A stretch of DNA of 64,000 nucleotides from NCBI GenBank assembly GCA_037443185.1, contig JBBIOV010000003.1, positions 5,458 through 69,457 of the forward strand. The letters are read 5' to 3'. The DNA is from a bacterium. Its GTDB lineage: Bacteria; Patescibacteriota; Minisyncoccia; 2-01-FULL-47-10; JBBIMT01. A program made the position numbers and the translations under genes. The stretch's first letter is position 1. Every line of letters starts with the position of its first letter. Positions 1-64,000 of this stretch are shown piece by piece. Under the pieces are notes generated by a model. The model did not search any database. It was given only the letters and a program-made list of their open reading frames with translations, and had not been told where the DNA came from.

Positions 1-387
1 TCGCCAACTTGAAAAATACTTTTATTATTTTCAATTTTAATATCAGCAATAGGCACTTGGTTAATTGTAAAAGTTTTTTTAGTGTAGTTTTTTTTAAAAA
101 GGTTGAGTTTCTACTAAAGTCTACTCCATTCCAGGAATAATTTCAATATTATTATCTGAAAATATAAAAGCTAATTTGCATTCGTAAGTTTTCTGTGCTT
201 CTACCTCAAAAGATAAAAATTTTTTATCTACTTTTATCGAACATCTGTCCATTGCACTACATTTCTTGCCGTTTACAGTTAATTGTTTTTCAAAACAAGA
301 AACTCCTTTGGCAAATACGGCAGTCGAAAAATCATTACCATTCAGTCCATTATTAATATTACCAGGTTTCCAATATATTGTTGGTGG

Positions 388-1035
388 CTATTTATTTATA
401 TCAACCGGCGGGCTATCATCTGGACCTCCAACATCTATCCAATCGCTTGGCTCATTTTTTACTTCAACTTCAACTGGTTTTTTTGGTAAAATAAGTACTC
501 CATCAGCCAGTGGTATATTTTCTTGAATAAAATAGATAGAATTTTTTAATTGGAAATCCATTTGTACTTGATACTGATAAGATGCTGTTGGATCAATTGT
601 TGCTGGAGGAGTATCTCCGTATTTTTTGATAAAATCGGCTTTTTGTGGTGATATTTTTACGATTTTAAATTTTACTCCGGTTGGTTTATCAATATATATT
701 TCTTCTTTTCCTGATCTATCAATCTGCTCTTTTGCATTAAAAGAATATCTATATAATTCTTCTTTTCCTGAATTATTTTTATCCAAAAATATCTCAAAAG
801 AAAAATTTTCTTGACCAAATACTAACTTACTAAAGGCTACTATACCAAAAAACATTAAAATAAAAACATTTCTTAAAAACATACCTTTTCTCTTTTTTAA
901 AACAAACGATATAACCGTAATAATTATTAAAATCGTTGATAAAGCCAAAAACCAAAATAATTGTTTTTTCAAAATATCGGCTATAACATGATTATTTTTT
1001 AACAAAAAATCATCTGTCAAAACAAACATTTCCAC
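388..1035 (-). CDS. Hypothetical membrane-anchored protein. It has one N-terminal TM, and its frame continues past an in-frame TAG to ~nt 126.
   Basis: 215-aa ORF with a hydrophobic segment near the N-terminus and no recognisable domain. The same reading frame stays open for ~85 more codons after the TAG at 388-390. Confidence 0.35.
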   Translation of the reverse strand: MEMFVLTDDFLLKNNHVIADILKKQLFWFLALSTILIIITVISFVLKKRKGMFLRNVFILMFFGIVAFSKLVFGQENFSFEIFLDKNNSGKEELYRYSFNAKEQIDRSGKEEIYIDKPTGVKFKIVKISPQKADFIKKYGDTPPATIDPTASYQYQVQMDFQLKNSIYFIQENIPLADGVLILPKKPVEVEVKNEPSDWIDVGGPDDSPPVDINK

Positions 1036-1357
1036 TTATGAAAGAAGCGCTATATTGTCCAGGGCAGTGAAATTATTATTAGAGGAAAAGACGATGTCGA
1101 AAAAATTATCCATATAGATGACAAAACAATTATTAAACTCTTCCGTGATATCATCAAACCGATGCAGCTAAATTTAGGCGACAATGTGGTTGTCATAAGA
1201 GATTCTGATAAAGAAGGTAAAATAAACGCCAAGTTTATCAGCGTTATCCCAGCATTCCCAACTCGAATGGATAATTCATATCATCTTTTCCTTTTAAAAA
1301 ATGTTTTAATAAAATTAAATTCATTTTATGAGGATAGAAAAATTTTTTGAACTAAAT

Positions 1358-3130
1358 TATTAAACATAAAATCATCGTTTTAGTTGCACTTGCTCTTTTA
1401 TGGGGTGAATTTTATTTTATTAAAAATAATGGCGGTGGCACTTCAGAGCTAACTCATTATACTCTGACAACGACAACGGTTAAAAAAGAAACCATTATAC
1501 TTTCAGTTTCCGGGAGTGGAAAGTTTTATCTTTAAGTCAAATTGATTTGAAACCAAAAGTCTCGGGGACGTTATTTTTGTCGGTGTGAAAATGGCGATAA
1601 AGTTAAGAAAGGCGAACTTATTTTGCAAATTGATTCGCGTGAAGCGCAAAAATTAGTTCGAGATGCTCAAACAAACTTAGGAAGCGCAAAATTATCTTTT
1701 GAAAAATTGATTCAGCCGACAGATTCCTTTAACAATATTGCAGGCGGAAAATTCTTTAATAGAAATAAAAAAATTCTAAACTTCGCTATGGGGATAATTT
1801 AAAAAAATCTTATGAAGATAATTTAATAATGTTTTAAATGCTTTCTTAAATTTACCGTCAATTATAAGCGGATTAAATGATATTTTATTAGGAACAAACT
1901 TTAATTTTGTTCAAACGAATATGGATTATTATTCTTCTGAAGTTAAAATTTATGACCAGAAGATTTTGCAATACTAAGACGACGCTTATAAGTTATAACA
2001 AAAAGCTCGGGCTTTTTATGACAAAAATTTCGAAGATTACAAATCACTTTCAAGATTTTCTCCTGTTGAAGCGATTGAAGCATTAATTAGCCAAACTTAT
2101 GATACTGTAAAAGATATCGCTGAAGCAGTAAAAAGCGCTAATAATTTAATCCAATTTCATAAAGATAATTTATTGAAGAAAAATTGAAAACCTCATCCAC
2201 TTGCTGACACGCACCTTGCTCAGTTAACCATCTTTACTGCTAAAACTAATTCCTATCTTTTAAATCTTTTAAATATCAAACGTACTTTAGAAGATTTAAA
2301 AGAAAATATTGAGAGTTCTTCAAGAACTATGGAAGAAGAAAACAGCGATTCTTGAAAAATTAAAAAAGGACCAAATCCTCTTGATATTGAATCGCAAAGA
2401 CTTTTGATAAAACATAAAAAGAATGCCTTGCAAGATGCACAGGAAAAATCAGCTGATTATTCCTCTTTATGCTCCTTTTTCAGGAATTATCACAAAAATT
2501 ACTCTAAAAAAAGGAATTTTGTTTCTGCAAATTCAGTTATTGGCGTTTTACTTTCGCCCCAAAAAATAGCAGAAATTTCTTTAAGTGAAGTTGATATCTC
2601 AAAAGTTAAAATTAGTCAAAAAGCCGCCTTAAGCTTTGGGGTAGTACCAAATTTAAGTATTACAGATCAAGTTTCAAATATAGACACTATCGGATCTATT
2701 TCACAGGGGATCGTTTCTTTAATGTAAAAATAAGTTTTGATACTAATGATGAAAGAATTAAACCTGGAATTACCGTCAATGCGAATATTATTATCGATGT
2801 TAGGTCCGATGCTTTAGTTATTCCAATACAGCCCTAATTTCTCAAGGTAATAATTATTTTTTTAATATACCATCTAAAGATGAGACAGTCTTGCAGGATT
2901 TTATTCAAACTCAGCGTCAAAGCGCCTCAGGAGTGATTTTAAATACATTTTCTATTCGTCAAATTATTATCGCTGGTATTTTTGATGAAATATATTGAAG
3001 TTTTATCAGGCCTCAGCGAAGGTGATATAATAGTTGCAAGCGCCTTTAGAGCCAATAACACTACTTCCTCTAATAGAACTTTACCAACTCCTTCACCATT
3101 TAGAATTGCTGGCTTTGGTGGCTTTTTCAG
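1358..3130 (+). pseudogene. Decayed HlyD-family (MacA-like) periplasmic adaptor / membrane fusion protein
   Basis: The translation gives recognisable HlyD blocks split across several frames with stops. These blocks include an N-terminal TM followed by ...TVKKETIILSVSGSGK..., then LKPKVSGT.. and ..GDKVKKGELILQIDSREAQ, and finally C-terminal ..IKPGITVNANIIIDVRSDALVIPIQ and ..EVLSGLSEGDIIVASAF. No single ORF exceeds ~110 aa. Confidence 0.5.
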
Positions 3131-3289
3131 GTAAGAAATTTTTAATAAAAGTGTTCGTGAAATTTTATAATTTCAACGGAAAAGTTTTGCTTTATATGAT
3201 TGATTGTAAAAATATTTTCAAAATTTATAATAAAAGCGGAAAGATAGAAAATGTCGTTTAAAACGGATATCATTAAATATTTCATTAAA

Positions 3290-4383
3290 TATTGAAAAAG
3301 GGTAATTCGTAGCGATTATGGGACTTTCCGGATCTGGTAAATCAACTTTAATGCATATTCTTGGTTGTCTTGATGCTTCAACAAGTGGCTATTACTTCTT
3401 AGATGGAAAAATGTTACTAAATTATCAGAAGATGAATTAGCTGATATTCGCAATGAAAAAAATCGGATTCGTATTTCAATCTTTTAATCCCTTGCTAAGA
3501 ACAACCCAACGGCGTTTCCAAATTGTTTCTGAAACAGGTAATAATACTAATCAACTGTAATTGGTGTTTTTAATGATTATCTTTATGCACGTAATGTCAA
3601 ACTAAAAGAGGGGTCTTTTATTACCGATAATCATAATAGAAGTTTATCGCGCGTTGCCGTGTTAGGATCTGTGATGGCTGTTGATTTATTTAAAAAGGAA
3701 TAAATCCAATAAAAAACTATTCTTATCAATAAAATTAATTTCAAAGTAATCGTCATTTTATAAAAAAAAGAAAAACGATTTTTTTAATCCGGACGATTTA
3801 GTTTTGGCGCTACTTTTAACAATGCAAAAAGTTTTAACCGGCAATGATTTTCTTTTAAACATTACCTTAAGCATATTAGATAAACAACAAATTGATACTG
3901 TTAAAGAACATAACTTTGCTTTTAACGCAAAAACGCAGAGTTGCTGAACCTGATTTTATGTCGTGTAGCAGTCTGATATCGTTGGCGCTTTAACTCAAGT
4001 GACGATGACTTTTACAATTTTTTAGCTTCTATCGCTGGCATTTCACTTGTCGTTGGCGGAATCGGTATTATGAATATGATGCTTACTGCTGTTACTGAAT
4101 GAACTTGAGAGATAGGTTTGCATAAAGCGATTGAAGCCCAAAAAAAGATATTACGATGCAGTTTTTAGCAGAAGCGATTACGCTGACTTTTGGTAGTGGA
4201 ATTTTGGGTATAATTTTGGGGTGGACAGTTTTTGTTTCCCAAGTAACTGGTATCAATAATTAAATTTCTCTGTTTGCAATTTTTCTTGCAATCGGAGTTT
4301 CAGCGGCTATTGGGATAATTATTTGGTTTTTTCCAGCGAAACGCGCTGTATCGCTCAACCCTATTGATGCTTTAAAATATGAA
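3290..4383 (+). pseudogene. Decayed MacB-like ABC transporter. It retains a Walker-A ATPase fragment, a periplasmic domain and an FtsX permease. The central ATPase motifs are deleted.
   Basis: Walker [19 protein letters not shown] at ~3320-3380. An FtsX C-terminus IMNMMLTAVTE*T*EIG...GILGIILGW...FFPAKRAVSLNPIDALKYE follows, where TGA replaces the Arg codons of the conserved TERTREIG motif. There are frameshifts, and the ABC signature/Walker B region is missing. Confidence 0.55.
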
Positions 4384-4461
4384 TAAGATTTTTCCAAAAT
4401 GAATATTAAATGGAAGATTTAATTTTCATAATTTTTTTGAAATTAAATTTTTCTCAAAAAT

Positions 4462-4882
4462 ATGCAAAAAAATATCATCATTTCAGTATTAATAACTTTA
4501 ATTATTGGTGGTGCTTTTGGTTTTTAAGGCGGAATGAAATATTCCCAAAATAAAAAACAAGTTTCAGAGATTTAATTTTTGAACAAGGATAACAAAGAGG
4601 ACAACAATTTGAAAATTTTGGAAATTGTTCGAAGCAGGATTTTATTACCGGAAAAATAATCCCAAAGGATGATAAAAGTATTACAATAAAACTGCGCGAC
4701 GGTGGTTCAAAAATTGTTTTTTATTCATCTCAAACCGAAATTAGCAAATTTGCGAAAGAAGAAATCGCTGATTTGCAGATTGGCGATAATTTTTTAATTA
4801 GTGGGAAAGCCGGTGCAGATGGAAGTTTCATTGCCCAAACAATTCAGCTTAGACCAATCATTCAAATGCCTTTGCAAAGATA
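4462..4882 (+). pseudogene. Decayed small secreted DUF5666-like protein
   Basis: The N-terminal signal/TM MQKNIIISVLITLIIGGAFGF is interrupted by TAA. The C-terminal part sits in another frame (..KIIPKDDKSITIKLRDGGSKIVFYSSQTEISKFAKEEIADLQIGDNFLISGKAGADGSFIAQTIQLRP) and resembles a DUF5666 beta-barrel repeat. Confidence 0.35.
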
Positions 4883-5005
4883 AAAAATAGAATATTATTG
4901 ACTTTTTAGATTATATACAAGATAAAATTTGATATCTTTTTATTTTAAATATTTTCAATTAAAAGGCACTTGCGTAAATTTTAATTTCGCTTAAGATAAT
5001 CTATT

Positions 5006-6130
5006 ATGAAAGTAGCTTTAGTGCATGATTATTTGACGCAATTTGGCGGAGCGGAACAAGTGTTAAAAGCGCTATGTGAAATATTCCCTGAAGCGCCAAT
5101 TTATACTCTGATATACGATGAACAGAGAACGCACTATGTTTTTAAAAATACAAAAATAATCTCATCTTTTATTCAAAATTTACCTTTTTCGCGACGCCAC
5201 CATCGTTTCTATCCGTGGCTGATGCCAATTGCAATAGAAAGTTTTGATTTGTCAAAATATGATTTAGTTGTATCAGACTCAGCCTCGTTTGCCAAAGGCA
5301 TAATTACGCGGCCTCAAACTTTACATATTTGTTACTGTCACACTCCATTGCGTTATATATGGACTGATTCGCAAAGAGCCAACCTGGATTTTAAAAATTT
5401 CCCTTTTGCCTCTTTAATTATTCCTTATTTTCAGCATTATTTAAGATTATGGGATTTTGCTGCGGCGCAGAGAGTTGATTATTTCATTGCTAATTCCAAA
5501 AATGTCAGTCAAAGAATTAAAAAATACTACCGCCGAGATTCAGAGATAATATATCCACCAGTGCGAGTTTTGGAGATACAAAATAAACTTAAAAAAATAG
5601 AAAAAAAAGAAAAGCCTTTTCAAGATAAATATTTTTTGATTGTATCTAGACTTTTACCTTATAAATCCGTTGATATAGCTATTAAAGCATTTAAGGCTTT
5701 ACCTCAAGAAAATTTAATAGTGGTCGGCGGAGGAGCTCAATTAAATTATCTTAAAAAAATAGCGCCCAAAAATGTTTTTTTTGTCGGCGAAATACCTTTT
5801 GAAAAAATTGCCCCGTATTACGCTTTTGCTAAGGCTTTAATTTTTCCTCAGGAAGAAGATTTTGGTATGGCGGCGGTCGAGGCGTTGGCTTGTGGTCTTC
5901 CAGTTATTGGTTATAATCGTGGCGGTATAAAAGAAATTATAAAAGATAATGAATCTGGAATTTTATACGATGAGCAAAACGAAAAATCACTGTTCCAGGC
6001 AATAAAAAAATTTTTAGATAAAAAAGTGAAATTTAACAAAGAAAAATTAATGAAAGAAGCTCAACAATTTGATGAAGGAATATTTAAAGAAAAAATAAAA
6101 AACTTTATTCAAAACTTGTATAAAAAGTAA
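5006..6130 (+). CDS. Glycosyltransferase family 4 (GT-B, group 1)
   Basis: N-terminal MKVALVHDYLTQFGGAEQV and a C-terminal E-x7-E region (FPQEEDFGMAAVEALACGLPVIG) typical of GT4 enzymes. Confidence 0.75.
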   Translation: MKVALVHDYLTQFGGAEQVLKALCEIFPEAPIYTLIYDEQRTHYVFKNTKIISSFIQNLPFSRRHHRFYPWLMPIAIESFDLSKYDLVVSDSASFAKGIITRPQTLHICYCHTPLRYIWTDSQRANLDFKNFPFASLIIPYFQHYLRLWDFAAAQRVDYFIANSKNVSQRIKKYYRRDSEIIYPPVRVLEIQNKLKKIEKKEKPFQDKYFLIVSRLLPYKSVDIAIKAFKALPQENLIVVGGGAQLNYLKKIAPKNVFFVGEIPFEKIAPYYAFAKALIFPQEEDFGMAAVEALACGLPVIGYNRGGIKEIIKDNESGILYDEQNEKSLFQAIKKFLDKKVKFNKEKLMKEAQQFDEGIFKEKIKNFIQNLYKK

Positions 6131-6155
6131 AGAAAATAATTTTTTTAAACCAGAT

Positions 6156-7016
6156 TTAAAGTTTTCCTGCAGCGCCAAATAAAATTATTTTTTCTTTAAT
6201 CAATTTGTAAACTGTTTCTTTTGGAGTTTCAAATAATTTATAAGGCGTAGTTTCTTGAGGAGACTTTTTTATCTCTTCCTTTAAAGTATTAGTAAAAGCA
6301 AGGCGCACTTCGGTGTTGATGTGAATATTGTTTATGCCGTTTTTTATAGCATTTTTTATATCGCTTTCGCTAATGCCTGAACCGCCATGCAAAACTAAAG
6401 TTTGATTAGGCATAACATTATTTATTTCTTTTAAAAGTTTTATATCTAAAGAAGGATTACCTTTTAAGGTTATTCCATGAAAATTTCCAATCATTATTGC
6501 TAATCTATCGACGGAAGTTTTTTGGATGTAAGCTAAAGCTTCGTTTGGTTTTGTAAAATCTTCTTTTTTTAATTCTATTTTTTCGTGGATTTTCGATTCC
6601 CCAGCAATAAAACCTAACTCTCCTTCAACAGAAATATTTAAATCTTTCTTTTTTGCATAATTTAAAACTTCTTTAGTCATTTTTACATTTTCTTCAAAAG
6701 GATACTCCGAGGCGTCAATATGAATTGAATCATATCCAGCATCAATGGCTTTTTTTGCGTTTTCTACAGACTTTGTATGATCAGCGTTTAAAAATACTGG
6801 AAATCCAGTTTTAATCCTAAAACCTTTCACTAAACTAACAGCTTCCTCAAGCTCCATAAATTTTCTTTCTCCTTCTGAAGTGCCAATCATAACGGGGCTT
6901 TTTAATTCTCGCGCTGCATCTAAAATAGCATCAAAAATAATTGAATCGGCGATATTAAAATGAGGCAATGCCCATTTTTCTTTTTTAGCCCTATTTAACC
7001 AATAAGAGAGAGTCAT
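6156..7016 (-). CDS. fba: Class II fructose-bisphosphate aldolase family protein
   Basis: Motifs LPHFNI, NADHTKS, DSIHIDAS and LHGGSGI. The start is placed at the internal Met (MTLSYW..), since the upstream extension is low-complexity. Confidence 0.75.
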   Translation of the reverse strand: MTLSYWLNRAKKEKWALPHFNIADSIIFDAILDAARELKSPVMIGTSEGERKFMELEEAVSLVKGFRIKTGFPVFLNADHTKSVENAKKAIDAGYDSIHIDASEYPFEENVKMTKEVLNYAKKKDLNISVEGELGFIAGESKIHEKIELKKEDFTKPNEALAYIQKTSVDRLAIMIGNFHGITLKGNPSLDIKLLKEINNVMPNQTLVLHGGSGISESDIKNAIKNGINNIHINTEVRLAFTNTLKEEIKKSPQETTPYKLFETPKETVYKLIKEKIILFGAAGKL

Positions 7017-7142
7017 TGATATTAGTATATAGTATTTAACATATAGTATCAAGACTTTAAAAGTTAAACCTTTATAGCATATAATATCGCAAATCAAACA
7101 GTAAAAGTTGGTAATCTATTTATTTTAGGTTAAAATATTTTT

Positions 7143-8507
7143 ATGGAAATATTTTTAAAAGACATAAAATTGCCTATGTTCAAGAGAGTGCTAAAAGAAA
7201 AATATTGCTTTTTGATTTTTTTGATTTTTTTGACTACTATTTCTTTTAATTTTCCTGGGAAAATTTTTGCTTTAACGCGCGAAGAGCTTGAAGAAGAGTT
7301 AAAAAAAATTGAATTACAAATAAAAGAATACGAAAGAGAACTTGTTAAAACTCAAACTCAAAAACAAACTTTAATTAACACAATTAATCAGTTAAAAAAA
7401 GAACAAGAAAAAATTTCGCTTCAAATACGATCAACGAATTTGCAAATTAAAAAATTAGATAAAGAAATTGCTTCAGTGGAGAAGTTAATAAAAAATTTAT
7501 TGGAAAAAATTAATACTTTAAAGAACGATGTCTCGGGAATTATTCGCGTAATGTATGCTCGTGACAAGATATCTTTGGTGGAACTTTTCTTAACATCTAA
7601 CAGTTTTTCATCTTTTGTTTCAAAATCTGAAGCGTTAAAACAATTGTCCCAAAAACTCAATCTCGTTTTAAAAGAAGTTAAAAGGACAAAAGAAGAACTG
7701 GAACAGAAGCGTCAAGAACTTGAATCTAAACAAAATGACAAAAAAAATCTTTTAGCGATTCAAATTTTGCAGAGTCAAAATCTTCAATTTAAAACCGCTC
7801 AGCAAAATCAAATCTTAAAAGAAACGCAAGGCAAAGAAGCTAAATACCAAGCTTCTATCGCTGATTCAAAAAAACGCGCTCAGGAGATTCGAAGTCGTAT
7901 TTATGAACTTTTGGGAGTTAGCAATCAAATTACCTTCGGGGAAGCTGTGGAAATTGCTAAATGGGCGGAAAGTTTAACAGGGGTGCGCGCCGCTTTGCTC
8001 TTGGCAGTGTTAACTCAAGAGTCAAATTTAGGAAAAAATGTCGGGACTTGCAATCGACCAAGCGATCCACCTTCCAAAAGCTGGAAGGTGGTTATGAAGC
8101 CTGATCGAGATCAAAGTCATTTTTTAGCCATTTTGAATGAATTAAAAATGAATCCTGATGTTACTCCAATATCTTGTCCGATGCGCGATGCAAAAGGCAA
8201 TCAAATAGGGTGGGGAGGGGCAATGGGTCCAGCGCAATTTATTCCTTCAACTTGGGTGTTATATAAAGATAAAATCTCCGCTTTAACAGGTAAGAAACCG
8301 GCTAATCCTTGGAATATTAAAGATGCTTTTTTAGGAGCGGCTCTTTTATTAAAAGATAACGGTGCTATCACTGGTAATCAGGAGGCTGAATGGGCTGCGG
8401 CAATGAGATATTTTTCTGGCTCTACCAATCCTCGTTTTCGGTTTTATGGAGATAATGTGATGGCGATTGCTAAAAAATATGAACAAGATATCAAGGATAT
8501 AAGCTAA
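7143..8507 (+). CDS. Coiled-coil protein with a C-terminal lytic transglycosylase (SLT_2/MltB-like) domain
   Basis: An N-terminal TM is followed by ~250 aa of heptad-rich coiled coil. The C-terminus carries LTQESNLG ... GAMGPAQFIPSTW, the MltB/Slt35-type signature. Confidence 0.55.
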   Translation: MEIFLKDIKLPMFKRVLKEKYCFLIFLIFLTTISFNFPGKIFALTREELEEELKKIELQIKEYERELVKTQTQKQTLINTINQLKKEQEKISLQIRSTNLQIKKLDKEIASVEKLIKNLLEKINTLKNDVSGIIRVMYARDKISLVELFLTSNSFSSFVSKSEALKQLSQKLNLVLKEVKRTKEELEQKRQELESKQNDKKNLLAIQILQSQNLQFKTAQQNQILKETQGKEAKYQASIADSKKRAQEIRSRIYELLGVSNQITFGEAVEIAKWAESLTGVRAALLLAVLTQESNLGKNVGTCNRPSDPPSKSWKVVMKPDRDQSHFLAILNELKMNPDVTPISCPMRDAKGNQIGWGGAMGPAQFIPSTWVLYKDKISALTGKKPANPWNIKDAFLGAALLLKDNGAITGNQEAEWAAAMRYFSGSTNPRFRFYGDNVMAIAKKYEQDIKDIS

Positions 8508-8636
8508 TACAATCAAGTAGTTAAAGTCAAGCTTATATTAAAGAGGCAAACTTGATAATTGATTTTGAAAATCTTGCATTTTTTACAAGTATTGTTATAA
8601 TCTAACCACATTATAATTATTAACTTTATCAATATC

Positions 8637-9158
8637 ATTTTTCGTTATAGAATCAATCAACAAATAATCGTCCCAAAAGTCAGATTAATTGACGAAAATG
8701 GAGTGCAGATTGGCATAGTATCTCTTGAGGAGGCTAAAAAAATGGCTATAGACCGAGGTCTTGATTTGGTTGAAGTACAGCCTAATGCCGATCCTCCAGT
8801 TGTTAAGATTATTGATTTTTCAAAATTTTTGTATCAGTTTAAAAAAGCCAAAAAGAATAAGCCCCAACAAATCAAAACAAAGATTATTAGATTTTCGGTA
8901 AGAATAGCTGAACACGATTTGAATGTCAAAGCAAATCAAGCTTCAAAGTTTTTAAGCAAAGAATATAAAGTTCAAGTATTTTTAACATTAAAGGGGCGCG
9001 AGAAAGAACATAAAGATTTAGCTAAAGAGAAATTGCAAGAATTTTTAAATAAAATAAAGGAGGAATACGCTATTGAAACACCGCTAAAAGAAACTCCGGC
9101 AGGATTAACAATTTTATTAAGGAAAATCAATGCTCAAAACAAAAAAGTCAGCAGCTAA
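8637..9158 (+). CDS. infC: Translation initiation factor IF-3
   Basis: INQQIIVPKVRLIDENGVQIGIVSLEEA..IDRGLDLVEVQPNADPPVVKIIDFSKFLYQ matches the IF3 N- and C-domains. The frame is open upstream of the listed GTG with no ATG, so a non-AUG (ATT at ~8637) start is likely, as in other infC genes. The exact start is uncertain. Confidence 0.75.
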   Translation: MFRYRINQQIIVPKVRLIDENGVQIGIVSLEEAKKMAIDRGLDLVEVQPNADPPVVKIIDFSKFLYQFKKAKKNKPQQIKTKIIRFSVRIAEHDLNVKANQASKFLSKEYKVQVFLTLKGREKEHKDLAKEKLQEFLNKIKEEYAIETPLKETPAGLTILLRKINAQNKKVSS

Positions 9159-9321
9159 AAGATTTAAAATTACTAGCACTGGAAAAGTGCTTTTTCGGCC
9201 TGCTGGTATAAATCATTTTAGGGCAAAAAAATCTTCTAACGAATTAAGAGCAAAAAAAGTCTGGAAAAAATTAGAAGGTAAATTAGCAAAACAAATTAAA
9301 AGACTCTTACCATATCATTGA
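9130..9321 (+). CDS. rpmI: 50S ribosomal protein L35
   Basis: MLKTKKSAAKRFKITSTGKV..R..AG..H is a typical L35. It overlaps the infC 3' end, the usual operon arrangement. Confidence 0.85.
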   Translation: MLKTKKSAAKRFKITSTGKVLFRPAGINHFRAKKSSNELRAKKVWKKLEGKLAKQIKRLLPYH

Positions 9322-9415
9322 ATGTATAAAATCGATAGCAAGGCGCAGGTTTAATGACTTGATAATTTAAATTTATTAATAGTTGTAATTTTCCATAACA
9401 AACTAAAAATAATTT

Positions 9416-9769
9416 ATGCGTATCAAACGCGGAAAAGCAAGATTAAAAAGAAGGAAGCATATTTTAGAAGATGCTAAGGGTTTTAAATGGGGTAGAAAAT
9501 CAAAACTTCGTGCCGCTAAAGAAGCTCTTTTGCATGCACGCTATTTTGCTTATAGGGATCGTAAAAAGAAAAAATCAGAATTTAGAAAATTATGGAATAT
9601 TCAAATTAATGCTGCAGTTAGAGAATACGGAATATCTTATAGTAAGTTTATTTTTGGCTTGAAAAAATCAGGTTTAGCTATTGACCGAAAAATGCTTTCA
9701 GATTTAGCTCAGAATGCGCCATCGACCTTTAAAGCCGTTGTTTTAAAAGTAAAATCAGCCCTAAAGTAA
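9416..9769 (+). CDS. rplT: 50S ribosomal protein L20
   Basis: MRIKRGKARLKRRKHILEDAKGF...YAYRDRKKKK..FRKLWNIQINAAVREYGISYSKFI is a near-canonical L20. Confidence 0.9.
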   Translation: MRIKRGKARLKRRKHILEDAKGFKWGRKSKLRAAKEALLHARYFAYRDRKKKKSEFRKLWNIQINAAVREYGISYSKFIFGLKKSGLAIDRKMLSDLAQNAPSTFKAVVLKVKSALK

Positions 9770-10115
9770 AAACTCCTGTACTATCAACTAGGAAATCAAA
9801 AATATCACTATTTCTGCCAATGACGAAATGTTGATGAAATTCATCAGAAGCGCTATAAGCTAAAGCTACAAGCACCGCTTTTAAAAGCGGATTTTTTATT
9901 TTTTTATGTTGTTTTAAAGCGTTGAAAAGCAAAAAAGTAAAAATAAAAAATTCCGCAAAATGAGCGCTTTTACTTAACAATTCGCCTACGATTCCAGTGG
10001 GTAGAAAAAAAGAAGGTTGGGCAGAAAGAAAAAATATAACTGCCGCCCAAAATAATACTAAAAACCAATGGGAAATGACTCGAATTTTAAATGAATATTG
10101 ATGATAAGAAATCAT
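9729..10115 (-). CDS. VanZ-like family membrane protein
   Basis: Four TM segments with a DEFHQHFVIGRNSDIFD motif characteristic of the VanZ family. Confidence 0.5.
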   Translation of the reverse strand: MISYHQYSFKIRVISHWFLVLFWAAVIFFLSAQPSFFLPTGIVGELLSKSAHFAEFFIFTFLLFNALKQHKKIKNPLLKAVLVALAYSASDEFHQHFVIGRNSDIFDFLVDSTGVFTLGLILLLKQRL

Positions 10116-10560
10116 TTGCTTTTTTAAGTATTTTTTTTAAATTTTTATATTTAAGTTTCTTTAACGCTTTTTCATATGATGCCCAAATAAATTTTTTATG
10201 TTCATATGAAAGTCGCACTTTTTTAGAATAACTTTGGGCTAAAAAGAAATAAACTATTTTATATATTTTTTGTTTCCTTTTTTTCTGGTTTTGCTGAAAA
10301 TAATAAGAAATCTTTTCCTTGAATCCCTGATTTATTTTTTTTATTTTTAAACCGGTTTCTTCCCAAACTTCTCTTAAAGCCGCTTGTTCTAAAGTTTCAT
10401 TTTTTTTAAGATGGCCCTTTGGAAAATTCCAGATTTCATTTTCTCCTTGTAAAAGCAAAAACTTGAGACCTTTGTTGTCTTTTGAAAAAACCACGATGCC
10501 AGCACTGACCTCTTTTTTAGTAATACCAGTAATAAACTTTTTTGGAGATGTTTTAACCAA
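10087..10560 (-). CDS. NUDIX hydrolase
   Basis: Nudix box in FPKGHLKKNETLEQAALREVWEETGL (GX5EX7REVXEEXGU). Confidence 0.65.
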   Translation of the reverse strand: MVKTSPKKFITGITKKEVSAGIVVFSKDNKGLKFLLLQGENEIWNFPKGHLKKNETLEQAALREVWEETGLKIKKINQGFKEKISYYFQQNQKKRKQKIYKIVYFFLAQSYSKKVRLSYEHKKFIWASYEKALKKLKYKNLKKILKKANDFLSSIFI

Positions 10561-10669
10561 AATGCAATTTTATAAAAATTTTATCAATCTGTTTTTTTAA
10601 AAAACTATTGATTGAGTCAACATTATATTTTTTTAAAAATATCAGTGATTTAAATTTTAAAATTTTTAA

Positions 10670-11941
10670 TTAAAGTAAAACCTCTTGTTTATTTTTTTGA
10701 GATAACTCCTCAGGCTTAAAAATATGGATTTTGCCGTATGTTCCATCGTATCCTGGTTCAATATGTAATTTATTTTCCCTTACTCTTTTTATCCCCTCGG
10801 CGATATTTTGAGATATTTTAGCAATAACTGAAAGATCAGCTTCATTTAGGATATAAATTTCAGGACCAATATTTTTTATTAAGGAAAAATATATTCTCCA
10901 GACTTTTTCTGATTTAGACTTTATTCCTAGCGCTTCCATAATAATTTCATCCAGCGGAATTAAATTTTTGTAGGGTATAAATTTATCAGAAATATAACCT
11001 TTTGGCCTGTCTGCTAAAAGTTCTATTCGGTGTAAAACTCCGATTGTTAAGGGTTTTTTGCAATGTGGGCAGATGCCTTTTAGTTTTTTTGTCTGCTTAG
11101 GCATTAATGATACTTTACAAACAGAGTGTCCATCAATATGATATTTTCCTTCTTCCGGGAAAAACTCTAAAGTATAAAGAAAATTTTGCTTATTTTTTGT
11201 TTTAATCGCATTAATAATTGCTTTATAATTTAGTTCAGTATTAAAAACATTTGCTTCGCGGCCTATTTTTTGTAAGCTATGACTATCAGAATTACTCACA
11301 AGAGCGTATTTATCAAGTTTTGAGATACGCCAGTTCATAGATGGATCTGAAGACAGCCCTGTTTCAATGGCGAAAATTTTATTAGTCCATTTATCAAAAC
11401 ATTCCTCCACAGAATCAAAACCAGATTTTGAACCAAAAATCGAAAACCAAGGAGTCCAAGCATGCGCTGGAATAATTACGGCTTCTTCTGTATTTTCAAA
11501 AACAATTTTTGCTAAATCTTCGGATGTAATTCCAATAATTGGTCGCCCGTCCGACATTAAATTTCCTACCCACGCTAGTCTCGCGTTTATTTCCTCTACT
11601 GATTTAAAATCAGGCGCCCATATAATATGGTGTACTTTTCTAACTTTGCCAAACTTAAAATAGATTAAACTTACTTCAGCTGTCAGCATAAATCTTGTGG
11701 GTTCTTGAGTAATGCCATTTTCAGTTTTGCGGTATTCTTTTTTTAATTTAAAAAGACCATGGTCTGCTGGTTCTAATTTTTCTTTTAATTCTTTAAGCCA
11801 ATACGGATGAGTGAAATCTCCTGTACCTAAAACCTGGATACCTTTTATACGAGCCCAAAAATCCAGATTCTCAAGAGTCATTTCTTTTGAGGTAGCTCGC
11901 GAGTACTTTGAATGAATTTGCAGGTCAGCAACGAATTTCAT
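10670..11941 (-). CDS. PHP-domain nuclease, endonuclease Q (EndoQ)-like
   Basis: The N-terminus KFVADLQIHSKYSRATSKEMTLENL...IQVLGTGDFTHPYWL resembles the EndoQ PHP N-terminus. A C-terminal C-x..C...CPHC zinc finger is present. Length is ~420 aa. The start is set at the internal Met (MKFVADLQIHS). Confidence 0.5.
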   Translation of the reverse strand: MKFVADLQIHSKYSRATSKEMTLENLDFWARIKGIQVLGTGDFTHPYWLKELKEKLEPADHGLFKLKKEYRKTENGITQEPTRFMLTAEVSLIYFKFGKVRKVHHIIWAPDFKSVEEINARLAWVGNLMSDGRPIIGITSEDLAKIVFENTEEAVIIPAHAWTPWFSIFGSKSGFDSVEECFDKWTNKIFAIETGLSSDPSMNWRISKLDKYALVSNSDSHSLQKIGREANVFNTELNYKAIINAIKTKNKQNFLYTLEFFPEEGKYHIDGHSVCKVSLMPKQTKKLKGICPHCKKPLTIGVLHRIELLADRPKGYISDKFIPYKNLIPLDEIIMEALGIKSKSEKVWRIYFSLIKNIGPEIYILNEADLSVIAKISQNIAEGIKRVRENKLHIEPGYDGTYGKIHIFKPEELSQKNKQEVLL

Positions 11942-11984
11942 AATATTATTGTACCAAACAATTGTCAAAATAAAAGTAAAACGC

Positions 11985-12062
11985 GCCAGGAATGCTGTAA
12001 TGCTTTAAGTTTAAGCATTTTTCCAGGCGCGTATTTGCCGTCCTCACCATGACGGCACCCCC
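11985..12062 (-). terminator. GC-rich double-hairpin rho-independent terminator downstream of the 12085-12597 gene
   Basis: On the minus strand: tgccgtcatggtgaggacggca (7-bp stem), then cgcgcctggaa...ttcctggcgcg (11-bp stem, one mismatch), then a TTTTACTTTTATTTT run. Confidence 0.5.
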
Positions 12063-12084
12063 TTTCTTTTTGTATTTTTCATAT

Positions 12085-12597
12085 TCATCTATCTATAGCG
12101 CTGATGATCTTAGCACCTCCTTTTTGAAGATCATACAGAATCACCCGATGACTTATCGGCTGGAAAAATTTTTTTCCAGCCTTCACCGGTGGCCGTTTTA
12201 TTAAGACATTTATCTTAATATACGACCTCTCAAACAGCCGACCACGATTGATTGGTTTGTTAATCTCGGTTTTAATCTTCACTTCTGCAGGAATAAAAAT
12301 CACCCCCGAATCATCTTCCATTTTCACTGCCACCTCTTCAGATTCTCCGCGAAGATTAAGACGGTTATTATGCCAAGCACCGTCTTTTTCCAAGGAGAAT
12401 TTTCCTATGGTTTCATAGATTATTTGCTTAAGTTCATTAAGCAAAGGATCCTCTGGCCAATTAGGAAGAATTTCAGTCTCAAGTATTAACTTTTTTAGTC
12501 TTTCTAATTCGGTCTGATGACCATTTTGTCTGTCGCCAACTTGCGTTTGTTGATCTTGAGCAAGCGCCATTACTATAGGCAATTTAGTCATTTTCAA
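12085..12597 (-). CDS. Hypothetical protein with no confident family. It is compositionally GC-rich (~42-50%) relative to its neighbours.
   Basis: 170-aa ORF. An initial impression of an Hsp20/ACD fold could not be supported by motifs. Local GC is far above the ~29% background. Confidence 0.4.
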   Translation of the reverse strand: MKMTKLPIVMALAQDQQTQVGDRQNGHQTELERLKKLILETEILPNWPEDPLLNELKQIIYETIGKFSLEKDGAWHNNRLNLRGESEEVAVKMEDDSGVIFIPAEVKIKTEINKPINRGRLFERSYIKINVLIKRPPVKAGKKFFQPISHRVILYDLQKGGAKIISAIDR

Positions 12598-12784
12598 AGA
12601 ACATCCCTCCTTTGATTCATTAATTTTATCTTAATCTCAAGTGATTTTTTGTCAAGTTTGTATATTTGTTAAATACATATCAGGGGTAATGTTTTTAAAA
12701 AATTATTAAAGTTTACCACTATTTCACTTAAGATGTTATTTGAAAAAGCAATTTAGAACCTTCGTGAATTTTTAAGACAATTGC

Positions 12785-13648
12785 CTATAAATGAATATCA
12801 ATTAAATACTCCTTCAATGCTTCATAATAAAATCTTAAAGGGGGAAGTTTTGTATTAATCAAAATAGAGTATTGGGGACGTTTTGCTTTACTAATATAAT
12901 CTTTTAAGCTAATGGGGATAAGTTTTGGAACTTTAAATTTTTTATCAAAATTTTTTTTAATCTGAAATATTTCAAAAGCATAATCAAAAAAATTTATGAC
13001 TCCTCCATTAGTTCGATGAAAGATTCCTCCGGTGAAATTTTGGTTTTGTAAAAGCTGGCGCGAAGCATAAGCTAAATCGAGAGCATAAGTTACCGAGACA
13101 AATTGATCTGAAACCAATTTTATTTCAGAGAGTTTATCTGCTAAATTTAGCATCGTAGTGACAAAATTTTTTCCACCTATACCAAAAACATAACTTGTCC
13201 TGATTAAGTAAAAATTAGGGATAGAAAAATTTTCAGATATTTCACGAAGATAATTCTCTCCGGCTAATTTGGATTTACCATAGACATTAAGTGGATTTTG
13301 AGGAATCTCTTCTTCTTTATATCCTTCCTTTTTTGACCCATCAAAAACAAAATCTGTGCTATAGTGAAAAAATTTTGCTTGAATTTCAAGAGAAACTTTT
13401 GCTAAATTTTTAACTGCTTCAGCATTAACTTTAAAACAAAGTTCTTTTTCTGTCTCGGCTTTTTCGACATCGGTGTAAGCGGCAGCATTAAAAATCACAT
13501 CAGGTTTCAGTTGTGAAATTTTTTTTTGCGTTTTGCGAAAGTCAGTAATATCAAGATTTTGAATATCCCAACAAATTGGCTTTAAATCAATGAATGCTTT
13601 TTTTAATGCTAAGCCAACTAAACCCTTGCCCAAAATAAGTATTTTCAT
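12785..13648 (-). CDS. rfbD: dTDP-4-dehydrorhamnose reductase (RmlD-like)
   Basis: MKILILGKGLVG...VIFNAAAYTDVEKAE.E...FKVNAEAVKNLA is the RmlD substrate-binding pattern. Confidence 0.7.
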   Translation of the reverse strand: MKILILGKGLVGLALKKAFIDLKPICWDIQNLDITDFRKTQKKISQLKPDVIFNAAAYTDVEKAETEKELCFKVNAEAVKNLAKVSLEIQAKFFHYSTDFVFDGSKKEGYKEEEIPQNPLNVYGKSKLAGENYLREISENFSIPNFYLIRTSYVFGIGGKNFVTTMLNLADKLSEIKLVSDQFVSVTYALDLAYASRQLLQNQNFTGGIFHRTNGGVINFFDYAFEIFQIKKNFDKKFKVPKLIPISLKDYISKAKRPQYSILINTKLPPLRFYYEALKEYLIDIHL

Positions 13649-13730
13649 TGTTTGAAAAAATTATATAAAATTTAACCACAACGCATTTTCGAAGGTTTTA
13701 TAATGATTGAAGTTTAAAGGTGGGTAGTAT

Positions 13731-15719
13731 TTATTTAAAAAATGTTTTTATTTTGTCTCTTAAAAGGGCGGCTTTTTCGAAATCCAATTCTTGCGCGGCT
13801 TTTTTCATCTGCTTGCGTAGTTCTTGTAAGATGATTTGTTTTTCTTTTTCCGATGCATATTTTATTTTTTCATCAATATTTCTAAGGGATTTTTCTAAAG
13901 ATTTTTTAGTTAATTTTGAGCCAACTATTTCCAGAGGGCGAATTTCTTTAATGATACTTTTGGGAGTGATATTATTTTTTAAATTATATTCTTTTTGGAT
14001 CTGGCGTCTGAAGTTGGTTTGTTCTATGGCGCGACGCATGCTAGCGGTAATTGTATCAGCATATAAAATTACTTTTCCTTCAATATGTCTGGCAGCTCTT
14101 CCTATAGTTTGAATTAATGTCGTCTCTGATCTTAAAAAGCCTTCCTTATCGGCGTCTAAAATTAATATTAAAGAAACTTCAGGCAAATCTAAACCTTCAC
14201 GTAATAGGTTAATTCCAACAATAACATCATAAGCGCCTTTTCTTAAATTATATAATATTTCTGGCCTATTTAAAGTATGAATTTCAGAATGTAAATATTC
14301 AGCATTTATTTTGTGTTCTTTTAAATATTCAGCTAGATTTTCTGCTGAGCGCTTTGTTAAAGTAGTAATTAACACTCTTTGTTTTTTGGCGATTGCTTGT
14401 TTTATTTCCTTGAGAATATCTTTTATCTGATTTTTTGTTGGACGTAATTCAATTTCAGGATCAAGAAGACCGGTTGGACGAATAAACATTTTGGCGATAA
14501 AAGGAGAAGATCTTTTTATTTCAAATTCAGCTGGAGTGGCGGAAACATAAATTACTTGATCTAATTTTTTATCAAATTCAGTAAATTTTAATGGTCTATT
14601 ATCAATTGCCGAAGGAAGCCTAAATCCATAATCTATTAAAACTTGTTTTCTGGAACGATCTCCTTCATACATACCTTTAATTTGTGGAATTGTCATATGT
14701 GACTCGTCTATAAATGTTAAATAACCTCCGGTTTTTTTAGTCGTAAAAATAAAAAAATCAATTAAAGTGCTTGGGGGATCTCCAGGAGCACGAAATTCTA
14801 AATGACGTGAATAATTCTCAATTCCTGAACAAAAGCCATTGAGTTTTAACATCTCTAAATCATAATTTGTTCTTTCTTGAATACGTTGAGCTTCAATAAA
14901 TTTATTTCTTTTTTTGAAATATTTGATACGTTCTTGCAATTCTGTTTTAATATTTTGTAGCGCTAAATCTAATTTATCTTGAGCTGTAACAAAATGCTTA
15001 GCCGGAAAAATTGTCACTTCGTTAACCTCTTGTGGTCTCTTAAATTGAAATTTAATAAAAATTTTTTCTATAAAATTTCCAAATAATTCAATCACGATGC
15101 TTTCATATCCACTTGGAGTAAAAATTTCAATCGTATCGCCTCTAGCTCTGAAAGTACCTGGTAATAGTTCAAAGTCGTTTCTTTCGTATTGCAATTTGCT
15201 TAAAATTTTAGTGAGTGAGGTTCTTTTTAAATCCATTCCTTTTTTTATAATGAAAGAAATTTTCTTATATTCTTCAGGAGAACCAATATTATAAATACAA
15301 GAAACAGAAGCAACAATTAAAACATCGCGCCTTGTTAAAAGTGCTTGAGTAGCTCCATGACGTAAACGATCAATTTCATCGTTTATTTTGGCATCTTTTT
15401 CAATGTAAGTATCAGTAGTAGGTATATATGCTTCAGGTTGATAATAATCATAATAAGATACAAAGTAATGAACGGCATTATGCGGGAAAAAGTTTTTAAA
15501 CTCAAAATAAAGCTGGGAGGCAAGAGTCTTGTTATGAGAAATAACTAAAGTAGGTTTTTGAACTGCTTCGATAACTTTTGCCATAACAAAAGTTTTACCA
15601 GAACCGGTCACGCCATGTAATGTTTGGTATTTTATTTCATCTTTTAAGTTGCGGCTTAAAAAATCAATAGCACTTTGCTGGTCACCTTTTGGAGTAAATG
15701 GTGAGATAAGCTTAAACAT
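13731..15719 (-). CDS. uvrB: Excinuclease ABC subunit B
   Basis: TPKGDQQSAIDFL...TLHGVTGSGKTFVMAKVIE...PTLVISHNKTLASQLYFEFKNFFPHNAVHYFVSYYDYYQPEAY and a C-terminal UVR motif. The start is set at MFKLISPF. Confidence 0.9.
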   Translation of the reverse strand: MFKLISPFTPKGDQQSAIDFLSRNLKDEIKYQTLHGVTGSGKTFVMAKVIEAVQKPTLVISHNKTLASQLYFEFKNFFPHNAVHYFVSYYDYYQPEAYIPTTDTYIEKDAKINDEIDRLRHGATQALLTRRDVLIVASVSCIYNIGSPEEYKKISFIIKKGMDLKRTSLTKILSKLQYERNDFELLPGTFRARGDTIEIFTPSGYESIVIELFGNFIEKIFIKFQFKRPQEVNEVTIFPAKHFVTAQDKLDLALQNIKTELQERIKYFKKRNKFIEAQRIQERTNYDLEMLKLNGFCSGIENYSRHLEFRAPGDPPSTLIDFFIFTTKKTGGYLTFIDESHMTIPQIKGMYEGDRSRKQVLIDYGFRLPSAIDNRPLKFTEFDKKLDQVIYVSATPAEFEIKRSSPFIAKMFIRPTGLLDPEIELRPTKNQIKDILKEIKQAIAKKQRVLITTLTKRSAENLAEYLKEHKINAEYLHSEIHTLNRPEILYNLRKGAYDVIVGINLLREGLDLPEVSLILILDADKEGFLRSETTLIQTIGRAARHIEGKVILYADTITASMRRAIEQTNFRRQIQKEYNLKNNITPKSIIKEIRPLEIVGSKLTKKSLEKSLRNIDEKIKYASEKEKQIILQELRKQMKKAAQELDFEKAALLRDKIKTFFK

Positions 15720-15874
15720 AAAATAAATGTTAAAATTGTTAAAAATAATTACCAAAATTAAGATAAGTCTTGGTTGAAGAAATTATTATTTTGATGTTGA
15801 CGATTGTAATTAATATTTTACATTAAAACCTAATTTACTTGCTATGTAGTTAATATTGAGATATATTAAATAGT

Positions 15875-16450
15875 ATGTTGGAAACAATTAAAGGAAAATT
15901 AGAGGCTAAATACGAAGATTATCTCATTTTGAATAATGGTGGTTGGGGGCTAAAAATTTATATGTGCCGCCGTGATCTTTTAAAGATGCCAAAAGTTAGA
16001 AGTATTGTCAAGCTATTTACGCATTTTTCGCTTCGTTTTAAAAGCCAAGAAATCGAATTGCTTATTTTTGGTTTTTTAAAGAAAGAGGACAGAGATTTTT
16101 TTAGGGAGCTTTTGAAAAAAAATCAGATTGGGGTTAAAATAGCATTTTCTATTTTAAATTTTGCTAGTCATTCTCAAATTAAAAATGCTTTTAAAAAAGG
16201 AGATATTAATTTCTTCAAAGATTGTAAAGGCATTCCCAAGAAAGTCATAAAAAATTTATTTTTGGAACACTCTTTAGTGGAAGAATTTAAAAAAAATAAA
16301 ATAAGTGAAGAAGATAAAAAAATTATTGCGGCGCTTAAAAAATTAGGGTATGGCGCAGCCGAAGCTAAAGAAGCAATTTTAAAAATTCCTATTCAAGTTA
16401 AATCTCTTCAAAATAAATTAAAAGAAGCGCTAAAAATTTTAAATCAATAA
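15875..16450 (+). CDS. ruvA: Holliday junction branch migration protein RuvA
   Basis: An N-terminal OB-fold region (MLETIKGKLE...YLILNNGGWGLKIYM), an HhH region (..KGIPKKVIKNL) and a C-terminal ..ALKKLGYGAAEAKEAI domain III. Confidence 0.75.
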   Translation: MLETIKGKLEAKYEDYLILNNGGWGLKIYMCRRDLLKMPKVRSIVKLFTHFSLRFKSQEIELLIFGFLKKEDRDFFRELLKKNQIGVKIAFSILNFASHSQIKNAFKKGDINFFKDCKGIPKKVIKNLFLEHSLVEEFKKNKISEEDKKIIAALKKLGYGAAEAKEAILKIPIQVKSLQNKLKEALKILNQ

Positions 16451-16468
16451 TTTTAAAATTATTTTAAA

Positions 16469-17458
16469 ATGAGTGATTGGAGAAATTTTCAAAAAAAATT
16501 CAGTCCAGGAAATTTCTATCAATCTCTTGAATGGGGAAAATTTTTTCAAAATAAAGGCGGTAAATTTTTTTTATGGCAGAAAAAAGAAGGCAAAACAATA
16601 AAATCTGGTGCTATTATTTTAAAATATATTTTGTTTAGACAAGTAAATTATTTATATGTTCCACTTGGTCCAATAGGAGAAATGAGTATTGAATGTTGGG
16701 AAGATTTTTTTGAAACTGTAAAAGCAATTGCCGAAAATGAAGGCTCTTTTTTTATTAGATTTTATGCTGATAATTTAAGTTATAATTTAATCAAGAAATA
16801 TTTTATCAAACAACCTCCTAAAAATTATTTTTTATCAGCCGGCAATATTCCTTTATTTAATGCTCGACTGGATTTAAGCGATAATGAAAAAAACATTTTT
16901 AAAAATTTGCATGCTAAAACACGATACAATATTCGTCTTGCTCAAAGAAAAGGCGTTGTCGTGAAATCGTTTTTTAAGAACGATATTTTAAATGAATTTG
17001 ATAACTTTTTAAAACTTCTTTTAAAAACCGCTCAGAAAAAAAATTTTTTAATCTATGACGATGTTCATTATAAAAGTTTAATAGAAAATTTTAAGGAAAA
17101 TATGGTTTTATTAATAGCTTATTCTCAACAGATACCTGTTGCTACAGCGCTTTTTTTAAAATGGGACGATATTGTGTACTATTTACACGGTGGCACAAAT
17201 TTTGACTTTCGTCATTTAATGGCGTCTCATTTATTACATTGGGAGGCTATAAATTTTTTCCGCAATTTAGGATTAAAATTTTATGATTTTGGGGCAATTA
17301 GCACCATCAAGATGCCAATTAAAAAGTGGGAAGGCATTACCAGATTTAAAATGGCTTTTAACGCAAAGCCATATATTTTGTCGCAGGCATACGATTTAAT
17401 AATCAATAAACCAACTTATTATTTGTATAACTTTTTTAAAAAAATTAAAAATGATTAA
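16469..17458 (+). CDS. FemAB-family peptidoglycan peptide-bridge aminoacyltransferase
   Basis: YQSLEWGKF, FFIRFYAD, NIRLAQRKGV and LHGGTNFDFRHLMASHLLHWEAINFFRNLGLKFYDFGAI are the FemABX-family pattern. Confidence 0.65.
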   Translation: MSDWRNFQKKFSPGNFYQSLEWGKFFQNKGGKFFLWQKKEGKTIKSGAIILKYILFRQVNYLYVPLGPIGEMSIECWEDFFETVKAIAENEGSFFIRFYADNLSYNLIKKYFIKQPPKNYFLSAGNIPLFNARLDLSDNEKNIFKNLHAKTRYNIRLAQRKGVVVKSFFKNDILNEFDNFLKLLLKTAQKKNFLIYDDVHYKSLIENFKENMVLLIAYSQQIPVATALFLKWDDIVYYLHGGTNFDFRHLMASHLLHWEAINFFRNLGLKFYDFGAISTIKMPIKKWEGITRFKMAFNAKPYILSQAYDLIINKPTYYLYNFFKKIKND

Positions 17459-17471
17459 AACCTTCTTCAGC

Positions 17472-17509
17472 GATATTCTCAATTGCTTTTTTTAATAATT
17501 GAGAATATC
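17472..17509. terminator. Perfect 13-bp-stem hairpin between the convergent FemAB and mfd genes (bidirectional terminator)
   Basis: gatattctcaatt-(12 nt T-rich loop)-aattgagaatatc, with the T-rich loop and flanks. Confidence 0.5.
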
Positions 17510-19448
17510 AATTAATCTCCCCTGCAGACATATAGCCTGATTGTTCTTTGCCTAAGATATTACGAGCGCCGCGAATTTCCAAATCCTTCAATGCTATATA
17601 ATATCCGTCACCTAATTCTTGGAATCTTTTAATATATTGAAGTCGTTTTTTTGCCTGAATAGTTAAACCTTCTTTTTTTATAAATGAAATAAGCGAAACT
17701 TTGAATATCTTTTCTACCAATACGACCTCTAATTTGATGCATCTGAGCTAATCCTAACTTTTGCGCTTGTTCTACTATTAAAGTATTGACCTCGGGCAAG
17801 TCAAGGCCATTTTCTATAATTGTAGTTGCCAGTAGTAAATTATACTTTTTTTCTTCAAAACGATGTAATGTTTTAATTATTTCTATCTCAGGCATTTTGG
17901 CGTGCAAAGTTGCAATTTTTATGCCAGGCACTAATTTCTCCAATTCTCTTTTTTTAAAATCAAGTTTGAAAATTTGGTTATATAAATAATAAATTTGTCC
18001 TTTTCGTGCAAGCTCAAATTTAATTGCTTCTTTTATTTTTTTTATATCATATGGTGCAATGAAAGTTTCAGTCTTTTTTTTGCCAAGCGGTGGTGTCAAA
18101 ATATTAGATATCTTCCAAATGCCACTTAAAGCTAAATGTAAAGTGCGGGGAATAGGAGTAGCCCTTAAACTTAATAAATCAATCGCTTCTTGCCAATGTC
18201 GTAATTTTTTTTGTTTAACTCCGCACTTTTGTTCCTCATCTATAATTAAAAGCCCCAAATTTTTAAATTTAACATCTTTGGATAAAACCCGATGAGTGCC
18301 AATCAAAAAATCTATTTTACCTGAAAATAAGTTTCGTAATACCTCTTTTTGTTTTGCTTCTGGCAAAGCCCTACTTAAAATTTCAATATTCACTCCTGTA
18401 TTTTTAAATCTATTTTTGGCTCTACGGAAATGCTGATCGGCTAAAATCATAGTTGGAGCAAGCAAAACTACCTGATATCCTTCTAAAATAGCTTTGTGGG
18501 CAACGCAAAATGTGATTTCAGTTTTACCAAATCCAACATCGCCACAAAGTAGTCTATCCATATACTCTTTTGAACTTAAATTTTTCTTTATGTCTTCTAA
18601 AGCTTGGCGCTGATCTAAAGTCAGCTTAAATTCGAAATTACTTTCGAAATTTTTTTGCCATTCATCATCAGGTCCAAATGGTTTTCTTTTGGCAATGGCG
18701 CGCCGAGCATATTTATTTAGTAGTTCTTTAGCTAATTTTTCAACTTCATCTTTTACTTTTTTCTTGGTTTTAAACCATAAAGAGCCTCCTAATCGATAAA
18801 TTATTGGCTTGGAAAAACCTATATAATAGGGACTTAATTTTTCTGATAATTCAAAAGGCACAAATAAAGTATCGCCTTTAGCGTATTTAATTTCAAAATA
18901 TTTTTTGCCTTTTAAAAAGACAAATCTATTAAAGATACCAATTTCATGATCTAAATGAACTATATAATCTTTTTTTTCCAGGCGATTTAAATAAAGTTGC
19001 GTTATTTTTCGTTCAAATATTCTTTTTTGTTCTTGCTCTTTAATTGATTTTAATTTTTAATGGTGACAGTTTTGTTATTTTTTCTATGTAGTTGCCAAAA
19101 AAAACTAATTTGATAAACTGTGTTTTCTAATATTGGGTAGATTTTCACAGTATCGCCTAAAACATTAAATTGACCTGGGGCTAATATAGTCTGCACTTTT
19201 TCATAATTTAGTTCTGATAAAACACGTAAGAATTTACTTAAAGAGATAATTTCGTTTTCTTCGATATAAAAAGAAATTTTTGCCCACCAAGAGTTTATTT
19301 GTCGAGATTTTAAAATATGGGCTTTGTTTTGTTGTAGCCAATTTTGATTTTTATCTACAAAAAATTCATCAACTGCTAAAATTAATAAATCTTTTTCATT
19401 GTTCATATTTTTAAAGTATATTTGAATTTCTTTGTATCGCAAGCCCAA
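17508..19448 (-). pseudogene. mfd: Transcription-repair coupling factor Mfd. It is N-terminally truncated and interrupted by two frameshifts.
   Basis: Three consecutive ORFs (19448-19050, 18861-17629, 17720-17508) read as one Mfd. They cover the ..GQFNVLGDTVKIYP (D3-like) region, the RID (DYIVHLDHEIGIF), and the helicase (LCGDVGFGKTEI, ..LSLRATPIPRTL.., [32 protein letters not shown]). The frame shifts fall in a TT run (~19050) and an A7 run (~17700). Confidence 0.6.
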
Positions 19449-19498
19449 AATAAAAGCACTTGCCAGAAAGCAACTGTGTTTGATAAAATAAAAATATT

Positions 19499-20110
19499 AT
19501 GAATATGCATTATCATTCTTGGCATTTAAAATATAAAATTTGTGTTTCTGGAGCAGCTGAAACTACTCATTGTGATGCTGGTGTTTTGGAAGCAGCTTAT
19601 AAAATAGGACAAGAAATCGTGAAAAATAATGGCGTTTTAATTACCGGCGCTACTCATGGTACTCCTTATTGGGCGGCAAAAGGCGCTAAAGAAGCAGGAG
19701 GAGTAAGTATTGGAATCTCTCCTGCAGCTTCAGAAGCCCATCATATAAAAACTTATAAACTTCCATATGATTATTTCGATGTTATAATGTATACTGGTTT
19801 TGAATACTCAGGTCGGAATTTACTTTTAGTTAGATCTTCAGATGCGGTAATTTTTGTCTGTGGCAGAATGGGAACTTTAAATGAATTTACGATTGCGTTT
19901 GAGGATAAAAAAATAATGGGAGTTTTGGAAGGTAGCGGTGGAGCAGCTGATCACATAAAAGAAATAGTAGAAAGATCTCATCGAGGTGAAGGAAAAATAA
20001 TTTATGATTATGATCCAATTCGTTTAGTGCACAGAGTGATTGAAAAAATAAAAGAAGAAAAAAATAATTACGATATTTTTAATCAAAAGTCTACCATTTT
20101 TCAAAATTGA
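19499..20110 (+). CDS. LOG/TIGR00725-like Rossmann-fold (SLOG superfamily) protein
   Basis: ICVSGAAE...GVLITGATHG..YWAAKGAKEAGGVSIGISP and ..VIFVCGRMGTLNEF fit the LOG-like nucleotide-binding family. Confidence 0.5.
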   Translation: MNMHYHSWHLKYKICVSGAAETTHCDAGVLEAAYKIGQEIVKNNGVLITGATHGTPYWAAKGAKEAGGVSIGISPAASEAHHIKTYKLPYDYFDVIMYTGFEYSGRNLLLVRSSDAVIFVCGRMGTLNEFTIAFEDKKIMGVLEGSGGAADHIKEIVERSHRGEGKIIYDYDPIRLVHRVIEKIKEEKNNYDIFNQKSTIFQN

Positions 20111-20559
20111 AAATAAATTTTATGTTCACTTTAGAAAATCAGTTTGATATTATTGTGAAACTATTTTTAGCAGCTTTGTTAGGTTCAATTATTGGTTTTG
20201 AAAGAAAATATATAGGAAAGGAGGCTGGTATCAAAACTTTTTCTTTAATAGCTTTGGGAGCAGCGCTTTTTGTAATTTTAGGTAAAGAAGCTGTACCTTA
20301 TTTTTCTTTAAGTGGAGTATACGATGCTGGCAGAATTTTAAGTTACATTGTAATAGGGGTTGGTTTTTTAGGTAGTGGGATTATTTTACATCGTGGATTG
20401 CATATTCAGGGATTAACAACTGCGGCAGGTATTTGGGTTACTGCCGCTATTGGAATAGCCTGCGCATTAGGACTTTATTTAATAGCTGCTTTCACAGCGC
20501 TTTTTGTGATTATAATTTTTATGGTTGTTAAGAGACTCGAGGAAAACTTTTTTGAGTAG
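20107..20559 (+). CDS. MgtC/SapB family membrane protein
   Basis: LFLAALLGSIIGFERKYIGKEAGIKTFSLIALGAAL is the MgtC signature. Its start overlaps the upstream TGA. Confidence 0.7.
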   Translation: MKINFMFTLENQFDIIVKLFLAALLGSIIGFERKYIGKEAGIKTFSLIALGAALFVILGKEAVPYFSLSGVYDAGRILSYIVIGVGFLGSGIILHRGLHIQGLTTAAGIWVTAAIGIACALGLYLIAAFTALFVIIIFMVVKRLEENFFE

Positions 20560-20567
20560 TTTTCGCA

Positions 20568-21719
20568 ATGTGGAATAAATTTTTAGCGATTAGTACTTTA
20601 ATTGGCACAATTATCGGCGCCGGAATTTTTGGTTTGCCTTATGCTGCTTTAAAATCGGGATTCGTTATTTTTATATTAGAGCTGGTGGTTTTATTTTTTA
20701 TAGTTTTTATTTTACATCTTTTTTATGGAGAAGTTGTCATTAAAACTTCAGGAAAGCATAGACTTGTAGGATATGTAGAAAAATATTTAGGAAAAAAAGC
20801 TAAAAAGATTGCTTTTATCAGTTCTTTATTTGGGCTTTATGGAACATTGCTTGTATTTTTGTCTCTGGGAGGAAAATTTACAGCCACTCTTTTTAATTAT
20901 TATTTTTCGTTTGATAATTATTTAGTTAGTTCTTTAATATTTTATTTTTTCTGTGCAATGGCAGTTTTTTTTACGATTAGATGGATTGTTTCTCTTGAAC
21001 TTTTTTTCTCTGGCGTACTTTTTTTAATTATTTTGATATTGACCGGATTGCTCGCTGATAAAATCGTTCCATCAAATCTTGAAGGTTATAATATCCAAAA
21101 TATTTTTTTACCTTATGGCATTATTCTTTTTGCTTTATCAGGCGCAACAGCTATCCCTGAACTTAAAGAAATAATTCATAAAGATTTTTTTAAGATAATT
21201 TTTTGGGGCACTTTTATTCCAGCGGTAATCTATTTTGTTTTTACTTTAAGCGTACTTGGTTTTACGGGAGCGGAAACCTCAAAAAATGCGATTGATGGTT
21301 TATTGTTAAAATTTGGCAATGGCATTATTATTTATCTTGCGACATTGGGGCTTATTTCTATATTTACCTCTTTTATTACCCTTGGGGATACCTTAAAAAA
21401 AATATTTTGGTATGATTTAAAAATTAATCATTTTCAAAGCTGGTTGTTAGTTGTCATTATACCACTTATTTTATTTCTCTTGAAATTTCAAGATTTTATT
21501 ATCATAATGGAAATAGTTGGTTCGGTAACCATTGCAATTGAAGGATTTTTTATCATTGCTTTGCACCAAAAAATTCAATCTTTTAATCAGCATTTCTTTA
21601 GGTCTTCTTACAGTGTACCTGGGGGGCATTATTTAAGATGGATAATTTTATTTCTATTGATGTTTGGTTCTTTTTTATCAATATTGGAAATTATAAGCCA
21701 ATTTTTTAATAATCATTAA
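20568..21719 (+). CDS. Amino-acid permease, HAAAP-like (aromatic/hydroxy amino acid transporter family)
   Basis: ~11 TM segments. The N-terminal ..LIGTIIGAGIFGLPYAALKSG resembles TnaB/TyrP/SdaC-type transporters. Confidence 0.45.
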   Translation: MWNKFLAISTLIGTIIGAGIFGLPYAALKSGFVIFILELVVLFFIVFILHLFYGEVVIKTSGKHRLVGYVEKYLGKKAKKIAFISSLFGLYGTLLVFLSLGGKFTATLFNYYFSFDNYLVSSLIFYFFCAMAVFFTIRWIVSLELFFSGVLFLIILILTGLLADKIVPSNLEGYNIQNIFLPYGIILFALSGATAIPELKEIIHKDFFKIIFWGTFIPAVIYFVFTLSVLGFTGAETSKNAIDGLLLKFGNGIIIYLATLGLISIFTSFITLGDTLKKIFWYDLKINHFQSWLLVVIIPLILFLLKFQDFIIIMEIVGSVTIAIEGFFIIALHQKIQSFNQHFFRSSYSVPGGHYLRWIILFLLMFGSFLSILEIISQFFNNH

Positions 21720-21729
21720 TTTTACTCAA

Positions 21730-22269
21730 ATGAAATTTTTATCATTTTCTCGTCAAATTATTTCAAAAGGAGCTTTGCCATTAAAAAAAATATTAAAATT
21801 AACAAAAGGTTCAAAATCAATAATTCTTTGTCCTAAATGTAATGCTGTCTTTTTTGAAAAGTCTTGGAAACATTTAAATGATAATCTTTTAAAATTCATA
21901 GAAGAAAATTCTCAAAAATCAAAAATATTAAAAAAGCTCTGCCCAGCTGATCAGATGATTGAAAATTGTCGCTTTGAAGGGGAAATAATAATAAAAAATT
22001 TACCCTCCAATCAAAATAGAAGACAAGAAATTTTAAACATTATTAAAAACATTGCCCAAAAAGCTTATGAACGAGATCCATTGGATAGACTAATCTCTAT
22101 TGAAGATAAAGGAGTTTTCTTGCGAGTTCTTTTAACAGACAATAATTTGGCTTTAAGTATGGGCAAACAAATTGTACATGCTTTTAAAGGAAGTTTCAAA
22201 GTTCATTTTTCAAGATTAAGAAAATTAGCACATGTGGAAATTAACCTTGAGCAAAAAAATCCCGCTTGA
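21730..22269 (+). CDS. Hypothetical protein
   Basis: 179-aa ORF with a single CPKC motif and no recognisable domain. Confidence 0.3.
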   Translation: MKFLSFSRQIISKGALPLKKILKLTKGSKSIILCPKCNAVFFEKSWKHLNDNLLKFIEENSQKSKILKKLCPADQMIENCRFEGEIIIKNLPSNQNRRQEILNIIKNIAQKAYERDPLDRLISIEDKGVFLRVLLTDNNLALSMGKQIVHAFKGSFKVHFSRLRKLAHVEINLEQKNPA

Positions 22270-23578
22270 GATTTTAGAAAAGATTTTGTTGACTGTTTTG
22301 ATATTTACCATTCCTTTTAATACACGCAAATTTATTTATAGCGAATTAAAAGGAAATGATTTTTTTACGATTTTTATTTATTTAAGCGATATTTTATTAT
22401 TATTAATTTTTGCTCTAAGAATCTGGCGAGGTAATTTAGCCAAATTGAAATTTGATGGAGTTGTTTTGCTTGTTTTAGGATTTCTGATAGTAACTTTTTT
22501 CTCTTTATTAATCCATTATAATTTTTTATCTTTTTACTATTTTTTTAAAATAGTCCTTGGCATTTTATTATTTTTTTACATTTATTTTTATTTTGAAAAA
22601 GATTGGGGCAGTTTTTTGTTAAGAATTTTTATTTTCTCTGCTGTGTTGCAAAGCTTAATTGCGATTGGACAATTTTTTCTCCAAAGCGATTTTGGTTTAA
22701 AAATTTTAGGCGAACCTCAGTTAGCACCTGATGTCGCTGGGGTAGCTAAAATAAATACAGATTTGGGAAAATTTATTAGGGCTTATGGTACTTTAGTGCA
22801 TCCTAATGTTTTGGGAGCTTTTTTGATAGCGTCAATAGCAGCGCTTGTGTATAAAATGTTTTTTTTAAAAAAAAGCAAAATAGATTATTTATTCTTAACT
22901 CTTATCATCGGAGCGCTTTTTTTTAGTTTTTCTCGAGCGGCATATTTGGCTTTTTTCATTTTTAACTTTTTGCTTTTATTTTATATTATAAAATTTTATA
23001 GAGTTTGGCTTAAAAAAAATTATTTTTATATCCCAGTGATTTTAGTAGTTATTTTTTTGCTAATATTGTTTTTTAAACCATTTTTTATAGACAGATTTCA
23101 TTTAGAAAAAGACGATAGTTTAAGATGGCGTTCTTTTTATAGTAGGATAGCGGTAAATATGATAAAAAATAATTTTTTATTAGGGGTAGGTCCTGGTAAT
23201 TTTGTAAGAAAATTGAATAATTATACAGACAAACCGTTAAAAAATTTCTGGGAATTCCAACCAGTTCATAATGTTTTTTTGTTAATTTCAGCTGAAAATG
23301 GACTGTTGGCGTTAGTTTTTTTTGTTGTTTTTTTCTTTTATTGTATTTTGCATCTGCTGAAAAGTGCTATAAAAAATAAAGATTTAACAGCTGCTTTTTT
23401 ATTTTGTCTATTAATGTCTTTTTTTATTTTAATGCTTTTTGATCATTATTTTTGGTCGATTTGGCAAGGATTTTTGCTTTTGTGTATAACTTTGGGGATG
23501 ACTTGTAGATATCTTTTTTATTTAAAGCAAAACAATGTAAATTTTCAAAGCCCGAACTCAATTAAAACGATGATCTGA
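22232..23578 (+). CDS. O-antigen ligase (Wzy_C)-like polytopic membrane protein
   Basis: ~11 TM segments with a central loop ..FSFSRAAYLAF.. and ..LLGVGPGNF.. as in the O-antigen ligase/Wzy_C family. Confidence 0.55.
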   Translation: MWKLTLSKKIPLEILEKILLTVLIFTIPFNTRKFIYSELKGNDFFTIFIYLSDILLLLIFALRIWRGNLAKLKFDGVVLLVLGFLIVTFFSLLIHYNFLSFYYFFKIVLGILLFFYIYFYFEKDWGSFLLRIFIFSAVLQSLIAIGQFFLQSDFGLKILGEPQLAPDVAGVAKINTDLGKFIRAYGTLVHPNVLGAFLIASIAALVYKMFFLKKSKIDYLFLTLIIGALFFSFSRAAYLAFFIFNFLLLFYIIKFYRVWLKKNYFYIPVILVVIFLLILFFKPFFIDRFHLEKDDSLRWRSFYSRIAVNMIKNNFLLGVGPGNFVRKLNNYTDKPLKNFWEFQPVHNVFLLISAENGLLALVFFVVFFFYCILHLLKSAIKNKDLTAAFLFCLLMSFFILMLFDHYFWSIWQGFLLLCITLGMTCRYLFYLKQNNVNFQSPNSIKTMI

Positions 23579-23628
23579 CGAAAATAAATTATTGTTTTAA
23601 TAATATTTGTAGAATATAATTATTAGTA

Positions 23629-25980
23629 ATGATGATAATATTTATATTATTTATTTTATTTTTTTTGCCTTTTTTTGCTCTTGGAGCGCCACCACAAATT
23701 TTATCATTTGATATCCAAGAAAGTGGCCCTTTTTATCAAGGACAGACAATTACCTTTAAATATAACATTTGTGATTCTGACAATGATATCACGGAAGCTT
23801 CTTTGTCTTATGGCGACGGCATAGTCGATTTTTTAAATTTTCAAAATTGTCTTTTAAGCCAACAAACTCATCTTTTTCAAACAAGCGGACTTTTCACTGT
23901 TACTTTGCGCGCAAAAGATAGTAGCGGTAACCAAATCACTCAAACGAAAAATATTGAGATTTTAATAAATTTCCCACCTGAGATTAAAAAATTTTCTTTT
24001 TCTTCAAAAAGCGTTTTTTCTTCAGGAGGAACAATTTTTTTTGAAATTATTGCCTGTCCCCCTGATAAAAACGATGTTCTTGCCGGCTTTATTGATTTTG
24101 GAGATAACACTAATTTAAGTTTTAGCCCCAAATGCGAGTTATCAAATCCAACCATTATTGCGCATCAATATTTAGGTCCTGGTATTTATCCAATTAAATT
24201 AATAGTTCAAGATGCGCGCGGATTAAGATCAGAAAAATCTTTAAAAATTACTATAAAACCTCCTTTAGGCGTAAAGGTAAATTTTCCTCCAGAAATTAAA
24301 CGCTTTTCTTTATCTTCAAAAAGTCAGCTATTTACCGGTGGGATTGTGTATTTTGAAATCAATATTTGTGATCCCAATGATACTAATTTTATTGCCGCAA
24401 GTCTTGATTTTGGAGATGGGCAGATTCAAAATTTTACTCCAACTTGTGACGCGGTGACTCCTACTATAATTACTCATCAATACTTTAGTGCTAAAAATTA
24501 TAAAGCAAAGTTAACTGCTCAAGATCAATTTGGATTGAAAACTGAAAAATTGCTTAATTTTACAATCAAGAGTCAAAATATCGTACAACCTAATTTTCCC
24601 CCGGAAATAAAACGATTTAATATTTCCTCGCGCAGTCAATTTTTCCCAGGAGGAATCGTTTATTTTGAGATTAATGTTTGTGATCCTAATATTTCGGATT
24701 TGGTAGCGGCAAATTTAGATTTTGGAGATGGCACAAATCAAAGTTTTACGCCAAGTTGTTTAAGTTCAGAACCAAATATTCTCTCTCACCAATATTTGCT
24801 TTCTAATAACTACAAAGCCACATTAACAGCTAAAGATCAAGCAGGGCTACAAAGTCAGAAATCTTTATATTTTACTATAACTATTCCTGGTAATCGTGTG
24901 CCAGTAGCAAATTTTAGTTTCACTCCATCAGCGCCTCAAGCTGAATCTACGGTATATTTTATTGATAAATCAACTGATAATGATAAGGTATCTTCCATTA
25001 CCTCTTGGCAGTGGGATTTTGGAGATGGATTCACCTCAACAGTGCAACATCCTACTCATACTTATGCCAAAAGCGGGAGTTATAAAGTATCTTTAGTAGT
25101 TAAAGATAGCGGCAATCTAAGCTCGCGTGCTGAAAAAATTATAAGTATAAAAGATGTGCCCAATAACCCACCAATTGCCAATTTTACTTTTTCGCCACAA
25201 TATCCCAAAATAAATCAAATTATTTATTTTACTGATAAATCTTATGATAATGATAAAGAACGCGGTGGCTATATCAAGTCATGGTACTGGTCTTTTGGCG
25301 ATGGAGAAACATCAACATTACAACATCCAACTAAAATTTACAACAAAAGTGGCAATTTTAAAGTTCGATTAACTGTTACAGATAATGGTGGTTTAAGCTC
25401 TTCTTTTTCTCAAAATATTTCTATTCCTTTAGGCGGTATCATAACCCAATTTAAAAAATCTGGCAAAGCTCATCAATCAATTGATAAAAATTATATCATC
25501 AAAAATGGGGATCTTGTTAAAGAAAGCTCAAGCGGAAAAATTTGGCATATCATTAATAATAAAAAGCACTGGATACCAAATGAAGAAATATTCAATCTTT
25601 ATGGTTTCTCATTTGACCAAATTCGTTTAGTTTCTTCTTCGCAGCTTGCTAAATTTAAACGAGCGGCTCTTTTAAAGAATCCTGTTGATGGAAAAATTTA
25701 CTATTTACATGCAGATGGTCGTAAACGTCACTTAAGGACCGCGCTGGTTTTTTTGTCTTATGGAAATAAATGGGAAGATGTGATAACGGTTTTGCCTGAA
25801 GAATTAGAAAGTTATCCGGATATAATGTTTATTAAATTGTCCGGTATTCCCAAAATTTTTATGATTGAAAATGGAGTTAAAAGACCAATTATCAATCCCG
25901 ATTCAGTTGCCAAGTCTGAAGCGGTTTTTGTTAATAAAATTGAATTTAATGCCTATCTTAATGGTCCTCCTATTGATTAA
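23629..25980 (+). CDS. Secreted multi-repeat surface protein with PKD-like domains and a C-terminal globular region
   Basis: Signal peptide, then three ~105-aa repeats (NFPPEIKRFS.SS.S.F..GGIVYFEINICDPN...DFGDG..Q.FTP.C....P.I..HQY) and two PKD repeats (W.WDFGDG.TST.QHPT..Y.KSG.YKV.L.V.D.G.LSS). Confidence 0.65.
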   Translation: MMIIFILFILFFLPFFALGAPPQILSFDIQESGPFYQGQTITFKYNICDSDNDITEASLSYGDGIVDFLNFQNCLLSQQTHLFQTSGLFTVTLRAKDSSGNQITQTKNIEILINFPPEIKKFSFSSKSVFSSGGTIFFEIIACPPDKNDVLAGFIDFGDNTNLSFSPKCELSNPTIIAHQYLGPGIYPIKLIVQDARGLRSEKSLKITIKPPLGVKVNFPPEIKRFSLSSKSQLFTGGIVYFEINICDPNDTNFIAASLDFGDGQIQNFTPTCDAVTPTIITHQYFSAKNYKAKLTAQDQFGLKTEKLLNFTIKSQNIVQPNFPPEIKRFNISSRSQFFPGGIVYFEINVCDPNISDLVAANLDFGDGTNQSFTPSCLSSEPNILSHQYLLSNNYKATLTAKDQAGLQSQKSLYFTITIPGNRVPVANFSFTPSAPQAESTVYFIDKSTDNDKVSSITSWQWDFGDGFTSTVQHPTHTYAKSGSYKVSLVVKDSGNLSSRAEKIISIKDVPNNPPIANFTFSPQYPKINQIIYFTDKSYDNDKERGGYIKSWYWSFGDGETSTLQHPTKIYNKSGNFKVRLTVTDNGGLSSSFSQNISIPLGGIITQFKKSGKAHQSIDKNYIIKNGDLVKESSSGKIWHIINNKKHWIPNEEIFNLYGFSFDQIRLVSSSQLAKFKRAALLKNPVDGKIYYLHADGRKRHLRTALVFLSYGNKWEDVITVLPEELESYPDIMFIKLSGIPKIFMIENGVKRPIINPDSVAKSEAVFVNKIEFNAYLNGPPID
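23965..24905 (+). repeat. Intragenic tandem repeat, 3 x ~315 bp at ~70-75% identity, encoding the PKD-like repeats
   Basis: Units beginning aatttcccacctgagattaaaaaatt, aattttcctccagaaattaaacgctt and aattttcccccggaaataaaacgatt align along their whole length. Confidence 0.6.
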
Positions 25981-26036
25981 ATTTCAAGTTAGGATTATAA
26001 TTATATTAAAACAAAATAATAATTAATTTTTTAAAT

Positions 26037-26420
26037 ATGATGCCACATATTTCTTATGAAAAATATTCTACAATATTTATTATTATCTCGCTTGCGTTAA
26101 TAACTATTATTTTGCTTTTGCAGACACTTGATATAAATTTTAGTTTTTCATTTGGGTTAAAATCAGCGCTTGAGAAAATAAATCAATCATTAAATGACAT
26201 CAACAATTCTGTAAATGAACTTCAAACTAATTTAAATCAGCTGAATATGTCGATGATGCCGCCTTCCCCTCCGGAAATATATTTTAACAGTGATATCGCT
26301 GAGGCGTCTGATGCAGATGTATCTGATTTTTCTGAGGGATGTGATCTTGAAGGACTAACTGATGTAGAAATAGAAAATTTAACCGATGAAGAACTTCAGG
26401 TTTTATGTCCGGGTTTTTAA
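26037..26420 (+). CDS. Hypothetical small membrane-anchored protein with an acidic C-terminus
   Basis: N-terminal TM, a short coiled-coil-like segment and a PPSPPE linker, then a D/E-rich tail. No known domain. Confidence 0.35.
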   Translation: MMPHISYEKYSTIFIIISLALITIILLLQTLDINFSFSFGLKSALEKINQSLNDINNSVNELQTNLNQLNMSMMPPSPPEIYFNSDIAEASDADVSDFSEGCDLEGLTDVEIENLTDEELQVLCPGF

Positions 26421-26438
26421 AAATAACTTTATTTTTAT

Positions 26439-27131
26439 TTAGGTTCCAAAACGTCTAAATCTATTTTCAAACCATTTGATTGCTTGATCAAAATCCTTGC
26501 TTGAAAATTCAGGCCAAAATTTTTCAATAAAATAAATTTCTGAATAAACACTTTGCCAAGTTAAAAATCCTGAAAGTCGTTGTTCTCCGGATGTTCTGAT
26601 TATTAAATCTGGATCTTGAATACCAGCTGTGTCTAAATAATTGGAAATTAATGCTTCATCTATTTTATCAGCACTTATTTTTTCTTGAACAATTTTTTTA
26701 AAAGCTCTAACTAACTCATCTCTACCTCCGTAACTTAAAGCAATATTTAAAAAATGATTGCTATTTTTTTTTGTTTTATCCATAATTTCCAGCATTTTTT
26801 TTTGCATTTTAAAAGGAAACCTTTTTAAATCACCGATAAATCGTATCTGAATTTTATATTTTTCATTCTCTGCTTCTCTTTTTTTCATTTCATTTACAGC
26901 ATGATTGAAAATTTTCATCATATAAGTCACTTCTTCTTTGGGACGGCCCCAGTTTTCAGTAGAAAAAGCGAAAAAGGTCAAAGCTCTAATTTTTTTTTCT
27001 TTGAAAGCATATTCAGTAATTTTTTTGAAATTTTCGTACCCTTTTTTATGCCCTTGCATAAGTGGCAAGTTATTCTTTCTTGCCCAGCGACGATTGCCAT
27101 CCATTATGATACCGATATGTAAATTAGACAT
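26439..27131 (-). CDS. uppS: Undecaprenyl-diphosphate synthase (isoprenyl transferase)
   Basis: HIGIIMDGNRRWA...FFAFSTENWGRPKEEV...IRTSGEQRLSGF is canonical UPPS. Confidence 0.85.
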   Translation of the reverse strand: MSNLHIGIIMDGNRRWARKNNLPLMQGHKKGYENFKKITEYAFKEKKIRALTFFAFSTENWGRPKEEVTYMMKIFNHAVNEMKKREAENEKYKIQIRFIGDLKRFPFKMQKKMLEIMDKTKKNSNHFLNIALSYGGRDELVRAFKKIVQEKISADKIDEALISNYLDTAGIQDPDLIIRTSGEQRLSGFLTWQSVYSEIYFIEKFWPEFSSKDFDQAIKWFENRFRRFGT

Positions 27132-27278
27132 AATTTGAAAAGTTGTTTAAGATGTTTAATTATTAGAATTATCTGACATTTTTTTTAAAGATATCAGATT
27201 CTGATTTAGGGTTTTAAAATATTATTTGTGTTGTATCAGCAAGTAAACTTAAGTTGAAATAAAATATTTAATTTATTG

Positions 27279-28799
27279 TTATTCAAATAAATGCTTTATT
27301 TCGCTTGTAATTGTCATTTTTTCGTATCCCCAAGACAATCTTTTTTCTAAAGCGCCAGTAGGTAATTTTTCAAAAGTATCAAGTCCCAATACTTTTCTTA
27401 TTTTAAAAGAGGTCTCTGGCATAAGAGGGAATATTAGTATAGATAAAAGTCTTAAATTTTCAATCGAAAAATTAATAATATTTTTTAATTTAGGCTCATC
27501 TATCTTTAAAGACCAGGGTTTTTCTCTATCAAATAAAATATCCACTAATGTAATATTGTGTAGTATAGCCGAAATTGCTTTTTCAGTATCTATGGTTTTT
27601 ATTGCCTCGAAATAATTGTTGATATTTTGGATAACCTGTTTTTGTAAATCAGGAAAATCTTCTTTTGAAGGATTGATATTTTTAATGTTGTGTTTTAAAG
27701 CCACTGTTAATACTCGGCTAAATAAATTCCCTAATCCAAATTTTAAATCAGCATTATAAGTATCTTCTAATTTTTTCATCTGGATATCACTATCATTTTC
27801 TCTGGGAAGAGACTTTAAAAGTAAATAGCGCGTGCCATCAACTCCGAATTTATCAATTAGTTCAGAAGGACTTATTATATTGCTTAAAGATTTAGACATT
27901 TTTTTCCCTTCTACTGTGAAGAAGCTATGAACAAAGAGCGCTTGCGGTGGTTTTAATCCTACAGCTAGTAAAAGTGCTGGCCAAATAATACAATGAAAAC
28001 GAGCAATATCTTTGCCAAGCAAATGTAAATTAGCAGGCCAAAACTGATAAAACATTTCTTCATTTTGTCCAAATCCAATAATACTGATATAATTAATTAA
28101 AGCGTCAATCCAAACATAAGTTATTTGATTTTGATCAAAAGGTAAAGGTATGCCCCAAAAAACGCTTTGACGCGAAATAGAAACATCTTTTAGTCCTTGA
28201 TTCAAAAAACTTAAAATTTCGTTTTTGCGATTTTCTGGAAAAATATATATCTGATTAGAAGCAATTTTTTCTTTTAAAATGTCTGAAAATCGAGAAAGCG
28301 CAAAAAACCAGTTTTCCTCTTCAATTAGCTTTACAGGCTGTCGATGGATTTTGCAATTTCCATTTTCATCTAAATCAGTTTTTTCATAAAAAGATTCACA
28401 ACCGTTGCAATAAAATCCTCTATAGCTACCTTTATATATATATTCAGAATCTTTTAACTTGGATAAAAATAAAATGACGGCTTTTTTGTGTCTATCTTCT
28501 TCAGTGCGGATAAAATCATCAAAACTGATATTTAAATTTTGCCAATTTTGTTTAAAATTAAGAGAGAGGATTTTCACAAAATCTTCAGGGGTTTTCCCTG
28601 CTAGGGCTGCGGCTTGGGCGATTTTTGAACCATGCTCGTCAGTACCTACGGCAAAAAATACCTTTTTGCCATCTAAACGATAAAAACGCGCTAAAAAATC
28701 CGCAGTTACAGTAGTCAAAGCGCTACCTATATGAGGTTTATCGTTGACATAATAAATGGGAGTGGTTATAAAAAAAGTGTTACTGCTTGTTTTTTCCAT
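27279..28799 (-). CDS. metG: Methionine--tRNA ligase
   Basis: FFITTPIYYVNDKPHIGSALTTVTAD (HIGH region), a Zn knuckle C..C...C..C, and KMSKSLSN. Confidence 0.9.
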   Translation of the reverse strand: MEKTSSNTFFITTPIYYVNDKPHIGSALTTVTADFLARFYRLDGKKVFFAVGTDEHGSKIAQAAALAGKTPEDFVKILSLNFKQNWQNLNISFDDFIRTEEDRHKKAVILFLSKLKDSEYIYKGSYRGFYCNGCESFYEKTDLDENGNCKIHRQPVKLIEEENWFFALSRFSDILKEKIASNQIYIFPENRKNEILSFLNQGLKDVSISRQSVFWGIPLPFDQNQITYVWIDALINYISIIGFGQNEEMFYQFWPANLHLLGKDIARFHCIIWPALLLAVGLKPPQALFVHSFFTVEGKKMSKSLSNIISPSELIDKFGVDGTRYLLLKSLPRENDSDIQMKKLEDTYNADLKFGLGNLFSRVLTVALKHNIKNINPSKEDFPDLQKQVIQNINNYFEAIKTIDTEKAISAILHNITLVDILFDREKPWSLKIDEPKLKNIINFSIENLRLLSILIFPLMPETSFKIRKVLGLDTFEKLPTGALEKRLSWGYEKMTITSEIKHLFE

Positions 28800-28937
28800 A
28801 AAATAATCATTTCAAATATACCAGATTTTTTAAAAATTGCAAAATAATCATTTTAAACAGCTATAATCGCTACATTTTTGCTATATTTATTTTAAAATTT
28901 ATTGAGCTAATAATTCATTGCATTAAAAAGTAATATT

Positions 28938-30026
28938 ATGATTAAAAAAACATTCTCTTTATTTCTTTTAGGAGGAACATTGGGGATATTTTTTTTGCTT
29001 TTTCTTATAAAAGTTAATTCTCAAACCTCTGCCTCAATATGGATAGATGCTCAAAGAATTTTTTTAAACGGTAATCCAAGATTTTTAGATGGCACTTTTG
29101 TTAATCCAAATACAACGCCATTACAAGTGGTGATTTTTGATACAAATAATATCCGTCCTGTAAGAAAACAACCTTTAGATAGCTCTTTGGCTTTTTCTGT
29201 TTCAATGCTTTCTTGTTCTGATGTTTTTTTCTATGAGAGTGTATTTTCAGGTAAAATCATAAATTCAGCTTCAATTTCTCCTGGCAATGGCATCTCAAGA
29301 GACTTAATCGGTAATAATTTTAAATTAATTAATTGCGATAGTAATTTAGGCGATTTTAATGAAGTACGACTTGATGGATCAACGGTCAAAATTTTTTCTT
29401 CATCTAAGATATTACCGCTTATAAATGGCGTGAATATCAATATGAATAATACACCACTTGCGGTGGTTATTTTTGATGGCCGAACTTTTTTAAGGAGAGT
29501 ACCTTTAGTTTCTAATAATGATTCTTTTAGTATTTTAGAAGTTCCCTGTCTAACTAATGCAAGATGGTATTATGAGACTTTGTCAACTCATATTCCGGTA
29601 AACAGCGGTTTTTTAAATGCTGGTCCTGGGATAATAAAAAATTTTGCCGGTCAAAATTTTCAATTGGCATCTTGTAATAATCATCCACCACCACCTCAAG
29701 GTTCTTCAGTTTATTTAAATGGAACGCAAATAACATTAAATCCTTATTCAAATCAAGTGACTTTGGTAAACGGCAGTATTGTTAGTCCTTATTCTAATCC
29801 TCTTGAGGCTGTGATTTTTGATTTATTTGGCAGAGGCATTAGCTATGTTGTTTGGCTTGATTCTAATTTATCGTTTAATCGATCCCTTATCCCGACAGTG
29901 GGAAATTATGTTTGGTTTTATAGATTGCGTGGTGGTGGTATGGCGGTAAATAGCGGTACTTTAAGTCCCGGAACTTGTATCTCCTATGATTTAACAGGCG
30001 GAAACTTTCGTTTGGTATGCAACTAA
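28938..30026 (+). CDS. Secreted hypothetical protein built from four ~85-aa internal repeats
   Basis: Signal peptide. The repeated pattern is NG..I.(N)..P..VVIFD.......P........F.V....C.......... ...N.G.GI...L.G.NF.L..C, with conserved Cys pairs. No known family. Confidence 0.4.
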   Translation: MIKKTFSLFLLGGTLGIFFLLFLIKVNSQTSASIWIDAQRIFLNGNPRFLDGTFVNPNTTPLQVVIFDTNNIRPVRKQPLDSSLAFSVSMLSCSDVFFYESVFSGKIINSASISPGNGISRDLIGNNFKLINCDSNLGDFNEVRLDGSTVKIFSSSKILPLINGVNINMNNTPLAVVIFDGRTFLRRVPLVSNNDSFSILEVPCLTNARWYYETLSTHIPVNSGFLNAGPGIIKNFAGQNFQLASCNNHPPPPQGSSVYLNGTQITLNPYSNQVTLVNGSIVSPYSNPLEAVIFDLFGRGISYVVWLDSNLSFNRSLIPTVGNYVWFYRLRGGGMAVNSGTLSPGTCISYDLTGGNFRLVCN

Positions 30027-30112
30027 TTTATTTAAGCCTTAATTGGCAAAATTAAATATTGCTTATTAATTAAAAAAATAGTAAAATTAAGGTAAATATA
30101 ACAAAAAACAGT

Positions 30113-30892
30113 ATGGCAAATAATAATTTACTTGAAAATATACCAAAAAATGTTTCGTGGGCTTTAACTATTTTTTTAATTTTAGTGTCGATTGGACAAA
30201 TTTTTTCAATTATTAATGAAATTAAAAAAGGACGTTATATTGGCCAAGAGTTTGAAAGAGTGCATACCATTACAGTATCTGGTAAAGGGAAGATTGAAAG
30301 AGTGCCAGATTTAGCTGAAATGACAATTTCAGTTTTTTCAAAAAGCTTTGATTTAAAAAAAGCGCAAGAGGAAAATAGCATTAAAGCTAACGCTATTATC
30401 AATTTTTTAAGTCAACAAGGCATTAAAAAAGAAGATATCAAAACAAGTCAGTATAATATTTATCCCCAATATGATTACTCGCAATATGGTAGAAAATTTT
30501 TAGGATATGAAATTCGTAATTCTTTGAATGTTAAAGTTCGTGATTTTGGAAAAATAGGTTTAATCATCGAAAAAGCTGTGGAGCTTGGGGCTAATGAAGT
30601 TTATAATTTAATTTTTACTATTGATAAAAAAGAAGAAGTTCAAAACGAAGCTCGTAAGAAAGCAATCGATAATGCTCGCGAAAAAGCTAAAGTTTTAGCT
30701 GATCAACTGGGTGTCGTTTTAGTTCGTATTACTAATTTTTCTGAAAATTCTGATTATGATCTTGAGCGGTCATTTTACATTACTGAAAAAACAGGTATAG
30801 TTGGGGGCAGTAACGAAATGCCGCAAATTGAGCCTGGTCAAAATGAAATTAAATCAAGTGTATCGATTACTTACGAAATAGCAACAAAATAA
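30113..30892 (+). CDS. SIMPL-domain (DUF541) secreted/periplasmic protein
   Basis: N-terminal TM, then ITVSGKGKIERVPDLAEMTISV...IKTSQYNIYPQYDY...GYEIRNSLNVKVRDFGKIGLIIEKAVELGANEV, the SIMPL/26-kDa periplasmic immunogenic protein pattern. Confidence 0.7.
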   Translation: MANNNLLENIPKNVSWALTIFLILVSIGQIFSIINEIKKGRYIGQEFERVHTITVSGKGKIERVPDLAEMTISVFSKSFDLKKAQEENSIKANAIINFLSQQGIKKEDIKTSQYNIYPQYDYSQYGRKFLGYEIRNSLNVKVRDFGKIGLIIEKAVELGANEVYNLIFTIDKKEEVQNEARKKAIDNAREKAKVLADQLGVVLVRITNFSENSDYDLERSFYITEKTGIVGGSNEMPQIEPGQNEIKSSVSITYEIATK

Positions 30893-30931
30893 AATTAGTT
30901 TGCTTACAAGATAATAAAAAAATAAAGTTCA

Positions 30932-31741
30932 ATGGCTCTGGCTACTTTAATTTTATATTCTTTAACTCAATTTTTTGGACTTTTTATTGCTAAAGAATTT
31001 TTGAGTTCTTGGAATCAAGAGGAAATTTTAAAAATTACGCAAGCTCAAAATCCACTTGGCTTTTTGATTTATACTTTTGCTTTTTTGTTTATTGTTCTTT
31101 CCTTGCTTTATTTTAGAAAAAGACTTAACTTTATTTTAAAGTATTTTATTGCTTTGATAGTTTGGGCTGGCATTGCAATTTCTTTTCAACTTTTTTCTCC
31201 AGTTTTGTTATCTTATTTATTGGCTATTTTTATTACTTGGTTATTTTTTATTTTGCGTGAGATTTGGTTTCATAATTTAGTTATAGTTTTTTCTGTGGCA
31301 GGAATCGCTGGATTGGCTGGTTTAAATTTTTCAATTTTTGGACTGATTTTCATTTTAGCGGCAGTATCTATTTACGATTATTGGTTAATAAAATCGAAAC
31401 GCCATTTGATTTATATTGCTGAGAATTTTTTAAAAGAACATATATTTTTAGGACTTGTAGCTCCTAAGCATTGCCGAGGATATTTTTGTAGTTTTCAAAA
31501 AGAAGATTTTAAACATAATAATTACATTTTACTGGGCGCTGGAGATTTGGCCTTTCCTTTAATGTTTGCAACATCAGTTCTAAAAAATTACGGTTTAAAT
31601 GAGGCGATAATTGTTGCGTTTTTTGGCATTATCGGTTTATTTTTTGTAAAATATTTCGCAAAAAAGTCTCGTTTAATTCCAGCCCTTATTCCAATTACCG
31701 CCTTTTTAATGTTAGGTTATATTTTCACGATATTATTTTAA
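30932..31741 (+). CDS. Presenilin/signal-peptide-peptidase homologue (A22 intramembrane aspartyl protease, PSH-like)
   Basis: Nine hydrophobic segments. The A22 motifs appear in order with correct spacing: YD (AAVSIYDYW), GxGD (LLGAGDLAFP) and PAL (RLIPALIP). Confidence 0.55.
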   Translation: MALATLILYSLTQFFGLFIAKEFLSSWNQEEILKITQAQNPLGFLIYTFAFLFIVLSLLYFRKRLNFILKYFIALIVWAGIAISFQLFSPVLLSYLLAIFITWLFFILREIWFHNLVIVFSVAGIAGLAGLNFSIFGLIFILAAVSIYDYWLIKSKRHLIYIAENFLKEHIFLGLVAPKHCRGYFCSFQKEDFKHNNYILLGAGDLAFPLMFATSVLKNYGLNEAIIVAFFGIIGLFFVKYFAKKSRLIPALIPITAFLMLGYIFTILF

Positions 31742-31941
31742 TTGGACTTTTTAAATTTTTGGCTTGCGATGCTAAAGAAATTAAGAAAGATTGGCAAATA
31801 GATACATTAGTGTTTGAATTTTGGACTTTTGTCGTTTAGCAAAAACAGATTTTAAAAAGGTTTAAGTTGCAATTTTTTTGTTTTTATGTATCATTAACTA
31901 TAAAGATAACCTTCATCAAAAACGATGAAGTTTTTTTAATT

Positions 31942-32892
31942 ATGACCATAAAACAAGTATACAATTTAGCGATTAATATAGGAATTAAAAACGATTTTCG
32001 TTCAAAAGTACAGATCAATAAAATTTTAGCTCGACAGAAAAAGAAGTTTGAAAAATTATCTAAAGAAGAAAAAGAAGTTTTTGATATTGAAATTTTACAT
32101 AATCCATATTCTGACACGAGAATTTTATTTGGCGATTTAAATAAAAAAGTAAAGAAAGTGTTAGTAGGTATTGATATTGCTGGCGATGAACTTTTATTGG
32201 CTGATAAACTGGGTGATATTGATTTAGTTATCGCTCATCATCCAATAGGACGGGCGCTTGCTGGACTTGATGAAGTAATGCATTATCAGGCGGATATATT
32301 AGCTTATTATGGAATACCTATAAATATTGCCGAAAGTCTTTTAAAAACAAGAGTAGATGAAGTAGCGCGTAATCTTTCGCCAATCAATCATAATCGCACT
32401 GTTGATATGGCACGACTTTTAAATATTTCTTTAATGTGTGTTCATACACCTACTGATAATTTGGTGGCTCGATTTGTAGAAAAGGAGATAAAAAAAGAAA
32501 ATCCAGAATATGTTGAGGATTTGATGAATCTTTTAAAAAAAATCCCAGAATACAAGGAAGCGACAAAAGAAAAAATGGGGCCTGAGCTTTTCGCTGGATC
32601 TCTGGATAATCGTTGCGGTAAAATTGCTCTTACAGAGATTACAGGCGGTACCGAAGGATCTCCTAAAATCTATCACGAAATGGCTCATGGAGGGATTGGT
32701 ACTATCGTGGGAATGCATATGTCAGAAAAACATACTGAAGAGGTAAAAAAAGCCCACATTAATGCTGTTATCGCTGGTCACATGTCTTCTGATTCTTTGG
32801 GGATGAATTTATTTTTAGATGAGCTTGAGCGGTGTAATATAAAAATTATACCGACATCAGGACTAATTAGAGTTTCGCGCGTCAAAAAATAA
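31942..32892 (+). CDS. Nif3-family (YbgI/YqfO-like) dinuclear metal-centre protein
   Basis: ..LVGIDIAG.. and ..DLVIAHHPIGRAL.. match the N-terminal Nif3 pattern. The C-terminus has ..NAVIAGHMSSDSLGMN.. The start is set at MTIKQVYNL. Confidence 0.5.
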   Translation: MTIKQVYNLAINIGIKNDFRSKVQINKILARQKKKFEKLSKEEKEVFDIEILHNPYSDTRILFGDLNKKVKKVLVGIDIAGDELLLADKLGDIDLVIAHHPIGRALAGLDEVMHYQADILAYYGIPINIAESLLKTRVDEVARNLSPINHNRTVDMARLLNISLMCVHTPTDNLVARFVEKEIKKENPEYVEDLMNLLKKIPEYKEATKEKMGPELFAGSLDNRCGKIALTEITGGTEGSPKIYHEMAHGGIGTIVGMHMSEKHTEEVKKAHINAVIAGHMSSDSLGMNLFLDELERCNIKIIPTSGLIRVSRVKK

Positions 32893-32915
32893 TTTAATAT
32901 TTTAAAATGATGAAC

Positions 32916-32960
32916 AAAAACCCTTGGGGCTTTTTTCAAATAATTTTCCCAAGGGTTTTT
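32916..32960. terminator. Bidirectional rho-independent terminator between the convergent Nif3 and lepA genes
   Basis: aaaaa-cccttggg-(19 nt)-cccaaggg-ttttt. The 8-bp GC stem is flanked by an A run and a T run. Confidence 0.55.
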
Positions 32961-33026
32961 GTTTTGTCGCGACTTAAAATTATTATAATCTAAAAAAAAA
33001 TTTTGGCAATATTATTTTAATTTTTT

Positions 33027-34916
33027 TTATGTATGAGTCTTTAAGAGTTTTAAAAAAGTCTCTCTTGTTAATGTAACTTTTCCAAATTTTTTTTGTTCTT
33101 TTTTTGTCTCTTTTTGTTTTTGCCATTTTTTCATTTTTCGCGTGATATCGCCGCCATACATCCAGGAAGTTAAATCATGAGTAATGGCCCGAATATTTTC
33201 TCTAGCCAATATCTTTCCGCCAACTTTCCCTTGAATTGCTACTGAAAATTGTTGTGGTGGAATAATCTCCTTTAATTTTTTACAATTTTTTCTTGCTATA
33301 CTTTGGGCTTTTTGAGCGGGAACTATTTTAGAAAATGGTTCTATAACTTCGTAATGTACCAAAAATTCTAATTTAACTAAATCACCTGGACGATATTCCA
33401 AAAATTCATAATCGAAAGAAGCATATCCAGAAGAAATACTTTTTAATTTATCATGAAAGTCTTCCATTATATCTGCCAGCGGAACTTCAAAATGAATATT
33501 TATGGTTTTTTCATCGATATTTTCTAAATGCAAAAATTTACTTCTGTAATTATTCATTAAATCCATCACAGCGCCTAAATACAAAGTGGGAGTTGTGATA
33601 ATTAAAGCGATCCATGGTTCTTTGATTTCAATAATTTTCTCGCGTGGCGGCAAATATGCTGGCACTGTCACTATTTTATTGAAAATTTTCCCTCCTTCTT
33701 TATAAACAACTTCATAAGCAACGGAAGGAGAAGTGGTAATCACATTAACATCAAAATCTCTTTTTAATCTTTCTAAAATTATTTCCAAATGTAAAGATCC
33801 AAGTGCGCCAATTCTAAAACCTCTACCTAAAATTCCTGAAGCTTCATATTCAAAAGTTAAAGCCGCGTCATTTAGTCGTAATTTTTCAAGCGCTCCCTTC
33901 AGACTAGCAAATTCGTTTTCATTCATAGGATAAAAAGAAGCAAAGACATTCGGTTTTGGTTCAATGTAACTGGTAATTGGTTCAAGTTTAAAGTTTAAAG
34001 TTTGAGCATCAAAAACAATAGTATCACCAACGCGGCATTGATGGATATCTTTTAGTCCTGTAACGATGTAGCCTATTTCTCCGTTTTTAAGAATACCCGT
34101 TGGCGTTAATTGTGGAGAAAAAATTCCAACTTCTTTTACTTCAGTTTTGGCACCTGAACCAAGAAGATATATTTTATCTTGATTTTTAATTGAACCGTCA
34201 AAAACTCTTACATAAGCAATAACACCTTTATAGGGATTATATTCAGAATCAAAAATTAATGCTTTGAAAATGTTTTGGTCGTTTAATGGTTTTGGCGGTG
34301 GAATTTGATAAATAACAGCTTCCAAAAGATCTTTAACCCCTTTTCCAGTTTTTGCGGAAATTTCAAAGATTTCCTCTTCTGGAATTTCTGTTAAATGAGT
34401 TATCTGTTTTTTAATACGTTTTACTTCAGCTTGAGTAATGTCTACTTTATTTATTGCGGCAATGATTTTTAAATTTTCTTTTTTGGCTAACTTATAATGA
34501 CTTACTGTTTGAGCTTGAACTCCTTTGACTACTTCAACAAGTAAAATTGCGCCCTCTACAGCTTTTAAAGCGCGGGATACTTCGTAAGAAAAATCTGTAT
34601 GCCCTGGAGTGTCGATTAAATTTAAAATATATTCTGAAGTTACTTTTTCTAAATCCGATCCAATCTGTAATTTAGAATTTAACTTTTGTTTATCATATAG
34701 AGATTCGAATTGACGATTAACTAACTTATATATCATACGAACAGGATGCATTCGTACTGTTATTCCTCGTTCTCTTTCAAGGCCCATTGAATCTAAAAAT
34801 TGTGGCATTAATTTTGTTTTATCAACTGTTCCAGTAATTTCTAAAAATCGATCTGCTAAAGTTGATTTACCGTGGTTAATATGAGCAATAATGCAAAAAT
34901 TTCTTATGTTATTCAT
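33027..34916 (-). CDS. lepA: Elongation factor 4 (LepA)
   Basis: MNNIRNFCIIAHINHGKSTLADRFLE..., the GTPase motifs DTPGHTDF and NKVD, and the conserved LepA C-terminal domain. Confidence 0.9.
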   Translation of the reverse strand: MNNIRNFCIIAHINHGKSTLADRFLEITGTVDKTKLMPQFLDSMGLERERGITVRMHPVRMIYKLVNRQFESLYDKQKLNSKLQIGSDLEKVTSEYILNLIDTPGHTDFSYEVSRALKAVEGAILLVEVVKGVQAQTVSHYKLAKKENLKIIAAINKVDITQAEVKRIKKQITHLTEIPEEEIFEISAKTGKGVKDLLEAVIYQIPPPKPLNDQNIFKALIFDSEYNPYKGVIAYVRVFDGSIKNQDKIYLLGSGAKTEVKEVGIFSPQLTPTGILKNGEIGYIVTGLKDIHQCRVGDTIVFDAQTLNFKLEPITSYIEPKPNVFASFYPMNENEFASLKGALEKLRLNDAALTFEYEASGILGRGFRIGALGSLHLEIILERLKRDFDVNVITTSPSVAYEVVYKEGGKIFNKIVTVPAYLPPREKIIEIKEPWIALIITTPTLYLGAVMDLMNNYRSKFLHLENIDEKTINIHFEVPLADIMEDFHDKLKSISSGYASFDYEFLEYRPGDLVKLEFLVHYEVIEPFSKIVPAQKAQSIARKNCKKLKEIIPPQQFSVAIQGKVGGKILARENIRAITHDLTSWMYGGDITRKMKKWQKQKETKKEQKKFGKVTLTRETFLKLLKTHT

Positions 34917-34936
34917 AAAATTAAAAACCTCTTAAG

Positions 34937-36574
34937 TTAAAATATTTTTTTATTTAAAATTTCCCAAATATCATCAACAGGTTTTATTTTTAGTGCTTTA
35001 GCAATAAGAATATACGCCAAAATTCCTAAAAATCCAGCAAAAAGTCCTTGCATAAATATCGGAATAACTGTTTTACCTGAAAATAAAATTTTTAGCGGTA
35101 CATCAAAAATTCTTAAAGCAAAATAAATTATTGGAGCCATTATTCCTGAAGCGATAACCATTTTAACCCAGGAGCGAGTAATTTCAGACATTATCATGCC
35201 ATTTAATTTAATATCAAGTAAAAGCCATAAAATAATGAATTGGGTTAAAGCCGATATCGAAAAAGCTAAAGCTAAAACCACTACCATAGGTAAAAACGGG
35301 TCCTTAATTCCTTCTATTTTTAAAATTATTTTTAACAAAGTATAGAAGCTTTGATCTGTTTTAACTAAATTAATAAAGTAAAATGCCAAAAAAATATTAA
35401 TAAGGTTTCCTAAAATACCAATTATCACTGGAGTTGCGGTATTTTTCAACGCAAAAAATGCTCGCGACAAAAGTGGGATTAAGCTTTGGGCAAAAAGACT
35501 TAAAGAAAAAAGGCCTACTGTTGCGGCAGTAACTTTTGTACAATCCCAATCACACTCACCATATCCGGCTATTACTCTTACTATTTGCGCTCTTAACGAA
35601 ACGAAAATTACCGCGCCAGCCAATGACCAAAACAAAATTTGTAAAAAAACCTGCGAAAAATATTTTAAAAAATTATTTTTCTGTTCTGTATCGCCTTTTG
35701 CGCTTTTTGCTAAAGAAGGAAAAACAGCAGTAGCAAAAGAAATGCCAACTAGGCCAGTCACTACAGTTGCAATGTCAAACGCTGAAGAAAAAATTCTTAC
35801 ACTGCCTTGAGAAATAGTAGAAGCCAATGCTACCATAACGATAAAATTTATTTTATCAGCAAACATTCCAAAAGTTCTTGGTATAGTTAACAAAATAGTT
35901 TCTTTGACTTTGTTTAAAATTAATTTATTAAAACTGAAAGAAATTTTATACCCTTCTTTTAAGGCAGGAAATACTTGCACCGCAAATTGTAAAGCCGCTC
36001 CCATTACTACTCCAAAAGCAAAACCATCAGCGCCTAATAAATTATGAAATACGGTTAAACCTAAAATTACGCTGGCTTGATATAACACCGGTGTTAAGGC
36101 GTAAACAAAAAAATAATGAAAACTTTGCAAGATAGAACCAAAGATACTTGAAAGTCCCAAAAATATCGGCTGTAACAACATAATTCTTGTTAAATGAATA
36201 GTCATTTCTTTTGCTTCTTGAGAAAAACCAGGCACAATAATATTAATGATAGCTGGTGCAAAGATTGAAGCTAATAAAGCCCCAACTGACACTAAAGTAG
36301 TGATAAAAATTAATAGAACATTTGCGTATTTGAAGGCATCTTCTTTAGATTTTTGATAAAGTTGTAAGAAAATAGGGATGAAAACCGTTGACATCGCTCC
36401 AAAGATAATCAAAGTAAATAAAAAATCAGGCAAAACAAAAGCAGCGGTAAAAATATCGCCTTCTTGCGCTTTAAACGCCCATAAAATTATTCCCTTTTTG
36501 AAGGCGCTTAAAATTCCTGAAGTTAAACTTAAAAGCGCAATTGTTAAAGCGCCTTTAAATATTTTTTTTTGCAC
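34937..36574 (-). CDS. murJ: Lipid II flippase MurJ
   Basis: ~14 TM segments. The N-terminus has ..ILWAFKAQEGDIFTAAFVLPDFLFTLIIFGAMSTVFIPIF.., typical of MurJ/MviN. Confidence 0.8.
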   Translation of the reverse strand: MQKKIFKGALTIALLSLTSGILSAFKKGIILWAFKAQEGDIFTAAFVLPDFLFTLIIFGAMSTVFIPIFLQLYQKSKEDAFKYANVLLIFITTLVSVGALLASIFAPAIINIIVPGFSQEAKEMTIHLTRIMLLQPIFLGLSSIFGSILQSFHYFFVYALTPVLYQASVILGLTVFHNLLGADGFAFGVVMGAALQFAVQVFPALKEGYKISFSFNKLILNKVKETILLTIPRTFGMFADKINFIVMVALASTISQGSVRIFSSAFDIATVVTGLVGISFATAVFPSLAKSAKGDTEQKNNFLKYFSQVFLQILFWSLAGAVIFVSLRAQIVRVIAGYGECDWDCTKVTAATVGLFSLSLFAQSLIPLLSRAFFALKNTATPVIIGILGNLINIFLAFYFINLVKTDQSFYTLLKIILKIEGIKDPFLPMVVVLALAFSISALTQFIILWLLLDIKLNGMIMSEITRSWVKMVIASGIMAPIIYFALRIFDVPLKILFSGKTVIPIFMQGLFAGFLGILAYILIAKALKIKPVDDIWEILNKKIF

Positions 36575-36616
36575 AATTTTTTTAAGGAAATTGGCTTTAC
36601 GATAAAGCAGTATTTC

Positions 36617-38899
36617 CTATTTTAAAAATGGCGAAAAATTTAAAGAAATTATTTCGTCGTATTTTAAAATTGTTTGGTAAGTGATTTTACCTTTTTCAAT
36701 ATTTAAATTATTTGGGAAATTCCAAGCGATACTCCAATTTTTTGGATAAAAAATATTGATAATGATTTTTTGATTTGTCATTCCGGGTTGTTTTTGGAGA
36801 TAAAGCTGATATTTAGGCTTTAAAAGATCTACTTTTACAACAGATAAATATTCAATTGCTACCTTTAATTCTTCTTTTGGTGAGACATAAGTCCAAGCGC
36901 CAAAAGTACTTTTCCCAGTTTCTTTAGCAATATAAAAACCGCTTGAATCAATAATTGTTGCTTTTTCTTGGGCTAAAATATCAGCGTCAGGACTAAACTT
37001 TGCTTTAATATAATCAATTCGCGGAGAGATAAATTCGATAGTATGGCCATTTGCTTTTAAAAGTTTTGATTCTAAAGGAGTATAAAATCTTAAGTAATTA
37101 GTGTTGACCCTGTTGTACCAATCATAAATAGAATCTCCTCCTAAGTGTTTTCTAATGACTTCAACATAATTTTTAACTAATCCCTTATCTGATATAGCAA
37201 TATTTAAATTAATAGTTTGTTCAATAACCCGATCAGTTTTATAGCCGCCTAAATTTGTATTAACCACTGCTAAATAATCTCCATCAAAATCTACTACCTT
37301 ACCAGACCAGCCTTGTGCTTCAACAAAATTTTGAAGCTTTTCATCATTAAAATAAAACATAATATCTTTTCTATCAAGCATATCTAAAATTTCGCTAAAA
37401 AAGTTAGCTAAATCATTAATCGTAAAGTGTGCAAATTTTTTAATTATCTCTTCTCCCAAATCGGCTAAAATTGTCTTTGGTTGTCTAAGATTTTTATCGT
37501 AATCTACTTCAACTTCGTATTGTAAAATATCAATAAAATTATCTTCGGTAATTAAGGCTTCGTGATTTTTTAAATAAATAGGCCCGGTGATTTTTAAAAG
37601 TGATTTTAAAAGTGCTGGTGTTATGGCAATTACTCCATCAGTAGTTTCGCCACCTGTTTTTTCGTAAAACCATTGAAGTTTCTTTGCTGAAGAAGGAAAA
37701 TCAAAGAACCAATTGGCATCATGAAAAGACCAAGCGGCGGAAATTTTTTGAATTGGTTGTGGTGGAATAATTAAGGCTCTAAGCTGTCCATCAATATTAT
37801 AAACATCATCTATTTTGAATTTTTTCACTATCCCATCATCTATTATCACAAAACCGTAAGATCCTATAAAACCACCCGTTGGTCTAATTTCAGAGGGATT
37901 TTGAAAGATGAGTAAATATGTTCGTGGATTATTGATGCCTAGAGCTTCTTCTAAAGATGGTAAAAAATCATTGAGAAAACGTGACAGATATTGAAAAGGT
38001 TCAACGATTTCTTTAATTTTACTTTCATATTTTCCTAGAGAAGGTGGTAAATTATTAAAATTGATTTCGTTCAGTAATTGTTGAGTATCATTTGATAACA
38101 AGTTAAATCTTTTTAGATTTGGTAAAATAGTACTAAATTTAATTGTTTCTTTACTGATTGAAGTTATTTTATCTATTAACATTGAAAAAATTTGTCCCAT
38201 TTCAGTTAAATTTTTGGCAATTTGTAAAAGCTTTTCGCCTTGGGTCAACTGTGTTGATATTACTGGCAAAGAAGCTAATAAAAATGTTGTCGTTTGGCTT
38301 AAATTGTCGATTTTTTCCTGAGCTTGAACTAATTTCTCAAGGGCGTTTGAAAAATTTAATGTAGCTTCAGAAAAAGATTTATTCTCTAAAGAGCTTGCCG
38401 CTTTAACAACATCAGAAATAAATTCTTTCCCTTTTCCTTTTATATATTCCTGTGTTAAATTTGCCTGATATAAATTAGCGCTTAAAGGAACTATCAGGGC
38501 AACTAAAATAGCTGATATACCAAACCTAATAGTAACTGCAAAATTTTTTAAACGAAAACTTTTTTGTCCGGAAATTCTATATCTTGGGTTTTCTTGCGGT
38601 GATTCTTGTTTTTGGTATGGTATTTCAGTTTCTTTTGAGATTGTTTGTTCATTTTGGGCATTTTGACTTTTTTCAAATTTGATTTCTTTTTTTGTTTCAA
38701 TTTTTATGAAATCTCTTTTTTCTTGTTCATTTAACTTCGGTTTTTGCTGATTTACTCGCTCAATAGTGATATGTGCTTCAAAGGGTAAAGGTTTTGATTT
38801 TTTTATAATATCAAATACTAAAACTTTTCCTTGTGATTGAGGATTTTGAGTAGATTTTAGTAAATTTTCTTTGTCTAACTTTACCCTGATTTCATCCAT
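36617..38899 (-). CDS. Large membrane-anchored extracytoplasmic protein, DUF4012-like
   Basis: An N-terminal Q/E/K-rich region, one TM, and a ~600-aa ectodomain containing NP.EIRPTGGFIGSYGFV, which resembles the DUF4012 core. Confidence 0.4.
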   Translation of the reverse strand: MDEIRVKLDKENLLKSTQNPQSQGKVLVFDIIKKSKPLPFEAHITIERVNQQKPKLNEQEKRDFIKIETKKEIKFEKSQNAQNEQTISKETEIPYQKQESPQENPRYRISGQKSFRLKNFAVTIRFGISAILVALIVPLSANLYQANLTQEYIKGKGKEFISDVVKAASSLENKSFSEATLNFSNALEKLVQAQEKIDNLSQTTTFLLASLPVISTQLTQGEKLLQIAKNLTEMGQIFSMLIDKITSISKETIKFSTILPNLKRFNLLSNDTQQLLNEINFNNLPPSLGKYESKIKEIVEPFQYLSRFLNDFLPSLEEALGINNPRTYLLIFQNPSEIRPTGGFIGSYGFVIIDDGIVKKFKIDDVYNIDGQLRALIIPPQPIQKISAAWSFHDANWFFDFPSSAKKLQWFYEKTGGETTDGVIAITPALLKSLLKITGPIYLKNHEALITEDNFIDILQYEVEVDYDKNLRQPKTILADLGEEIIKKFAHFTINDLANFFSEILDMLDRKDIMFYFNDEKLQNFVEAQGWSGKVVDFDGDYLAVVNTNLGGYKTDRVIEQTINLNIAISDKGLVKNYVEVIRKHLGGDSIYDWYNRVNTNYLRFYTPLESKLLKANGHTIEFISPRIDYIKAKFSPDADILAQEKATIIDSSGFYIAKETGKSTFGAWTYVSPKEELKVAIEYLSVVKVDLLKPKYQLYLQKQPGMTNQKIIINIFYPKNWSIAWNFPNNLNIEKGKITYQTILKYDEIISLNFSPFLK

Positions 38900-39049
38900 T
38901 GCGCATTTTTATTATATAAGTTTTTTCAAAAAAAGCCACTATAGACAACTAGGATTTAAGCTTAATAGCCAGATACTTAAAAATGTTACCCACTGCATTT
39001 GACAATTATAAAAATGGAAATTTTAAAGAAATATGATATGATAATTTTT

Positions 39050-39475
39050 ATGAAGGTTAAGATTAAAAGATTGGAGCCAAATATCAAATTACCCCAGTAC
39101 CAAACCAAAGGAGCGGTAGCATTTGATTTGGCGCCTAAAGACAAATTAATCCTAAAACCTAAAGAATGGAAGTTGGCGGCGACTGGATTAATTGTTAAAA
39201 CTCCTCCCGGGCATATGCTTTTAATTGCTCCGCGTAGTTCGCTTTTTATGAAAAAAGGTTTAGCGCTTGCCAACACTATAGGTATTATTGATCAAGATTA
39301 CTGTGGAGATAAAGATGAAATCAAGTTAGCTTTGATAAATTTAAGCGATAAAGAAGTTGAAATTAAAAAAGGAGAAAGAATAGCGCAAGGAGTGTTTGTG
39401 AAAATATCAAAAGTTCAATGGAAAGAAGTAAAAAAAATGGGCAAAAGCCGTGGAGGATTTGGTAGTACTGGCTAA
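39050..39475 (+). CDS. dut: dUTP diphosphatase
   Basis: MKVKIKRL..NIKLPQYQTKGAVAFDLA, GIIDQDYCGDKDEIKLALINLSDKEVEIKKGERIAQ and a C-terminal GKSRGGFGSTG (motif V). Confidence 0.8.
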   Translation: MKVKIKRLEPNIKLPQYQTKGAVAFDLAPKDKLILKPKEWKLAATGLIVKTPPGHMLLIAPRSSLFMKKGLALANTIGIIDQDYCGDKDEIKLALINLSDKEVEIKKGERIAQGVFVKISKVQWKEVKKMGKSRGGFGSTG

Positions 39476-39533
39476 AAACTTAGATGAAGCATTAATTTTT
39501 AAGCACTTTTTAACTTCAAAGACTCCATAAAAT

Positions 39534-39604
39534 CGGGACATAGTATAATGGTAGTACGCATCCTTCGGGAGGATGTAGTCCCAGTTCGAATCTGGGTGTC
39601 CCGA
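39534..39604 (+). tRNA. tRNA-Pro (anticodon CGG)
   Basis: Cloverleaf with a perfect 7-bp acceptor stem cgggaca/tgtcccg, an anticodon stem catcc/ggatg with loop ttCGGga, a T arm cccag-TTCGAAT-ctggg and discriminator A. C1:G72 is a bacterial tRNA-Pro identity feature. CCA is not encoded. Confidence 0.8.
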
Positions 39605-39614
39605 AAATAAAAAG

Positions 39615-40148
39615 ATGGCTTACAAAATTGCTTTTATTCGAACTCATGGAACTGGCAAAACAACGCTGGCTCATGATTTTGTTGTCGCGCTAAAAAAATC
39701 TCATATTGACGCTGATTTTTTAGGCGAAATAGCGCGGAAATGTCCTTTTCCCATCAATGAAGAAGCTACTGAAAAAGCACAAATTTGGATCATTCTCCAA
39801 CAAATCATCCAAGAAATTGAAGCTGAAGATAAAACAGATGTTTTAGTATGTGATCGCAGTGTTTTTGATGGTTATTGTTATTATGTAAATAAATTTGGCA
39901 GAAATAAGGCACTGGAAGCTTTAGTTTTGCAACATTTACAAACTTATGATTATATTATTAAAGTTTCAATTCGCAGAGGATTTTTAAAAAAAGATAAAGT
40001 CCGTTCTACATCAAAAACTTTTCAAAAAAAGATAGATCGTTTGATGGATAAACTACTAAAGAAATTAAAAATGAAGCATTTAACCCTAAAAGAATTTCAA
40101 AATTTAAACATTGTTAACATTTTAAAAAATCAAAAAAATAAAAAATGA
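39615..40148 (+). CDS. P-loop NTPase (AAA_28/NadR-like predicted ATPase or kinase)
   Basis: Walker A in IRTHGTGKTTLAHD and Walker-B-like DVLVCDRSVFD. 177 aa. The family is unclear. Confidence 0.4.
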   Translation: MAYKIAFIRTHGTGKTTLAHDFVVALKKSHIDADFLGEIARKCPFPINEEATEKAQIWIILQQIIQEIEAEDKTDVLVCDRSVFDGYCYYVNKFGRNKALEALVLQHLQTYDYIIKVSIRRGFLKKDKVRSTSKTFQKKIDRLMDKLLKKLKMKHLTLKEFQNLNIVNILKNQKNKK

Positions 40149-40169
40149 ATAACTTAACTTTTTAAAATT

Positions 40170-41438
40170 ATGGAAAAACAAAAACAAAATCAAAATAAAA
40201 ATAAGAAAAATGTCATTTTTCTAGGGTGGACTTCTTTTTTTACAGATATCAGTTCGGAAATGATTTTTCCTGTTTTGCCGATATTTTTAAAAAATATTTT
40301 AAACACCCCTTTCTTTTTAATTGGTCTTATTGATGGGGTAGCGGAATTTGTAAGCGCAATCTTGAAATATTTATCAGGCATTATCAGTGATGCTATTCAA
40401 AAACGCAAATTGCTTGCTGTTATCGGCTATGGACTGTCGGCTTTATCAAAATTTTTCTTTTTCTTGGCAGGTTCTTGGGTTTTTGTTTTGTTTTTAAGGG
40501 TAATAGATCGAGTTGGTAAAGGTATTCGCACAACCCCACGAGACGCTTTAATTTCCGAATCGGTATCTGATAAAGAAAAAGGTAAGTATTTCGGACTTCA
40601 TCGGGCGATGGATAGCGCTGGCGCTTTTATTGGAGTAATTTTAAATATTTTAATTTTATATCTTCTACAAACTAAATTCTTTTGGGATTTGGAAACTGCT
40701 GTTCGTGGTATATTTTTATTTTCTTTTATTCCAGCTCTAATTGGCGTAATTTTGCTTTTGATTTTTGTTAAAAATGTTAAAAGCAATAAAAACAGCGAGA
40801 CTGTAAAAAACAAAAAAAGCTATAGATTTTCATTTAATTTAAAAGGATTTTCGCGTAATTATTTTTTAGCGATTATCACTTTGGGCATTTTATCACTAGG
40901 TAATATCAGCTATTCTTTTTTCCTTTTAAAAGGCGAGGATATAGTGGGTGCGGTATTTATTTTGCCTATCTTTTATCTTATTTACAATCTATTTTATGCG
41001 CTTACTTCTTATCCGGCGGGAAAATTTTCAGATAAATTGGGCAGAATTAAAACTTTAATCTTTGGTTTTTTTATTTTCTTCATCGCTTTAATTAGCGCGG
41101 CTTTTGTTGATAATGCTTGGCTAATTTGGGGCGTATTTATTTTATTTGGCACATCTGTTGGTATAACCGATTCTGTAAGCAAGGCTTTTATTTCTGATTT
41201 AATGAAAAAAGAACGTGGCGGCGAAGCGTTTGGGTTGTATTATGGAGTAAGCGGTGTTTGCTCACTGATTGGGAATTTTTTAGTCGGATTCCTCTGGGAT
41301 AAAGTTGACTCTTTTATTGCTTTTTTGGTTCCAGCGGGATTTATTTTAATTGGTATCTTAATGTTAGCCATATTTTTCAAACGCCATCAATTTACTCCCC
41401 AAACATATAGTCCTGAATCATTTAAAGGTTATAGATAA
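40170..41438 (+). CDS. MFS transporter
   Basis: 12 predicted TM segments. An MFS-type loop (VIDRVGKGIRTTPRDALIS) sits between TM2 and TM3. Confidence 0.7.
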   Translation: MEKQKQNQNKNKKNVIFLGWTSFFTDISSEMIFPVLPIFLKNILNTPFFLIGLIDGVAEFVSAILKYLSGIISDAIQKRKLLAVIGYGLSALSKFFFFLAGSWVFVLFLRVIDRVGKGIRTTPRDALISESVSDKEKGKYFGLHRAMDSAGAFIGVILNILILYLLQTKFFWDLETAVRGIFLFSFIPALIGVILLLIFVKNVKSNKNSETVKNKKSYRFSFNLKGFSRNYFLAIITLGILSLGNISYSFFLLKGEDIVGAVFILPIFYLIYNLFYALTSYPAGKFSDKLGRIKTLIFGFFIFFIALISAAFVDNAWLIWGVFILFGTSVGITDSVSKAFISDLMKKERGGEAFGLYYGVSGVCSLIGNFLVGFLWDKVDSFIAFLVPAGFILIGILMLAIFFKRHQFTPQTYSPESFKGYR

Positions 41439-41902
41439 AACAAACTTACGCACTTAAGAATGTTATTTAAAAAGGAAAAAATTTTGATCCAAGTATTACT
41501 ACAAAGGTCGGATCTGCTTTAAAGACCCACCCTATTCATTTTTGGAAGTTTACTGGGTATAGACCAACCTTTAATAGTTAAAGTGAGTTGATTATAAAAT
41601 TTAATAAAATTAAACATCTTATTCTTTTTATAAAAGAGGTCAAAATGTAAAAACTCATTTTTCTTGGCGTGCAGTCTCTTTTTTGCATATTGGGAATATT
41701 ATTGATAATGTTTTTTGGCTTCATTTTTCTGGATATTCTAGCTAAATAAGAGAAGTACTCTGAGTTATTTTTTGGCGCCATAAAAGGGCAAATAAATATT
41801 TGTCCTTTTGTTATTTCAGAAATTATCTCTATTACATAATTTTTTTTGCTTCCAGAGTCCCTAATTCAAAAATTCAAAGAAAACAGGACAATAATAAATA
41901 AT

Positions 41903-42187
41903 TTAAAATAAATTATTACCCACAATTTCTTCCTCTGTTTGTTTTTTTATTTTTTGAGTGTTGGATTTTAAGTCTTCGGAGTTTTTTTGGTTGATGCCAA
42001 ATTTTTTCTTTATTTCAATTATTTTATTCTCGGTTTCTTTTAATCTCTCTCTACAAAGACGCGCAAGTTCCAACCCTCTTTCGAATTTTTTTAGCCCTTC
42101 TTCTAAATCAATTTCTCCAGCTTCAAATTCAGCTGTTATTTTTCTTAATTCTTCAAATGCTTTTTTAAAACTAAAATCTTTTTTCAT
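41903..42187 (-). CDS. xseB: Exodeoxyribonuclease VII small subunit
   Basis: FEELRKITAEFEAGEIDLEEGLKKFERGLELARLCRERLKE is canonical XseB. It lies immediately downstream of xseA. Confidence 0.75.
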   Translation of the reverse strand: MKKDFSFKKAFEELRKITAEFEAGEIDLEEGLKKFERGLELARLCRERLKETENKIIEIKKKFGINQKNSEDLKSNTQKIKKQTEEEIVGNNLF

Positions 42188-42203
42188 AAAAAATAAAAAC
42201 AAT

Positions 42204-43466
42204 TTAATAATTTATATTAATCACCGATGATTCTATGGATCCGTCTTTCATTGTTAAATTTAAAAGCTGATCCTTTTTTACATCTTTGACGCTTTTTAAT
42301 ATTTTATTGGTTTTCTTATCTTTGACAATAGCATAGCCTCTGTTTAAAATTTTTAAAGGATTAAAACTTTCAAGCAATCTTTCTTCATAATTTAAGTCAT
42401 CTTTTATTTTACTCATCATCGCCCCAAAAACTTTATTGAAATATTCAACATCTTTTTTAAAATCTATTTTTAATTTTAAAAAGAATTCATTAAAGTTTAA
42501 AAAACGCGTCGATAACAAATTAGATATTCCTTCCAGCGCTGTTTTTTTGTCTTTAACGAAATGAGTGCTTTGGAGAAAAAATTTCTCTATTAAAAAATTT
42601 TTCTCTTTTATTATTTCTTCGAAATAATTTTGAATTTTGTTTTCAATATTTTGGATTTCAAATTCTATTTCTTCGCGTGAACGCACCAAAATCTCAGCAG
42701 CATTAGATGGAGTAGAAGCGCGCACATCAGCGGTATAATCGGCTAAAGTTTCATCTCTTTCATGACCAACGCCTACTAAAACTGGCACTCGCGAACCAAA
42801 AATCGCAAAAGCCACCTCTTCTGAATTAAAAGCTTGTAAATCTTCTAAAGATCCTCCGCCACGAATAAGCACCACAACATCTAAATTTAAATTTGAAGCA
42901 TTTTCGTTGAAATATTGAAAAGCGCCAACAATTTCGTCAATAGCTTCAATGCCCTGAACATGTACATGAGCTAAATATATTTTAAGTCCTCCTTGACGAT
43001 GGCGCAGGACTTTAATGAAATCTGAATAAGCCGCTGATTCTTTAGAGGTAATTAAACCAATATTTTCTGGAAATTCTGGAAGTGGCCTTTTTCTCTCTTT
43101 GGCAAATAATCCATGTGCTTGCAATTTTGCTTTGGTTAATTCAAAGGCTCTTTTAAGCGCCCCTTCCCCAGATGGTTCAATCTTATAAACCCTTATTCTG
43201 AAGCGACCTGATCTTTTATGAACTCCTGGAACGCCATAAATTACAACCTTCATTCCTACTTCAACTGCTACTTTCATCTCAAAAACAGGCATGAAACATT
43301 CCACAACAGCTTCTTGATCTTTCAGTGAAAAAAAAGCCCATTTTGAATGGCTTATATTAAACTGTGAAATTTCTCCTTCAATAAATGCGTCGATTTGAGA
43401 TAGCGACGCATTTGCCAGTTCTATAAATTCAGAAACTGATAGCGGTTTTTGACTGTTAAAATCCAC
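42204..43466 (-). CDS. xseA: Exodeoxyribonuclease VII large subunit
   Basis: An N-terminal OB fold (..FIEGEISQFNISHSKWAFFSLKDQEAVVECFM) and the catalytic core ..VVLIRGGGSLEDLQAFNSEEVAFAIF.. Confidence 0.85.
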   Translation of the reverse strand: MDFNSQKPLSVSEFIELANASLSQIDAFIEGEISQFNISHSKWAFFSLKDQEAVVECFMPVFEMKVAVEVGMKVVIYGVPGVHKRSGRFRIRVYKIEPSGEGALKRAFELTKAKLQAHGLFAKERKRPLPEFPENIGLITSKESAAYSDFIKVLRHRQGGLKIYLAHVHVQGIEAIDEIVGAFQYFNENASNLNLDVVVLIRGGGSLEDLQAFNSEEVAFAIFGSRVPVLVGVGHERDETLADYTADVRASTPSNAAEILVRSREEIEFEIQNIENKIQNYFEEIIKEKNFLIEKFFLQSTHFVKDKKTALEGISNLLSTRFLNFNEFFLKLKIDFKKDVEYFNKVFGAMMSKIKDDLNYEERLLESFNPLKILNRGYAIVKDKKTNKILKSVKDVKKDQLLNLTMKDGSIESSVININY

Positions 43467-43584
43467 GATTGATTATAATGAGTTATTATTTGCAGAGGTA
43501 GTAGCGATTTTTTTAATATTTTAATATGAGTAATAAAAATTTTTCATTGAAAAAATTATTTAAATTAATTTTTGCATAAAACAA

Positions 43585-43779
43585 TTATATACCTCTTCTA
43601 CCAAAAGGCACACCGCGTTTTTTGCCACCGCCAAAAAATTGCCTTTTTAGTTGTCTTTTTAAAAACTCTTTTCCTTTATCTTTCTTTTTCCAAAAAGGAA
43701 TATTACTCTGAGCGTCTTGATCAGTTTTTGTTTTAACTGTTTCATCTTGATTTTTGTTTTCTTTTTTCTCTTTTACCAT
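43585..43779 (-). CDS. Small highly basic hypothetical protein
   Basis: 64-aa K/R-rich ORF. It may be spurious. Confidence 0.2.
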   Translation of the reverse strand: MVKEKKENKNQDETVKTKTDQDAQSNIPFWKKKDKGKEFLKRQLKRQFFGGGKKRGVPFGRRGI

Positions 43780-44037
43780 ATTCTCTTATCTGGGGGGGTA
43801 GATATCCCGTTTTTTAATTGTGCGATAAACAACTTGAAAAGGCAATTTTAGTAAATGCCAAAATGTATACCAAATATCAAGAAAATTTTCTATAAATTTA
43901 ATCATATTTTTAAATTCCTACTTTCAAGGTTTGACTTTGTGCCTTCGACTTTGTACCTTCAAGGTCCGACCTTGATTCTTGATTAAAGAATATATTTTCA
44001 TTTTAATATATTTTTTTAAAAAAAGAAGGGGGTAAGA

Positions 44038-44126
44038 GTTTAAAAGTTCTCTTACCCCCAAAGCCCTATGCGACAAGGGGAGATATATGGGAAGAAACGA
44101 GTGGAGTTGAAATAGCGCATAGGGCT
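44038..44126. terminator. Two adjacent GC-rich hairpins. The first is a strong bidirectional terminator downstream of the rlpA-like gene.
   Basis: gggggtaagag-(10 nt)-ctcttaccccc is a perfect 11-bp stem flanked by A and T runs. It is followed by agccctatgcg-(33 nt)-cgcatagggct, another 11-bp stem. Confidence 0.5.
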
Positions 44127-44132
44127 TATTAC

Positions 44133-44648
44133 TCATCCTCCTATAGAAATGTTAGAAATTTTGAGCTTGGTAATGCCCTTATTGCGAAAACCCAAAATTT
44201 CAGCCGCTGCTTCCGAAAGATCGAAGTCTCTTCCGGAAACATATGGTCCTCGATCCTTGATAACAACCGAAATGCTGACACCTTCAGAGTTTGTTAGTTT
44301 TACGATTGTTCCAAGAGGTAAACATTTATGAGCCGCAATCATTGGATTAAATCGATTAAACGGCTCACCGTTTGCCATAGGTAGACCTTGAAAAGACGCA
44401 CCATACCAACTTGCAACAGCAATTCCTGTGGTATAAGGACGGATCTTCAAAATCTGACCTATGTAAATCAGATTAGGGTTTTTAATCTTGTTTAACGAAA
44501 CAATATCTTTTATTGAAGTTCCGAAACAGCGAGCAATTGACCAAAGCGTATCGCCCTTTTTGATTTTGTAACTTACGAGTCCATCTGACCCAAAGACCAA
44601 AAAACATAAAGAGAGACAGACAACGACAAAAAGAACTACAAATCTCAT
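44133..44648 (-). CDS. LysM + RlpA-like (DPBB) lytic transglycosylase family protein
   Basis: Signal peptide, a LysM domain (YKIKKGDTLWSIARCFGTSIKDIVSLN.IKNPNLIYIGQILKI), then the RlpA barrel (ASWYGASFQG..MANGEPFN....AAHKCLPLGTIVKLTN..NGVSISVVIKDRGPYVSGRDFDLSEAAAEILG). The gene is GC-rich (~43-48%). Confidence 0.7.
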   Translation of the reverse strand: MRFVVLFVVVCLSLCFLVFGSDGLVSYKIKKGDTLWSIARCFGTSIKDIVSLNKIKNPNLIYIGQILKIRPYTTGIAVASWYGASFQGLPMANGEPFNRFNPMIAAHKCLPLGTIVKLTNSEGVSISVVIKDRGPYVSGRDFDLSEAAAEILGFRNKGITKLKISNISIGG

Positions 44649-44796
44649 TGACTCCCTCCTTTTATTCGCTTACTTAAGCCAAAAATTTAAAGTACCAACC
44701 TCTTTATTTTTCTTTAATATAACATAAAATTATTTTTAAGTCAATAATCTTAAATTTGGCAAATGCCTTGAAATTGGTTTTTGCAAAATTAAGCTG

Positions 44797-45164
44797 TGGA
44801 CGCGGAGGGAATCGAACCCTCGTGAGAATAAAACTTCTACAAAGGTTTAGCAGGTTTAGTTGATTTTTAATCTCGCTTTAACAGTAAAAAATCAACAAAA
44901 TCTGCTAAAGCAAAGTCAAGTTTGACTTGACGACAGATCTAAGAATTTCGGAAAAAGACAAGATCAGTTTCTTTTTCCTATCCCCGTCCCTACTTTATTT
45001 TCTCTACGGAGACTTGAGAAAATAAAGCCTCGGTTCTTAAGCGAACGCGAAGGAAGGTGCAAAGGTGTTCACACTTTTTTTGCTAAATTTTTTTAACGAA
45101 GCCTTTAGCCGCTCCGACCTGCCCGATTGTAAAAGATCTATCCTTCAAATCCAAGAACGCGCCC
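44797..45164 (-). ncRNA. ssrA: tmRNA (ssrA), ~368 nt
   Basis: The minus-strand RNA begins GGGCGCGUUCUUGGAUUUGAAGG (tRNA-like 5' end) and ends ..CGAGGGUUCGAUUCCCUCCGCGUCCA (T-arm GAGGG-UUCGAUU-CCCUC plus acceptor). The 5' GGGCGCG pairs with the 3' CGCGUCC. An internal tag-like frame ..AAA AAA AGU GUG AAC ACC UUU GCA CCU UCC UUC GCG UUC GCU UAA reads ..KKSVNTFAPSFAFA*. It lies immediately downstream of smpB. Confidence 0.8.
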
Positions 45165-45183
45165 GAGATATTTCTGATATTTC

Positions 45184-45669
45184 TTAAAAACTTTTTAACT
45201 TCTCTATTCTTCTTTTCATTTCTCTTTCTTTTATTTTTTCTCTTTTATCAATTTTCTTTAAATGTTTAGCGACAGCAAATTCAAGTTTGATTAGATTATT
45301 TTTATTATATAATTTAAGCGGAAGCAAAATCAATCCTTTTTCTTTTTGTTTTCCTTGTAAATAAGAAATTTCTTTTTTATTTAATAAAAGTTCTATTGGT
45401 CTATTGGGGCTCAGATCTTGAGGGGTATTTTTTGGTTGGTATAAACCAATCGAAGCTCCACGAAGAAAAGCTCTTTTATTTTCAACTTTTACTATCGCTC
45501 CTGGCAAAGATACCTTTCCAGTTTTTATTGCTTTTACTTCAACCCCAAAAAGCTTCAATCCAGCGTTGAATTTTTCTTTTATATCGTAATGAAAAGAAAC
45601 TCCTTTATTTTGGGCATATATTTTTCCATTCATTTCTTTTATTTTATCATAAATTCGATATTTTGACAA
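45184..45669 (-). CDS. smpB: SsrA-binding protein SmpB
   Basis: ..IYAQNKGVSFHYDIKEKFNAGLKLFGVEVKAIKTGKVSL..AIVKVEN.RAFLRGASI and a C-terminal basic tail IKEREMKRRIEKL, as in SmpB. Confidence 0.85.
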   Translation of the reverse strand: MSKYRIYDKIKEMNGKIYAQNKGVSFHYDIKEKFNAGLKLFGVEVKAIKTGKVSLPGAIVKVENKRAFLRGASIGLYQPKNTPQDLSPNRPIELLLNKKEISYLQGKQKEKGLILLPLKLYNKNNLIKLEFAVAKHLKKIDKREKIKEREMKRRIEKLKSF

Positions 45670-45689
45670 TATTAGGTATAAAATTCTTT

Positions 45690-46862
45690 TTAATTCAGGA
45701 GTACATTTTGATAGATCTTTAAAGTTTCGTTTGCCATTTTTTTCCAGCTATATCTTTTTAATATCTCATTGCCTTTAATTAAAAGTTTTTTTTGAAGCTT
45801 TGAATCACTAAGCAGACGAAAAATTTTTTCTGACATATCTTCAATATCGTATGGATTAAAAAACAACGCTCCTTCTTGGAGTACCTCCGGCATTGGACCT
45901 ACTTTGGAGACAACAGAAGGCGTTCCTTGACTGAACGCTTCAAGGGGAGTTAATCCAAATCCTTCATAAAACGATGGCAAAATATATGCATCGGCTCCTC
46001 TATAAACAAGATTTAATTTTTTTCCAGTAATTAATCCAGTCAAAAAAACTTCTTTTTCTAATTTAAGTTTTTTGATTAAAATTTTCACTTCTGGGTAGTA
46101 TGGATCTTCTTCTCCGCAGATGACAAGATGATGAGGGATTTGTTTTTTAATTTTTAATAAATGGAAAGCCCTGATAAGGCCAGTAAGATTTTTATGACTT
46201 CTCCAAACGCCAACATACAATATGTAAGGAAAACTAAAATTTAAAAAAAATTTTTCCTTTAACTTTTCTTTTGCTTCTTTTTTCTTTTTTTCTATATTGT
46301 TTATAAAATAGTCTCTCTGTGATTTTGGGGGTTTATTTTTTATTCCTTCATATATGACAAAAATTTTTTCTGGATCAATGGAAAAATATTTTAAAATATC
46401 ATTTTTAGTAAATTGCGAAGGAGTGATAATGGCTTGGGAGCGCTGAACAACATGTTTTAAAACTGCTTTGTAAGCTATTTTTCTTAAAATATTTCCTCCC
46501 ATTTTATGACCGGGCCAAAACATTGGCGTTAAATCATGAATCGTTACAATAAATTTTTTCATATAAAGAATCGGCGCGTTAAAATGGGTGAAATGCATCA
46601 AATCTAACTTGGCATTATATAAGGGCAAAGGCAAAATAAACTGTTCTTTGAAAGAATACCAAGGCGCATCAACATAATGGATTTCGATATTTAAATTGGA
46701 GGATTTTATTTTATTAGCCGTTGCTTGAGCATTACGCAGAAAAAATAAATGGTAATTGTTACTATGCTTAAATTTTATTAAGTGTTTAATCAAATATTGA
46801 ATATAGGTTCCAATGCCTGTTTGGCGTGGCCCATATAATCGACAATCAATTCCGATACGCAT
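45690..46862 (-). CDS. Glycosyltransferase family 4
   Basis: MRIGIDCRLYGPRQTGIGTYIQ and C-terminal ..LPSFYEGFGLTPLEAFSQGTPSVVS.. (EX7E region). Confidence 0.7.
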   Translation of the reverse strand: MRIGIDCRLYGPRQTGIGTYIQYLIKHLIKFKHSNNYHLFFLRNAQATANKIKSSNLNIEIHYVDAPWYSFKEQFILPLPLYNAKLDLMHFTHFNAPILYMKKFIVTIHDLTPMFWPGHKMGGNILRKIAYKAVLKHVVQRSQAIITPSQFTKNDILKYFSIDPEKIFVIYEGIKNKPPKSQRDYFINNIEKKKKEAKEKLKEKFFLNFSFPYILYVGVWRSHKNLTGLIRAFHLLKIKKQIPHHLVICGEEDPYYPEVKILIKKLKLEKEVFLTGLITGKKLNLVYRGADAYILPSFYEGFGLTPLEAFSQGTPSVVSKVGPMPEVLQEGALFFNPYDIEDMSEKIFRLLSDSKLQKKLLIKGNEILKRYSWKKMANETLKIYQNVLLN

Positions 46863-47108
46863 AATATAAAATTTTCGGCTAAATTTCTTTAAATGTCAAT
46901 GAATTTAAAAATTAAATCTATAGTTGATGATATATTGAAATTAAAAGATAATTGTTGTGAGTACTAAATTTAATAAATATAAGTGCGCCATTGACATAAA
47001 AATAAAATAAAAAATCAACAAAGCTGATTGAAAATTGTCAAGCTGCGTTAAAAACTTAAGGCACATAAAAAAGTTAAAAGATAAAGTAAATGATACTTAA
47101 AATAAAAT

Positions 47109-48455
47109 TTATATAGCCCCTATTTTATTTTTTAAATATTTTTTAACAATTTCTTTTTCATTCCATAAGATAAATTTACCTTTTTCAAAAACCATTGTCG
47201 CTTCCGTTCCTTTACCCAAAAGTAAAACAATATCATTTTTTTTAGCTATTTCAATTGCTTTTTTTATCGCTAATTCTCTATCTAAAATTTCAAATATCCG
47301 ACATTCCTTAATTCTTGAATCATAATCATTAATTCCGGATTTTATTTCCAGTAAAATCTGTTGAGGGTCATCATCGTAAGGATCTTCATTAGTTAAAATA
47401 ATATAATCTGAATTTTGTCCAGCGATTTTTCCCATAACAGGACGTTTCCACTTGTCTCTGCTTCCGCCCGCTGCGCCAAAAAGTGTAATAATTTTTGCGT
47501 CAGGTGTTTTTAATTTTTTTACCGATTCGAAAACCGCTTTAAATGAATCTGGCGTGTGAGCTAAATCTATTATCACTTTAAAATCTTGTCCCTGGTTAAT
47601 GAATTCCATTCTGCCAGGGAGGTTTTTAATTTTTTCTAATGCTTTTTTAATAGTGTCAATTTTTATGCCAAAGGCTAAAGCGGCTGTTCCGGCTGCTGAA
47701 GCATTGGATGCATTAAATGCTCCAATAAGATTTAAATTTATTTCTTTAAAAGATTTTTTATAATTGAAAATAAATTTTGTCGTCTTTGCATCGCTATTGA
47801 TAATTTTATAATATACTTCATTAACACTACTATCGGATTGAATTTTGTGATTATTTTTAATTTTTTTAAAAACCCATTTTTGGACACAATCAAATGCTAA
47901 AAAATCTTTAGCGTTTTCATCATCGCCATTGACGATAATAATTCCGTTTTTTCGATTTTTAGAGACAGCTTCAAATAACTTCATTTTGGCTCGTTTATAA
48001 TTTTCAAAACCGCCATGGGCTTCAATATGTTCAGGTTGTAAGTTTGTTAATATTGCGGCTTTAAAATAAATTCCGAGATGACGATATTGTTTTATGCCTT
48101 CGCTTGTGACTTCTAAAATTGCAAATTGGACTTTATTTTTTAACATTTTTTTCAAAATCTTTTGGATAATAAAAGGACTTGCCATCGTCATATGAAAAGG
48201 ATTTGGCATTTCTTTTTTTCCGTCATAAAAACTCATAGATGAGGACCAGCCGACTTTAAAACCAGCTTCCTGGAAAATTTTCCCAAGCATATATACCGAA
48301 GTTGACTTGCCTTTTGTGCCGGTTATGCCAATCACTGTTAAATGTTTTGAAGGAAAACCATAAAAAAAAGTAGCTAAATAAGCTTTAAAAATATAGAAAA
48401 TATTGATAATCATCGGTGGCGTAAATTTTTTGACAATTTTTTTAATCAATCTCAT
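47109..48455 (-). CDS. Mur ligase family protein (MurE/MurF-like) with an N-terminal hydrophobic segment
   Basis: P-loop VIGITGTKGKSTS, the central LTNLQPEHIEAHGGFENYKRAKMKLF, and a C-terminal ..IIDLAHTPDSF...LFGAAGGSRDKWKRPVMGKIA....ILTNEDPYDDDP typical of MurE/MurF. Confidence 0.55.
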   Translation of the reverse strand: MRLIKKIVKKFTPPMIINIFYIFKAYLATFFYGFPSKHLTVIGITGTKGKSTSVYMLGKIFQEAGFKVGWSSSMSFYDGKKEMPNPFHMTMASPFIIQKILKKMLKNKVQFAILEVTSEGIKQYRHLGIYFKAAILTNLQPEHIEAHGGFENYKRAKMKLFEAVSKNRKNGIIIVNGDDENAKDFLAFDCVQKWVFKKIKNNHKIQSDSSVNEVYYKIINSDAKTTKFIFNYKKSFKEINLNLIGAFNASNASAAGTAALAFGIKIDTIKKALEKIKNLPGRMEFINQGQDFKVIIDLAHTPDSFKAVFESVKKLKTPDAKIITLFGAAGGSRDKWKRPVMGKIAGQNSDYIILTNEDPYDDDPQQILLEIKSGINDYDSRIKECRIFEILDRELAIKKAIEIAKKNDIVLLLGKGTEATMVFEKGKFILWNEKEIVKKYLKNKIGAI

Positions 48456-48600
48456 AAAAGAAAGCTTTCAGCTGTAAAATTTGAAAATTGTTATAATGTT
48501 TAGTTGTCATTTCTTCAGTGAGCCTAAATCTAAAGTAGTTTAAGAATTTAAATTTCAGCAAAAAATCAATCCGAAATTCTTCATTTATATTTTTTTAAAT

Positions 48601-49056
48601 TCATAGTCCTTTTATAACTATTTTTCTTTTATTGCCATTTGAGTGTTTTAAATTGATTTTAATGACATTTAAATTTTTAAAATTAAAATTGTCCATTTTA
48701 TCAGCCCATTCAATTAAAATAATTGATTTTTTTTCTTTTAAAATATCTTTAAATCCAAGTTTCAATAAGTCTTTTACATTATTGAGACGGTATAAATCAA
48801 AATGATACAAAGTGCAATATTTAGTCTGAAATTTTTGATAAATAATAAATGTTGGACTAATAATTTGTTCTTCTTTTATTTTCAATGATTTAACAAATCC
48901 TTTTATAAAAGTTGTTTTTCCAGATCCTAAATCGCCAAAAAATAATAATATTAATGGCCCTGTTTCTTTGTTTTTTGTAAAAAAATCGCGACAAAAGAAT
49001 CCAAGCTTTGCTCCAATTAGCTTTGTTTTATGCTCTGAAGTTGTTGTAATTTCCAT
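48601..49056 (-). CDS. tsaE: tRNA threonylcarbamoyladenosine biosynthesis protein TsaE
   Basis: LFFGDLGSGKTTFIKGFVKSL...ISPTFIIYQKF......LYHFDLYRL is canonical TsaE/YjeE. Confidence 0.75.
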   Translation of the reverse strand: MEITTTSEHKTKLIGAKLGFFCRDFFTKNKETGPLILLFFGDLGSGKTTFIKGFVKSLKIKEEQIISPTFIIYQKFQTKYCTLYHFDLYRLNNVKDLLKLGFKDILKEKKSIILIEWADKMDNFNFKNLNVIKINLKHSNGNKRKIVIKGL

Positions 49057-49561
49057 TATGAAAAATTAAAATTATGAATCAAATTTTTATATTTAAAATA
49101 AAAAGCAAAAAAGATGGCAATGAAGCAAATAAAGTATATCAAATATCTTGACTTTTTAAAGTGCTTTATAGGCAACTTTTTAAATAATTGAAAACAAAAA
49201 ATAAGGGTTTGGCCTTTTTCTAAAATAATAAAAGACAAACTTTAATTTCGCTGATGATTGCTTCAAAATTAAAAGTACCTTAAAAATTTTACTTCATTAG
49301 CTTTTAATAATATTATTTCATCGATGCTAATAATTTAACTATTTTTGGCTAAATTTTTCAAAAGTTTTTTAAACATCTTTAAATTTATCTAATTTATTTA
49401 TATGCTCCTGCTTTAAGAATTACTAATGCTATATTGAATAAATGTTAAATACAAAATAAAAATGTCCTTTATCAAGATTGACTTAATAAATAAACTTTAT
49501 TAAACTTGAATGTTTCGATCTTTGATGTTTTATAAAAGTAAATTTTTTAAAATTAGCTGTT

Positions 49562-50677
49562 ATGATGGAAAATGCAATTAAACTAATTAAAGAGGCAAAA
49601 GAGATAGCTGTTTTTGGGGGGAAAAACTCCTTAGGAGATATATTTGGAGCTGTTTCAGTGCTGACCAATTTTTTAAAAAATATTCAGAAAAAATCTTACG
49701 GTGTTATTTTGCAAAATGATTTTCAAAAGCCCGATTTTTTGACTTTAAAAGAAGGAGTATTTTATTCTTTAGATAATGTGATACCTTATGTTATTTTGAT
49801 TGATAAAAATCAAATAGAAATTAGTGAAATAGCGTTTAATACTTCAGAAAATGAATATTTATTAGAGCTTTATTTACAAAAAGGATCTTTAACTTTAGAT
49901 TCGATTAAAATTTTTCAAAAAAAGTTTGCCCCGGACTTAATTATTACTGTTGGCGTTTCAGATAGGTCAGAGCTTATAGAATTTAAGCCGCAATTTTCAC
50001 AAGTTTTTTTTGATACCCCAATTATTAATATAGACAATAAAATAGAGAATACGCGCTATGGGCAGGTTAATTTAGTATATCTAACTAAAAGTACCAAGTG
50101 TGAAATAGTTTTTGAATTGTTGCGTCTTATTGATGAACTTTCAATGTCTCCAGCGCATTCGACAAATTTGCTCGGAGGTATAATGATGGAGACTAAAAAT
50201 TTCACATCTCCCAAAACTAATCCCTCTACTTTTGAAACTGCTGCTCGTTTGATTGAGCGTGGCGCGGATTATAAATTGATTATTGAAAAACTTTACCAAA
50301 CAAAATCATTTTCGGTCCTAAAGTTAACTGGTTTTTTGTTGTCAAAATTGACTATCTTAAAAGATTTGCCAATAAGCTATGCCACTATTTCTTTTTCGGA
50401 GTTGAATTTAAATGATTATTCATTGAAAGATTTGCCTTCTGCTATAGAAGAAATTGAAAATAATTTTTTACCAGGTTTTATAATTGCGGTTTTTTATGAA
50501 GGAGAAAATAAAATAATAAAAGTTTTAATTTACTGGACTGATAATACAAGAATAATGAAGATCTCCAAAATTTTCCAAAATAGTCTTTTAAAAAAGAATT
50601 TCCTTGTTTTTAATACTAAAGAAAATTTGAAGGAAAGCGCAGAAAAAGTCATCGCTCTTCTTAAAAAAGAATTATAA
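49562..50677 (+). CDS. DHH/DHHA1-family (NrnA-like) protein with a degenerate DHH motif
   Basis: N-terminal ..IAVFGGKNSLGDIFGAVSV.. and a C-terminal DHHA1-like GGIMMETKNFTSPKTNPSTFETAARLIERGAD. The canonical DHH is replaced (..ITVGVSDRSE..). Confidence 0.4.
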   Translation: MMENAIKLIKEAKEIAVFGGKNSLGDIFGAVSVLTNFLKNIQKKSYGVILQNDFQKPDFLTLKEGVFYSLDNVIPYVILIDKNQIEISEIAFNTSENEYLLELYLQKGSLTLDSIKIFQKKFAPDLIITVGVSDRSELIEFKPQFSQVFFDTPIINIDNKIENTRYGQVNLVYLTKSTKCEIVFELLRLIDELSMSPAHSTNLLGGIMMETKNFTSPKTNPSTFETAARLIERGADYKLIIEKLYQTKSFSVLKLTGFLLSKLTILKDLPISYATISFSELNLNDYSLKDLPSAIEEIENNFLPGFIIAVFYEGENKIIKVLIYWTDNTRIMKISKIFQNSLLKKNFLVFNTKENLKESAEKVIALLKKEL

Positions 50678-50693
50678 TGGTAAAATATTCATC

Positions 50694-51770
50694 ATGAAGC
50701 AGTGGGATTTAATAAAGCCCCAAAAGAAAATTCTTCCAAAGAAAGAAGACAGCAGTTTTTTTAAAAAAATGTTGAAATTTTTAGTTGCGCTGTCTTTTAT
50801 TTTTTTATTATCGCTTTATTTAGATTATATTTTTGAAACTAAAACGGTTATAACTGTTACTGAAACAGGACGACGTGCATCTTTTAAAACATCTTTACCG
50901 GCAGCTCTTGTTGATTTTACTTTTGCTAAAGAAGAACCTTTAGAAGGCGAATTAAACGGCAGGATAAATTTTTTGTTGCTCGGAATACCAGGAGAAGGCA
51001 ATCCTGCGCCATATTTAACAGATACAATTATTGTTGCATCGTTTTTTCCTGAAACTAAAAAAATATATTTAGTTTCGTTACCTCGCGATTTTTTAGTGCG
51101 TTTTCCTGAAAATGAGAAGTTTTCTAGAATAAATAGGCTATATCTTTATGGACTTTTACAAGAGCCCGATCAGCCATTTAAAACAATCATTAATAAAGTT
51201 GAAGAAATTACTGGACAGAAAATAAACTATTATGTTTTGGTAGATTTAAATTTGTTAAAGAAAATAGTTGATGAGCTTGGCGGAGTGGAAGTCTTTGTAG
51301 AAAAAGATATTTTTGATCCTTATTTCCCTGGAGATAATTTTTCTTATGAAACTTTTTCTTTAAAACAAGGTTATCAAATTTTAGACGGCGAGACAGCGGC
51401 TAAATATGTTAGAAGTCGACATTCTCTTTATGGGGATTTTGATAGAATAAAAAGACAAAAAGAATTAATACAAGCTATTATTAGTAAGATTAGAAATCTT
51501 AACCCTATTTTTGATTTTAAAACTTATCTTAATCTATACAGTAGTTTTCGCTCCCATTTTTCAACGAATTTAACATATTCTGACATAAAAAGGTTTTATT
51601 CGCTCATAAAAGATTTAAGTGGTAAAAATATATTTGAGTATACAATTGGCATTTTTGAGCCGACAAAATTTTTAAAAGAATATTTAAATAACGGATATTA
51701 TTTAGTACCTGAAAAAGGAATGGAGGATTATAGCAAAATTCAAGCTTTTTTTGCTTCGTTTAATCCTTAA
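50694..51770 (+). CDS. LytR-CpsA-Psr (LCP) family cell-envelope phosphotransferase
   Basis: N-terminal TM, then INFLLLGIPGEGNPAPYLTDTIIVASF..ETKKIYLVSLPRDFLV and ..INYYVLVDLNLLKKIVDELGGVEV. Confidence 0.75.
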   Translation: MKQWDLIKPQKKILPKKEDSSFFKKMLKFLVALSFIFLLSLYLDYIFETKTVITVTETGRRASFKTSLPAALVDFTFAKEEPLEGELNGRINFLLLGIPGEGNPAPYLTDTIIVASFFPETKKIYLVSLPRDFLVRFPENEKFSRINRLYLYGLLQEPDQPFKTIINKVEEITGQKINYYVLVDLNLLKKIVDELGGVEVFVEKDIFDPYFPGDNFSYETFSLKQGYQILDGETAAKYVRSRHSLYGDFDRIKRQKELIQAIISKIRNLNPIFDFKTYLNLYSSFRSHFSTNLTYSDIKRFYSLIKDLSGKNIFEYTIGIFEPTKFLKEYLNNGYYLVPEKGMEDYSKIQAFFASFNP

Positions 51771-51866
51771 GTTTAACTACTTTTGCTGTTTAAGCATAAA
51801 TTACTGTATAACTGTCAAGATAAAAGCTTAGTAGATAAAAATTCGCTAATTTTTATAATGTTTTTT

Positions 51867-52430
51867 ATGAATCTTATTTTTGGCCTTGGCAATTCCGGAA
51901 AACAATATGAAAAAACTCCGCATAACGCCGGCTTTTTAGTTTTGGACCAAATTGTTAAGATTTTGGATCTTGGCACTTTCAAAAAAAAGTTTGCCAACTC
52001 GTTTTTTATAAAAACAAAATATCAAGGTAAAGATTTTATTTTAATAAAACCATTAACTTATATGAATAATTCCGGTTTAGTAGTGCTAAAGTTTAAAAAT
52101 TTTTATAAAGAAAAAAATGAAAATTTAACGATTATTCATGATGATATTGATTTGCCTTTTGGTTCTTTTAAGCAATCTTTTCAGGCAGGATCAGCCGGGC
52201 ATAAAGGAGTTCAATCGATTATTGATGCTTTAGGCAACAATGACTTTTATCGGTTGCGAATTGGTATTTGCCCTTATCAAAAACCTGACGATTTGGAAAA
52301 TTATGTAATACAAAAAATTCCAAAAGCATATGAGGATATTTTTTTCAAAAGCATTAATAATGCCGCTTATTTTATTCTTGAAAAATTAATAGGCTTTCAG
52401 CGAGTTCTTTCGCGTAAGCCTTCAGGTTAA
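51867..52430 (+). CDS. pth: Peptidyl-tRNA hydrolase
   Basis: MNLIFGLGNSGKQYEKTPHNAGFLVLD...IKPLTYMNNSG...IIHDDIDLPFGSFK.. The start is set at the internal Met preceding LIFGLGN. Confidence 0.85.
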   Translation: MNLIFGLGNSGKQYEKTPHNAGFLVLDQIVKILDLGTFKKKFANSFFIKTKYQGKDFILIKPLTYMNNSGLVVLKFKNFYKEKNENLTIIHDDIDLPFGSFKQSFQAGSAGHKGVQSIIDALGNNDFYRLRIGICPYQKPDDLENYVIQKIPKAYEDIFFKSINNAAYFILEKLIGFQRVLSRKPSG

Positions 52431-52545
52431 GTGACGGAAATTTCCGGCTTACCCCGAAATTCAAGGGTACTAACCGAGCTTTTAGGAGGGATCACTCGAT
52501 TTTTCCCCACTTACGCGAAAGAACCCACTAAAAGCCATTTTTTGT
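52409..52545 (+). other. GC-rich structured element spanning the pth stop codon (candidate terminator, attenuator or small RNA)
   Basis: A closing helix ttcgcgtaag...cttacgcgaa (10 bp, 52409-52418 with 52510-52519) encloses a palindromic cggaaatttccg hairpin and a taccc/gggta hairpin. It is followed by a ttttttg run at ~52536. Confidence 0.3.
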
Positions 52546-52972
52546 AAAAATATTATAACAATTTTTCTATAAAAAGTCAATACTTATTATTTATTTAAGG
52601 TGTAATTATATAAAATTAAACGAAAACTTCTAGAGACTTGTAGATAAGTTAATCTTTAAAATTTTACTAAGAAAATTAGGCTTTAAAATTATACAATATT
52701 GACGAAATCAAATATTTTTAAAATTTTTTTTTCCACTCATCTAAGTGATCGCAAAAATAGTGGAAAATTTTATTGTAGAATTTACAATAATTTTTATTAA
52801 GGGATTTAAAAAGGCTATCTTTATTTATTGCGCAATTTTTATCTCAATAAAAATCGCTTATATGGGAAAATTAGACTGAATTTTTAAGCAATTTTTATTC
52901 TTTTTGACTGCTTTATTGTTAAATGATTTTTTTGAAAAAAATCGTATTTTTTAGATTAAAAATAAAATAAAT

Positions 52973-53006
52973 AAGGCCGATGTGAATATTCGCACCGGCC
53001 TTATCG
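52973..53006 (-). terminator. Rho-independent terminator of the 53024-54625 gene
   Basis: ataaggccg-(16 nt)-cggccttat is a 9-bp stem. On the minus strand it is followed by tttattttatttttaatc. Confidence 0.55.
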
Positions 53007-53023
53007 GTTTCGTGAAAGAACTA

Positions 53024-54625
53024 CTATGGAATTGTGCCTGCTGGGACATTACCCCAGGTTTCTATCCCGTTTATTTCTGTCCGAACATTGCGGAGTCTGT
53101 ACCCTGCAACTTTTGAACAAGAGAAAATGTTTTCTCCAATCATCTGACAAGTATTTTCATAATTGGCTTTTTGCCCTTGATTCGGATTAACCGAATCAAA
53201 CTGGACTAAAACCAACCAATACACCCTAATACCCTGTAAGCATAATTTGACAACAAGCTCGCCGGCTCGATAAGCGCTACCTTGCTCAGATAGCTTAATA
53301 ACCGGAACAAGGTAGGTGCCTTTATTGGTTTTGGTCAGGCCGTCTAGACAATCAGCTTGATAAGGCTGACTCTTGTTTTTGTTAAAACATCCAAGATCCC
53401 GAATACAAATTCCACCTTCTCCCATTGTTAGAAAATCATAAATCTTAAAAAACCTACTTAAAAATCTATCCAAGATGGCAATTTGGTTGCCAAATTGGAT
53501 TTCAAGGTCGTTGAATTGTAAGTTGAACTGGAGGGCGTATTCTCGTATCGCCCGACGCAGTTGAGCTAACTCATCATTGAGCCTAATAATTTCGGCTCTA
53601 TCGAGCTCGACTTTGCTTGATAATTCTTTAATCTCTGTCAAAATGCCAGAAATTTTAGAATTAATCAAACCGATTTGCCTGTCAAGTTCGTTAAGCCGAC
53701 TATTCTGAACTTTGTTATACTCAAGGGCCAAATTAGCACTCGTTTGCGCCGTTTGCGCAAGCGACTTAGCCTCGCTTGCTGTAGCACTAACAGTTGTTGC
53801 CAACTGCTTAGCGCTTTCAGCAATATCTTTGACGCCATTAAAGGCGCCAAGAAGATAGAGGACACCGCTAAAAGCTAACAATCCGATAAGAGAAAGAAGC
53901 CAAATAACTTTCTTGTCCCACCCGTGATCATTACTTCTGTCTCTACTATCATCAATAGATGTTCCTTCTGTTTGTGCAGCGCTAGAGACTACTTTATGTA
54001 TTTCTCCTATTTTCTCAGCAAGGCCGTCAATCTTTTGACCTTGCTTATTGATAGCTTCAGAAAGAGGCTTGATAGCCTCTTTAAAACCCTCTCCAATGAT
54101 TTTTCCAAGTTTGTCAAGTTGCCCAAAGTCATCATCTTCGGTAGTTTCGGTCGCCGGTATCTCAGGATGCTGCGCATACCGCTTCTGCATTTCCTCTTGC
54201 GTGGCTTTTTCTAGGTTAGTTGCAGCAACAGTTTTGTCGACTTCTTTCAACTTTTCCTCCTTTTGTTTAATTAACTTCATTCGTTGCCTTGGATTTTCTA
54301 AAAGTCTTTTTTGGCTCTTGGTTAGTCTCTTGGTTAGTTGAGTTGATGATCGTGCTTGTGACGAGCTAACGCCTTTCTCAAAAAACTCAGCAGAGTGGGC
54401 GACTCGTTTAAAATTATCCAAATGAAGCCTTAGAGTATCTAATTGACATTCTGAAATTTCTTGGTCATTTGGGAGATAAACGTGAGTCCTGAACCCTTTC
54501 TTTTTGGCTTCATCGATAATGCGCTGATACTCAGAAATCTGCTCAATTATCTTTTTTTTCTCTTCCTTTTCTTTTGATTCATTCTTATATTCCGTTTTGT
54601 CTTGATTCATAATAATATTGTTCAT
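53024..54625 (-). CDS. Hypothetical bitopic membrane protein of anomalously high GC (~45-50%). It has an N-terminal cytoplasmic K/E-rich coiled coil, one TM, an extracytoplasmic coiled coil and a Cys-containing C-terminal globular domain.
   Basis: 533-aa ORF with a strong SD (aaggaggaaagg-ATG). One TM (VIWLLSLIGLLAFSGVLYLLGAF) at ~aa 240. Heptad repeats flank the TM. The C-terminal ~150 aa carry six Cys (GGICIRDLGCF...ADCLDG...KLCLQG...NTCQMIGENIFSCSK). No recognisable family. Sampled 60-nt windows give 50% GC against 25% in the neighbours. Confidence 0.5.
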   Translation of the reverse strand: MNNIIMNQDKTEYKNESKEKEEKKKIIEQISEYQRIIDEAKKKGFRTHVYLPNDQEISECQLDTLRLHLDNFKRVAHSAEFFEKGVSSSQARSSTQLTKRLTKSQKRLLENPRQRMKLIKQKEEKLKEVDKTVAATNLEKATQEEMQKRYAQHPEIPATETTEDDDFGQLDKLGKIIGEGFKEAIKPLSEAINKQGQKIDGLAEKIGEIHKVVSSAAQTEGTSIDDSRDRSNDHGWDKKVIWLLSLIGLLAFSGVLYLLGAFNGVKDIAESAKQLATTVSATASEAKSLAQTAQTSANLALEYNKVQNSRLNELDRQIGLINSKISGILTEIKELSSKVELDRAEIIRLNDELAQLRRAIREYALQFNLQFNDLEIQFGNQIAILDRFLSRFFKIYDFLTMGEGGICIRDLGCFNKNKSQPYQADCLDGLTKTNKGTYLVPVIKLSEQGSAYRAGELVVKLCLQGIRVYWLVLVQFDSVNPNQGQKANYENTCQMIGENIFSCSKVAGYRLRNVRTEINGIETWGNVPAGTIP

Positions 54626-55161
54626 CCTTTCCTCCTTTTTGCTTGTTGTAGCTGTAACCTAACCTGCTTTGTTTAACGCTCCTTGTCCTCAATAATCTCA
54701 TGATTGACTTTTCTGTTTTTCTATCTTCTCTGTTTTTCTTGCGGGACCATATCCCCTCCTTCTTTAATGTAATTTGAATGTTAAAGAACTTTAAGATGAA
54801 ATTTTATAATTTTTTTTAAAATAGTCAATAGGTTAAGTATCAAGGTCGGGCCTCGGTGTCAATTAAAAGGATAAACATTATTAAAAATGAGACCCAAAGA
54901 CGATGTAAATATTTTTTTAGTTTTGATTCTTTTTTAATGGTAGTTATCTCTGGTGTTTCTATGTTTAAATTTGAATCCATATTTTTGTAATACCCTTTCA
55001 AAATTAAACTTCTTAAAAGGATATATTGTTTTAAAAAAGATAATTTTTATGCTCTTAAAATATTTTTTCAAGATTCTTTCTTTAACAATTTATCAACATA
55101 ATTATTAACAAGCGAAGATAAAAGAAATTTAAGAATTTATGATTTTGATTCCAATAATATT

Positions 55162-55419
55162 TTAACAGTTTTTTGATTTAATTAAACTCCAGACAGAGAT
55201 TATAGTAGGTTTTTTCCTTTCATATTTCATCATTACAAAAATTTTTTTCTTTTTTCCAAAATCTCGTGAATAATCTTTTGCTCCTTCTATAATTTTGAAA
55301 TTTTCAACTTTAGTTGGATGGTTTAAAATTTTAAAAATTTGTTTTTGGCTGATATTATAATAACGCATTTTTTCTTTTGCGTGGAGGGTGATAAAACTAT
55401 TTTTTAAACTGTATTTCAT
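55162..55419 (-). CDS. DUF4258-family protein (RelE-like toxin fold), apparently orphan
   Basis: FITLHAKEKMRYYNISQKQIFKILNHPTKVE...KKIFVMMKYERKKPTIISVW matches the DUF4258 pattern (..HA.ERM.ERGIS..EV..VL...........IVVV). Confidence 0.45.
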   Translation of the reverse strand: MKYSLKNSFITLHAKEKMRYYNISQKQIFKILNHPTKVENFKIIEGAKDYSRDFGKKKKIFVMMKYERKKPTIISVWSLIKSKNC

Positions 55420-55442
55420 ATTAATTTTTTACTATAAACATT

Positions 55443-56288
55443 TTAAGGCTCGAAAACTCCTTCTGATTTACTATTTATTGTTATTAAAACATCTTTTACA
55501 TTATCAAATTGTTTCAAAGTGTTTAATAATTGAGATTTTATTGCCATAACGCGACATGAACCGGCAACACCACGCATTAAACTTTCATCAAAATCTACTA
55601 ACAATTTACCTGTTTTATTATCGAGCGCTATTAGCTTGACATTGACATAATCTGGTAAAGAACTAAAGTAGCCTTTTTGTTGTTCTTCTTGAGTCGGTCC
55701 TGTCAATAAGAATCCTAATGCCGCATCAACGGTAGATATTTTTTGCGGGATGCGACGAATAACAGGATAAGTTTGGTCGCATTTAAGCGCTTTTGAATCT
55801 TTTATTTTGTTGCCAAAATAAATTTTAAGATTTGGCCCATCAAAAACCGGAAAATACACAGGTATGTCTACGGTATCAATTTCTGAACCATCTTTAGCAG
55901 AAATTTGAAAAACTTTTAATACTCCTTCTTTAGCATTGGTTTCGGGATAATAAATATTTTTTTCAAAATCACCATATTGTTCAACATCTGAAGCCTTAGT
56001 AGTGATAAATCCTTCAGTGATGATATTATTTTTATTATCACTTAAGCGATAAGAGAGCGTATTTTCAAAAACGCGGGCTTTGCCATTTAAATGTAAAGGA
56101 TATTCTGAAGTGTATTTTTGTGGAGAATTCACAATAATATTTGCTGTTTTTTGAGTAATGTCTGGCAAAATACTTTGTTGGGGACTTAAAAATAAAAATC
56201 CTAACAAAATAAAAGTTATAACAAGAGCAATAATAACTATTTTTTTTAAAAAATCAGTCATAATATTTATTTTTATGATGAATATCAA
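55443..56288 (-). CDS. GerMN-domain secreted/lipoprotein-like protein
   Basis: N-terminal TM/signal. The C-terminal ..KLLVDFDESLMRGVAGSCRVMAIKSQLLNTLKQFDNVKDVLITINS resembles the GerMN (spore-germination related) domain. Confidence 0.4.
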   Translation of the reverse strand: MIFIIKINIMTDFLKKIVIIALVITFILLGFLFLSPQQSILPDITQKTANIIVNSPQKYTSEYPLHLNGKARVFENTLSYRLSDNKNNIITEGFITTKASDVEQYGDFEKNIYYPETNAKEGVLKVFQISAKDGSEIDTVDIPVYFPVFDGPNLKIYFGNKIKDSKALKCDQTYPVIRRIPQKISTVDAALGFLLTGPTQEEQQKGYFSSLPDYVNVKLIALDNKTGKLLVDFDESLMRGVAGSCRVMAIKSQLLNTLKQFDNVKDVLITINSKSEGVFEP

Positions 56289-56293
56289 ATATT

Positions 56294-57352
56294 TTAATTT
56301 TTGATGTATTTATTTTTTATTTCTTTGTGGAGCATAATTTTTTCGACGCTTTTTTCTAACTGATTAGCTCTTGTGGTTGATAGAATCTGATATTGTTTTC
56401 GAACACTTTCGAGTTTTTCGCCAAGTTTTAAGAATTCTACTTTATATTTTTCATATTGAGCCATAAATTGTTTTATTTGTTCAACAATTTCTCTAATATT
56501 TTCTTCAAAATGCAAATAGTCGTAAGATTGTTGAATAATACGCAACAGAGCTATGAAACTATAAGGTCCCGCTATAGCTACTTTTTTTTGCATTGCTTCT
56601 TCATGAATTTCAGGCATTTCTTCATAGATAAAACTATAAATACCTTCGTTTGGCACGAACATTACTACTAAATCAATTGTATTTTCTTCAGGATTTATAT
56701 AATCTCGCGAAGACACTTCTTTTAATTTTTGTTTCACCGATTGCAAAAAATCTGCTTTGGCGCGTTTACGATCTGTGTCGTTATTGGCTAAATAAAATCG
56801 TTCAAACGCGTCAAAAGGGAATTTTGCGTCAATATTCAATTTTTGGGAGTTTGGCAAAAAAATAGTCAAATCCGGACGCGTCTTGCTTGAGATAAGGGTT
56901 GTCTCTTTTTTATAAGTTACTCCTTCAACAAACCCCATTTTTTTTAAAAGATCTTCTGCAACTTTCTGACCAAAAGCGCCCCGAAGCCGATTATTGGATA
57001 AAAGAGATGTAAGATTATCCGTTGAAAGCTTTAACTCTTTAGTGATGGATTCGAAATTTTTTAATGATTGATCAATAGAACCAAAATGTATAGCGTGCTG
57101 ATTGGAAAATTCGTTTATCTGTTTTTCCAATTTTTCTATTGAAGAACTTACTTCTTTATTTCGTAGCTCAAGTTCTTTAGAAATAACTTCCTGTTTTCCG
57201 GCTAGTCCTTGTCCAATAATCTCTTTATAATTTTCTATTATGCTTTTAAGTCGTTGAAAAAACCATATCAAGGCAATAATAAAAATGGCGATAATAACAA
57301 GATTTTGTAAGAAGAATTGGTCTAAATTCATTTTAATATACTGAGGGCTCAA
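56294..57352 (-). CDS. rmuC: DNA recombination protein RmuC
   Basis: N-terminal TM, a coiled coil, and the C-terminal ..RPDLTIFLPNSQKLNIDAKFPFDAFERFY...DLVVMFVPNEGIYSFIYE... RmuC nuclease-like core. Confidence 0.7.
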   Translation of the reverse strand: MSPQYIKMNLDQFFLQNLVIIAIFIIALIWFFQRLKSIIENYKEIIGQGLAGKQEVISKELELRNKEVSSSIEKLEKQINEFSNQHAIHFGSIDQSLKNFESITKELKLSTDNLTSLLSNNRLRGAFGQKVAEDLLKKMGFVEGVTYKKETTLISSKTRPDLTIFLPNSQKLNIDAKFPFDAFERFYLANNDTDRKRAKADFLQSVKQKLKEVSSRDYINPEENTIDLVVMFVPNEGIYSFIYEEMPEIHEEAMQKKVAIAGPYSFIALLRIIQQSYDYLHFEENIREIVEQIKQFMAQYEKYKVEFLKLGEKLESVRKQYQILSTTRANQLEKSVEKIMLHKEIKNKYIKN

Positions 57353-57356
57353 TTTT

Positions 57357-57755
57357 TTAATGAAAGTTTAACTTCAGTTGGTATAAAATAGCTTTGGCTT
57401 TTTTAATGTCTTCTTGCATCTTTGCTTTTAATTTTTCTTCAGAATCAAATTTTTTTATATTGCTGACTTTTGCTATTAAATTCAAAAAAACTTTTTTACC
57501 ATAAATATCTTTGTCAAAATTAAAAATATATGTTTCTATTGTAGTTTTTTTTTCGTTGAAAGTTTCGTTTCTTCCAATGCTGGTGGCACTATTATAAAAA
57601 ACTCCATCTATTTCTATAATAGAAGCATAAACTCCTGATTCTAACCCAGTTTTTTCAAAAGATGATTTCTCTGGCTCAATATTGGCGGTTGGAAATCCTA
57701 ATTTTTTACCGCGCCCTTTTCCTTTAATTATAATGCCCTCAATAATATTATTCAT
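57357..57755 (-). CDS. Riboflavin kinase (monofunctional RibF C-terminal-domain type)
   Basis: IEGIIIKGKGRGKKLGFPTANIEP..SGVYASIIEIDGVFYNSATSIGRNETF....IETYIFNFDKDIYGKKVFLNLIAKVSNIKKFDSEEKLKAKMQEDI. Confidence 0.65.
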   Translation of the reverse strand: MNNIIEGIIIKGKGRGKKLGFPTANIEPEKSSFEKTGLESGVYASIIEIDGVFYNSATSIGRNETFNEKKTTIETYIFNFDKDIYGKKVFLNLIAKVSNIKKFDSEEKLKAKMQEDIKKAKAILYQLKLNFH

Positions 57756-57996
57756 TTTGCAAAGCCTCCAAATACCATTTTAAATTTAAACTATCAAAAG
57801 CCAATTTGAAATAATTGGCATTATCAGTAACTTCAAGATAATAAATCACATTTTCTCCTTCACGTTTTTTATAAAATAATTCAATTTTATTAATGTGATA
57901 GCAATAACCGTTTAAATAAAAATATCTTGGCTTAATTAGCCCCTTTGGCTCAAACTCAACGAAAACTTTTATTGGCTGATGTAATTGTTGAAACAT
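57748..57996 (-). CDS. Small hypothetical protein overlapping the riboflavin kinase start by 8 nt
   Basis: 82-aa ORF co-directional with ribF, with a 4-8 nt overlap suggesting translational coupling. No domain recognised. Confidence 0.3.
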   Translation of the reverse strand: MFQQLHQPIKVFVEFEPKGLIKPRYFYLNGYCYHINKIELFYKKREGENVIYYLEVTDNANYFKLAFDSLNLKWYLEALQNE

Positions 57997-58138
57997 TTTT
58001 TAAAATTATAGATATGATTTATAAATTCATTTACATTTACTTTATAAAAGACAAACTATAATTTTCAGATTATGCTTTTTGTTTTTATCATTGCTTGGAT
58101 ATAACCATCCTTAGCAACTTTAATAACTTTTCTGTTCA

Positions 58139-58753
58139 TTAATACTTTCTAAAAACTGCTCTAACGACTCCTTGAATATCTGCTTTTCTAACAAAGATAG
58201 GTTCCATTGAAGGATTTTCTGGTTGAAGTCTGATTAGTTTTCTTTTTAAATCAATATGGATTGTTTTTAAAGTAACTCTATCTTCTCCAATACGAGCAAC
58301 AACAACTTCTCCGTTTCTTGGTAAAACATTTTTCTCGCAAATAATAAAATCTCCATCAAAAATACCAGCATTTATCATTGAGTCTCCTTGAACTCTTAAA
58401 ACAAAATAATCTCTTTCTGGAGATAGCCCTAAATCTTGGGGTAAGGTAATAGTTTCTTGTTGTTCGTACATTGTTAAAGGATGTCCTGCCCGTACCTCTC
58501 CAACAAGTGATAAAGTCCAAGAAGCGCCTGAACGATAAAATTTCTCAGAGATAGTTATAAGTCCTGTTATTTTATCTTGAACAAGATAGCCTTTTTCTTT
58601 TAATCTTTTAATATGCTGCCAAATAGTAGCCGGAGAAGATAATCCTATTTCGCGACCTATTTGACGATAACTAGGAACATAGCCGTTTTCTTCTATGCAT
58701 CTTACAATAATATCTAAAATTCTTTTTTGTTTTTGGGTTAATGGCGCAAGCAT
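58139..58753 (-). CDS. lexA: LexA repressor (S24 peptidase)
   Basis: N-terminal wHTH (MLAPLTQKQKRILDIIVRCIEENGYVPSYRQIGREIGLSSPATIWQHIKRLKEKGYL), the Ala-Gly cleavage region (VRAGHP), and catalytic GDSM and ..VVARIGEDRVTLK. The start is set at MLAPL. Confidence 0.85.
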   Translation of the reverse strand: MLAPLTQKQKRILDIIVRCIEENGYVPSYRQIGREIGLSSPATIWQHIKRLKEKGYLVQDKITGLITISEKFYRSGASWTLSLVGEVRAGHPLTMYEQQETITLPQDLGLSPERDYFVLRVQGDSMINAGIFDGDFIICEKNVLPRNGEVVVARIGEDRVTLKTIHIDLKRKLIRLQPENPSMEPIFVRKADIQGVVRAVFRKY

Positions 58754-58939
58754 ATTTTCATTTGATTTACTGTATTGTTGGTTTATCAAATAAAAGTATA
58801 AGCGAACAAAAAACGAATGTCAAGATTGTTGACCTTCCTTTTTAAAAAAGTCCACAAAAGACTGAATCTAAAAGAAAACAAAATCCTCTTTTAGGAGATC
58901 GGATTTGATATGAACAATATATTATTTAAAAATATTATC

Positions 58940-60289
58940 TTATTTAAAACTATCACCAATCCGCTTTTTTAAAGGATTAATTAGAAATTTCTTTAAATCG
59001 CGTCTTCCTATTAAAACAGGATATTTTTGGTCTGAACGGTCAATAATGGAAGCGTAAGAATCTATCCTTTCTCCGGCTAAAATAAAAGAAATTGGGAAAA
59101 AAGCCCTCTCTTGTTCCCCTAAAGCAGAACTTACTTTTTTTATTTTTACCAGTTCAGCTTCATTTAATATAGCGTCTGTGATTTTTAATTTTTTTGCAAG
59201 ACGTTCGTCAATAGAAGTAGAGTAGGCACCGGTATCTATTTTAGCTCTTGTTAAATATTCTTTATTGTCTGGTGTGATAATTTTAATTGTTTCAAAAACC
59301 CCAATTATTTTTTGTCCCGACACTTCTTCTAAAATTTCCCAAATTTCACCGCCAAAAAGATTTTGTCCAATTGCCACGCCTTTGGCAATAGAATCAATTT
59401 CCAATTCCTCTAATCTTTTTAATCTATCCTTTAAACCTGCAAGATTGGCAAGTTGAATTGAAAGTCCGGGTCGAGCATTGATTTCTAAAACCTTTGGGCC
59501 CTGTTCTTTATCAATTACTATATCAATTCCCGCAAAACCAAGTCCTATTGCCCTTTGGGCTTTTACAGCCAGTGTTAAAATATCTTGCCAATAAGGAATT
59601 CTAATTCCAGATAAAATTAACCTTTTCCCTGGTAAAAATTTAATAAACTTTTTTTTACCATAAATAGCAGTTGTGGTCACTCCGTTAGCTAAATCAATGC
59701 CCACTCCTACCGCGCCCAAAGCCAAATTGGCTTTACCCTCTGATTCTTTGGTAGGCAGTCTTAACATTGTCATTACTGGAACTGAATTGAATACAATCAC
59801 TCTTATGTCGGGAATACCGCGGAAACTATATAGTTTTAAAAAATGGTGTATTTTAACTCGCTCTTCAATCAAAACAACATCAGGACTATTTCCTAATGAA
59901 AAGTTTCCTTCTAGGATATTAAAACAATGTTCTTTAAGTAAGTTCTCATAAACTAATTTGCCATCGGCTTTAATCCAAGCATTTTGAGGTATATTTTTTT
60001 TTCCAAACAAAATAAGTACTCCCGCTCCCGCCCAGCCGCGGTTTGGTTTAATAACAAAGCTTTTAGGAAGAGAGTTCCAGTTAAAATTACCCAATTCATT
60101 AATTGATTTAATAGTAGCAAAAGTTTTAGCTGTTGGAATTTTGTTTTCTTCTAAAACTTTTTTTGTCAAGATTTTGTTATCGGCTATTTGTTTGGCGCGT
60201 TTTGAGTTAAAAGGATAAATATAATGCAAATTGCGAGCGTTCATTCCAAGAACTTTTTGACTTTTTTTTAAAAATCTTAATAATTTCAT
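58940..60289 (-). CDS. RimK-like ATP-grasp amidoligase fused to a C-terminal retropepsin-like aspartyl protease (DUF785/COG4067 type)
   Basis: The N-terminus GMNARNLHYIYPFNSKRAKQIADNKILTK...FVIKPNRGWAGAGVLIL.. is the alpha-L-glutamate-ligase-related ATP-grasp pattern. The C-terminal ~130 aa contain TRAKIDTGAYSTSIDERLAKKL...YPVLIGRRDL with a DTGA catalytic motif. Confidence 0.6.
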   Translation of the reverse strand: MKLLRFLKKSQKVLGMNARNLHYIYPFNSKRAKQIADNKILTKKVLEENKIPTAKTFATIKSINELGNFNWNSLPKSFVIKPNRGWAGAGVLILFGKKNIPQNAWIKADGKLVYENLLKEHCFNILEGNFSLGNSPDVVLIEERVKIHHFLKLYSFRGIPDIRVIVFNSVPVMTMLRLPTKESEGKANLALGAVGVGIDLANGVTTTAIYGKKKFIKFLPGKRLILSGIRIPYWQDILTLAVKAQRAIGLGFAGIDIVIDKEQGPKVLEINARPGLSIQLANLAGLKDRLKRLEELEIDSIAKGVAIGQNLFGGEIWEILEEVSGQKIIGVFETIKIITPDNKEYLTRAKIDTGAYSTSIDERLAKKLKITDAILNEAELVKIKKVSSALGEQERAFFPISFILAGERIDSYASIIDRSDQKYPVLIGRRDLKKFLINPLKKRIGDSFK

Positions 60290-60336
60290 TGTATTTTTTA
60301 TTTACTGAATCTTAGATTTTTTTTATAAAATAATAT

Positions 60337-60975
60337 TCATTTATTAATAATTTGGAAAAATCTAATATATTCTAAAATCCTTAAACCTGACCATTTACCC
60401 AGCAACAAAGTTAAAAGCAAAGAGATAATTATTACCGCCGGGTAGTTTGTCATTATGAATTCTTGGAAAAACTGCCAAGAAATTAGGAAAAATCCCGTTA
60501 ACGATATCAATAAAGTTTCGGCAGTTAATATTACAGATGTCTTTAAATCTTGCTCTATTTGAACAGCAGCTAATTTTTCAGCAAATACCACAATTGATAA
60601 CATTGCCAAAATTGAAGATTTAAAGTTAAAAGAAAAAAATAGAGGCGCACTTAAAAAAATTAAAAATAAAGAAGAAATTGCAAGTGATAATATAAAAGCA
60701 ATTCTCGGAAAATAAAGTATTCTTATGTCTTTTAAAAGATAACGAATTAAGGAAGTTATAATCGTTGTCAAAACGATAATATATGTCCCGCTAGCAAACC
60801 CTAATTTTAAAAGCCCAAAAATCATTAAAAGAGGTACGAAAATTCCAAATCCTCTTAATCCAATAATCTGCCTAGAAAAAGTAATGATTAAGATTAAAAC
60901 TGGTGCTGCAAGCAAAATAATTAAATCTTGCTGACTTAAACCTTGATTGATTAAATATTGGAAAATATTATCCAT
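60337..60975 (-). CDS. Seven-TM membrane protein partnered with the ATP-grasp/protease gene
   Basis: 212 aa with seven hydrophobic helices. It is co-directional with the ATP-grasp gene and 47 nt upstream of it. Confidence 0.45.
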   Translation of the reverse strand: MDNIFQYLINQGLSQQDLIILLAAPVLILIITFSRQIIGLRGFGIFVPLLMIFGLLKLGFASGTYIIVLTTIITSLIRYLLKDIRILYFPRIAFILSLAISSLFLIFLSAPLFFSFNFKSSILAMLSIVVFAEKLAAVQIEQDLKTSVILTAETLLISLTGFFLISWQFFQEFIMTNYPAVIIISLLLTLLLGKWSGLRILEYIRFFQIINK

Positions 60976-61031
60976 AGTTTTTCAATTTTCAATTTTTTTA
61001 AATTAAGACTTTATACAAAATTGAAAATTGA

Positions 61032-61511
61032 TTACTGAAAATGCTTATTATTAAATATATGGGCAATCGCTATAGCCAAAGCATCAGCCGCATCGTCTTG
61101 CTTTGGTATCACTTCATTCTTAAAAATTTGTTTTAACATATAATATATTTGTTTTTTATCTGCTTTACCATAGCCGGTTAAAGATTGTTTCACCTGTAAA
61201 GGAGTATAAAAAGATATTTTAATTTTATTTTCGGTTAATATGTATTTTAGTGCTCCAACAATTTCGGAAATATTAAGGGCAGTTTTTTTGTTCTTAAAAA
61301 AGAAAACTTTTTCTAAAGCTGCTTCATTGGGCTTAAACTTTTTAACGATTTCCTGTATTTTTAAACCAACTAAATAAAGTCTCATTTCTGGGGTAAAATC
61401 TTTGGGCGTTTCAATTAATCCTGTTTCGATAATATTAACCAAACGGCTATTTTGCTTAACAATGGCAAAACCGCATCTATCAAATCCCGGATCTATCCCT
61501 AAAATAATCAT
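61032..61511 (-). CDS. ruvC: Crossover junction endodeoxyribonuclease RuvC
   Basis: MIILGIDPGFDRCGFAIV... and ..DAADALAIAIAHI, with the catalytic acidic residues in place. The start is set at MIILGIDPG. Confidence 0.85.
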   Translation of the reverse strand: MIILGIDPGFDRCGFAIVKQNSRLVNIIETGLIETPKDFTPEMRLYLVGLKIQEIVKKFKPNEAALEKVFFFKNKKTALNISEIVGALKYILTENKIKISFYTPLQVKQSLTGYGKADKKQIYYMLKQIFKNEVIPKQDDAADALAIAIAHIFNNKHFQ

Positions 61512-61767
61512 AAAAGATAAAAAATTTGTGGTGTTTTTATTTGTATAAATTCTAGTCAAAAAATATAAAAAGATTTATGATTTATTAATTTTTTAGTCTT
61601 TAATTGAGTATTTTAAATAGTTAGACTGTTAAATAAAAAATCAATTTTTCATAATTTTTTTGACCTTTATCCTTTACTACTTTTTATTTTAAAAATTTCT
61701 TTATTAAGGATTAATAGTAGATAAAACACGCAAGTTGATAACCTAAATTAGCATCACTGATATTTAT

Positions 61768-62493
61768 TTATCGTTCTATATTTGAAAATACTCTTTCAGT
61801 ATCAGGATAATATTTTAATTGATCTTCAAAAGATAGAATATTTTTTTTAATCTCCTCATTAGAGATTTTGATTGGATTTTTAGGTTTCCAAATCAAAGCA
61901 GTTTCTTGAATATGAACTCCTATAGATTTCAGTTCTTTAATTGTTTCATTGAGCATTTGGGCGTCAGTATAAATTTTTATTCCATTTTTTTCTTTTTTAT
62001 AATCTTGAACGCTTAAATCAATCAATTTCAATTCAATTTCATCTTCGCTAACGCCTACGGGGATTTGAGCTCCAATAAAACCAACAAAATCAAACATCCA
62101 TTTTACTGCTCCTGCTTGAGCAAATGATCCGCCCCAGGAGTCAACTAAATGTTTTAATTCACTTGTACTGCGGTTTTTATTATCAGTGGCAACTTCAACT
62201 AAAAAAGCGCTACCGTTTGGTCCATATACTTCATATAAAACTTCTTCTAATTTTCCTTCTTCTCCAATGCCAAGTGCACGATTAATCGCTCTTTCGATTT
62301 TTTCTTTTGGCATATTAGCTTTTTTGGCTTTTTCAATAGCAGCTTCTAAACGATTGTTATTTTCTGGTTTAGGTCCTCCTTCTTTTACGGCAATAGCAAT
62401 TTCTTTACTGATAGCCGAAAAAAGCGCGGATCTTTTTTTATCCTCTATGCTTTTTTTATGTTGAATGTTTGCCCAATGCGAATGACCAGCCAT
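61768..62493 (-). CDS. yebC: YebC/PmpR-family transcriptional regulator
   Basis: MAGHSHWANIQHKKSIEDKKRSALFSAISKEIAIAVKEGGPKPENNNRLEAAIEKAKKANMPKEKIERAI is canonical. It is adjacent to ruvC, as in many bacteria. Confidence 0.85.
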   Translation of the reverse strand: MAGHSHWANIQHKKSIEDKKRSALFSAISKEIAIAVKEGGPKPENNNRLEAAIEKAKKANMPKEKIERAINRALGIGEEGKLEEVLYEVYGPNGSAFLVEVATDNKNRSTSELKHLVDSWGGSFAQAGAVKWMFDFVGFIGAQIPVGVSEDEIELKLIDLSVQDYKKEKNGIKIYTDAQMLNETIKELKSIGVHIQETALIWKPKNPIKISNEEIKKNILSFEDQLKYYPDTERVFSNIER

Positions 62494-62559
62494 ATTTTAG
62501 AATTTTTATTTTTACTTTTTAAGAATTGCAAAAATTTTTTCTTTATTAAATTAAAATTA

Positions 62560-63066
62560 TTAAGTAATTGTTTCTTTTTTTTGAACGCATAGCATTAGAT
62601 CATCCTTTATTTTTCGCGGATTAGGGACTTGTTTGAAGATAAAATAACGGGATATTCCAGCAGTTTGAATTTGCACATCTCCATAGTTAAAAATATTAGC
62701 CAAAAATCCTTTTTTATCAATAGTTACATCTTGAACTTTATCTAACATAAATTCAGAAAATTCACTATTAAAAAAACTGATTTGTTCTATATCAATGATT
62801 CTTTTATTAGTAATAATCCAAACATCTAAATACCAGTTGGTAAAATATATAAAACTAAAAAGAAAATATATTAAAATGAAAAATAAAATTAAAATGAAAA
62901 GAAAAGGAGTAAAATTAGGATTTAAATTAAAATCAAAGGCCAAAAGTGTTATAAAAACAATAGTTATCAAAAAAAAAGCGCAAAATAAAGCCAATTTTAA
63001 AATAAGAGTGATTGGATGGCGACGCGTAAAAACTATAATTTTTTCATCAGTAGGAAGGGATATCAT
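62560..63066 (-). CDS. Membrane protein with a bacterial PH (bPH_2/DUF304) domain
   Basis: Two N-terminal TM helices, then ..YLDVWIITNKRIIDIEQ...VQDVTIDKKGFLANIFNYGDVQIQTAG. Confidence 0.5.
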   Translation of the reverse strand: MISLPTDEKIIVFTRRHPITLILKLALFCAFFLITIVFITLLAFDFNLNPNFTPFLFILILFFILIYFLFSFIYFTNWYLDVWIITNKRIIDIEQISFFNSEFSEFMLDKVQDVTIDKKGFLANIFNYGDVQIQTAGISRYFIFKQVPNPRKIKDDLMLCVQKKETIT

Positions 63067-63280
63067 TGTTAAAATTTAATAAATTGTCCCAGGAAGCAGT
63101 TATTAAAAATATTAAAAAAAGCGACAAAAGAATAGCTGAAATAATGGAAAAAATAATTATAATTTTTTTAATAAAAATTTTATCTTTTTCAAGACCAAAA
63201 TGCAGTAAATGAAAAATAGCAAAAACGGTTAAAAGAATATAAATTATACCAATAGGTACAAAAATGATAAAGCCAATCAT
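63047..63280 (-). CDS. Small two-TM hypothetical membrane protein
   Basis: 77 aa, hydrophobic, overlapping the downstream gene start by 20 nt. Confidence 0.3.
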   Translation of the reverse strand: MIGFIIFVPIGIIYILLTVFAIFHLLHFGLEKDKIFIKKIIIIFSIISAILLSLFLIFLITASWDNLLNFNNDIPSY

Positions 63281-63377
63281 ATTATTTACAAGTTAAAAAG
63301 TAGATAATGTTAATACATTTGGCAAGTTTTGATAATCTGTATAAGTTATTTTGTCTTTTAGCAATTAGCTTTGATTT

Positions 63378-64000
63378 TTAATCGAATTTTAGCTGGCTTT
63401 CAAGACATTTTCTGGTTAAAATTCTTCCGTTTTTAGTTCTTTGCAGAAATCCAATTTTGATTAAGTATGGTTCGTACAAATCTTCAATAGTTCTTTGATC
63501 TTCGCCAAATGCTTTAGCGATAGTTTCAATGCCCACTGGACCGCCGTTAAATTTATCGCGAATCATTTTGATTAACTGTCTATCAGTTTTTTCTAATCCC
63601 CATTTATCCACTCCCATTACCTCAAAAGCTTTCAAAACATCTTCAGTTGTAATTTTTTTTAATTCAGCCAATTGAGCGAAATCTCTAATTCTTTTTAAAA
63701 GCCTCTGAGCTATACGGGGCGTATATCGAGATCTTAAAGCGATTTCCTTTAAGGCATCATCACTTAAAGTTATTTTCAGATAAGCAGCGTATCTTTTCAA
63801 GATTTTAACTATGTCTTTGGGTGGATAAAATTCCAGTTTTAACAAAGCTCCAAACCGAGATCTCAAAGGGTCAGACATTAAACCAATTTTAGTTGTTGCG
63901 CCAATTAGCGTAAAGGGATTTAAAGATATTTTTAAAATCTGCGCTGATGGCCCTTTTCCTATAACAATATCTAATTTAAAATCTTCCATTGCTGGATATA
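63378..64000 (-). CDS. ruvB: Holliday junction DNA helicase RuvB. Only the C-terminal part is in the window; the 5' end runs off the edge.
   Basis: ..LDIVIGKGPSAQILKISLNPFTLIGATTKIGLMSDPLRSRFGALLKLEFY..., ..RYTPRIAQRLLKRIRDFA... and ..GPVGIETIAKAFGEDQRTIEDLYEPYLIKIGFLQRTKNGR.. are canonical RuvB. The frame is open upstream of the listed Met to the window end. Confidence 0.8.
   Translation of the reverse strand, partial: YPAMEDFKLDIVIGKGPSAQILKISLNPFTLIGATTKIGLMSDPLRSRFGALLKLEFYPPKDIVKILKRYAAYLKITLSDDALKEIALRSRYTPRIAQRLLKRIRDFAQLAELKKITTEDVLKAFEVMGVDKWGLEKTDRQLIKMIRDKFNGGPVGIETIAKAFGEDQRTIEDLYEPYLIKIGFLQRTKNGRILTRKCLESQLKFD

Follow-up and report, generated by a model that had tools for sequence, protein, structure and literature searches.

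Two described exporters come closest to the locus analysed here. MacAB(-TolC) of Escherichia coli, a type VII ABC exporter, has the same component set, and YknWXYZ of Bacillus subtilis, which belongs to a monoderm-type envelope, has the same three-gene order of adaptor (YknX), ATPase (YknY) and permease (YknZ). In related operons that are intact in other Patescibacteria, the adaptor matches the TIGR01730 RND_mfp model (139.6 bits against a cutoff of 94.9), and the ATPase and permease align best to the MacB model NF007826 (246 and 263 bits), although these scores stay far under the MacB equivalog cutoff of 966 bits. ABC_tran, MacB_PCD (159.6 bits) and FtsX (78.3 bits) are all recognised in these relatives, whose permease shares the MacB_PCD and FtsX architecture of MacB. 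Their adaptors also carry precomputed Pfam assignments to Beta-barrel_YknX (PF25990) and YknX_C (PF25989).

The Patescibacteria operons nevertheless depart from both systems. Most of them encode the ATPase and the permease as separate genes (235 and 404 aa), and their adaptor, at about 590-630 aa, is longer than MacA. A partner resembling TolC is not evident; Patescibacteria are thought to be without an outer membrane. Compared with YknWXYZ, the operons have no YknW homologue. Small TM proteins (s162 and the DUF5666-like s132/s149) lie at their flanks instead, joined in two of the three operons by an ECF-type sigma factor. The copy described here differs further in being dead. In this it resembles the pseudogenes of reducing genomes (Mycobacterium leprae, Rickettsia and recent insect symbionts) and of Parcubacteria MAGs, in which multi-frame homology, frameshifts, nonsense codons and internal deletions are likewise found and slow physical removal is a common trait. 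Unlike the decay in reducing genomes, the present block is isolated: intact ORFs are densely packed in the other 59 kb, and nothing points to genome-wide decay in the window, by which we mean the whole 64-kb stretch of DNA that was analysed.

All coordinates below are positions in the window, and the block lies on its plus strand. Positions 1042-4883 are colinear with the intact Patescibacteria operons, which run in the order small membrane protein, membrane-fusion adaptor, ABC ATPase, MacB_PCD/FtsX permease and small DUF5666-like protein. Five genes are recognisable in this order, and all five are disabled. Judged by sequence comparison, this 3.8-kb block, in a Patescibacteria genome that is small and AT-rich, is an ordinary pseudogene block and a genuine relic of a multi-gene adaptor/ABC/permease/DUF5666-like operon; very probably it is the non-functional remainder of a resident envelope exporter of the MacAB/YknXYZ type. 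The sequence-only reading had described a decayed efflux operon reaching to 4900; the decayed operon is borne out, and its right end is at 4883. The features are as follows.

388-1035, minus strand: divergent orphan ORF of 215 aa, whose start adjoins the truncated s162 remnant
1057-1267, plus strand: remnant of the small membrane protein s162, residues ~83-151 left; in relatives this gene precedes the adaptor gene
1328-3131, plus strand: membrane-fusion (HlyD/YknX-type) adaptor pseudogene, nearly full length, residues ~1-597
3196-3506, plus strand: 5' third of the ABC ATPase, residues 1-~100, with ATG 3196 kept
3506/3507, plus strand: deletion junction, ATPase and permease remnants joined in the same frame (...FNPLLRTT|QRRFQIV...)
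3507-4386, plus strand: MacB_PCD/FtsX permease pseudogene, residues ~107-404, native stop at 4384-4386
4462-4883, plus strand: pseudogene of a small TM and DUF5666-like protein, ATG 4462 and native stop 4881-4883 retained
4884-4926, no strand: right boundary, with sister-MAG colinearity beginning at ~4926

Intact operons were reached through permease matches, and the proteins of those on three Patescibacteria contigs (L033, L034 and L036) were used as queries for tblastn and for a home-made frameshift-aware protein-to-DNA alignment. The tblastn matches are colinear, spread over all three plus-strand frames and have E-values from 1e-14 to 1e-94. The frameshift-aware comparison, which had been suggested as a check on the first reading, aligned the adaptor, the ATPase and the permease, and likewise s162 and the small protein behind the permease. 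Pfam recognised ABC_tran (27.2 bits) and FtsX (55.2 bits, E 9e-15) on the raw fragments; MacB_PCD reached 23.7 bits, just below the cutoff, and the adaptor pieces were not recognised by Pfam on these fragments. The uninterrupted frames of a working operon are not found, the longest ORF on either strand of 1036-5005 being 107 aa; ORFs of 90 aa or more, by contrast, take up 86.5% of 5006-64000.

The adaptor is the most complete of the remnants. Its residues 3-597 are matched by tblastn at 1338-3131 in frames 3, 1 and 3 (E 1e-85 to 1e-94), and the frameshift-aware alignment gives 50% identity to the L034 membrane-fusion protein over 556 codons. The coding frame carries 11-12 frameshifts and four in-frame stops (TAA 1975, TAA 1996, TGA 2185 and TGA 2353), and between ATG 1328 and the homologous frame there is one more lesion, at 1340-1356, which is either a frame break or a TAA. 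The full-length adaptor of a MacB-type exporter is present here as homology only, its frame being broken about 16 times.

In the ATPase, by comparison, only residues 1-102 of 236 align (73.7% identity to the L034 protein over 99 codons; tblastn at 3196-3515, E 2e-22 to 2e-24), and the Pfam ABC_tran match covers profile positions 14-52. The Walker A motif (GLSGSGKST) is present at 3321-3347, as is the Q-loop region. Residues 103-235, with the signature, Walker B and the H-loop, are absent from the alignment, as first noticed for the signature and Walker B, and the ATPase is incomplete. What is left is interrupted by three frameshifts and by TAA 3303, which replaces the Glu of EKGEF. One deletion inside the block, about 0.62-0.72 kb long (716 nt against L033, 724 nt against L034 and ~624 nt against the fused L036 gene) took ATPase residues ~103-235 together with permease residues 1-~106, where TM1 lies and the periplasmic domain begins. 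It is because of this deletion that the locus looks like a MacB-like ATPase-permease fusion; of the earlier description as a MacB-like ABC protein, the homology of both domains holds and the fusion does not.

The permease remnant matches residues 107-404 at 3507-4383 (E 5e-58) with 64-66% identity over 287 codons in the frameshift-aware alignment. It is interrupted by about eight frameshifts and four in-frame stops (TAG 3966, TGA 4100, TGA 4106 and TAA 4261), and the set of TM1, full periplasmic core and FtsX TM2-4 bundle is not found entire, residues 1-~106 being gone. Downstream, the last gene of the block matches residues 42-149 of L034_s149 at 4560-4856 (E 2e-24); its lesions are TAA 4525, TAA 4573, a frameshift near 4591 and the loss of about 19 low-complexity linker codons. 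The DUF5666 profile (PF18914) scores 16.0 bits on the window fragment and 22.5-23.5 bits on intact homologues, below the 27-bit gathering threshold. The relationship to the small protein that follows the relatives' permease is solid, while membership in DUF5666, which the sequence-only reading had assigned, does not reach the family threshold; the label "DUF5666-like" may serve as a lead.

At the 5' end, the s162 remnant is matched by residues 83-162 of L033_s162 at 1057-1281 (E 1e-14) and by residues 91-154 of L036_s161 at 1060-1251. Its frame is open from 1042 to 1350, and the N-terminal ~82 codons (TM segment and GENYHRNF motif) and the start codon are absent. What had been read as a frame-broken small ORF is actually a 5'-truncated remnant whose homologous part has no frame break. 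The sigma factor and the s125 protein, which lie upstream in L033 and L036, gave no tblastn match. In relatives, the place of the 215-aa orphan is taken by the sigma-factor gene, the s125 gene and the 5' half of s162. A phmmer search of 1.84 billion representatives returned only the orphan itself, whose in-frame TAG at 388-390 is followed by a frame that stays open to 121. A promoter and terminator scan gave only weak consensus matches, with no clear operon promoter or terminator, and a search around the block found neither repeats at its flanks nor IS ends nor mobility genes.

Sister loci were sought through the downstream glycosyltransferase, and one close relative was found (contig L001, 92% aa identity); relatives of the enzyme in the protein database reach only 74-78% and have unrelated neighbourhoods. 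Positions 1139-8903 of L001 correspond to window 4926-12684 at 94.4% nucleotide identity (blastn). L001 breaks synteny exactly at the right end of the block and ends 1.1 kb further on; left of the point equivalent to ~4926 lies a minus-strand gene, unrelated to the block, for a 253-aa protein with a signal peptide that has no match anywhere in the window. A comparison with sister genomes, proposed at the outset, thus shows the block missing from the site in the sister MAG, and the searches of other genomes yielded no orthologue of the block, whether intact or decayed. No second copy of the operon lies within the 64-kb window, but an intact one may lie elsewhere in the genome. Across the shared 7.7 kb, dN is 0.024 and dS 0.173, a dN/dS of ~0.14 that indicates purifying selection and agrees with the first impression of intact surroundings.

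The block holds 23-24 frameshifts (23 on the best path and one lesion at the adaptor 5' end) and 11 in-frame stops (six TAA, four TGA and one TAG). These ~35 disabling point lesions, or ~9.6 per kb, are evenly spread over the genes, with 16 in 1.80 kb of the adaptor, 4 in 0.31 kb of the ATPase, 12 in 0.88 kb of the permease and 3 in 0.42 kb of the DUF5666-like gene (chi-square ~4.6, 4 df, homogeneous). Frameshifts of both signs occur, -1 being commoner than +1, and the estimated ratio is ~24 small indels per ~230 substitutions. The stops confirm that substitution decay stands beside the indels, as had been claimed from the permease motif TERTREIG, in which both Arg positions do read TGA (4100-4102 and 4106-4108). 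That these are CGA>TGA transitions does not follow, since the ancestral codon cannot be shown as CGA: AGA is the commonest Arg codon in the genome (153 AGA against 62 CGA), and relatives have CGT, CGG or CGC at the first position and AGG or CGG at the second, so AGA>TGA transversions are equally possible.

From the stop count we estimate ~0.07 substitutions per site since release from selection, a figure that rests on n=11 stops and a simple mutation model (Poisson 95% range ~0.03-0.12). As the lesion density is uniform across genes, the entire operon was probably freed from selection at one time. The trigger was probably a rearrangement that removed the operon 5' end (promoter region, sigma-factor gene, s125 and the N-terminal half of s162), or else the ~0.7-kb deletion of the ATPase catalytic motifs and permease TM1. 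Neutral drift would have followed, bringing the ~0.07 substitutions per site and ~24 small indels over a timescale comparable to the split from the 94%-identical sister lineage, while large deletions would have taken only ~20% of the block length.

This course leaves little room for the view, put forward by the sequence-only reading, that the loss was very recent and that the operon had just been inactivated, with too little time for deletion. The codon-position composition is indeed still wholly gene-like, every gene can still be recognised, sharing 50-74% identity with distant homologues, and ~80% of the original length is kept. Against this, the ~35 disabling lesions are independent, a ~0.7-kb deletion and a 5' truncation have also occurred, and the ~0.07 since inactivation is similar to the per-lineage synonymous divergence from the sister (~0.087), from which it follows that the loss was not very recent. 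The conceptual adaptor and permease are, moreover, 10-15 points less identical to their homologues than intact orthologues are to each other, a deficit that ~0.07 neutral substitutions per site would predict. We therefore regard a very recent loss as unlikely.

That the block was dead on arrival, as a fragment gained recently by horizontal transfer (e.g. natural transformation) and never functional in the lineage, seems very unlikely to us. Such an event would be in keeping with the break in conservation at both ends (the orphan ORF on the left, the sister-MAG synteny break at ~4926 on the right), with a sister that has no block at the same site and with the absence of the operon's 5' genes. 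The base composition tells against it. GC at the three codon positions of the reconstructed frame (0.408/0.328/0.229) matches that of 29 intact genes of the window (0.407/0.308/0.230), which argues that the operon was resident rather than newly acquired, and is far from the nearest homologous operons found, whose GC content is 44-51%. The best homologues are Parcubacteria-type, likewise for the flanking glycosyltransferase. No donor-like close copy turned up: the best match among 5.8 billion proteins is 60% identical, and in JGI metagenomes, with the stitched adaptor as query, nothing closer than 40% was found. The direct or inverted repeats and mobility genes that might accompany a transfer were, as noted, not found at the flanks.

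A sequencing or assembly artefact, in which the cell would have intact genes and consensus errors (e.g. at homopolymers) or a mis-join would have produced the indels and stops, is highly improbable. Fourteen of the 23 frameshifts do have a homopolymer of 4 nt or more no further than 9 nt away, and six lie at runs of 6-8 A or T; this association, however, equals the background (61% against 55%). The 11 stops are substitutions, the block also has the ~0.7-kb deletion and the 5' truncation, and long intact ORFs occupy the remaining 59 kb of this AT-rich contig. A Logan contig (SRR11582170) reproduces window 1-16130 with 5 mismatches and 0 gaps, although it may derive from the same reads, which would make it a separate assembly of shared data. 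Since the second assembly agrees and the remaining window shows intact genes under purifying selection, we take the block not to be an artefact; two marks of pseudogenes, multi-frame similarity to intact relatives' genes and lesions repeated in a second assembly, are both present.

Recoding, by which TGA as a sense codon or programmed frameshifting would keep the genes functional, can be dismissed almost outright: few genes here do end in TGA (1 of 29 long ORFs), and some CPR lineages have reassigned it, but in-frame stops of all three types occur together with frameshifts in both directions, over 23 of them, the DNA for the ATPase catalytic motifs and for permease TM1 is gone, and 29 of 29 sampled long ORFs are open under code 11, so that in-frame TGA occurs only inside the decayed block, beside TAA and TAG, which is not the pattern of codes 4/25.

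A decayed exporter operon of resident origin opens no new question and shows no new mechanism. The sequence-only reading considered such a block unusual for a reduced genome. Pseudofinder surveys put pseudogenes at ~5-10% in Parcubacteria MAGs (PMC11188291), and the median coding density of CPR bacteria is 89% (PMC9166423); at such pseudogene fractions the block is not very unusual. It does add a data point, as the dead operon lasted through ~0.07 neutral substitutions per site with about a fifth of its length lost. Its persistence suggests that decayed DNA is removed more slowly than the "streamlined genome" picture implies, in agreement with the published Parcubacteria fractions.

A more far-reaching interpretation is a lineage-specific loss of an exporter module widespread in Parcubacteria, through a rearrangement that cut off the regulatory 5' end and without a replacement copy. 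We consider this rather unlikely. If it were true, the relic would testify to a real shift in the physiology of the envelope or in the interaction with a host or partner, and would offer rare neutral DNA for the mutation spectrum and deletion rate of an uncultivated CPR bacterium.

The practical consequence is mostly one of annotation: the proper label for the 3.8 kb is four to five pseudogenes from a single exporter operon, rather than intergenic sequence or small hypothetical ORFs. A 99-aa fragment ORF of the block has already been called as a gene in a public assembly, and an exact look-up of it led to the same Logan contig only.

The window has a GC content of 30%, and 86.5% of positions 5006-64000 lie within ORFs of 90 aa or more. 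Between 1036 and 5005 the longest ORF on either strand is at most 107 aa, and in translation the recognisable protein stretches of the block at 1042-4883 (+) interleave among the three forward frames. Based on tblastn searches of window positions 1-5200 with the proteins of intact reference operons, the matches are colinear and switch frames, which upholds the adaptor, ABC ATPase, FtsX permease and small-protein operon remains described in the sequence-only reading. The frameshift-aware comparison it had proposed was run as a purpose-written protein-to-DNA alignment, in which the genes of the block align; lesions were counted along the best path.

Remnants (tblastn coordinates, reference residues) and their lesions
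1057-1281 (+), small protein s162, residues 83-162
1338-3131 (+), membrane-fusion adaptor, residues 3-597; 11 frameshifts and one further break (1340-1356); TAA 1975, TAA 1996, TGA 2185, TGA 2353
3196-3515 (+), ABC ATPase, residues 1-102; 3 frameshifts; TAA 3303
3507-4383 (+), permease, residues 107-404; ~8 frameshifts; TAG 3966, TGA 4100, TGA 4106, TAA 4261
4560-4856 (+), downstream small protein, residues 42-149, start ATG 4462 by frameshift-aware alignment; 1 frameshift; TAA 4525, TAA 4573

One deletion took ATPase residues 103-235 together with permease residues 1 to ~106; its junction lies at 3506/3507 (...FNPLLRTT/QRRFQIV...), and its size is 716-724 nt by the coordinates of two intact operons, L033 and L034. 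Walker A is kept (3321-3347) and the signature/Walker B region is missing, as had been noted, and the earlier description of the block was accurate but for two points. The "MacB-like fusion" is the product of this deletion joining two genes. The first gene, previously taken to be frame-broken, is instead a 5′-truncated remnant without its N-terminal ~82 codons, and the relatives' upstream sigma-factor and s125 genes had no tblastn match in window 1-5200. Both arginine positions of TERTREIG do carry TGA (4100 and 4106); the proposed CGA>TGA route is unestablished, since AGA is the most frequent arginine codon in this genome, and in relatives the codon is CGN at the first site and AGG/CGG at the second. 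A 99-aa piece of the dead adaptor (2428-2727, +; positions 2862-3161 of Logan contig L032) is annotated as protein-coding in the Logan assembly, and relic ORFs of the block are therefore already "hypothetical proteins" in public collections.

Pfam searches of the raw fragments gave FtsX at 55.2 bits, ABC_tran at 27.2 bits and MacB_PCD at 23.7 bits, with a weak DUF5666 match (16 bits); the adaptor pieces went unrecognised. A stitched ATPase/permease query retrieved thousands of ~405-aa Patescibacteria permeases, the best at 60% identity, and the intact operon is present on three of their contigs: L033 (an NCBI MAG), L034 (an ENA metagenome contig) and L036 (Candidatus Azambacteria). Its order is adaptor (587-632 aa), ATPase (235 aa), permease (404-420 aa) and small protein (132-149 aa), with ATPase and permease fused in L036. 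The intact adaptor scores 139.6 bits against TIGR01730 RND_mfp (cutoff 94.9), and YknX-type beta-barrel domains are among the precomputed hits on these contigs; the ATPase is ABC_tran, and the permease is MacB_PCD plus FtsX, its top NCBIfam alignment being MacB, far under the equivalog cutoff. DUF5666 is below threshold in the intact downstream protein; of the DUF5666 claim, the homology of that protein stands and the domain itself is weak. In two of the three operons (L033 2016-3489; L036 927-2220) the adaptor is preceded by genes for an ECF-type sigma factor and for s125 and s162, both small membrane proteins of no assigned family. This suggests that sigma factor, s125/s162 and exporter genes form a conserved envelope-stress-regulated module. 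The block originated as a MacAB/YknXYZ-type exporter and survives as its relic, but functionally it qualifies as a member of that family on no count.

An artefactual origin of the lesions is countered on several sides. A Logan assembly of SRR11582170, which may share the window assembly's data, has the same locus (window 1-16130) with 5 mismatches and 0 gaps, one mismatch falling inside the block, at 3671. Eleven lesions are substitutions producing in-frame stops, which bears out decay by substitution besides indels, and frameshifts show no excess association with homopolymers (61% vs 55% for random positions). The other 59 kb of the window are intact, and nine flanking genes give dN 0.024 and dS 0.173 against the sister MAG contig L001.

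Given the codons present in the block, a random substitution produces a stop 4.9% of the time, and 11 stops in 1104 codons correspond to ~0.07 substitutions per site, or ~230 substitutions (Poisson range 0.03-0.12). Identity to homologues in the frameshift-aware alignment (adaptor 50%, permease 64-66%) is 10-15 points below that among intact orthologues (60-66% and 77-84%), which agrees with this estimate. The sister dS amounts to ~0.087 per lineage, so the age of the inactivation is comparable to that of the 94%-ANI divergence rather than "very recent". Lesion density is even across genes (chi-square ~4.6, 4 df), which fits selection having lapsed on all genes of the operon at once.

In the reconstructed frame, GC1/2/3 is 0.408/0.328/0.229, against 0.407/0.308/0.230 for 29 intact window genes; the block therefore represents a long-term resident gene set. 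The non-coding gaps have 25% GC, a state to which the block has yet to relax, and the nearest homologous operons have 44-51%. No repeats or mobility genes were found in its flanks. We infer that a single event disabled the resident exporter operon: it lost either its regulatory 5′ end or, through the 0.7-kb deletion, the ATPase catalytic core. Neutral decay would have followed, and the block has shrunk only slowly, by ~20% of its length. The block is real and ordinary, a standard bacterial pseudogene block. It had been thought unusual for a reduced genome, a premise that is weak given the ~5-10% pseudogenes surveyed in Parcubacteria MAGs (PMC11188291) and the median CPR coding density of 89% (PMC9166423).

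L001 (JBBIMT010000029, bin AR170220_bin_239, a bin name matching that of a sample from a Costa Rica spring in PMC10437873) is 94.4% identical to the window over 7.77 kb and colinear only from ~4926 rightwards, 43 nt beyond the last pseudogene's stop codon. The suggested search for an intact orthologue there found, in place of the block, an unrelated minus-strand gene for a 253-aa signal-peptide protein (L001 1-1138), which has no counterpart in the window. On the left, a divergent 215-aa ORF (388-1035, -) adjoins the s162 remnant; a search of 1.84 billion representative proteins found no homologue for it, which makes it an orphan. The breaks on both sides thus place the block in a variable region, flanked by two rearrangement points. 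Upstream synteny is absent in more distant relatives, whose glycosyltransferases are 74-78% identical. The orphan's frame has an in-frame TAG at 388-390 and stays open for 88 more codons, down to 121, and 121-1035 (-) could represent either another broken gene or a candidate for read-through.

Elsewhere in the window, stop codons are very unevenly used: 29 long ORFs end in TAA (25), TAG (3) and TGA (1). The most AT-rich stretch (19.6% GC) is a 505-bp gap without a long ORF at 49057-49561, between divergent genes. Cumulative GC skew peaks at ~41400-42200, near an XseB-like short ORF (~41906-42202, -), and genes lie mostly on the plus strand at 19.5-41.4 kb and mostly on the minus strand at 42.2-64 kb, a convergent arrangement; the region looks like a replication terminus. 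ARAGORN called tRNA-Pro(CGG) at 39533-39605, the single tRNA gene in the 64 kb, and no tmRNA; Rfam places a full-length tmRNA at 44794-45164 (-) with 101 bits over model positions 1-374.

Follow-up and report, generated by a model that had tools for sequence, protein, structure and literature searches.

A divergent PSH-type intramembrane aspartyl protease encoded beside a SIMPL protein in a probable Patescibacteria genome

Gene content and layout of the locus

The window analysed here is a 64-kb stretch of DNA with a G+C content of about 30% along its whole length. Genes encoding UppS, MetRS, LepA and MurJ lie around the protease locus, and the window also contains a tmRNA, one tRNA and genes for UvrB, LytR-CpsA-Psr, RmuC, a dUTPase, an MFS transporter, MgtC and a Wzy-like protein. 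Because the tmRNA, MurJ, UppS, UvrB, LytR-CpsA-Psr and LepA are all present, the host is considered bacterial. It is most likely a low-GC member of the Patescibacteria/CPR, a phylum placement that is taken from the labels of sequence relatives. The locus itself contains the following features:

30113..30892, + strand: SIMPL/DUF541 protein of 259 amino acids with one N-terminal membrane anchor (PF04402, hydropathy, 4hvz match)
30893..30931, + strand: AT-rich spacer of 39 nt from the SIMPL gene to the protease gene, without a terminator-like site
30932..31741, + strand: PSH-type GxGD intramembrane aspartyl protease of 269 amino acids with nine membrane helices (PF06550, PSH match, AF2 model)
31373..31378, + strand: YD motif (Y148-D149) with the first catalytic aspartate, in helix 6 (aligns with PSH Y161-D162)
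31535..31546, + strand: GAGD motif (G202-D205) with the second catalytic aspartate, at the N-terminal end of helix 7 (aligns with PSH GMGD/D220)
31679..31687, + strand: PAL motif (P250-L252), directly before helix 9 (sequence, model and conservation)
31911..31930, + strand: terminator-like hairpin and T-run between the protease stop and the NIF3-like start (consensus scan only; putative function)
31942..32892, + strand: NIF3/DUF34-like protein of 316 amino acids (PF01784, PDB 3rxy match)

Both reading frames lie at the positions initially given, and the SIMPL and protease genes are each present in one copy within the window. A consensus scan of the gap between them detected no terminator-like site, and, as judged from this layout, the two genes are probably co-transcribed, or at the least plausibly so.

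Family assignment and fold of the protease

The initial annotation recognised YD, GxGD and PAL motifs in a 269-residue polytopic protein, and all three are found, at residues 148, 202 (as GAGD) and 250. Its proposal that this protein is an A22 protease of the PSH type is borne out by profile searches. The PF06550 model ('SPP', the archaeal PSH family) matches with 47.3 bits (E 2.5e-12), well above its gathering cut-off of 23.9 bits, and the match is nearly full length, spanning residues 31-268 of the protein and positions 22-279 of the 283 in the profile. No other Pfam family matches the protein at E <=1, including the eukaryotic SPP model (A22B) and the presenilin model PF01080 (A22A).

Among solved structures, a search with the single sequence detected only PSH (4hyc, E 4.6e-6) and its sister entries, and a family profile of 67 sequences matched the same PSH structure at E 6.5e-20. 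In both the sequence and the profile alignments, D149 and D205 align with D162 and D220, the catalytic pair of PSH (PMC9282858; PMC2947513). The NCBIfam model NF041679, which represents the archaeal PSH equivalog, also matches from end to end, with a score of 52.9 bits that is below its cut-off of 125. By this score, the protein is related to the characterised archaeal enzyme as a homologue and falls short of equivalog status.

An AlphaFold2 model built on the family alignment (mean pLDDT 82.8, pTM 0.81) contains nine long helices, a short helix 6a after the sixth, and strands at residues 174-178 and 198-202. In this model D149 is inside helix 6 (135-154) and D205 is at the start of helix 7 (203-220), in agreement with the earlier expectation that the two aspartates would lie in TM6 and TM7, and the PAL motif (250-252) is found just ahead of helix 9 (252-268). 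When the model was compared with the PDB using Foldseek, PSH, SPPL2a and presenilin-1/2 chains were the only ones below an E value of about 0.5, and the first unrelated chain appeared at E >2. With a profile score above the cut-off, YD and GxGD on helices 6 and 7, PAL at the last helix and a nine-helix fold, the protein displays the features of the A22 clan. From four independent lines (profiles, sequence matches to solved structures, the modelled fold and active-site conservation), it is classified as a stand-alone PSH-type A22 (MEROPS clan AD, PF06550) intramembrane aspartyl protease. Neither of the two outcomes named initially as contradicting this assignment, aspartates positioned outside the membrane helices or a lack of A22 profile similarity, was observed.

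Distribution and existing annotation of the family

A HMMER profile built from the window protease and its first matches was searched exhaustively against 1.84 billion representatives clustered at 50% identity. It detected 1,505 proteins at E <=1e-3, of which 942 remain at E <=1e-10 and 220 at the stricter threshold of E <=1e-30. Genomes from GTDB, one for each species, were scanned separately with a single narrow peptide pattern, giving 275 confirmed protease loci; among the best 80 of these, 22 are bacterial and the remainder belong to DPANN or other archaea. The labels of the 22 bacterial loci are mostly from the Patescibacteria (among them Saccharibacteria, Paceibacterota, Parcubacteria, Nealsonbacteria, Kerfeldbacteria and 'Patescibacteria group'), along with one Chloroflexi and several entries given simply as 'bacterium'. 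Every match of a word-indexed search carries PF06550, and several relatives already have specific names, either 'presenilin family intramembrane aspartyl protease [Patescibacteria group bacterium]' at NCBI or 'presenilin-like A22 family membrane protease' at JGI.

In a rough neighbor-joining tree of 70 sequences, the 22 bacterial sequences fall on one side and the archaeal sequences on the other, which suggests that the window protease belongs to a large bacterial branch set apart from the archaeal sequences. Within that tree, a long branch next to the other CPR sequences holds the window protease and a relative with 78% identity.

Bacterial homologues of presenilin had initially been described as both rare and uncharacterised. 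The second description fits the literature searched: among the papers covered, none treats presenilin together with Patescibacteria or CPR and none of relevance deals with PF06550/DUF1119, and reviews give the biological function even of the archaeal enzymes as unknown (PMC9263693; PMC8305020). The first does not hold within the Patescibacteria. Both Patescibacteria and DPANN archaea carry the family widely. Its bacterial members, uncommon across bacteria overall, are common and already annotated in Patescibacteria. The window protease is a fairly divergent new member of this known and annotated family.

Discussion of presenilin-family proteases usually centres on those of eukaryotes and archaea. 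A branch whose active site is intact and which is widespread in the Patescibacteria could supply simple, tractable enzymes for study, and could also hint at how membrane proteins are turned over in reduced cells. That value rests with the family as a whole, which is already in the databases; this locus adds one divergent member and no new mechanism.

Predicted orientation and mode of action

The distribution of charged residues between the model helices is strongly biased. The loops after helices 2, 4, 6 and 8 contain 14 lysines and arginines, versus one in the loops after helices 1, 3, 5 and 7. The same bias is present in the family means, which are 3.5, 0.75, 7.9 and 2.5 K+R for the loops after helices 2, 4, 6 and 8, versus 1.4, 0.02, 0.19 and 0.22 for those after helices 1, 3, 5 and 7. 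Judged solely by the positive-inside rule, the cytoplasmic side is predicted to hold the N-terminus and the long, K/R-rich loop between helices 6 and 7, with the C-terminus outside. The charge bias thus points to the orientation of presenilin and PSH, which is opposite to that of SPP. An inverted, SPP-type orientation, with the N-terminus and the helix 6-7 loop outside, does not fit the charges, as the 14 lysines and arginines would then face outward.

In eukaryotes, the presenilin and SPP orientations go with type I and type II substrates, respectively, and assays of PSH have been limited to foreign substrates in detergent or liposomes (PMC2947513). Carried over from presenilin, this pairing suggests that the window enzyme probably prefers substrates in the type I orientation, with the N-terminus outside. 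No protein with a C-terminal anchor, as would be expected of a type I single-pass candidate substrate, was detected in the window, and no other intramembrane protease was found among the polytopic proteins encoded in its 64 kb.

By analogy with PSH, the protease would work without cofactors. With D149 on helix 6 facing D205 on helix 7 inside the bilayer, the pair would activate a water molecule for hydrolysis of a docked single-pass substrate at its unwound membrane helix. The PAL region, together with helix 6a and the strand elements, may help to position the substrate, as in PSH and presenilin. Candidate substrates include single-pass proteins or leftover membrane stubs, and the resulting fragments would be released or cleared.

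The main functional rival to a type I-leaning protease is a role as the signal-peptide peptidase of reduced bacteria, in which the enzyme would clear leftover signal peptides like eukaryotic SPP, as has been proposed for the archaeal homologues. Such a role fits the name of the family. However, signal peptides are type II and SPP-type topology is opposite to that of presenilin (PMC2947513), whereas the loop charges give both the window protein and its family a presenilin-like orientation, and signal-peptide clearance is regarded as a rather unlikely competitor.

The SIMPL protein and its adjacency to the protease

The 259-residue protein encoded upstream of the protease matches PF04402 (SIMPL) at E 2e-50, with residues 53-254 covering all 205 profile positions (1-205), and it also matches the structure of periplasmic Brucella BP26 (4hvz) at E 1.6e-23. 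Hydropathy analysis identifies a single hydrophobic segment at residues 13-38, consistent with the single N-terminal TM noted initially, and the clade discussed below shows good conservation of this anchor and the juxtamembrane stretch. The homology of the SIMPL domain to a periplasmic protein makes an N-in/C-out (type II) anchor probable.

Adjacency of SIMPL and protease genes was found only in a small group of relatives: L001 (78% protease identity), L081 and L082 (58%) and L083 (62%). In these relatives a whole block of seven genes is syntenic, in the order MetRS-hypothetical-SIMPL-SPP-NIF3-LepA-MurJ, where the hypothetical gene encodes a repeat protein. A short gap between the SIMPL and protease genes (21-52 nt in L001, L081 and L083) is a feature of the clade and is kept in all four members examined. 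Since the entire block is syntenic, it represents a single lineage with inherited gene order, and the adjacency is not independent evidence of a connection between the two proteins.

Outside this clade the two genes are not associated. The best 80 of the 275 GTDB loci were screened across all ORFs using single-sequence phmmer with the window SIMPL protein (E 1e-3), a search that very divergent SIMPL genes may escape. The only match was in the relative with 78% identity; in the 79 non-clade loci, the surroundings of the protease, out to about 6 kb, contained none. The nearest outgroups, P0008 and P0009 (28-35% protease identity), likewise have no SIMPL gene nearby. In the reverse direction, the five metagenome loci with the closest SIMPL proteins from outside the clade (42-46% identity), three of which are near-identical to one another, contain no protease homologue within 4 kb. 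Co-occurrence of SIMPL and the protease across independent lineages was thus not observed.

These comparisons bear on the initial suggestion that SIMPL could be a substrate or partner of the protease. As a functional pair, the protease would cut the SIMPL anchor to release the domain, or SIMPL would regulate the protease. The shared strand, the 39-nt gap and its lack of a terminator-like site are in keeping with this, and the retention of a short gap at 58-78% protease identity is compatible with an operon and some functional link. SIMPL, with its single membrane helix, is also of the general substrate type of this enzyme class, and its anchor and juxtamembrane stretch are among the conserved parts of the protein in the clade. 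Set against these points is the confinement of the adjacency to one syntenic seven-gene clade, with no nearby SIMPL gene in the 79 other loci or the two closest outgroups and no protease near the closest outside SIMPL genes. The SIMPL family is also widespread among bacteria not known to possess an A22 protease, with E. coli YggE and Brucella BP26 as examples, which further counts against a pair. Finally, the predicted orientations are mismatched: SIMPL has a probable type II anchor, and the protease has the presenilin orientation, which is associated with type I substrates (PMC2947513).

The pairing of SIMPL with the protease is accordingly considered quite improbable. Its more specific form, in which the protease of this divergent CPR lineage was recruited into a two-gene operon with SIMPL and sheds or regulates it by cutting its anchor, is given slightly less credence still. 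If that reading were true, SIMPL would give the prokaryotic presenilin homologues their first known natural substrate, and a presenilin-oriented enzyme would be able to handle an N-terminal anchor. Sequence comparison instead suggests that SIMPL is a neighbour through lineage-specific gene order, and a role as demonstrated partner or substrate is not supported. The SIMPL proposal, which had made the locus stand out, fails the comparative test, and the interest of the locus is modest. The explanation that best accounts for the locus as a whole, and that is considered quite probable, is a PSH-type protease in the presenilin orientation, with a proposed leaning toward type I substrates and with SIMPL as a neighbour of the lineage.

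Conservation of the active site

In an alignment of 265 full-length relatives, neither D149 nor D205 varies (265/265). Y148 is preserved in 264, and G202 and G204 are each preserved in 263. The PAL motif is also near-invariant, with the proline found in 236 relatives, the alanine in 256 and the leucine in 263. Given the invariant aspartates and the near-invariant YD, GxGD and PAL motifs, the active site appears from these alignments to be under selection. In the alignments and the model, D149 and D205 form an intrabilayer active site, for which catalysis is predicted.

A protein that does not work as a protease, either because it is a degenerate relative or because its main role is that of a scaffold or a channel for ion leak, would be a different explanation for the same gene. 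The catalytic activity of the bacterial members is predicted only, and the clade shows some variation at the glycines, with SGVD (P0006) and AAGD (P0004) replacing GxGD in two close relatives. A degenerate protein is difficult to reconcile with two aspartates that never vary, with three motifs that are all intact in the window protein, or with a model in which the A22 fold is kept, and this explanation is viewed as highly improbable. The last candidate, that the protein is an A24 type IV prepilin/preflagellin peptidase, a class reportedly comprising the customary bacterial GxGD proteases, has next to no probability, as there is no A24 Pfam match at E <=1 and no A24 structure among the fold matches, and the PAL motif and nine-helix layout are A22 features.

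The NIF3-like gene and conserved gene order

The 316-residue product of the downstream gene matches PF01784 (E 5e-8) and a NIF3 structure (PDB 3rxy, E 3.8e-28), and an exact copy of this product is already present on a database record. When two genes on each side of the protease were surveyed in 16 CPR loci, the recurring neighbours were DUF763 (9 loci), NIF3/DUF34 (8), OMP decarboxylase (7), an ELP3-like radical-SAM/GNAT protein (6) and RtcB (3). A search with the NIF3-like protein from the window increased the count for that family, with a homologue upstream of the protease on the same strand in 14 of the 16 loci. The NIF3-like gene, kept across distant CPR lineages, is therefore a more widely conserved neighbour of the protease than SIMPL, and the linkage may represent an old CPR gene order.

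The usual order in these CPR loci is RtcB, NIF3-like, DUF763 and protease, followed by the ELP3-like gene in convergent orientation. In the window, the NIF3-like gene adjoins the protease on the opposite, downstream side, and no RtcB, DUF763 or ELP3-like genes are found in the 64 kb.

The NIF3-like proteins of the 14 CPR loci are 55-63% identical to that of the window, and the proteases of the same genomes are 25-31% identical to the window protease. In a comparison across the same genomes, the values for the window are 59% (NIF3-like) and 27.5% (protease), versus 63-92% and 35-82%, respectively, among the others. Faster divergence of the protease in the window clade was considered as a cause and rejected, as the window is the most distant member for the NIF3-like protein too. 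Distance in both proteins indicates an outlying lineage and not a clear acceleration.

Comparison with known systems

The closest characterised system is PSH/MCMJR1 from Methanoculleus marisnigri (4hyc, 4hyg, 4y6k; PF06550; NF041679), to which the window protein is about 17-18% identical. Unlike PSH, the window protein has a bacterial host and a sequence in a separate bacterial branch, and it contains a canonical PAL motif where PSH aligns as AGL. The eukaryotic enzymes are more remote. Presenilin-1/2 (A22A, the protease of gamma-secretase) differs in that the helix 6-7 loop of the window protein is short, at about 48 residues, and the window protein has no Pfam presenilin match; bacteria are not known to have nicastrin, APH-1 or PEN-2 partners. 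SPP and SPPL2a (A22B; 9k92, 9k93) are about 10-12% identical to the window protein, and their orientation is opposite to the one predicted for it (PMC2947513).

For the SIMPL/DUF541 protein, the known relatives are BP26 (4hvz) and E. coli YggE, with which it shares the full-length domain. In place of a typical cleaved signal peptide, the window protein has, as read from its sequence, an apparently uncleaved N-terminal anchor.

The presenilin-family proteins of other Patescibacteria (e.g. P0177, P0257 and P0006) share their Pfam family, length, motifs and bacterial hosts with the window protease, and P0006, at 58% identity, also has identical gene neighbours. Compared with the bulk of the CPR sequences, the window clade is a long branch with 25-36% identity. 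The gene order SIMPL-SPP-NIF3L replaces the usual CPR order NIF3L-DUF763-SPP, and the window protease lacks the N-terminal extension of most CPR members (269 versus 275-315 amino acids). At the last helix, the window protease has PALIP in place of the PALPP that is usual in CPR members.

Gene neighborhood and start of the NIF3-like gene

The presenilin-type protease gene adjoins a gene encoding a NIF3/DUF34-like protein, and the two are also adjacent in 14 other CPR loci (L002, L003, L005, L008-L013, L015-L017, L028 and L053, each carrying a relative of the protease).

31942-32892, forward strand: NIF3/DUF34-like gene, 316 aa, from its likely start
31911-31930, forward strand: hairpin and T-run, a short way 5' of the ATG at 31942

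Across CPR lineages, the NIF3-like proteins are 55-63% identical to that of the window. The common gene order in CPR loci is RtcB, NIF3-like, DUF763, protease, a convergent ELP3-like radical SAM/GNAT gene and a methyltransferase gene. In the window, however, the NIF3-like gene lies on the opposite side of the protease gene, and RtcB, DUF763 and ELP3 are not found anywhere within the 64 kb.

The mechanical ORF list places the NIF3-like gene at 31867-32892 (forward strand), with a TTG start at 31867 and a product of 341 aa. Because homologues are 313-318 aa long, and a database record matches exactly the 316-aa product initiated at ATG 31942, the latter codon is likely to be the true start.

Motif variation in the protease

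Two proteins closely related to the protease of the window depart from GxGD, with SGVD in P0006 (encoded at 1002-1814 of L081, a locus of the same syntenic clade as the window) and AAGD in P0004. Otherwise the glycines of the motif are kept in 263 of the 265 aligned family members. The aspartates are unchanged throughout. PAL is replaced by PGL in two close relatives.

Other features of the window

Upstream of the SIMPL gene lies a repeat protein with no family match in Pfam or NCBIfam.

28938-30026, forward strand: 362-aa repeat protein, hydrophobic helix at the N-terminus

It consists of three internal repeats of approximately 110 aa, each closed by G-x-N-F-x-L-x-x-C, and a 367-aa counterpart occupies the conserved position in L083, another locus of this syntenic clade.

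An Rfam scan of the window returned only two matches above the gathering score.

44794-45164, reverse strand: tmRNA gene (RF00023, 101 bits)
39534-39604, forward strand: tRNA gene

Two genes for large, presumably surface-exposed proteins are also found near the SIMPL/protease locus.

23629-25980, forward strand: 783-aa protein with multiple PKD domains and an N-terminal hydrophobic segment
36617-38899, reverse strand: 760-aa DUF4012 protein

Follow-up and report, generated by a model that had tools for sequence, protein, structure and literature searches.

The question raised by this locus is whether a gene that stands apart from its surroundings in composition is a recent import, and what the membrane protein that it encodes might do. 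The gene lies on the minus strand of a 64,000-nt stretch of bacterial DNA (the window) and encodes a protein of 533 aa. The sequence-only reading had described a compositionally foreign gene for a stalk-and-head surface protein and named it a prime candidate for recent acquisition. Homologues are present in two other assemblies, L001 (a conspecific strain; protein P0002) and L006 (another species; protein P0124), and these allow the gene to be followed between strains and between species.

The gene, its composition and its surroundings

The gene and the signals that accompany it are the following.

53024..54625, minus strand: coding sequence of the 533-aa protein (list of open reading frames; homologues in L001 and L006)
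54626..54640, minus strand: Shine-Dalgarno region AAAAAGGAGGAAAGG, directly 5' of the ATG
54779..54795, minus strand: 17-mer CTTAAAGTTCTTTAACA, present once in the window, at the predicted start of transcription
54801..54828, minus strand: sigma-70-like promoter TTGACT-16-TAAAAT, 10/12 in the promoter scan
52971..53004, minus strand: intrinsic terminator hairpin AAGGCCGGTG...CATCGGCCTT followed by a T-run (sequence; inverted repeat I18)

The open reading frame proposed from the sequence is real, as it comes with a promoter, a strong Shine-Dalgarno sequence, a double stop (TAG at 53024-53026 with a second TAG right after it, TAGTAG) and a terminator. Because these signals are joined by dN/dS values below 1 in all segments (0.12-0.65 against the L001 allele) and by three homologues of the same architecture, we conclude that the gene is genuine; it is lineage-restricted and belongs to a low-GC bacterium of the Patescibacteria (CPR, Parcubacteria-like). 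The claims of a strong Shine-Dalgarno sequence and a strong terminator were both borne out: AAAAAGGAGGAAAGG abuts the ATG, and a 12-bp, GC-rich hairpin with a T-run follows TAGTAG at 52971-53004. A recognisable Shine-Dalgarno sequence is found in 4 of the 54 window genes, this one included. The 5' UTR predicted from the promoter is about 170 nt long, purine-rich and unstructured (fold z = 0.07). The 17-mer CTTAAAGTTCTTTAACA contains the palindrome TTAAAG-NN-CTTTAA and is identical in L006 (5318-5334), though the rest of the promoter region cannot be aligned, which makes it a candidate operator or mRNA 5'-end element. A 26-codon upstream reading frame overlapping the start codon was rejected, as it is not kept in L001 (ATG to AAG).

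With a GC content of 40.2%, compared with 30.3% for the window, the gene is the window's highest-GC 1.6-kb stretch (+4.2 SD of sliding windows). The compositional peak described earlier is therefore there, but it reaches 40% and not 45-50%, with an excess of about 10 points and not 20. The contrast extends to codon usage: GC3 is 37.1% compared with 22.4 +/- 3.7% for the 52 other ORFs (z = 3.9) while GC2 is close to ordinary (z = 1.1), so that the excess is mainly synonymous. The codon shift is general, with C- and G-ending codons both raised, AGG and CGG among them, and on that ground translational optimisation was rejected as the source of the high GC3. The higher GC belongs to the coding sequence and the 5' UTR, not to an imported block of DNA; the spacer that is swapped together with the head (see below) is AT-rich. 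Candidate sources of the excess are recombination-associated GC-biased conversion and a feature common to the few Shine-Dalgarno-led genes of this genome.

The flanks of the gene measure 593 bp and 536 bp at 26% GC, as had been noted, but that value is ordinary for intergenic DNA in the window (mean 24.4 +/- 5.8%). Nor are they the longest non-coding stretches: positions 1036-5005 hold no ORF above 107 aa, and three more gaps of 666-928 bp can be read from the list of open reading frames, some of which may contain short genes. A search for direct repeats in the flanks, suggested by the sequence-only reading, returned AT-rich chance matches only, and there are no att-like repeats around the gene. 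A palindrome, ATGGAAGTSSSACTTCCAT, flanks the gene in L006 and is absent from the window.

The left flank is also not wholly non-coding, as it holds a structured RNA gene with a near-consensus promoter of its own.

52388..52540, minus strand: conserved structured small RNA gene, 150 nt (fold, covariation, covariance model)
52552..52580, minus strand: promoter of the small RNA, TTGACT-17-TATAAT with extended TG, 11/12 in the promoter scan, conserved in relatives

The RNA folds with a minimum free energy of -74 kcal/mol (z = -9.1), and 14 of its 54 pairs show compensatory changes. Its covariance model finds matches after pth in L001, L003, L004, L005 and L006, and no Rfam family matches it. It travels with pth, whose 3' end it overlaps in antisense, and it lies outside the strain-variable block described below. 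An exposed loop, GAUCCCUCCUAAAA, resembles an anti-Shine-Dalgarno sequence. Specific pairing between this RNA and the mRNA of the 533-aa protein was considered and rejected, since any strong Shine-Dalgarno sequence pairs with the loop and the gene ranks 5th of 54.

Protein architecture and allele divergence

The protein divides into four parts, and a fifth feature marks the block in which the two conspecific strains differ.

53909..54625, minus strand: aa 1-239, predicted cytoplasmic K/E-rich helical domain (AF2 secondary structure and pLDDT, alignment)
53840..53908, minus strand: aa 240-262, single TM helix VIWLLSLIGLLAFSGVLYLLGAF preceded by KK (Kyte-Doolittle peak 2.32)
53426..53839, minus strand: aa 263-400, predicted extracellular helical stalk (AF2 helices 268-399)
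53027..53425, minus strand: aa 401-533, beta-rich head with six Cys (about 10 strands; Cys positions)
52640..53770, minus strand: block replaced between conspecific strains, comprising the distal stalk from about aa 286, the head, the terminator and the 3' spacer (third-position identity, flank alignment, dS)

No N-terminal signal sequence was found in the protein, and it has one internal TM helix with K/R just before it and no cleavable signal peptide, from which it is predicted to be a type II (N-in) bitopic membrane protein. Both homologues have a single hydropathy peak at the equivalent place. In the cytoplasmic part, a helical hairpin at aa 13-84 is confidently modelled by AF2 (pLDDT up to 87), and the window's N-terminal domain lacks two modules, one of about 90 aa and one of about 35 aa, that both homologues possess. 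The membrane-proximal stalk is rich in Ala, Ser and Thr and alanine-zipper-like. Secondary structure prediction gives helix as far as aa 399 and then about 10 beta strands, ending in ETWGNVPxGxIP at the C-terminus of the head; P0124 carries a Pro-rich, TonB-like linker before its head. All six head cysteines (407, 413, 426, 462, 493 and 503) lie C-terminal of the TM helix, with one Cys N-terminal of it, and their positions are conserved in all three proteins, which carry 6, 8 and 6 Cys after the helix and 1 before it. The bitopic architecture first read from the sequence, with a helical cytoplasmic part, one TM helix at aa 240-262, a stalk and a six-Cys beta head, is thus also what is predicted here.

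That reading had left the protein without a family, and the sequence and profile searches agree. Among about 15 billion proteins just two homologues were found. A search of 1.84 billion cluster representatives returned 3 proteins at E <= 1e-3, and a word-indexed search of 5.8 billion clusters, run with the single protein and with the three-sequence profile, found only the protein itself and P0002. The Pfam, PHROGs, NCBIfam, PADLOC and PDB searches with single proteins gave coiled-coil noise alone, as did a PDB search with the three-protein profile. No match was found in JGI metagenomes and IMG/VR scanned with the stalk region and a head alignment, by tblastn against INPHARED phages and PLSDB plasmids, or among BFVD structures, and no relative emerged from a GTDB genome scan that used the LCP neighbour. 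It may be that the phages of this lineage have simply not been sampled. Scores below the curated cut-offs were obtained for IcmG/DotF and TraP (NCBIfam NF038218 and NF033885; 19.9 against a cut-off of 200, and 19.4 and 27.6 against 135) and, in P0002, for the Lpp/OprI alanine zipper (PF11839, 21.2 against 23.1; NF040598, 17.7 against 43), with no match to either alanine-zipper model in the window protein P0001. The sub-threshold alanine-zipper matches suggest only an Ala-rich coiled coil of the trimer type. In these searches the protein had no homology to any protein of known function.

A comparison of three sequences (window, L001 and L006) revealed alleles that have diverged far beyond their surroundings. 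Between the window and L001, neighbouring genes are 97% identical with dS of 0.10-0.13; in the gene itself dS is 0.54 in the N-terminus, 0.32 in the middle, 1.8 in the TM helix and stalk and 1.5 in the head. Third-position identity drops sharply to about 0.3 from about aa 286 onward, and synonymous sites are saturated from there through the head and the 3' spacer to about 52640; the 3' flank resists alignment as far as about 52636, after which the two strains are about 98% identical. The window's head is of a type, A, that it has in common with L006: it is 43% identical to the head of P0124 from the other species and 25% to that of the conspecific P0002. Judged by these divergences, the alleles of the gene far predate the genomes in which they now reside. 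The outer module (distal stalk, head and 3' spacer) would have been replaced through homologous recombination, and we infer from the divergence profile a first breakpoint within the conserved stalk and a second one a short way upstream of the promoter of the small RNA; since L001 stops 120 nt before the gene on its upstream side, this boundary comparison covers the left side only. At the same time, the cytoplasmic half is unusually diverged too, with indels, which a pure arms race at the outer surface does not require.

Other routes to a variable head were considered. No part of 52431-55161 has a second copy in the 64-kb window, no reverse transcriptase is annotated among the neighbours (42-60 kb), and the differences between heads are not confined to adenine positions. 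With no head repeat within the window, silent cassettes and a DGR were rejected, and so was a polymorphic toxin, the heads being homologous through a common Cys scaffold, with the terminator right after the stop and no conserved downstream ORF.

The locus in related genomes

In L001 the homologue P0002 sits at the same position beside pth, and in L006 P0124 likewise adjoins pth, with Pth and LCP proteins 62-64% identical to those of the window. The order of gene, RNA, pth, LCP and DHH is common to the window, L001 and L006, and in relatives carrying homologues the gene is convergent with pth. Its GC offset is found there as well: 40.3% against 28-31% in L001 and 46.1% against 31-36% in L006. 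Between L006 and the window dS of the neighbouring genes is saturated (1.2-1.8), so neutral foreign composition should have ameliorated. In the more distant relative L005 the gene is absent and the order is pth, RNA gene, mfd, and a gain at the base of the sub-clade is therefore possible. As far as gene order tells, a small Patescibacteria sub-clade inherited the gene at this locus from its ancestor, and the gene already adjoined pth before the window species and that of L006 split.

These observations bear on the reading with which we began, in which a foreign gene or mobile cassette was recently inserted between pth and the Gmad2/Germane gene, possibly with the DUF4258 gene. Several features would fit it: the window's highest GC and GC3 belong to this gene, its codon shift is broad enough to include AGG and CGG, it has a strong Shine-Dalgarno sequence though 50 of the 54 genes have none, the distant L005 lacks it, and assemblies break near it. 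The comparison with relatives that the sequence-only reading had itself proposed nevertheless speaks for an ancestral gene, as the same gene with the same offset of about 10 points occupies the same position at pth in both L001, whose neighbouring genes are 97% identical, and L006. There is likewise no sign of a cassette with DUF4258: upstream of the gene L006 has proteins of 1396 aa (LTD/beta-helix) and 208 aa and no DUF4258, L001 ends before that side, and no conserved co-occurrence is seen. The DUF4258 gene itself lies in low-GC sequence (21.7% in the 300 bp of 55050-55349, which cover most of it), and its Pfam match scores 24.8 bits against a cut-off of 25. No integrase, recombinase or transposase was found within about 10 kb (Pfam on neighbours from 42.2 to 60.3 kb returned housekeeping genes only), flanking repeats are missing, and no phage, plasmid or viral relative appeared in INPHARED, PLSDB, IMG/VR or JGI contigs. 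Finally, an AT-rich spacer moved alongside the head, and therefore the donor genome was also AT-rich. We regard the 'recent' part of this reading as largely refuted and the reading as a whole as very improbable. A compositional 'island' can thus be an old resident, its GC and codon anomaly inherited with the gene in three genomes, which is a warning against reading recent transfer from GC contrast alone in AT-rich reduced genomes.

Possible functions and known systems

A membrane-bound stalk and head that belongs to no family, and whose outer half is swapped between strains, looks like a surface recognition protein. Our preferred reading, held tentatively (probability roughly 0.45), is that the gene encodes a module for surface recognition that has long been resident, diversifies fast and exchanges its ectodomain by recombination, a function that we infer from architecture and divergence. 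The idea of a host- or phage-interaction factor on the surface, raised before, gains from the replacement of the ectodomain at strain level. The N-terminal helical domain (about 240 aa) would provide an anchor or an intracellular coupling, the stalk (about 135 aa) would form an extracellular and probably oligomeric coiled coil, and the head (about 130 aa) would be beta-sandwich-like and probably disulfide-bonded. The binding partner of the head may be located on another cell, that of an episymbiont's host, or else the head may serve as a phage target, and frequency-dependent or diversifying selection could keep divergent head types circulating across species. A bolder version, which we offer as speculation with little weight behind it, holds that the gene is a host-recognition or phage-contested receptor of a Parcubacteria-like clade and founds a new family, that the cassette circulates at a fixed locus, that gene conversion keeps its GC about 10 points up, and that the loop of the pth-linked RNA, itself not described before, could act on the few GC-enriched, Shine-Dalgarno-led mRNAs of a genome otherwise poor in such sequences, among them the mRNA of this gene.

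An envelope-spanning structural or scaffold protein, either MapZ/EzrA-like or a connector like DotF, TolA or TonB, with a head that binds peptidoglycan or the envelope, would account for the N-in bitopic plan, the extended helical regions to either side of the membrane, the Pro-rich TonB-like linker of P0124 and the abundance of envelope genes nearby (LCP, Mur ligase, GT4, Gmad2/Germane). Weak, sub-threshold matches to EzrA, IcmG/DotF, TraP and an alanine-zipper lipoprotein point the same way, but they fall far below curated cut-offs and on coiled-coil or low-complexity segments. Divergence would here reflect low constraint on coiled coils with occasional recombination; however, low constraint raises dN and not dS, and therefore fails to explain a gene dS 3-15 times that of the flanks, besides which head types cross species. 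The family is also confined to three genomes, while core envelope machinery is usually widely conserved, and we consider the scaffold unlikely. More doubtful still is a one-component transmembrane sensor, whose head would bind an external ligand while the cytoplasmic domain sequesters or releases a regulator, by anti-sigma-like or RsgI-like logic. Its type II topology is that of anti-sigma factors, the cytoplasmic domain is sizeable and partly well folded (the aa 13-84 hairpin, pLDDT 87), and the gene's own promoter carries a conserved palindromic 17-mer, which hints at regulation; yet no sigma factor or regulator gene is adjacent in any of the 3 loci, the searches showed no signalling domain (anti-sigma, HTH, kinase or other), and the cytoplasmic domain gains and loses modules of 35-90 aa between alleles, unusual for a specific regulator-binding surface.

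The conserved N-terminal anchor and swappable C-terminal head are typical of phage receptor-binding proteins, and together with the atypical composition and strong Shine-Dalgarno sequence they could suggest a domesticated phage-derived gene, a membrane-anchored receptor-binding-like or superinfection-exclusion protein whose head co-evolves with the phages of the lineage. Its PHROG matches to tape-measure and tail-fibre families are weak (E values of 7e-4 to 1e-2) and lie on low-complexity, coiled-coil helices, the neighbourhood has no phage genes, and INPHARED, IMG/VR and BFVD structures gave no match, all of which leaves this origin improbable. If the protein is instead the surface recognition module that we favour, a strain-variable stalk and head with head types crossing species would be a candidate specificity determinant or phage target of an uncultured lineage. 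Host recognition in the ultra-small Patescibacteria is called an open question, with type IV pili as the only well-studied factor (PMC12206443).

Several known systems resemble the 533-aa protein in part. IcmG/DotF and IncI1 TraP, of type IVB secretion, are bitopic with a cytoplasmic N-terminus, a TM helix and an extracytoplasmic domain, as it is, and are the best NCBIfam matches for both alleles; however, they score 13.5-27.6 bits where the cut-offs are 135-200, the segments matched by the two models differ and are mutually inconsistent, and no other T4SS genes lie near the gene. MapZ/LocZ of streptococci is bitopic, with a cytoplasmic N-terminal domain, one TM helix, a helical pedestal, a linker and a C-terminal binding sub-domain. 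This architecture is like that of the 533-aa protein, but there is no sequence similarity and no link to FtsZ or kinases here, and MapZ, a division protein, is conserved and does not show hypervariability from strain to strain. TNF-superfamily ligands have a cytoplasmic N-terminus, a single TM helix, an extracellular stalk and an all-beta C-terminal head of about 130-150 aa, the same order of parts, the likeness being one of architecture only. With phage receptor-binding proteins or tail fibres and with variable adhesins the protein has in common a conserved N-terminal anchor, an exchanged C-terminal head with the breakpoint in the coiled coil or neck, and the sharing of head types across species; it differs from phage receptor-binding proteins in being chromosomal, in having its TM helix internally and in the large size of its cytoplasmic domain, and neither sequence similarity nor confident structural similarity to any of them was found. 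M protein and PspA, hypervariable coiled-coil surface proteins of Gram-positive bacteria, are secreted by a signal peptide, anchored C-terminally to the wall or choline and variable in their N-terminal part; at a fixed chromosomal locus they exist as mosaic alleles whose age far exceeds that of the strain background. The mode of variation is the same here, with old, mosaic alleles, while an internal TM helix acts as anchor and variation affects the C-terminal part.

The gene and its residence beside pth

The target, an ORF of 533 aa on the minus strand (53024..54625 in the ORF list), is a genuine gene that is under selective constraint and restricted to its lineage. Its ATG is immediately preceded by a very strong Shine-Dalgarno (SD) sequence, AAAAAGGAGGAAAGG, and its reading frame is closed by a double stop, TAGTAG. 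Two further signals frame it:

54828-54801 (-): sigma-70-like promoter, TTGACT-16-TAAAAT (promoter scan)
52971-53004 (-): terminator, a GC-rich hairpin with a T-run (sequence, inverted-repeat search)

The strong SD and strong terminator described by the sequence-only reading are therefore both there. The predicted leader of ~170 nt is purine-rich and, by fold computation, without structure. At the predicted transcription start lies a 17-mer, CTTAAAGTTCTTTAACA (54779-54795 (-)), which contains the palindrome TTAAAG-NN-CTTTAA and occurs once in the window; it is identical in L006, a contig from another species (5318-5334 (+)), while the remaining promoter regions of the two species are unalignable. 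This 17-mer is a candidate for an operator or for an element at the mRNA 5' end. Two small ORFs lie in the leader (54626-54770 (-)): one of 9 codons, preceded by another strong SD (AAGGAGGGG), and one of 26 codons, the stop of which shares bases with the target start codon (ATGA); the latter is probably non-coding, because its ATG reads AAG in L001, a contig from a conspecific strain. A putative small ORF at 54840-55001 (-) stops a short way upstream of the target -35 box; it encodes 53 aa (46 aa if the first ATG is the start), and its C-terminal segment (LWVSFLIMFILLI) is hydrophobic.

The neighbouring genes in the window are of the housekeeping kind expected in a bacterium of the Patescibacteria (CPR):

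One side, ending at pth: xseA, LysM/DPBB protein, tmRNA, smpB, GT4 glycosyltransferase, Mur ligase, tsaE, DHH protein, LCP protein, pth
Other side: DUF4258-like gene, Gmad2/Germane protein, rmuC, riboflavin kinase, lexA

The best named relatives of the window's Pth come from Candidatus Wildermuthbacteria, Nealsonbacteria and Portnoybacteria MAGs (46-48% identity). The pth ORF is listed with a TTG start at 51783 (51783-52430 (+)); its homologues begin at the Met at 51867 (MNLIFGLGN...).

It had been proposed that the target was recently acquired, or was part of a mobile cassette together with the DUF4258 gene, and that presence or absence in related genomes would bear on this. The 4.1-kb contig L001, which comes from a different run in the same series, carries the gene (encoding P0002), a spacer, pth and LCP in that order; with 97% identity to the window in both Pth and LCP, it is assigned to a conspecific strain. 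The 14.8-kb contig L006 stems from an unrelated run and has, in order, the gene (encoding P0124), pth, LCP, DHH, tsaE, Mur ligase and GT4, with 62% identity to the window in Pth and 64% in LCP. Upstream of its gene, in place of DUF4258, are genes for proteins of 208 aa and of 1396 aa (the latter an LTD/beta-helix protein); the target is not linked to DUF4258. In the more distant L005, whose Pth is 55% identical, a small RNA (see below) and then mfd come after pth, and the target gene is absent; L003 and L004 (Pth 65-68% identical) stop a few hundred bases beyond pth. The shared position beside pth in L001 and L006 makes the target ancestral at this locus in a sub-clade, and the recent-cassette proposal is effectively refuted: the gene has long been resident where it now stands.

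Copies of a palindrome, ATGGAAGT(GGG/CCC)ACTTCCAT, stand on either side of the L006 homologue (5227-5270 and 7452-7470), with no other site in that contig and none in the window; the palindrome could represent a REP-like element or a site of recombination. Independent Logan assemblies of several runs (ends of L001, L002, L003, L004 and L007) are interrupted no more than a few hundred bases from the target, and L001 begins inside a purine-rich (AGGA)n run. In the window's own sample (~54891-55094), one contig ends 68 nt beyond the DUF4258 gene and the next begins 266 nt upstream of the target; the join upstream of the target is supported by the MAG assembly alone.

Composition, SD usage and a pth-linked small RNA

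At 40.2% GC in a window of 30.3%, the target is the top 1.6-kb stretch (4.2 standard deviations above the sliding-window mean), so that the claimed GC contrast stands as a maximum, but 45-50% GC and an excess of 20 points were overstatements. The excess is mostly synonymous, with GC3 of 37.1% against 22.4 +/- 3.7% in 52 other ORFs (z = 3.9) and a z of only 1.1 for GC2. C- and G-ending codons are both raised (AAG, GAG, GAC, AGG, CGG, CTC) and TTA is lowered; this joint rise is unlike simple translational optimisation. The offset accompanies the gene in its relatives, at 40.3% GC against 28-31% in neighbours in L001 and 46.1% (GC3 42%) against 31-36% (GC3 28-32%) in L006. Synonymous divergence between window and L006 neighbours is saturated (dS 1.2-1.8), time enough for a foreign signature to ameliorate under neutrality, so something maintains the offset.

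The flanks (593 bp and 536 bp, 26% GC) are ordinary for intergenic DNA here (mean 24.4%). They had been taken for the longest non-coding stretches, but other ORF-poor stretches are longer, and the left flank contains an RNA gene. The largest ORF-poor region, 1036-5005 (~4 kb), has fragmentary ORFs of <=107 aa, some of whose peptides resemble pieces of an HlyD-like membrane-fusion protein and an ABC-transporter ATPase, which suggests decayed genes or a frameshifted assembly.

Only 4 of 54 window genes have a recognisable SD (-8 kcal/mol or stronger), and the genes with the three strongest SDs are exactly those that rank highest in GC3 (0.32, 0.34, 0.37). The SD and GC3 survey thus picked out:

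44133-44648 (-): LysM/DPBB protein gene
12085-12597 (-): 170-aa orphan without a Pfam family
53024-54625 (-): the target

Such SD-led, GC-enriched genes may form a distinct class within an SD-poor genome.

The RNA gene in the left flank is unannotated and matched no Rfam family. Fold, covariation and the relatives' loci define it, and a promoter scan found a near-consensus promoter:

52388-52540 (-): structured small RNA, ~150 nt
52580-52552 (-): its promoter
Loci in relatives: L001 2622-2774; L003 3221-3373; L004 2880-3033; L005 725-866; L006 7581-7733

It folds into a three-way junction with a closing stem of ~28 bp (MFE -74 kcal/mol, z = -9.1), and 14 of its 54 predicted pairs show compensatory changes across five loci. 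The RNA gene runs convergently to pth, and the two overlap at the 3' end of pth, whose last ~12 codons lie on the strand opposite the RNA's 3' stem (pth 51867-52430; RNA start 52388). Six loci carry the RNA after pth, among them L005, where the target gene is absent; it goes with pth and not with the variable gene. Its conserved 14-nt hairpin loop, GAUCCCUCCUAAAA, resembles in sequence an anti-SD or a 16S 3'-end mimic, and the best predicted pairing partners of the loop are the three SD-led, high-GC3 genes.

Ancient alleles and a replaced ectodomain

Between the window and its conspecific L001, the target is far more diverged than its flanks, and unevenly so.

Divergence of the window from L001, by region (dS)
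pth and LCP (flanks): 0.10-0.13
Target aa 1-115: 0.54
Target aa 116-235: 0.32
Target aa 236-400: 1.8
Target head: 1.5

Across the target, dN/dS is 0.12-0.65. A sliding comparison shows nucleotide identity of 75-95% as far as ~aa 285 and of <=65% from there to the gene end, with third-position identity near 0.3; the 3' flank is unalignable until ~52636, and beyond that point, across the RNA with its promoter and pth, the strains are ~98% identical. This profile indicates that a block of ~1.1 kb (~52640-53770), comprising the distal stalk, head, terminator and spacer, derives from a different, anciently diverged allele lineage, and the remaining part of the gene is older than the genome background by a moderate margin. 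The exchanged spacer is AT-rich in both strains, so the GC anomaly is a property of the coding sequence and leader and not of an imported donor block.

Protein identity of the window target to its homologues (L001; L006)
N-terminus: 72%; 26%
Middle: 72%; 29%
TM: 86%; 29%
Stalk: 64%; 31%
Head: 25%; 43%

The window's head type is thus common to another species and not to its own conspecific. All heads share the same Cys scaffold and are therefore divergent homologues rather than unrelated domains. Alleles of the target are ancient, and its ectodomain has undergone replacement.

Architecture, family and possible function

The protein has a single hydropathy peak (aa 240-262), immediately preceded by a KK pair, and no signal peptide; of its Cys residues, one precedes the TM and six follow it. 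AF2 predicts helices through aa 399, including the TM, and then ~ten beta strands, with only a helical hairpin at aa 13-84 confidently modelled. Together, hydropathy, Cys distribution and AF2 uphold, as a prediction, the cytoplasmic helical domain, TM, helical stalk and Cys-containing head of the sequence-only reading, the head being a beta domain. The topology is probably N-in, C-out, with a stalk that would be oligomeric and a head likely to be disulfide-bonded and exposed. Two cytoplasmic modules found in both homologues, of ~90 aa and ~35 aa (the latter containing LAEALRQxGI), are missing from the target protein.

Searched exhaustively with HMMER, 1.84 billion cluster representatives (~15 billion proteins) yielded three proteins at E <= 1e-3: the target protein itself (P0001), P0002 (709 aa) and P0124 (642 aa, E = 1.3e-26). 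No further homologue came from word-indexed searches, a 3-sequence profile, scans of JGI, IMG/VR and GTDB, or phage and plasmid searches by tblastn. The earlier failure to assign a family is borne out, as Pfam, PHROG, NCBIfam, PADLOC and PDB gave no match above coiled-coil noise.

We infer, as the most likely function, a recognition module at the cell surface or a phage target exposed there, under diversifying or frequency-dependent selection; a host- or phage-interaction surface factor, as first suggested, is thus plausible, without the recent or mobile acquisition attached to it. That the protein is instead an envelope scaffold seems unlikely; a role as a transmembrane sensor is more doubtful, and descent from a domesticated phage gene slightly more doubtful again. 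The target and its homologues are a new, very small protein family on a known evolutionary theme: phage receptor-binding proteins and hypervariable coiled-coil surface proteins share its evolutionary mode, and type II stalk-and-head proteins and MapZ resemble it in architecture, but none of these is a homologue.

Follow-up and report, generated by a model that had tools for sequence, protein, structure and literature searches.

What does a membrane protein paired with a two-domain enzyme do for a member of the Patescibacteria, when ligase, seven-helix (7TM) and protease modules are together encoded by two genes wedged between ruvC and lexA? The triad itself was reportedly first predicted by Iyer et al. 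in 2009. Two open reading frames were confirmed here on the minus strand of the window (the whole 64,000-nucleotide stretch of DNA that was analysed); they are adjacent and co-directional, with a gap of 47 nt, and share one strand with both flanking genes. Given the length of these frames, their strong profile matches and their thousands of homologues, the locus is not a product of chance. It comprises the following features:

58139-58789, same strand: lexA, directly downstream of the fusion gene
58940-60289, minus strand: ligase-protease fusion gene, 449 aa
58943-59314, minus strand: retropepsin-like aspartic protease domain of the PF05618 RimB/RloA family, residues 326-449
59225-59236, minus strand: catalytic D352-T-G-A, residues 352-355
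59315-59353, minus strand: acidic linker between the two domains, residues 313-325, GGEIWEILEEVSG; family consensus GGEIEEELEEISG
59354-60289, minus strand: ATP-grasp ligase domain of the RloC / TIGR02291 / PF14397 type, residues 1-312
60337-60975, minus strand: 7TM gene, 212 aa, seven-helix membrane protein
60358-60387, minus strand: conserved motif G197-L-R-x-x-E-x-x-R-F206 in the predicted cytoplasmic C-terminal tail of the 7TM protein
60982-61031, minus strand: perfect A/T-only inverted repeat of 15 bp that fills the spacer between ruvC and the 7TM gene and stops 6 nt short of the start codon of the latter
61032-61559, same strand: ruvC, directly upstream of the 7TM gene

An earlier note on this DNA had described an ATP-grasp enzyme related to alpha-L-glutamate ligases, a retropepsin-like protease with a DTGA motif fused to its C terminus and a 7TM partner devoid of any extra soluble domain, and this description was upheld by profile matches to all three modules, by a check of the ATP-grasp catalytic residues and by a check of the C-terminal fold. 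Specifically, PF14397 (ATPgrasp_ST) covers residues 19-294 of the fusion protein (E = 2e-62, 211 bits versus a cut-off of 31.4), and TIGR02291 (alpha-L-glutamate ligase-like) aligns residues 10-313 with model positions 9-314 of 317 (E = 2e-77), its 260.2 bits lying below the curated cut-off of 314.2. We take RloC of Pseudomonas aeruginosa to be a member of the same TIGR02291 family. The RimK family model TIGR00768 reaches 66.8 bits (cut-off 143.4), the S6 ligase model NF007764 22.7 bits (cut-off 331) and TIGR02144 a weak 31 bits. The key ligase residues are all present, including the ATP lysines K39 and K81 (the latter at nt 60047-60049), the glycine-rich loop KPNRGWAGAG, E142-E143, R163, N188 and the Mg ligands D256, E269 and N271 (nt 59477-59524). 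An hhalign comparison with E. coli RimK (probability 94.7%) spans RimK 85-268 only, retains all catalytic residues (K39 = K100, K81 = K141, GIDIV..LEINARPG = GVDIL..MEVNASPG) and leaves the N-terminal pre-ATP-grasp part of RimK, some 85 aa, without a counterpart in the ligase, where residues 192-235 also form a conserved insert specific to the family. Because the domain scores below the TIGR02291 and RimK cut-offs, lacks the RimK N-terminal part and contains this insert, its amino-acid specificity may differ. In Foldseek searches the best matches of the ligase domain were ArgX/LysX, RimK, CphA1 and Ddl (E~1e-10). The LysX/ArgX structures (3VPB, 3VPD and 5K2M; E~1e-10, TM to target ~0.6) belong to enzymes that ligate to the C-terminal Glu of the carrier protein LysW, but the sequence similarity to them is weak, the genomic context is different and no gene for a LysW-like carrier lies nearby.

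The C-terminal domain belongs with the retropepsin-like proteases. PF05618 (Zn_protease/RimB-like) aligns to residues 372-444; its score is 28.9 bits with the whole protein as query and 34.5 bits with the isolated domain (cut-off 27), and all 16 protease-domain sequences collected match this model. A single-sequence search of the PDB was weak (E = 0.003) and a profile of the 16 domains was required; this profile matched 9G58 (6.7e-11), 9G59 (7.4e-10), 2PMA (2.6e-6), the Ddi1 retropepsin (7e-5) and ApRick (0.03). The NCBIfam models of RloA1-3 (NF052262-4) score 16-31 bits on the fusion protein, versus cut-offs of 210-280. Besides the catalytic D-T-G-A, the domain holds the motif IGRRD, of the C-terminal G-R/K-x-D/N type, at residues 427-431. 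Based on the spacing in the 9G58 alignment and on the residue numbering of the RloA mutagenesis (PMC12239564), K350, R395 and R418 correspond to the polyglutamate-binding K46, R114 and R137 of RloA (K26, R94 and R117 in 9G58), and D352 to D48 (D28 in 9G58). Mutation of R114 and R137, plus K46 and D48, abolishes polyglutamate cleavage by RloA (PMC12239564).

The two domains are joined, ligase first, by the acidic linker, and the AF2 model of the fusion protein (pLDDT 82.8) shows two domains separated by a disordered, low-pLDDT segment at 315-323, within which E315, E318 and E321 are near-invariant among 31 homologues. The linker region 296-326 has a pI of 4.05 and the two domains have pIs of 10.0 and 9.6, strongly basic values that fit acidic substrates. 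One may speculate that the linker serves as a pseudo-substrate or self-cleavage site. With no signal peptide or transmembrane segment and a highest 19-aa hydropathy of 1.33, the fusion protein is, judging by its sequence, cytoplasmic.

The sole Pfam match of the 7TM protein is PF14402 (7TM_transglut; E = 2.9e-17), in which residues 15-208 correspond to model positions 52-246 of 248, and the NCBIfam RloB model NF052267 is matched over positions 310-506 of 508 only, that is, over its C-terminal 7TM part (36 bits, cut-off 900). The inactive, periplasmic transglutaminase domain that forms the N-terminal part of RloB is missing, as is any other soluble domain or ectodomain, and some 14 residues precede the first helix. 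Seven transmembrane helices are present in the AF2 model (pLDDT 88, pTM 0.81), and an N-out/C-in topology is predicted from hydropathy and the positive-inside count (~12 K/R in the inner loops and the tail, 2 outside). Conserved polar residues comprise R35, R41, P90-R91, E133, Q139 and E153, with R35, E133 and E153 representing charged residues within the membrane. Across 29-32 homologues the tail motif keeps G197, L198, R199, E202 and F206 without exception and R205 nearly so, and GLRxxExxRF is a candidate site at which the ligase could dock. No structure related to the 7TM fold has been solved, and the protein bears no detectable likeness to a known transporter.

Is this arrangement peculiar to one genome? 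The earlier note had called the fused, minimal architecture in a reduced genome notable; comparison shows it to be no oddity of this genome. At least 586 related stretches occur among species-level genomes, and in a sample of 80 species-level loci the ligase-protease fusion was found in every one, with the 7TM gene directly upstream in 77; the fused minimal form is the usual architecture in Patescibacteria. Conservation extends to the active sites: K81, N188, D256, E269 and N271 of the ligase are each retained in 80 of 80 loci and the individual key residues named above in 74-80, and in the protease D352, G354 and K/R350 are retained in 80, T353 and R418 in 79 and R395 in 76. Strong conservation of both active sites was seen in a set of 31 homologues as well. 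The stop codon of the 7TM gene and the start codon of the fusion gene often overlap in relatives, and at one locus (L055) the 7TM and ligase frames are continuous, forming a single reading frame of 690 aa. Among the 77 7TM partners, 62 are no longer than 250 aa, and the longer ones examined possess a PKD ectodomain and no transglutaminase. Two relatives (L070 and L076) contain a MATCAP-family carboxypeptidase domain (PF08014, HExxH) within the fusion polypeptide; in more than half of the loci the fusion is followed by one to three further RimK-like ATP-grasp genes, separate from it, and in 36 of 80 the same strand encodes a class A PBP 1-4.5 kb downstream. The surroundings form a long, conserved and functionally mixed synteny block (ruvB-bPH-yebC-ruvC-...), with ruvC directly upstream of the 7TM gene in 51 of 80 loci and yebC, the gene of a translation-associated factor, two genes upstream. 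The 7TM-fusion pair persists without ruvC adjacency in Microgenomates/Dojkabacteria-type loci. What the sequences show, then, is which families the domains belong to, that ligase and protease each have an intact and conserved active site, that the 7TM and fusion genes are obligately paired, and, by sequence analysis, that the fusion lies in the cytoplasm and the 7TM protein has its N terminus outside and its C terminus inside.

The statement in the earlier note that the function of such systems is experimentally unknown has been overtaken by two papers of 2025, which characterised the RloABC operon of P. aeruginosa (Lormand et al., mBio; PMC12239564) and RimK/RimB together with a natural RimBK hybrid, D. 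psychrophila DP2392 (Little et al., JBC; PMC11957791). Both the RloA and the RimB proteases cut polyglutamate (PMC12239564, PMC11957791). RimB stimulates the synthesis of poly-alpha-glutamate by RimK, and the RimB-RimK hybrid is proteolytically active, although glutamylation of RpsF by it was not detectable (PMC11957791). In P. aeruginosa, the phenotype of a protease-null mutant is suppressed by loss of rloB or rloC (PMC12239564), which means that the protease takes away a product of the ligase and the 7TM protein. Apart from these two papers, literature searches on the fused architecture, PF14402/PF14397, later work on RloC and bacterial MATCAP combined with ATP-grasp yielded nothing. The fusion is already abundant in sequence databases, though unremarked, and is not a new kind of system.

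The RloC-type ATP-grasp, the RloB 7TM module and an RloA-type retropepsin are all found at our locus, in adjacent and co-directional genes, and both the D-T-G of the protease active site and the K/R residues that bind polyglutamate are kept. By contrast with RloABC, there are two genes rather than three, the host belongs to the Patescibacteria rather than the Gammaproteobacteria, the NCBIfam equivalog cut-offs of RloA, RloB and TIGR02291 are not reached, and the 7TM protein dispenses with the RloB ectodomain; RloA is a secreted, stand-alone protein of ~160-180 aa, whereas the protease here is fused to the ligase C terminus, without a signal peptide, and hence cytoplasmic. With RimK, RimB and RimBK the locus shares a cytoplasmic ATP-grasp ligase of glutamate type, paired or fused with a retropepsin-like endopeptidase. 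The order of domains is reversed, however, RimB occupying residues 1-163 of RimBK, and the ligase is RloC-like with an obligate 7TM partner that has no equivalent in the Rim system.

We consider it about an even bet (probability around 0.5) that the module is a membrane-docked enzyme of the cytoplasmic face that builds and trims acidic, polyglutamate-type chains, and a minimal two-gene relative of Rlo and Rim. The 7TM protein, equivalent to the RloB membrane module minus its ectodomain, would hold the fusion protein at the cytoplasmic face of the membrane, presumably by physical docking. There the ATP-grasp domain would spend ATP on attaching amino acids, of which alpha-linked glutamate is the likeliest, either lengthening free oligo- or poly-glutamate or extending the carboxyl end of a putative acceptor. 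The retropepsin domain, as a dimer, would cut the acidic chains endoproteolytically, and this cutting could limit chain length, release chains and, in the manner of RimB with RimK, sustain turnover of the ligase. The membrane protein, for its part, might pass product, possibly by export, or a signal across the membrane, or couple the enzyme to the state of the envelope. A glutamate-type chain is supported by the nearest characterised relatives of the ligase being alpha-L-glutamate ligases (260 bits for TIGR02291 and 67 for the RimK family), and the presence of MATCAP in one polypeptide with the fusion in two relatives points to a cycle of adding to and trimming peptide tails. Some observations count against the chain-building reading: the Pseudomonas protease is secreted and the one here must be cytoplasmic, so that what holds for that system may not carry over; RimBK lacks detectable RpsF glutamylation; and the window contains no poly-E or EE-ending open reading frame as a candidate substrate. 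A search of the window for paralogues and for PBP1A found none either.

The eukaryotic TTL/TTLL ATP-grasp ligases and MATCAP/CCP carboxypeptidases that act on tubulin tails offer a functional analogy only, in which a ligase adds Tyr or Glu at C termini or side chains and a peptidase removes it. The fusion in the window lacks the MATCAP domain of the two relatives and carries an aspartic endopeptidase instead of a metallocarboxypeptidase, and a protein-tail substrate is, for this module, hypothetical. A bolder version, which we hold to be rather unlikely, would make the module a near-universal, membrane-coupled and reversible polyglutamylation-type tail editor of Patescibacteria, a prokaryotic counterpart of TTL/TTLL-MATCAP whose target, reached from the cytoplasmic face, would be either part of envelope biogenesis or an acidic peptide that is exported, with the linker gating the protease as pseudo-substrate or self-cleavage site.

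Other explanations draw on the same evidence. Possible, if doubtful, is a builder of envelope or cell-wall peptides, in which the ligase, joined in other lineages by extra RimK-like ligases, would assemble a short peptide or polymer, the 7TM protein would translocate it to the surface and the protease would release it from a primer, giving a peptidoglycan- or surface-associated product. The downstream class A PBP and the extra RimK-like genes speak for this explanation, as do the extracellular PKD domain of some 7TM partners, the conserved charged residues buried in the membrane and the behaviour of Pseudomonas rlo mutants, which show defects in cell shape, beta-lactam response and hypo-osmotic response in a system with a periplasmic protease (PMC12239564). 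Yet the PBP and the extra ligases are absent from the window and from the closest relatives, the PBP linkage falls within a mixed synteny block and may reflect gene order only, the 7TM protein has no recognisable similarity to known transporters and the protease here lies on the cytoplasmic side. An improbable alternative is a ribosomal modifier of the RimK/RimB type that would put C-terminal glutamates on and off ribosomal protein S6 (RpsF) and thereby retune translation. Both enzyme families are shared with RimK/RimB, the RimBK hybrid offers a precedent, RimK is among the best structural matches and yebC is close by, but the ligase is RloC-like (260 bits for TIGR02291 versus 67 for the RimK family, cut-off 143), the domain order is opposite to that of RimBK, the membrane protein found alongside in 77 of 80 loci is foreign to the Rim system, and rim and rlo are genetically separate in Pseudomonas (PMC12239564). 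The RpsF gene is absent from the window.

Some RiPP clusters combine an ATP-grasp enzyme, a protease and a membrane protein. The locus recalls such combinations, in which an ATP-grasp enzyme would act on a ribosomal peptide alongside a protease for its maturation and a membrane protein for export or immunity, but a RiPP/graspetide-like or defence-type cluster is scarcely credible here: no open reading frame for a precursor peptide lies between or beside the two genes, the ligase falls outside the graspetide ligase families, PADLOC defence-system models gave no match, and the module is syntenic beside housekeeping genes across very divergent Patescibacteria, in keeping with a core function rather than an accessory cluster. 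Very remote, too, is a function in SOS or DNA repair, co-regulated with lexA downstream or ruvC upstream. The placement of the genes between these two on one strand, the frequent ruvC adjacency (51 of 80) and the lack of a convincing intrinsic terminator between the fusion gene and lexA, making read-through possible, lend it some appeal. Neither gene, however, encodes a DNA-related domain, no box of the GAAC-N4-GTTC type occurs near the module, and the pair is kept in Microgenomates/Dojkabacteria-type loci, where ruvC is not its neighbour. As to lexA, whose proximity the earlier note had thought worth checking for co-regulation, it lies within 5 kb in 0 of 80 loci, and of the two closest relatives L007 has no lexA and L008 has it beyond an opposite-strand gene. 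A separate near-consensus promoter (TTGACA-17-TATACT) precedes lexA and carries a conserved 21-nt block that is identical in L008 and found nowhere else in the window. Co-regulation with lexA was rejected: the two are not consistently neighbours, lexA is served by a promoter/operator block of its own, and the sequence upstream of the module shares no motif with it.

For the building and trimming of acidic chains at the membrane, the reading we prefer, the wider interest lies in the ties established in 2025 between Rlo and Rim and osmotic tolerance, cell shape, antibiotic sensitivity and ribosome modification. With ligase and protease in one cytoplasmic polypeptide and the membrane partner reduced to its 7TM core, the patescibacterial form defines a minimal functional unit, retained in some of the smallest bacterial genomes, and the fusion argues that ligase and protease share one target molecule at the inner face of the membrane. 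As a two-protein system it is also simpler material for biochemistry, and its sister architectures (added MATCAP, PKD or RimK-like ligases, and the PBP neighbour) suggest hypotheses of an envelope-linked cycle of addition and trimming.

The inverted repeat at 60982-61031, which bounds the module on its upstream side, may represent an attenuator, a processing site or an operator. Its arms are 100% complementary, with a predicted RNA fold of -14.1 kcal/mol (z = -4.7; 0 of 200 shuffles as stable), and the 15-nt arm has no dispersed copies, its exact copies being the two arms only. At the corresponding position between ruvC and the 7TM gene, L008 has a different hairpin and L007 a spacer of only 18 nt.

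The module consists of two minus-strand genes separated by a 47-nt spacer, in a region of ~25–36% G+C:

60337–60975, minus strand: gene for a 212-aa 7TM membrane protein
58940–60289, minus strand: gene for a 449-aa fusion protein
fusion residues ~19–312: ATP-grasp domain (PF14397, 211 bits)
fusion residues 326–449: retropepsin domain (PF05618, RimB-like)
fusion residues 352–355: DTGA motif
fusion residues 427–431: IGRRD motif
61032–61559, minus strand: ruvC, upstream of the 7TM gene
58139–58789: lexA, downstream of the fusion gene

The module is preceded, in the same orientation, by ruvB (partial), by ORFs for a 77-aa membrane protein and a bPH_2 membrane protein, and by yebC and ruvC; the fusion gene is followed by lexA, an 82-aa ORF, the genes for riboflavin kinase and RmuC (rmuC), and a Gmad2/Germane gene. 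Matches to PF14402, PF14397 and PF05618 bear out the anatomy recognized in the earlier note, that is, a 7TM partner, an ATP-grasp enzyme and a C-terminal DTGA retropepsin.

The ligase domain is matched end to end by TIGR02291 ('alpha-L-glutamate ligase-like') at 260 bits, below the equivalog cut-off of 314, and its RimK family score is only 67 bits. Among solved structures, Foldseek ranks ArgX/LysX, RimK, cyanophycin synthetase and Ddl highest (E~1e-10). Profile–profile alignment with Escherichia coli RimK (probability 94.7%) covers RimK residues 85–268, with the N-terminal ~85 residues of RimK left unaligned, and equates K39 with K100, K81 with K141 and GIDIV...LEINARPG with GVDIL...MEVNASPG, along with DIR and N188. 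The catalytic residues expected of an ATP-grasp enzyme are thus in place, and residues 192–235 form a conserved family-specific insert.

The name 'Zn_protease' given to PF05618 is a historical misnomer. A profile of 16 such protease domains, searched against the PDB, matched crystal structures 9G58 (6.7e-11) and 9G59 (7.4e-10), both RloA orthologues (PMC12239564), as well as Legionella 2PMA, the retropepsin domain of Ddi1 and the Rickettsia ApRick protease, in agreement with the retropepsin fold proposed for the C-terminal domain. Because the spacing in the 9G58 alignment (D28, K26, R94 and R117) reproduces the published RloA numbering (D48, K46, R114 and R137), K350, R395 and R418 of the fusion correspond to K46, R114 and R137, mutation of which abolishes polyglutamate cleavage and complementation (PMC12239564). 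In the AlphaFold2 model of the fusion (pLDDT 82.8), a linker disordered at residues 315–323 connects two domains. With neither a signal peptide nor a TM segment (maximum 19-residue hydropathy 1.33), the fusion is cytoplasmic throughout. Its catalytic domains are both basic (pI 10.0 and 9.6), and its linker is acidic (pI 4.05). This Glu-rich linker (59315–59353, residues 313–325; family consensus GGEIEEELEEISG), in which E315, E318 and E321 are near-invariant, directly precedes a protease domain whose relatives cleave polyglutamate, and might conceivably act as a pseudo-substrate or a site of self-cleavage.

The sole Pfam match of the 7TM protein is PF14402 (7TM_transglut; E=2.9e-17, residues 15–208), and within NCBIfam its match is confined to the last 200 positions (310–506 of 508) of the RloB model. 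Hydropathy and the positive-inside rule give seven helices with the N-terminus out and the C-terminus in (~12 K/R on inside loops and tail vs 2 outside), and an AlphaFold2 model built from 29 homologues (pLDDT 88, pTM 0.81) has seven TM helices plus short terminal helices. Conserved charged and polar positions, membrane-embedded or interfacial, include R35, R41 (in SRQxxGLRGFG), P90-R91, E133, Q139 and E153 (in TAET), and the cytoplasmic tail carries the conserved motif GLRxxExxRF. Three distant homologues (P0161–P0163) have -EE or -EEEE at the C-terminus, resembling the tail of RpsF that RimK extends; most others lack such an ending, and the window protein ends in -IINK.

A word-indexed protein search with the fusion returned 5992 relatives, of which the best 120 were examined. 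These are all 435–481 aa long, nearly all contain both PF14397 and PF05618 in precomputed Pfam annotation, and their source names are Moranbacteria, Parcubacteria or Patescibacteria; the usual source annotation is 'sugar-transfer associated ATP-grasp' or 'RimK/LysX family'. Scanning one genome per GTDB species yielded at least 586 confirmed relatives, and the best 80 loci were analysed. Their hosts span Moran-, Pacei-, Parcu-, Dojka/WS6-, Woese-, Levy- and Kerfeldbacteria and Microgenomates, with some loci under evidently automatic labels ('Bdellovibrionales') in the same gene context. All 80 encode the ligase–protease fusion, making the fused minimal form the norm of the lineage; its novelty had been overstated in the earlier note. 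Pairing is obligate: the 7TM gene lies directly upstream in 77 of these 80 loci, two of the three others having no upstream DNA at all, and the 7TM stop codon and the fusion start codon often overlap or lie only a few nucleotides apart. The active-site and polyglutamate-binding residues are essentially invariant.

Conservation of fusion residues in the best 80 loci
Ligase K81: 80/80
Ligase N188: 80/80
Ligase D256: 80/80
Ligase E269: 80/80
Ligase N271: 80/80
Protease K/R350: 80/80
Protease D352: 80/80
Protease T353: 79/80 (plus one Ser)
Protease G354: 80/80
Protease R395: 76/80
Protease R418: 79/80

In 62 of the 77 loci with a partner the latter is 7TM-only, as in the window; seven partners are long (522–559 aa), with an N-terminal PKD domain in all four tested. 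More than half of the best 80 loci have one to three additional stand-alone RimK-like ATP-grasp genes directly after the fusion, some with a Rimk_N domain (for example, L001:7396–12926, L019:6392–10888 and L034:6405–11395), and in 36 of the 80 a class A penicillin-binding protein (PBP) gene comes next on the same strand. One locus (L056) has an additional stand-alone PF05618 gene. Two others (L070:4983–7256 and L076:4998–7400) extend the fusion by a MATCAP-family (PF08014) metallopeptidase domain with HEIETH, giving three-enzyme polypeptides of 758–801 aa that keep the retropepsin domain (DTGE, IGRRDL) and have a 7TM partner with a PKD ectodomain. At L055:4272–6341 all three modules occupy one 690-aa ORF. 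This is either a genuine fusion of all three or the result of a one-base assembly error; a genuine fusion would favour the view that the ligase docks on the C-terminal tail of the 7TM protein. None of the variant additions occurs in the window or in L007 and L008 (82–83% identity, the closest among the matches listed), and the window form is thus the minimal one.

The system class, described in the earlier note as experimentally unknown, is now experimentally grounded. In the Pseudomonas aeruginosa operon named rloABC by Lormand et al. (mBio 2025; PMC12239564), the RloA retropepsins are secreted dimers that cleave runs of at least eight glutamates. In hypo-osmotic medium the triple protease mutants fail; they are also defective in shape, biofilm and beta-lactam tolerance, and loss of rloB or rloC suppresses these defects (PMC12239564). 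According to Little et al. (JBC 2025; PMC11957791), the retropepsin-like endopeptidase RimB is cytoplasmic; it trims RpsF that has been polyglutamylated and stimulates RimK to synthesize poly-alpha-glutamate. The protease is N-terminal in a natural RimB–RimK hybrid (PMC11957791), whereas the window fusion runs from ligase to protease. Unlike the secreted protease of P. aeruginosa Rlo, that of the window is cytoplasmic, and this topological switch from periplasm to cytoplasm is its distinctive feature. Our literature search found no paper on the ligase-then-protease fusion, the 7TM-only partner or the distribution in Patescibacteria, and the window system remains an undescribed variant of the Rlo/Rim-type class. 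The three families were reportedly first linked in a computational paper of 2009.

We consider a membrane-docked fusion that builds and cuts acidic chains the most likely mechanism, with a probability of about 0.5. The fusion would sit at the inner membrane face on the 7TM protein, where its ATP-grasp domain would build alpha-linked acidic, presumably glutamate-type, chains that are free or attached to the carboxylate of an acceptor. The retropepsin domain would dimerize and cut these chains, setting their length and keeping the ligase turning over, as RimB does for RimK; the 7TM protein might also have a role in export. The Pseudomonas suppressor genetics are consistent with the protease removing what the ligase and the 7TM protein produce. 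The data show the domain identities, the conservation of the active-site and polyglutamate-binding residues, the cytoplasmic location and the obligate gene pairing; the amino acid, the acceptor, physical docking and an export role of the 7TM protein are inferred. In the main rival the product would be a peptide exported to the envelope or cell wall; the PBP, additional-ligase and PKD contexts and the Pseudomonas phenotypes suggest this reading, which we regard as a rather unlikely but serious competitor. Modification of S6 by the fusion, in the manner that RimK extends RpsF, appears less probable again. A RiPP or defence cluster is very improbable, and we give equally little credence to an SOS link.

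The lexA co-regulation suggested in the earlier note found no positive evidence, lexA lying within 5 kb of the module in none of the best 80 loci (of at least 586). In L008 a gene on the opposite strand lies between the fusion and lexA, and in L007 the gene after the fusion is instead one for tyrosyl-tRNA synthetase. No GAAC-N4-GTTC-like box was found near the module, nor any convincing intrinsic terminator downstream of the fusion gene; transcription may read through into lexA in the window's genome. By contrast with lexA, ruvC is a conserved neighbour: in 51 of the best 80 loci it immediately precedes the 7TM gene. Because this adjacency is part of a long, mixed synteny block and is lost in lineages retaining the 7TM–fusion pair, we read it as gene order, not function. 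The window system has value both as a minimal model and through the hypotheses to which its sister architectures give rise.

The lexA promoter itself is near-consensus (TTGACA-17-TATACT, 58823..58795). A 21-nt block over its -35 hexamer and spacer (58803–58823, TTGACATTCGTTTTTTGTTCG) occurs once in the window, is identical in L008 amid otherwise diverged spacer DNA and contains a TTCG-N7-TTCG direct repeat, not a GAAC-N4-GTTC palindrome; we propose it as a candidate operator, unusual in form, through which LexA may regulate its own gene. The ruvC–7TM spacer holds a perfect 15-bp A/T-only inverted repeat (60982–61031; TCAATTTTCAATTTT / AAAATTGAAAATTGA, 20-nt loop; RNA fold -14.1 kcal/mol, z=-4.7) whose end lies 6 nt upstream of the start codon of the 7TM gene and which could be an attenuator, processing site or operator; in L008 a different hairpin occupies this position, and L007 has none. 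The 82-aa ORF flanked by lexA and the gene for riboflavin kinase (57748–57996, minus strand), which has a syntenic 80-aa counterpart in L008, and a 533-aa ORF (53024–54625, minus strand) are without Pfam matches. Rfam gives just two matches above the gathering score in the window: a tmRNA gene (44794–45164, minus strand, 101 bits) and a tRNA gene (39534–39604, plus strand).
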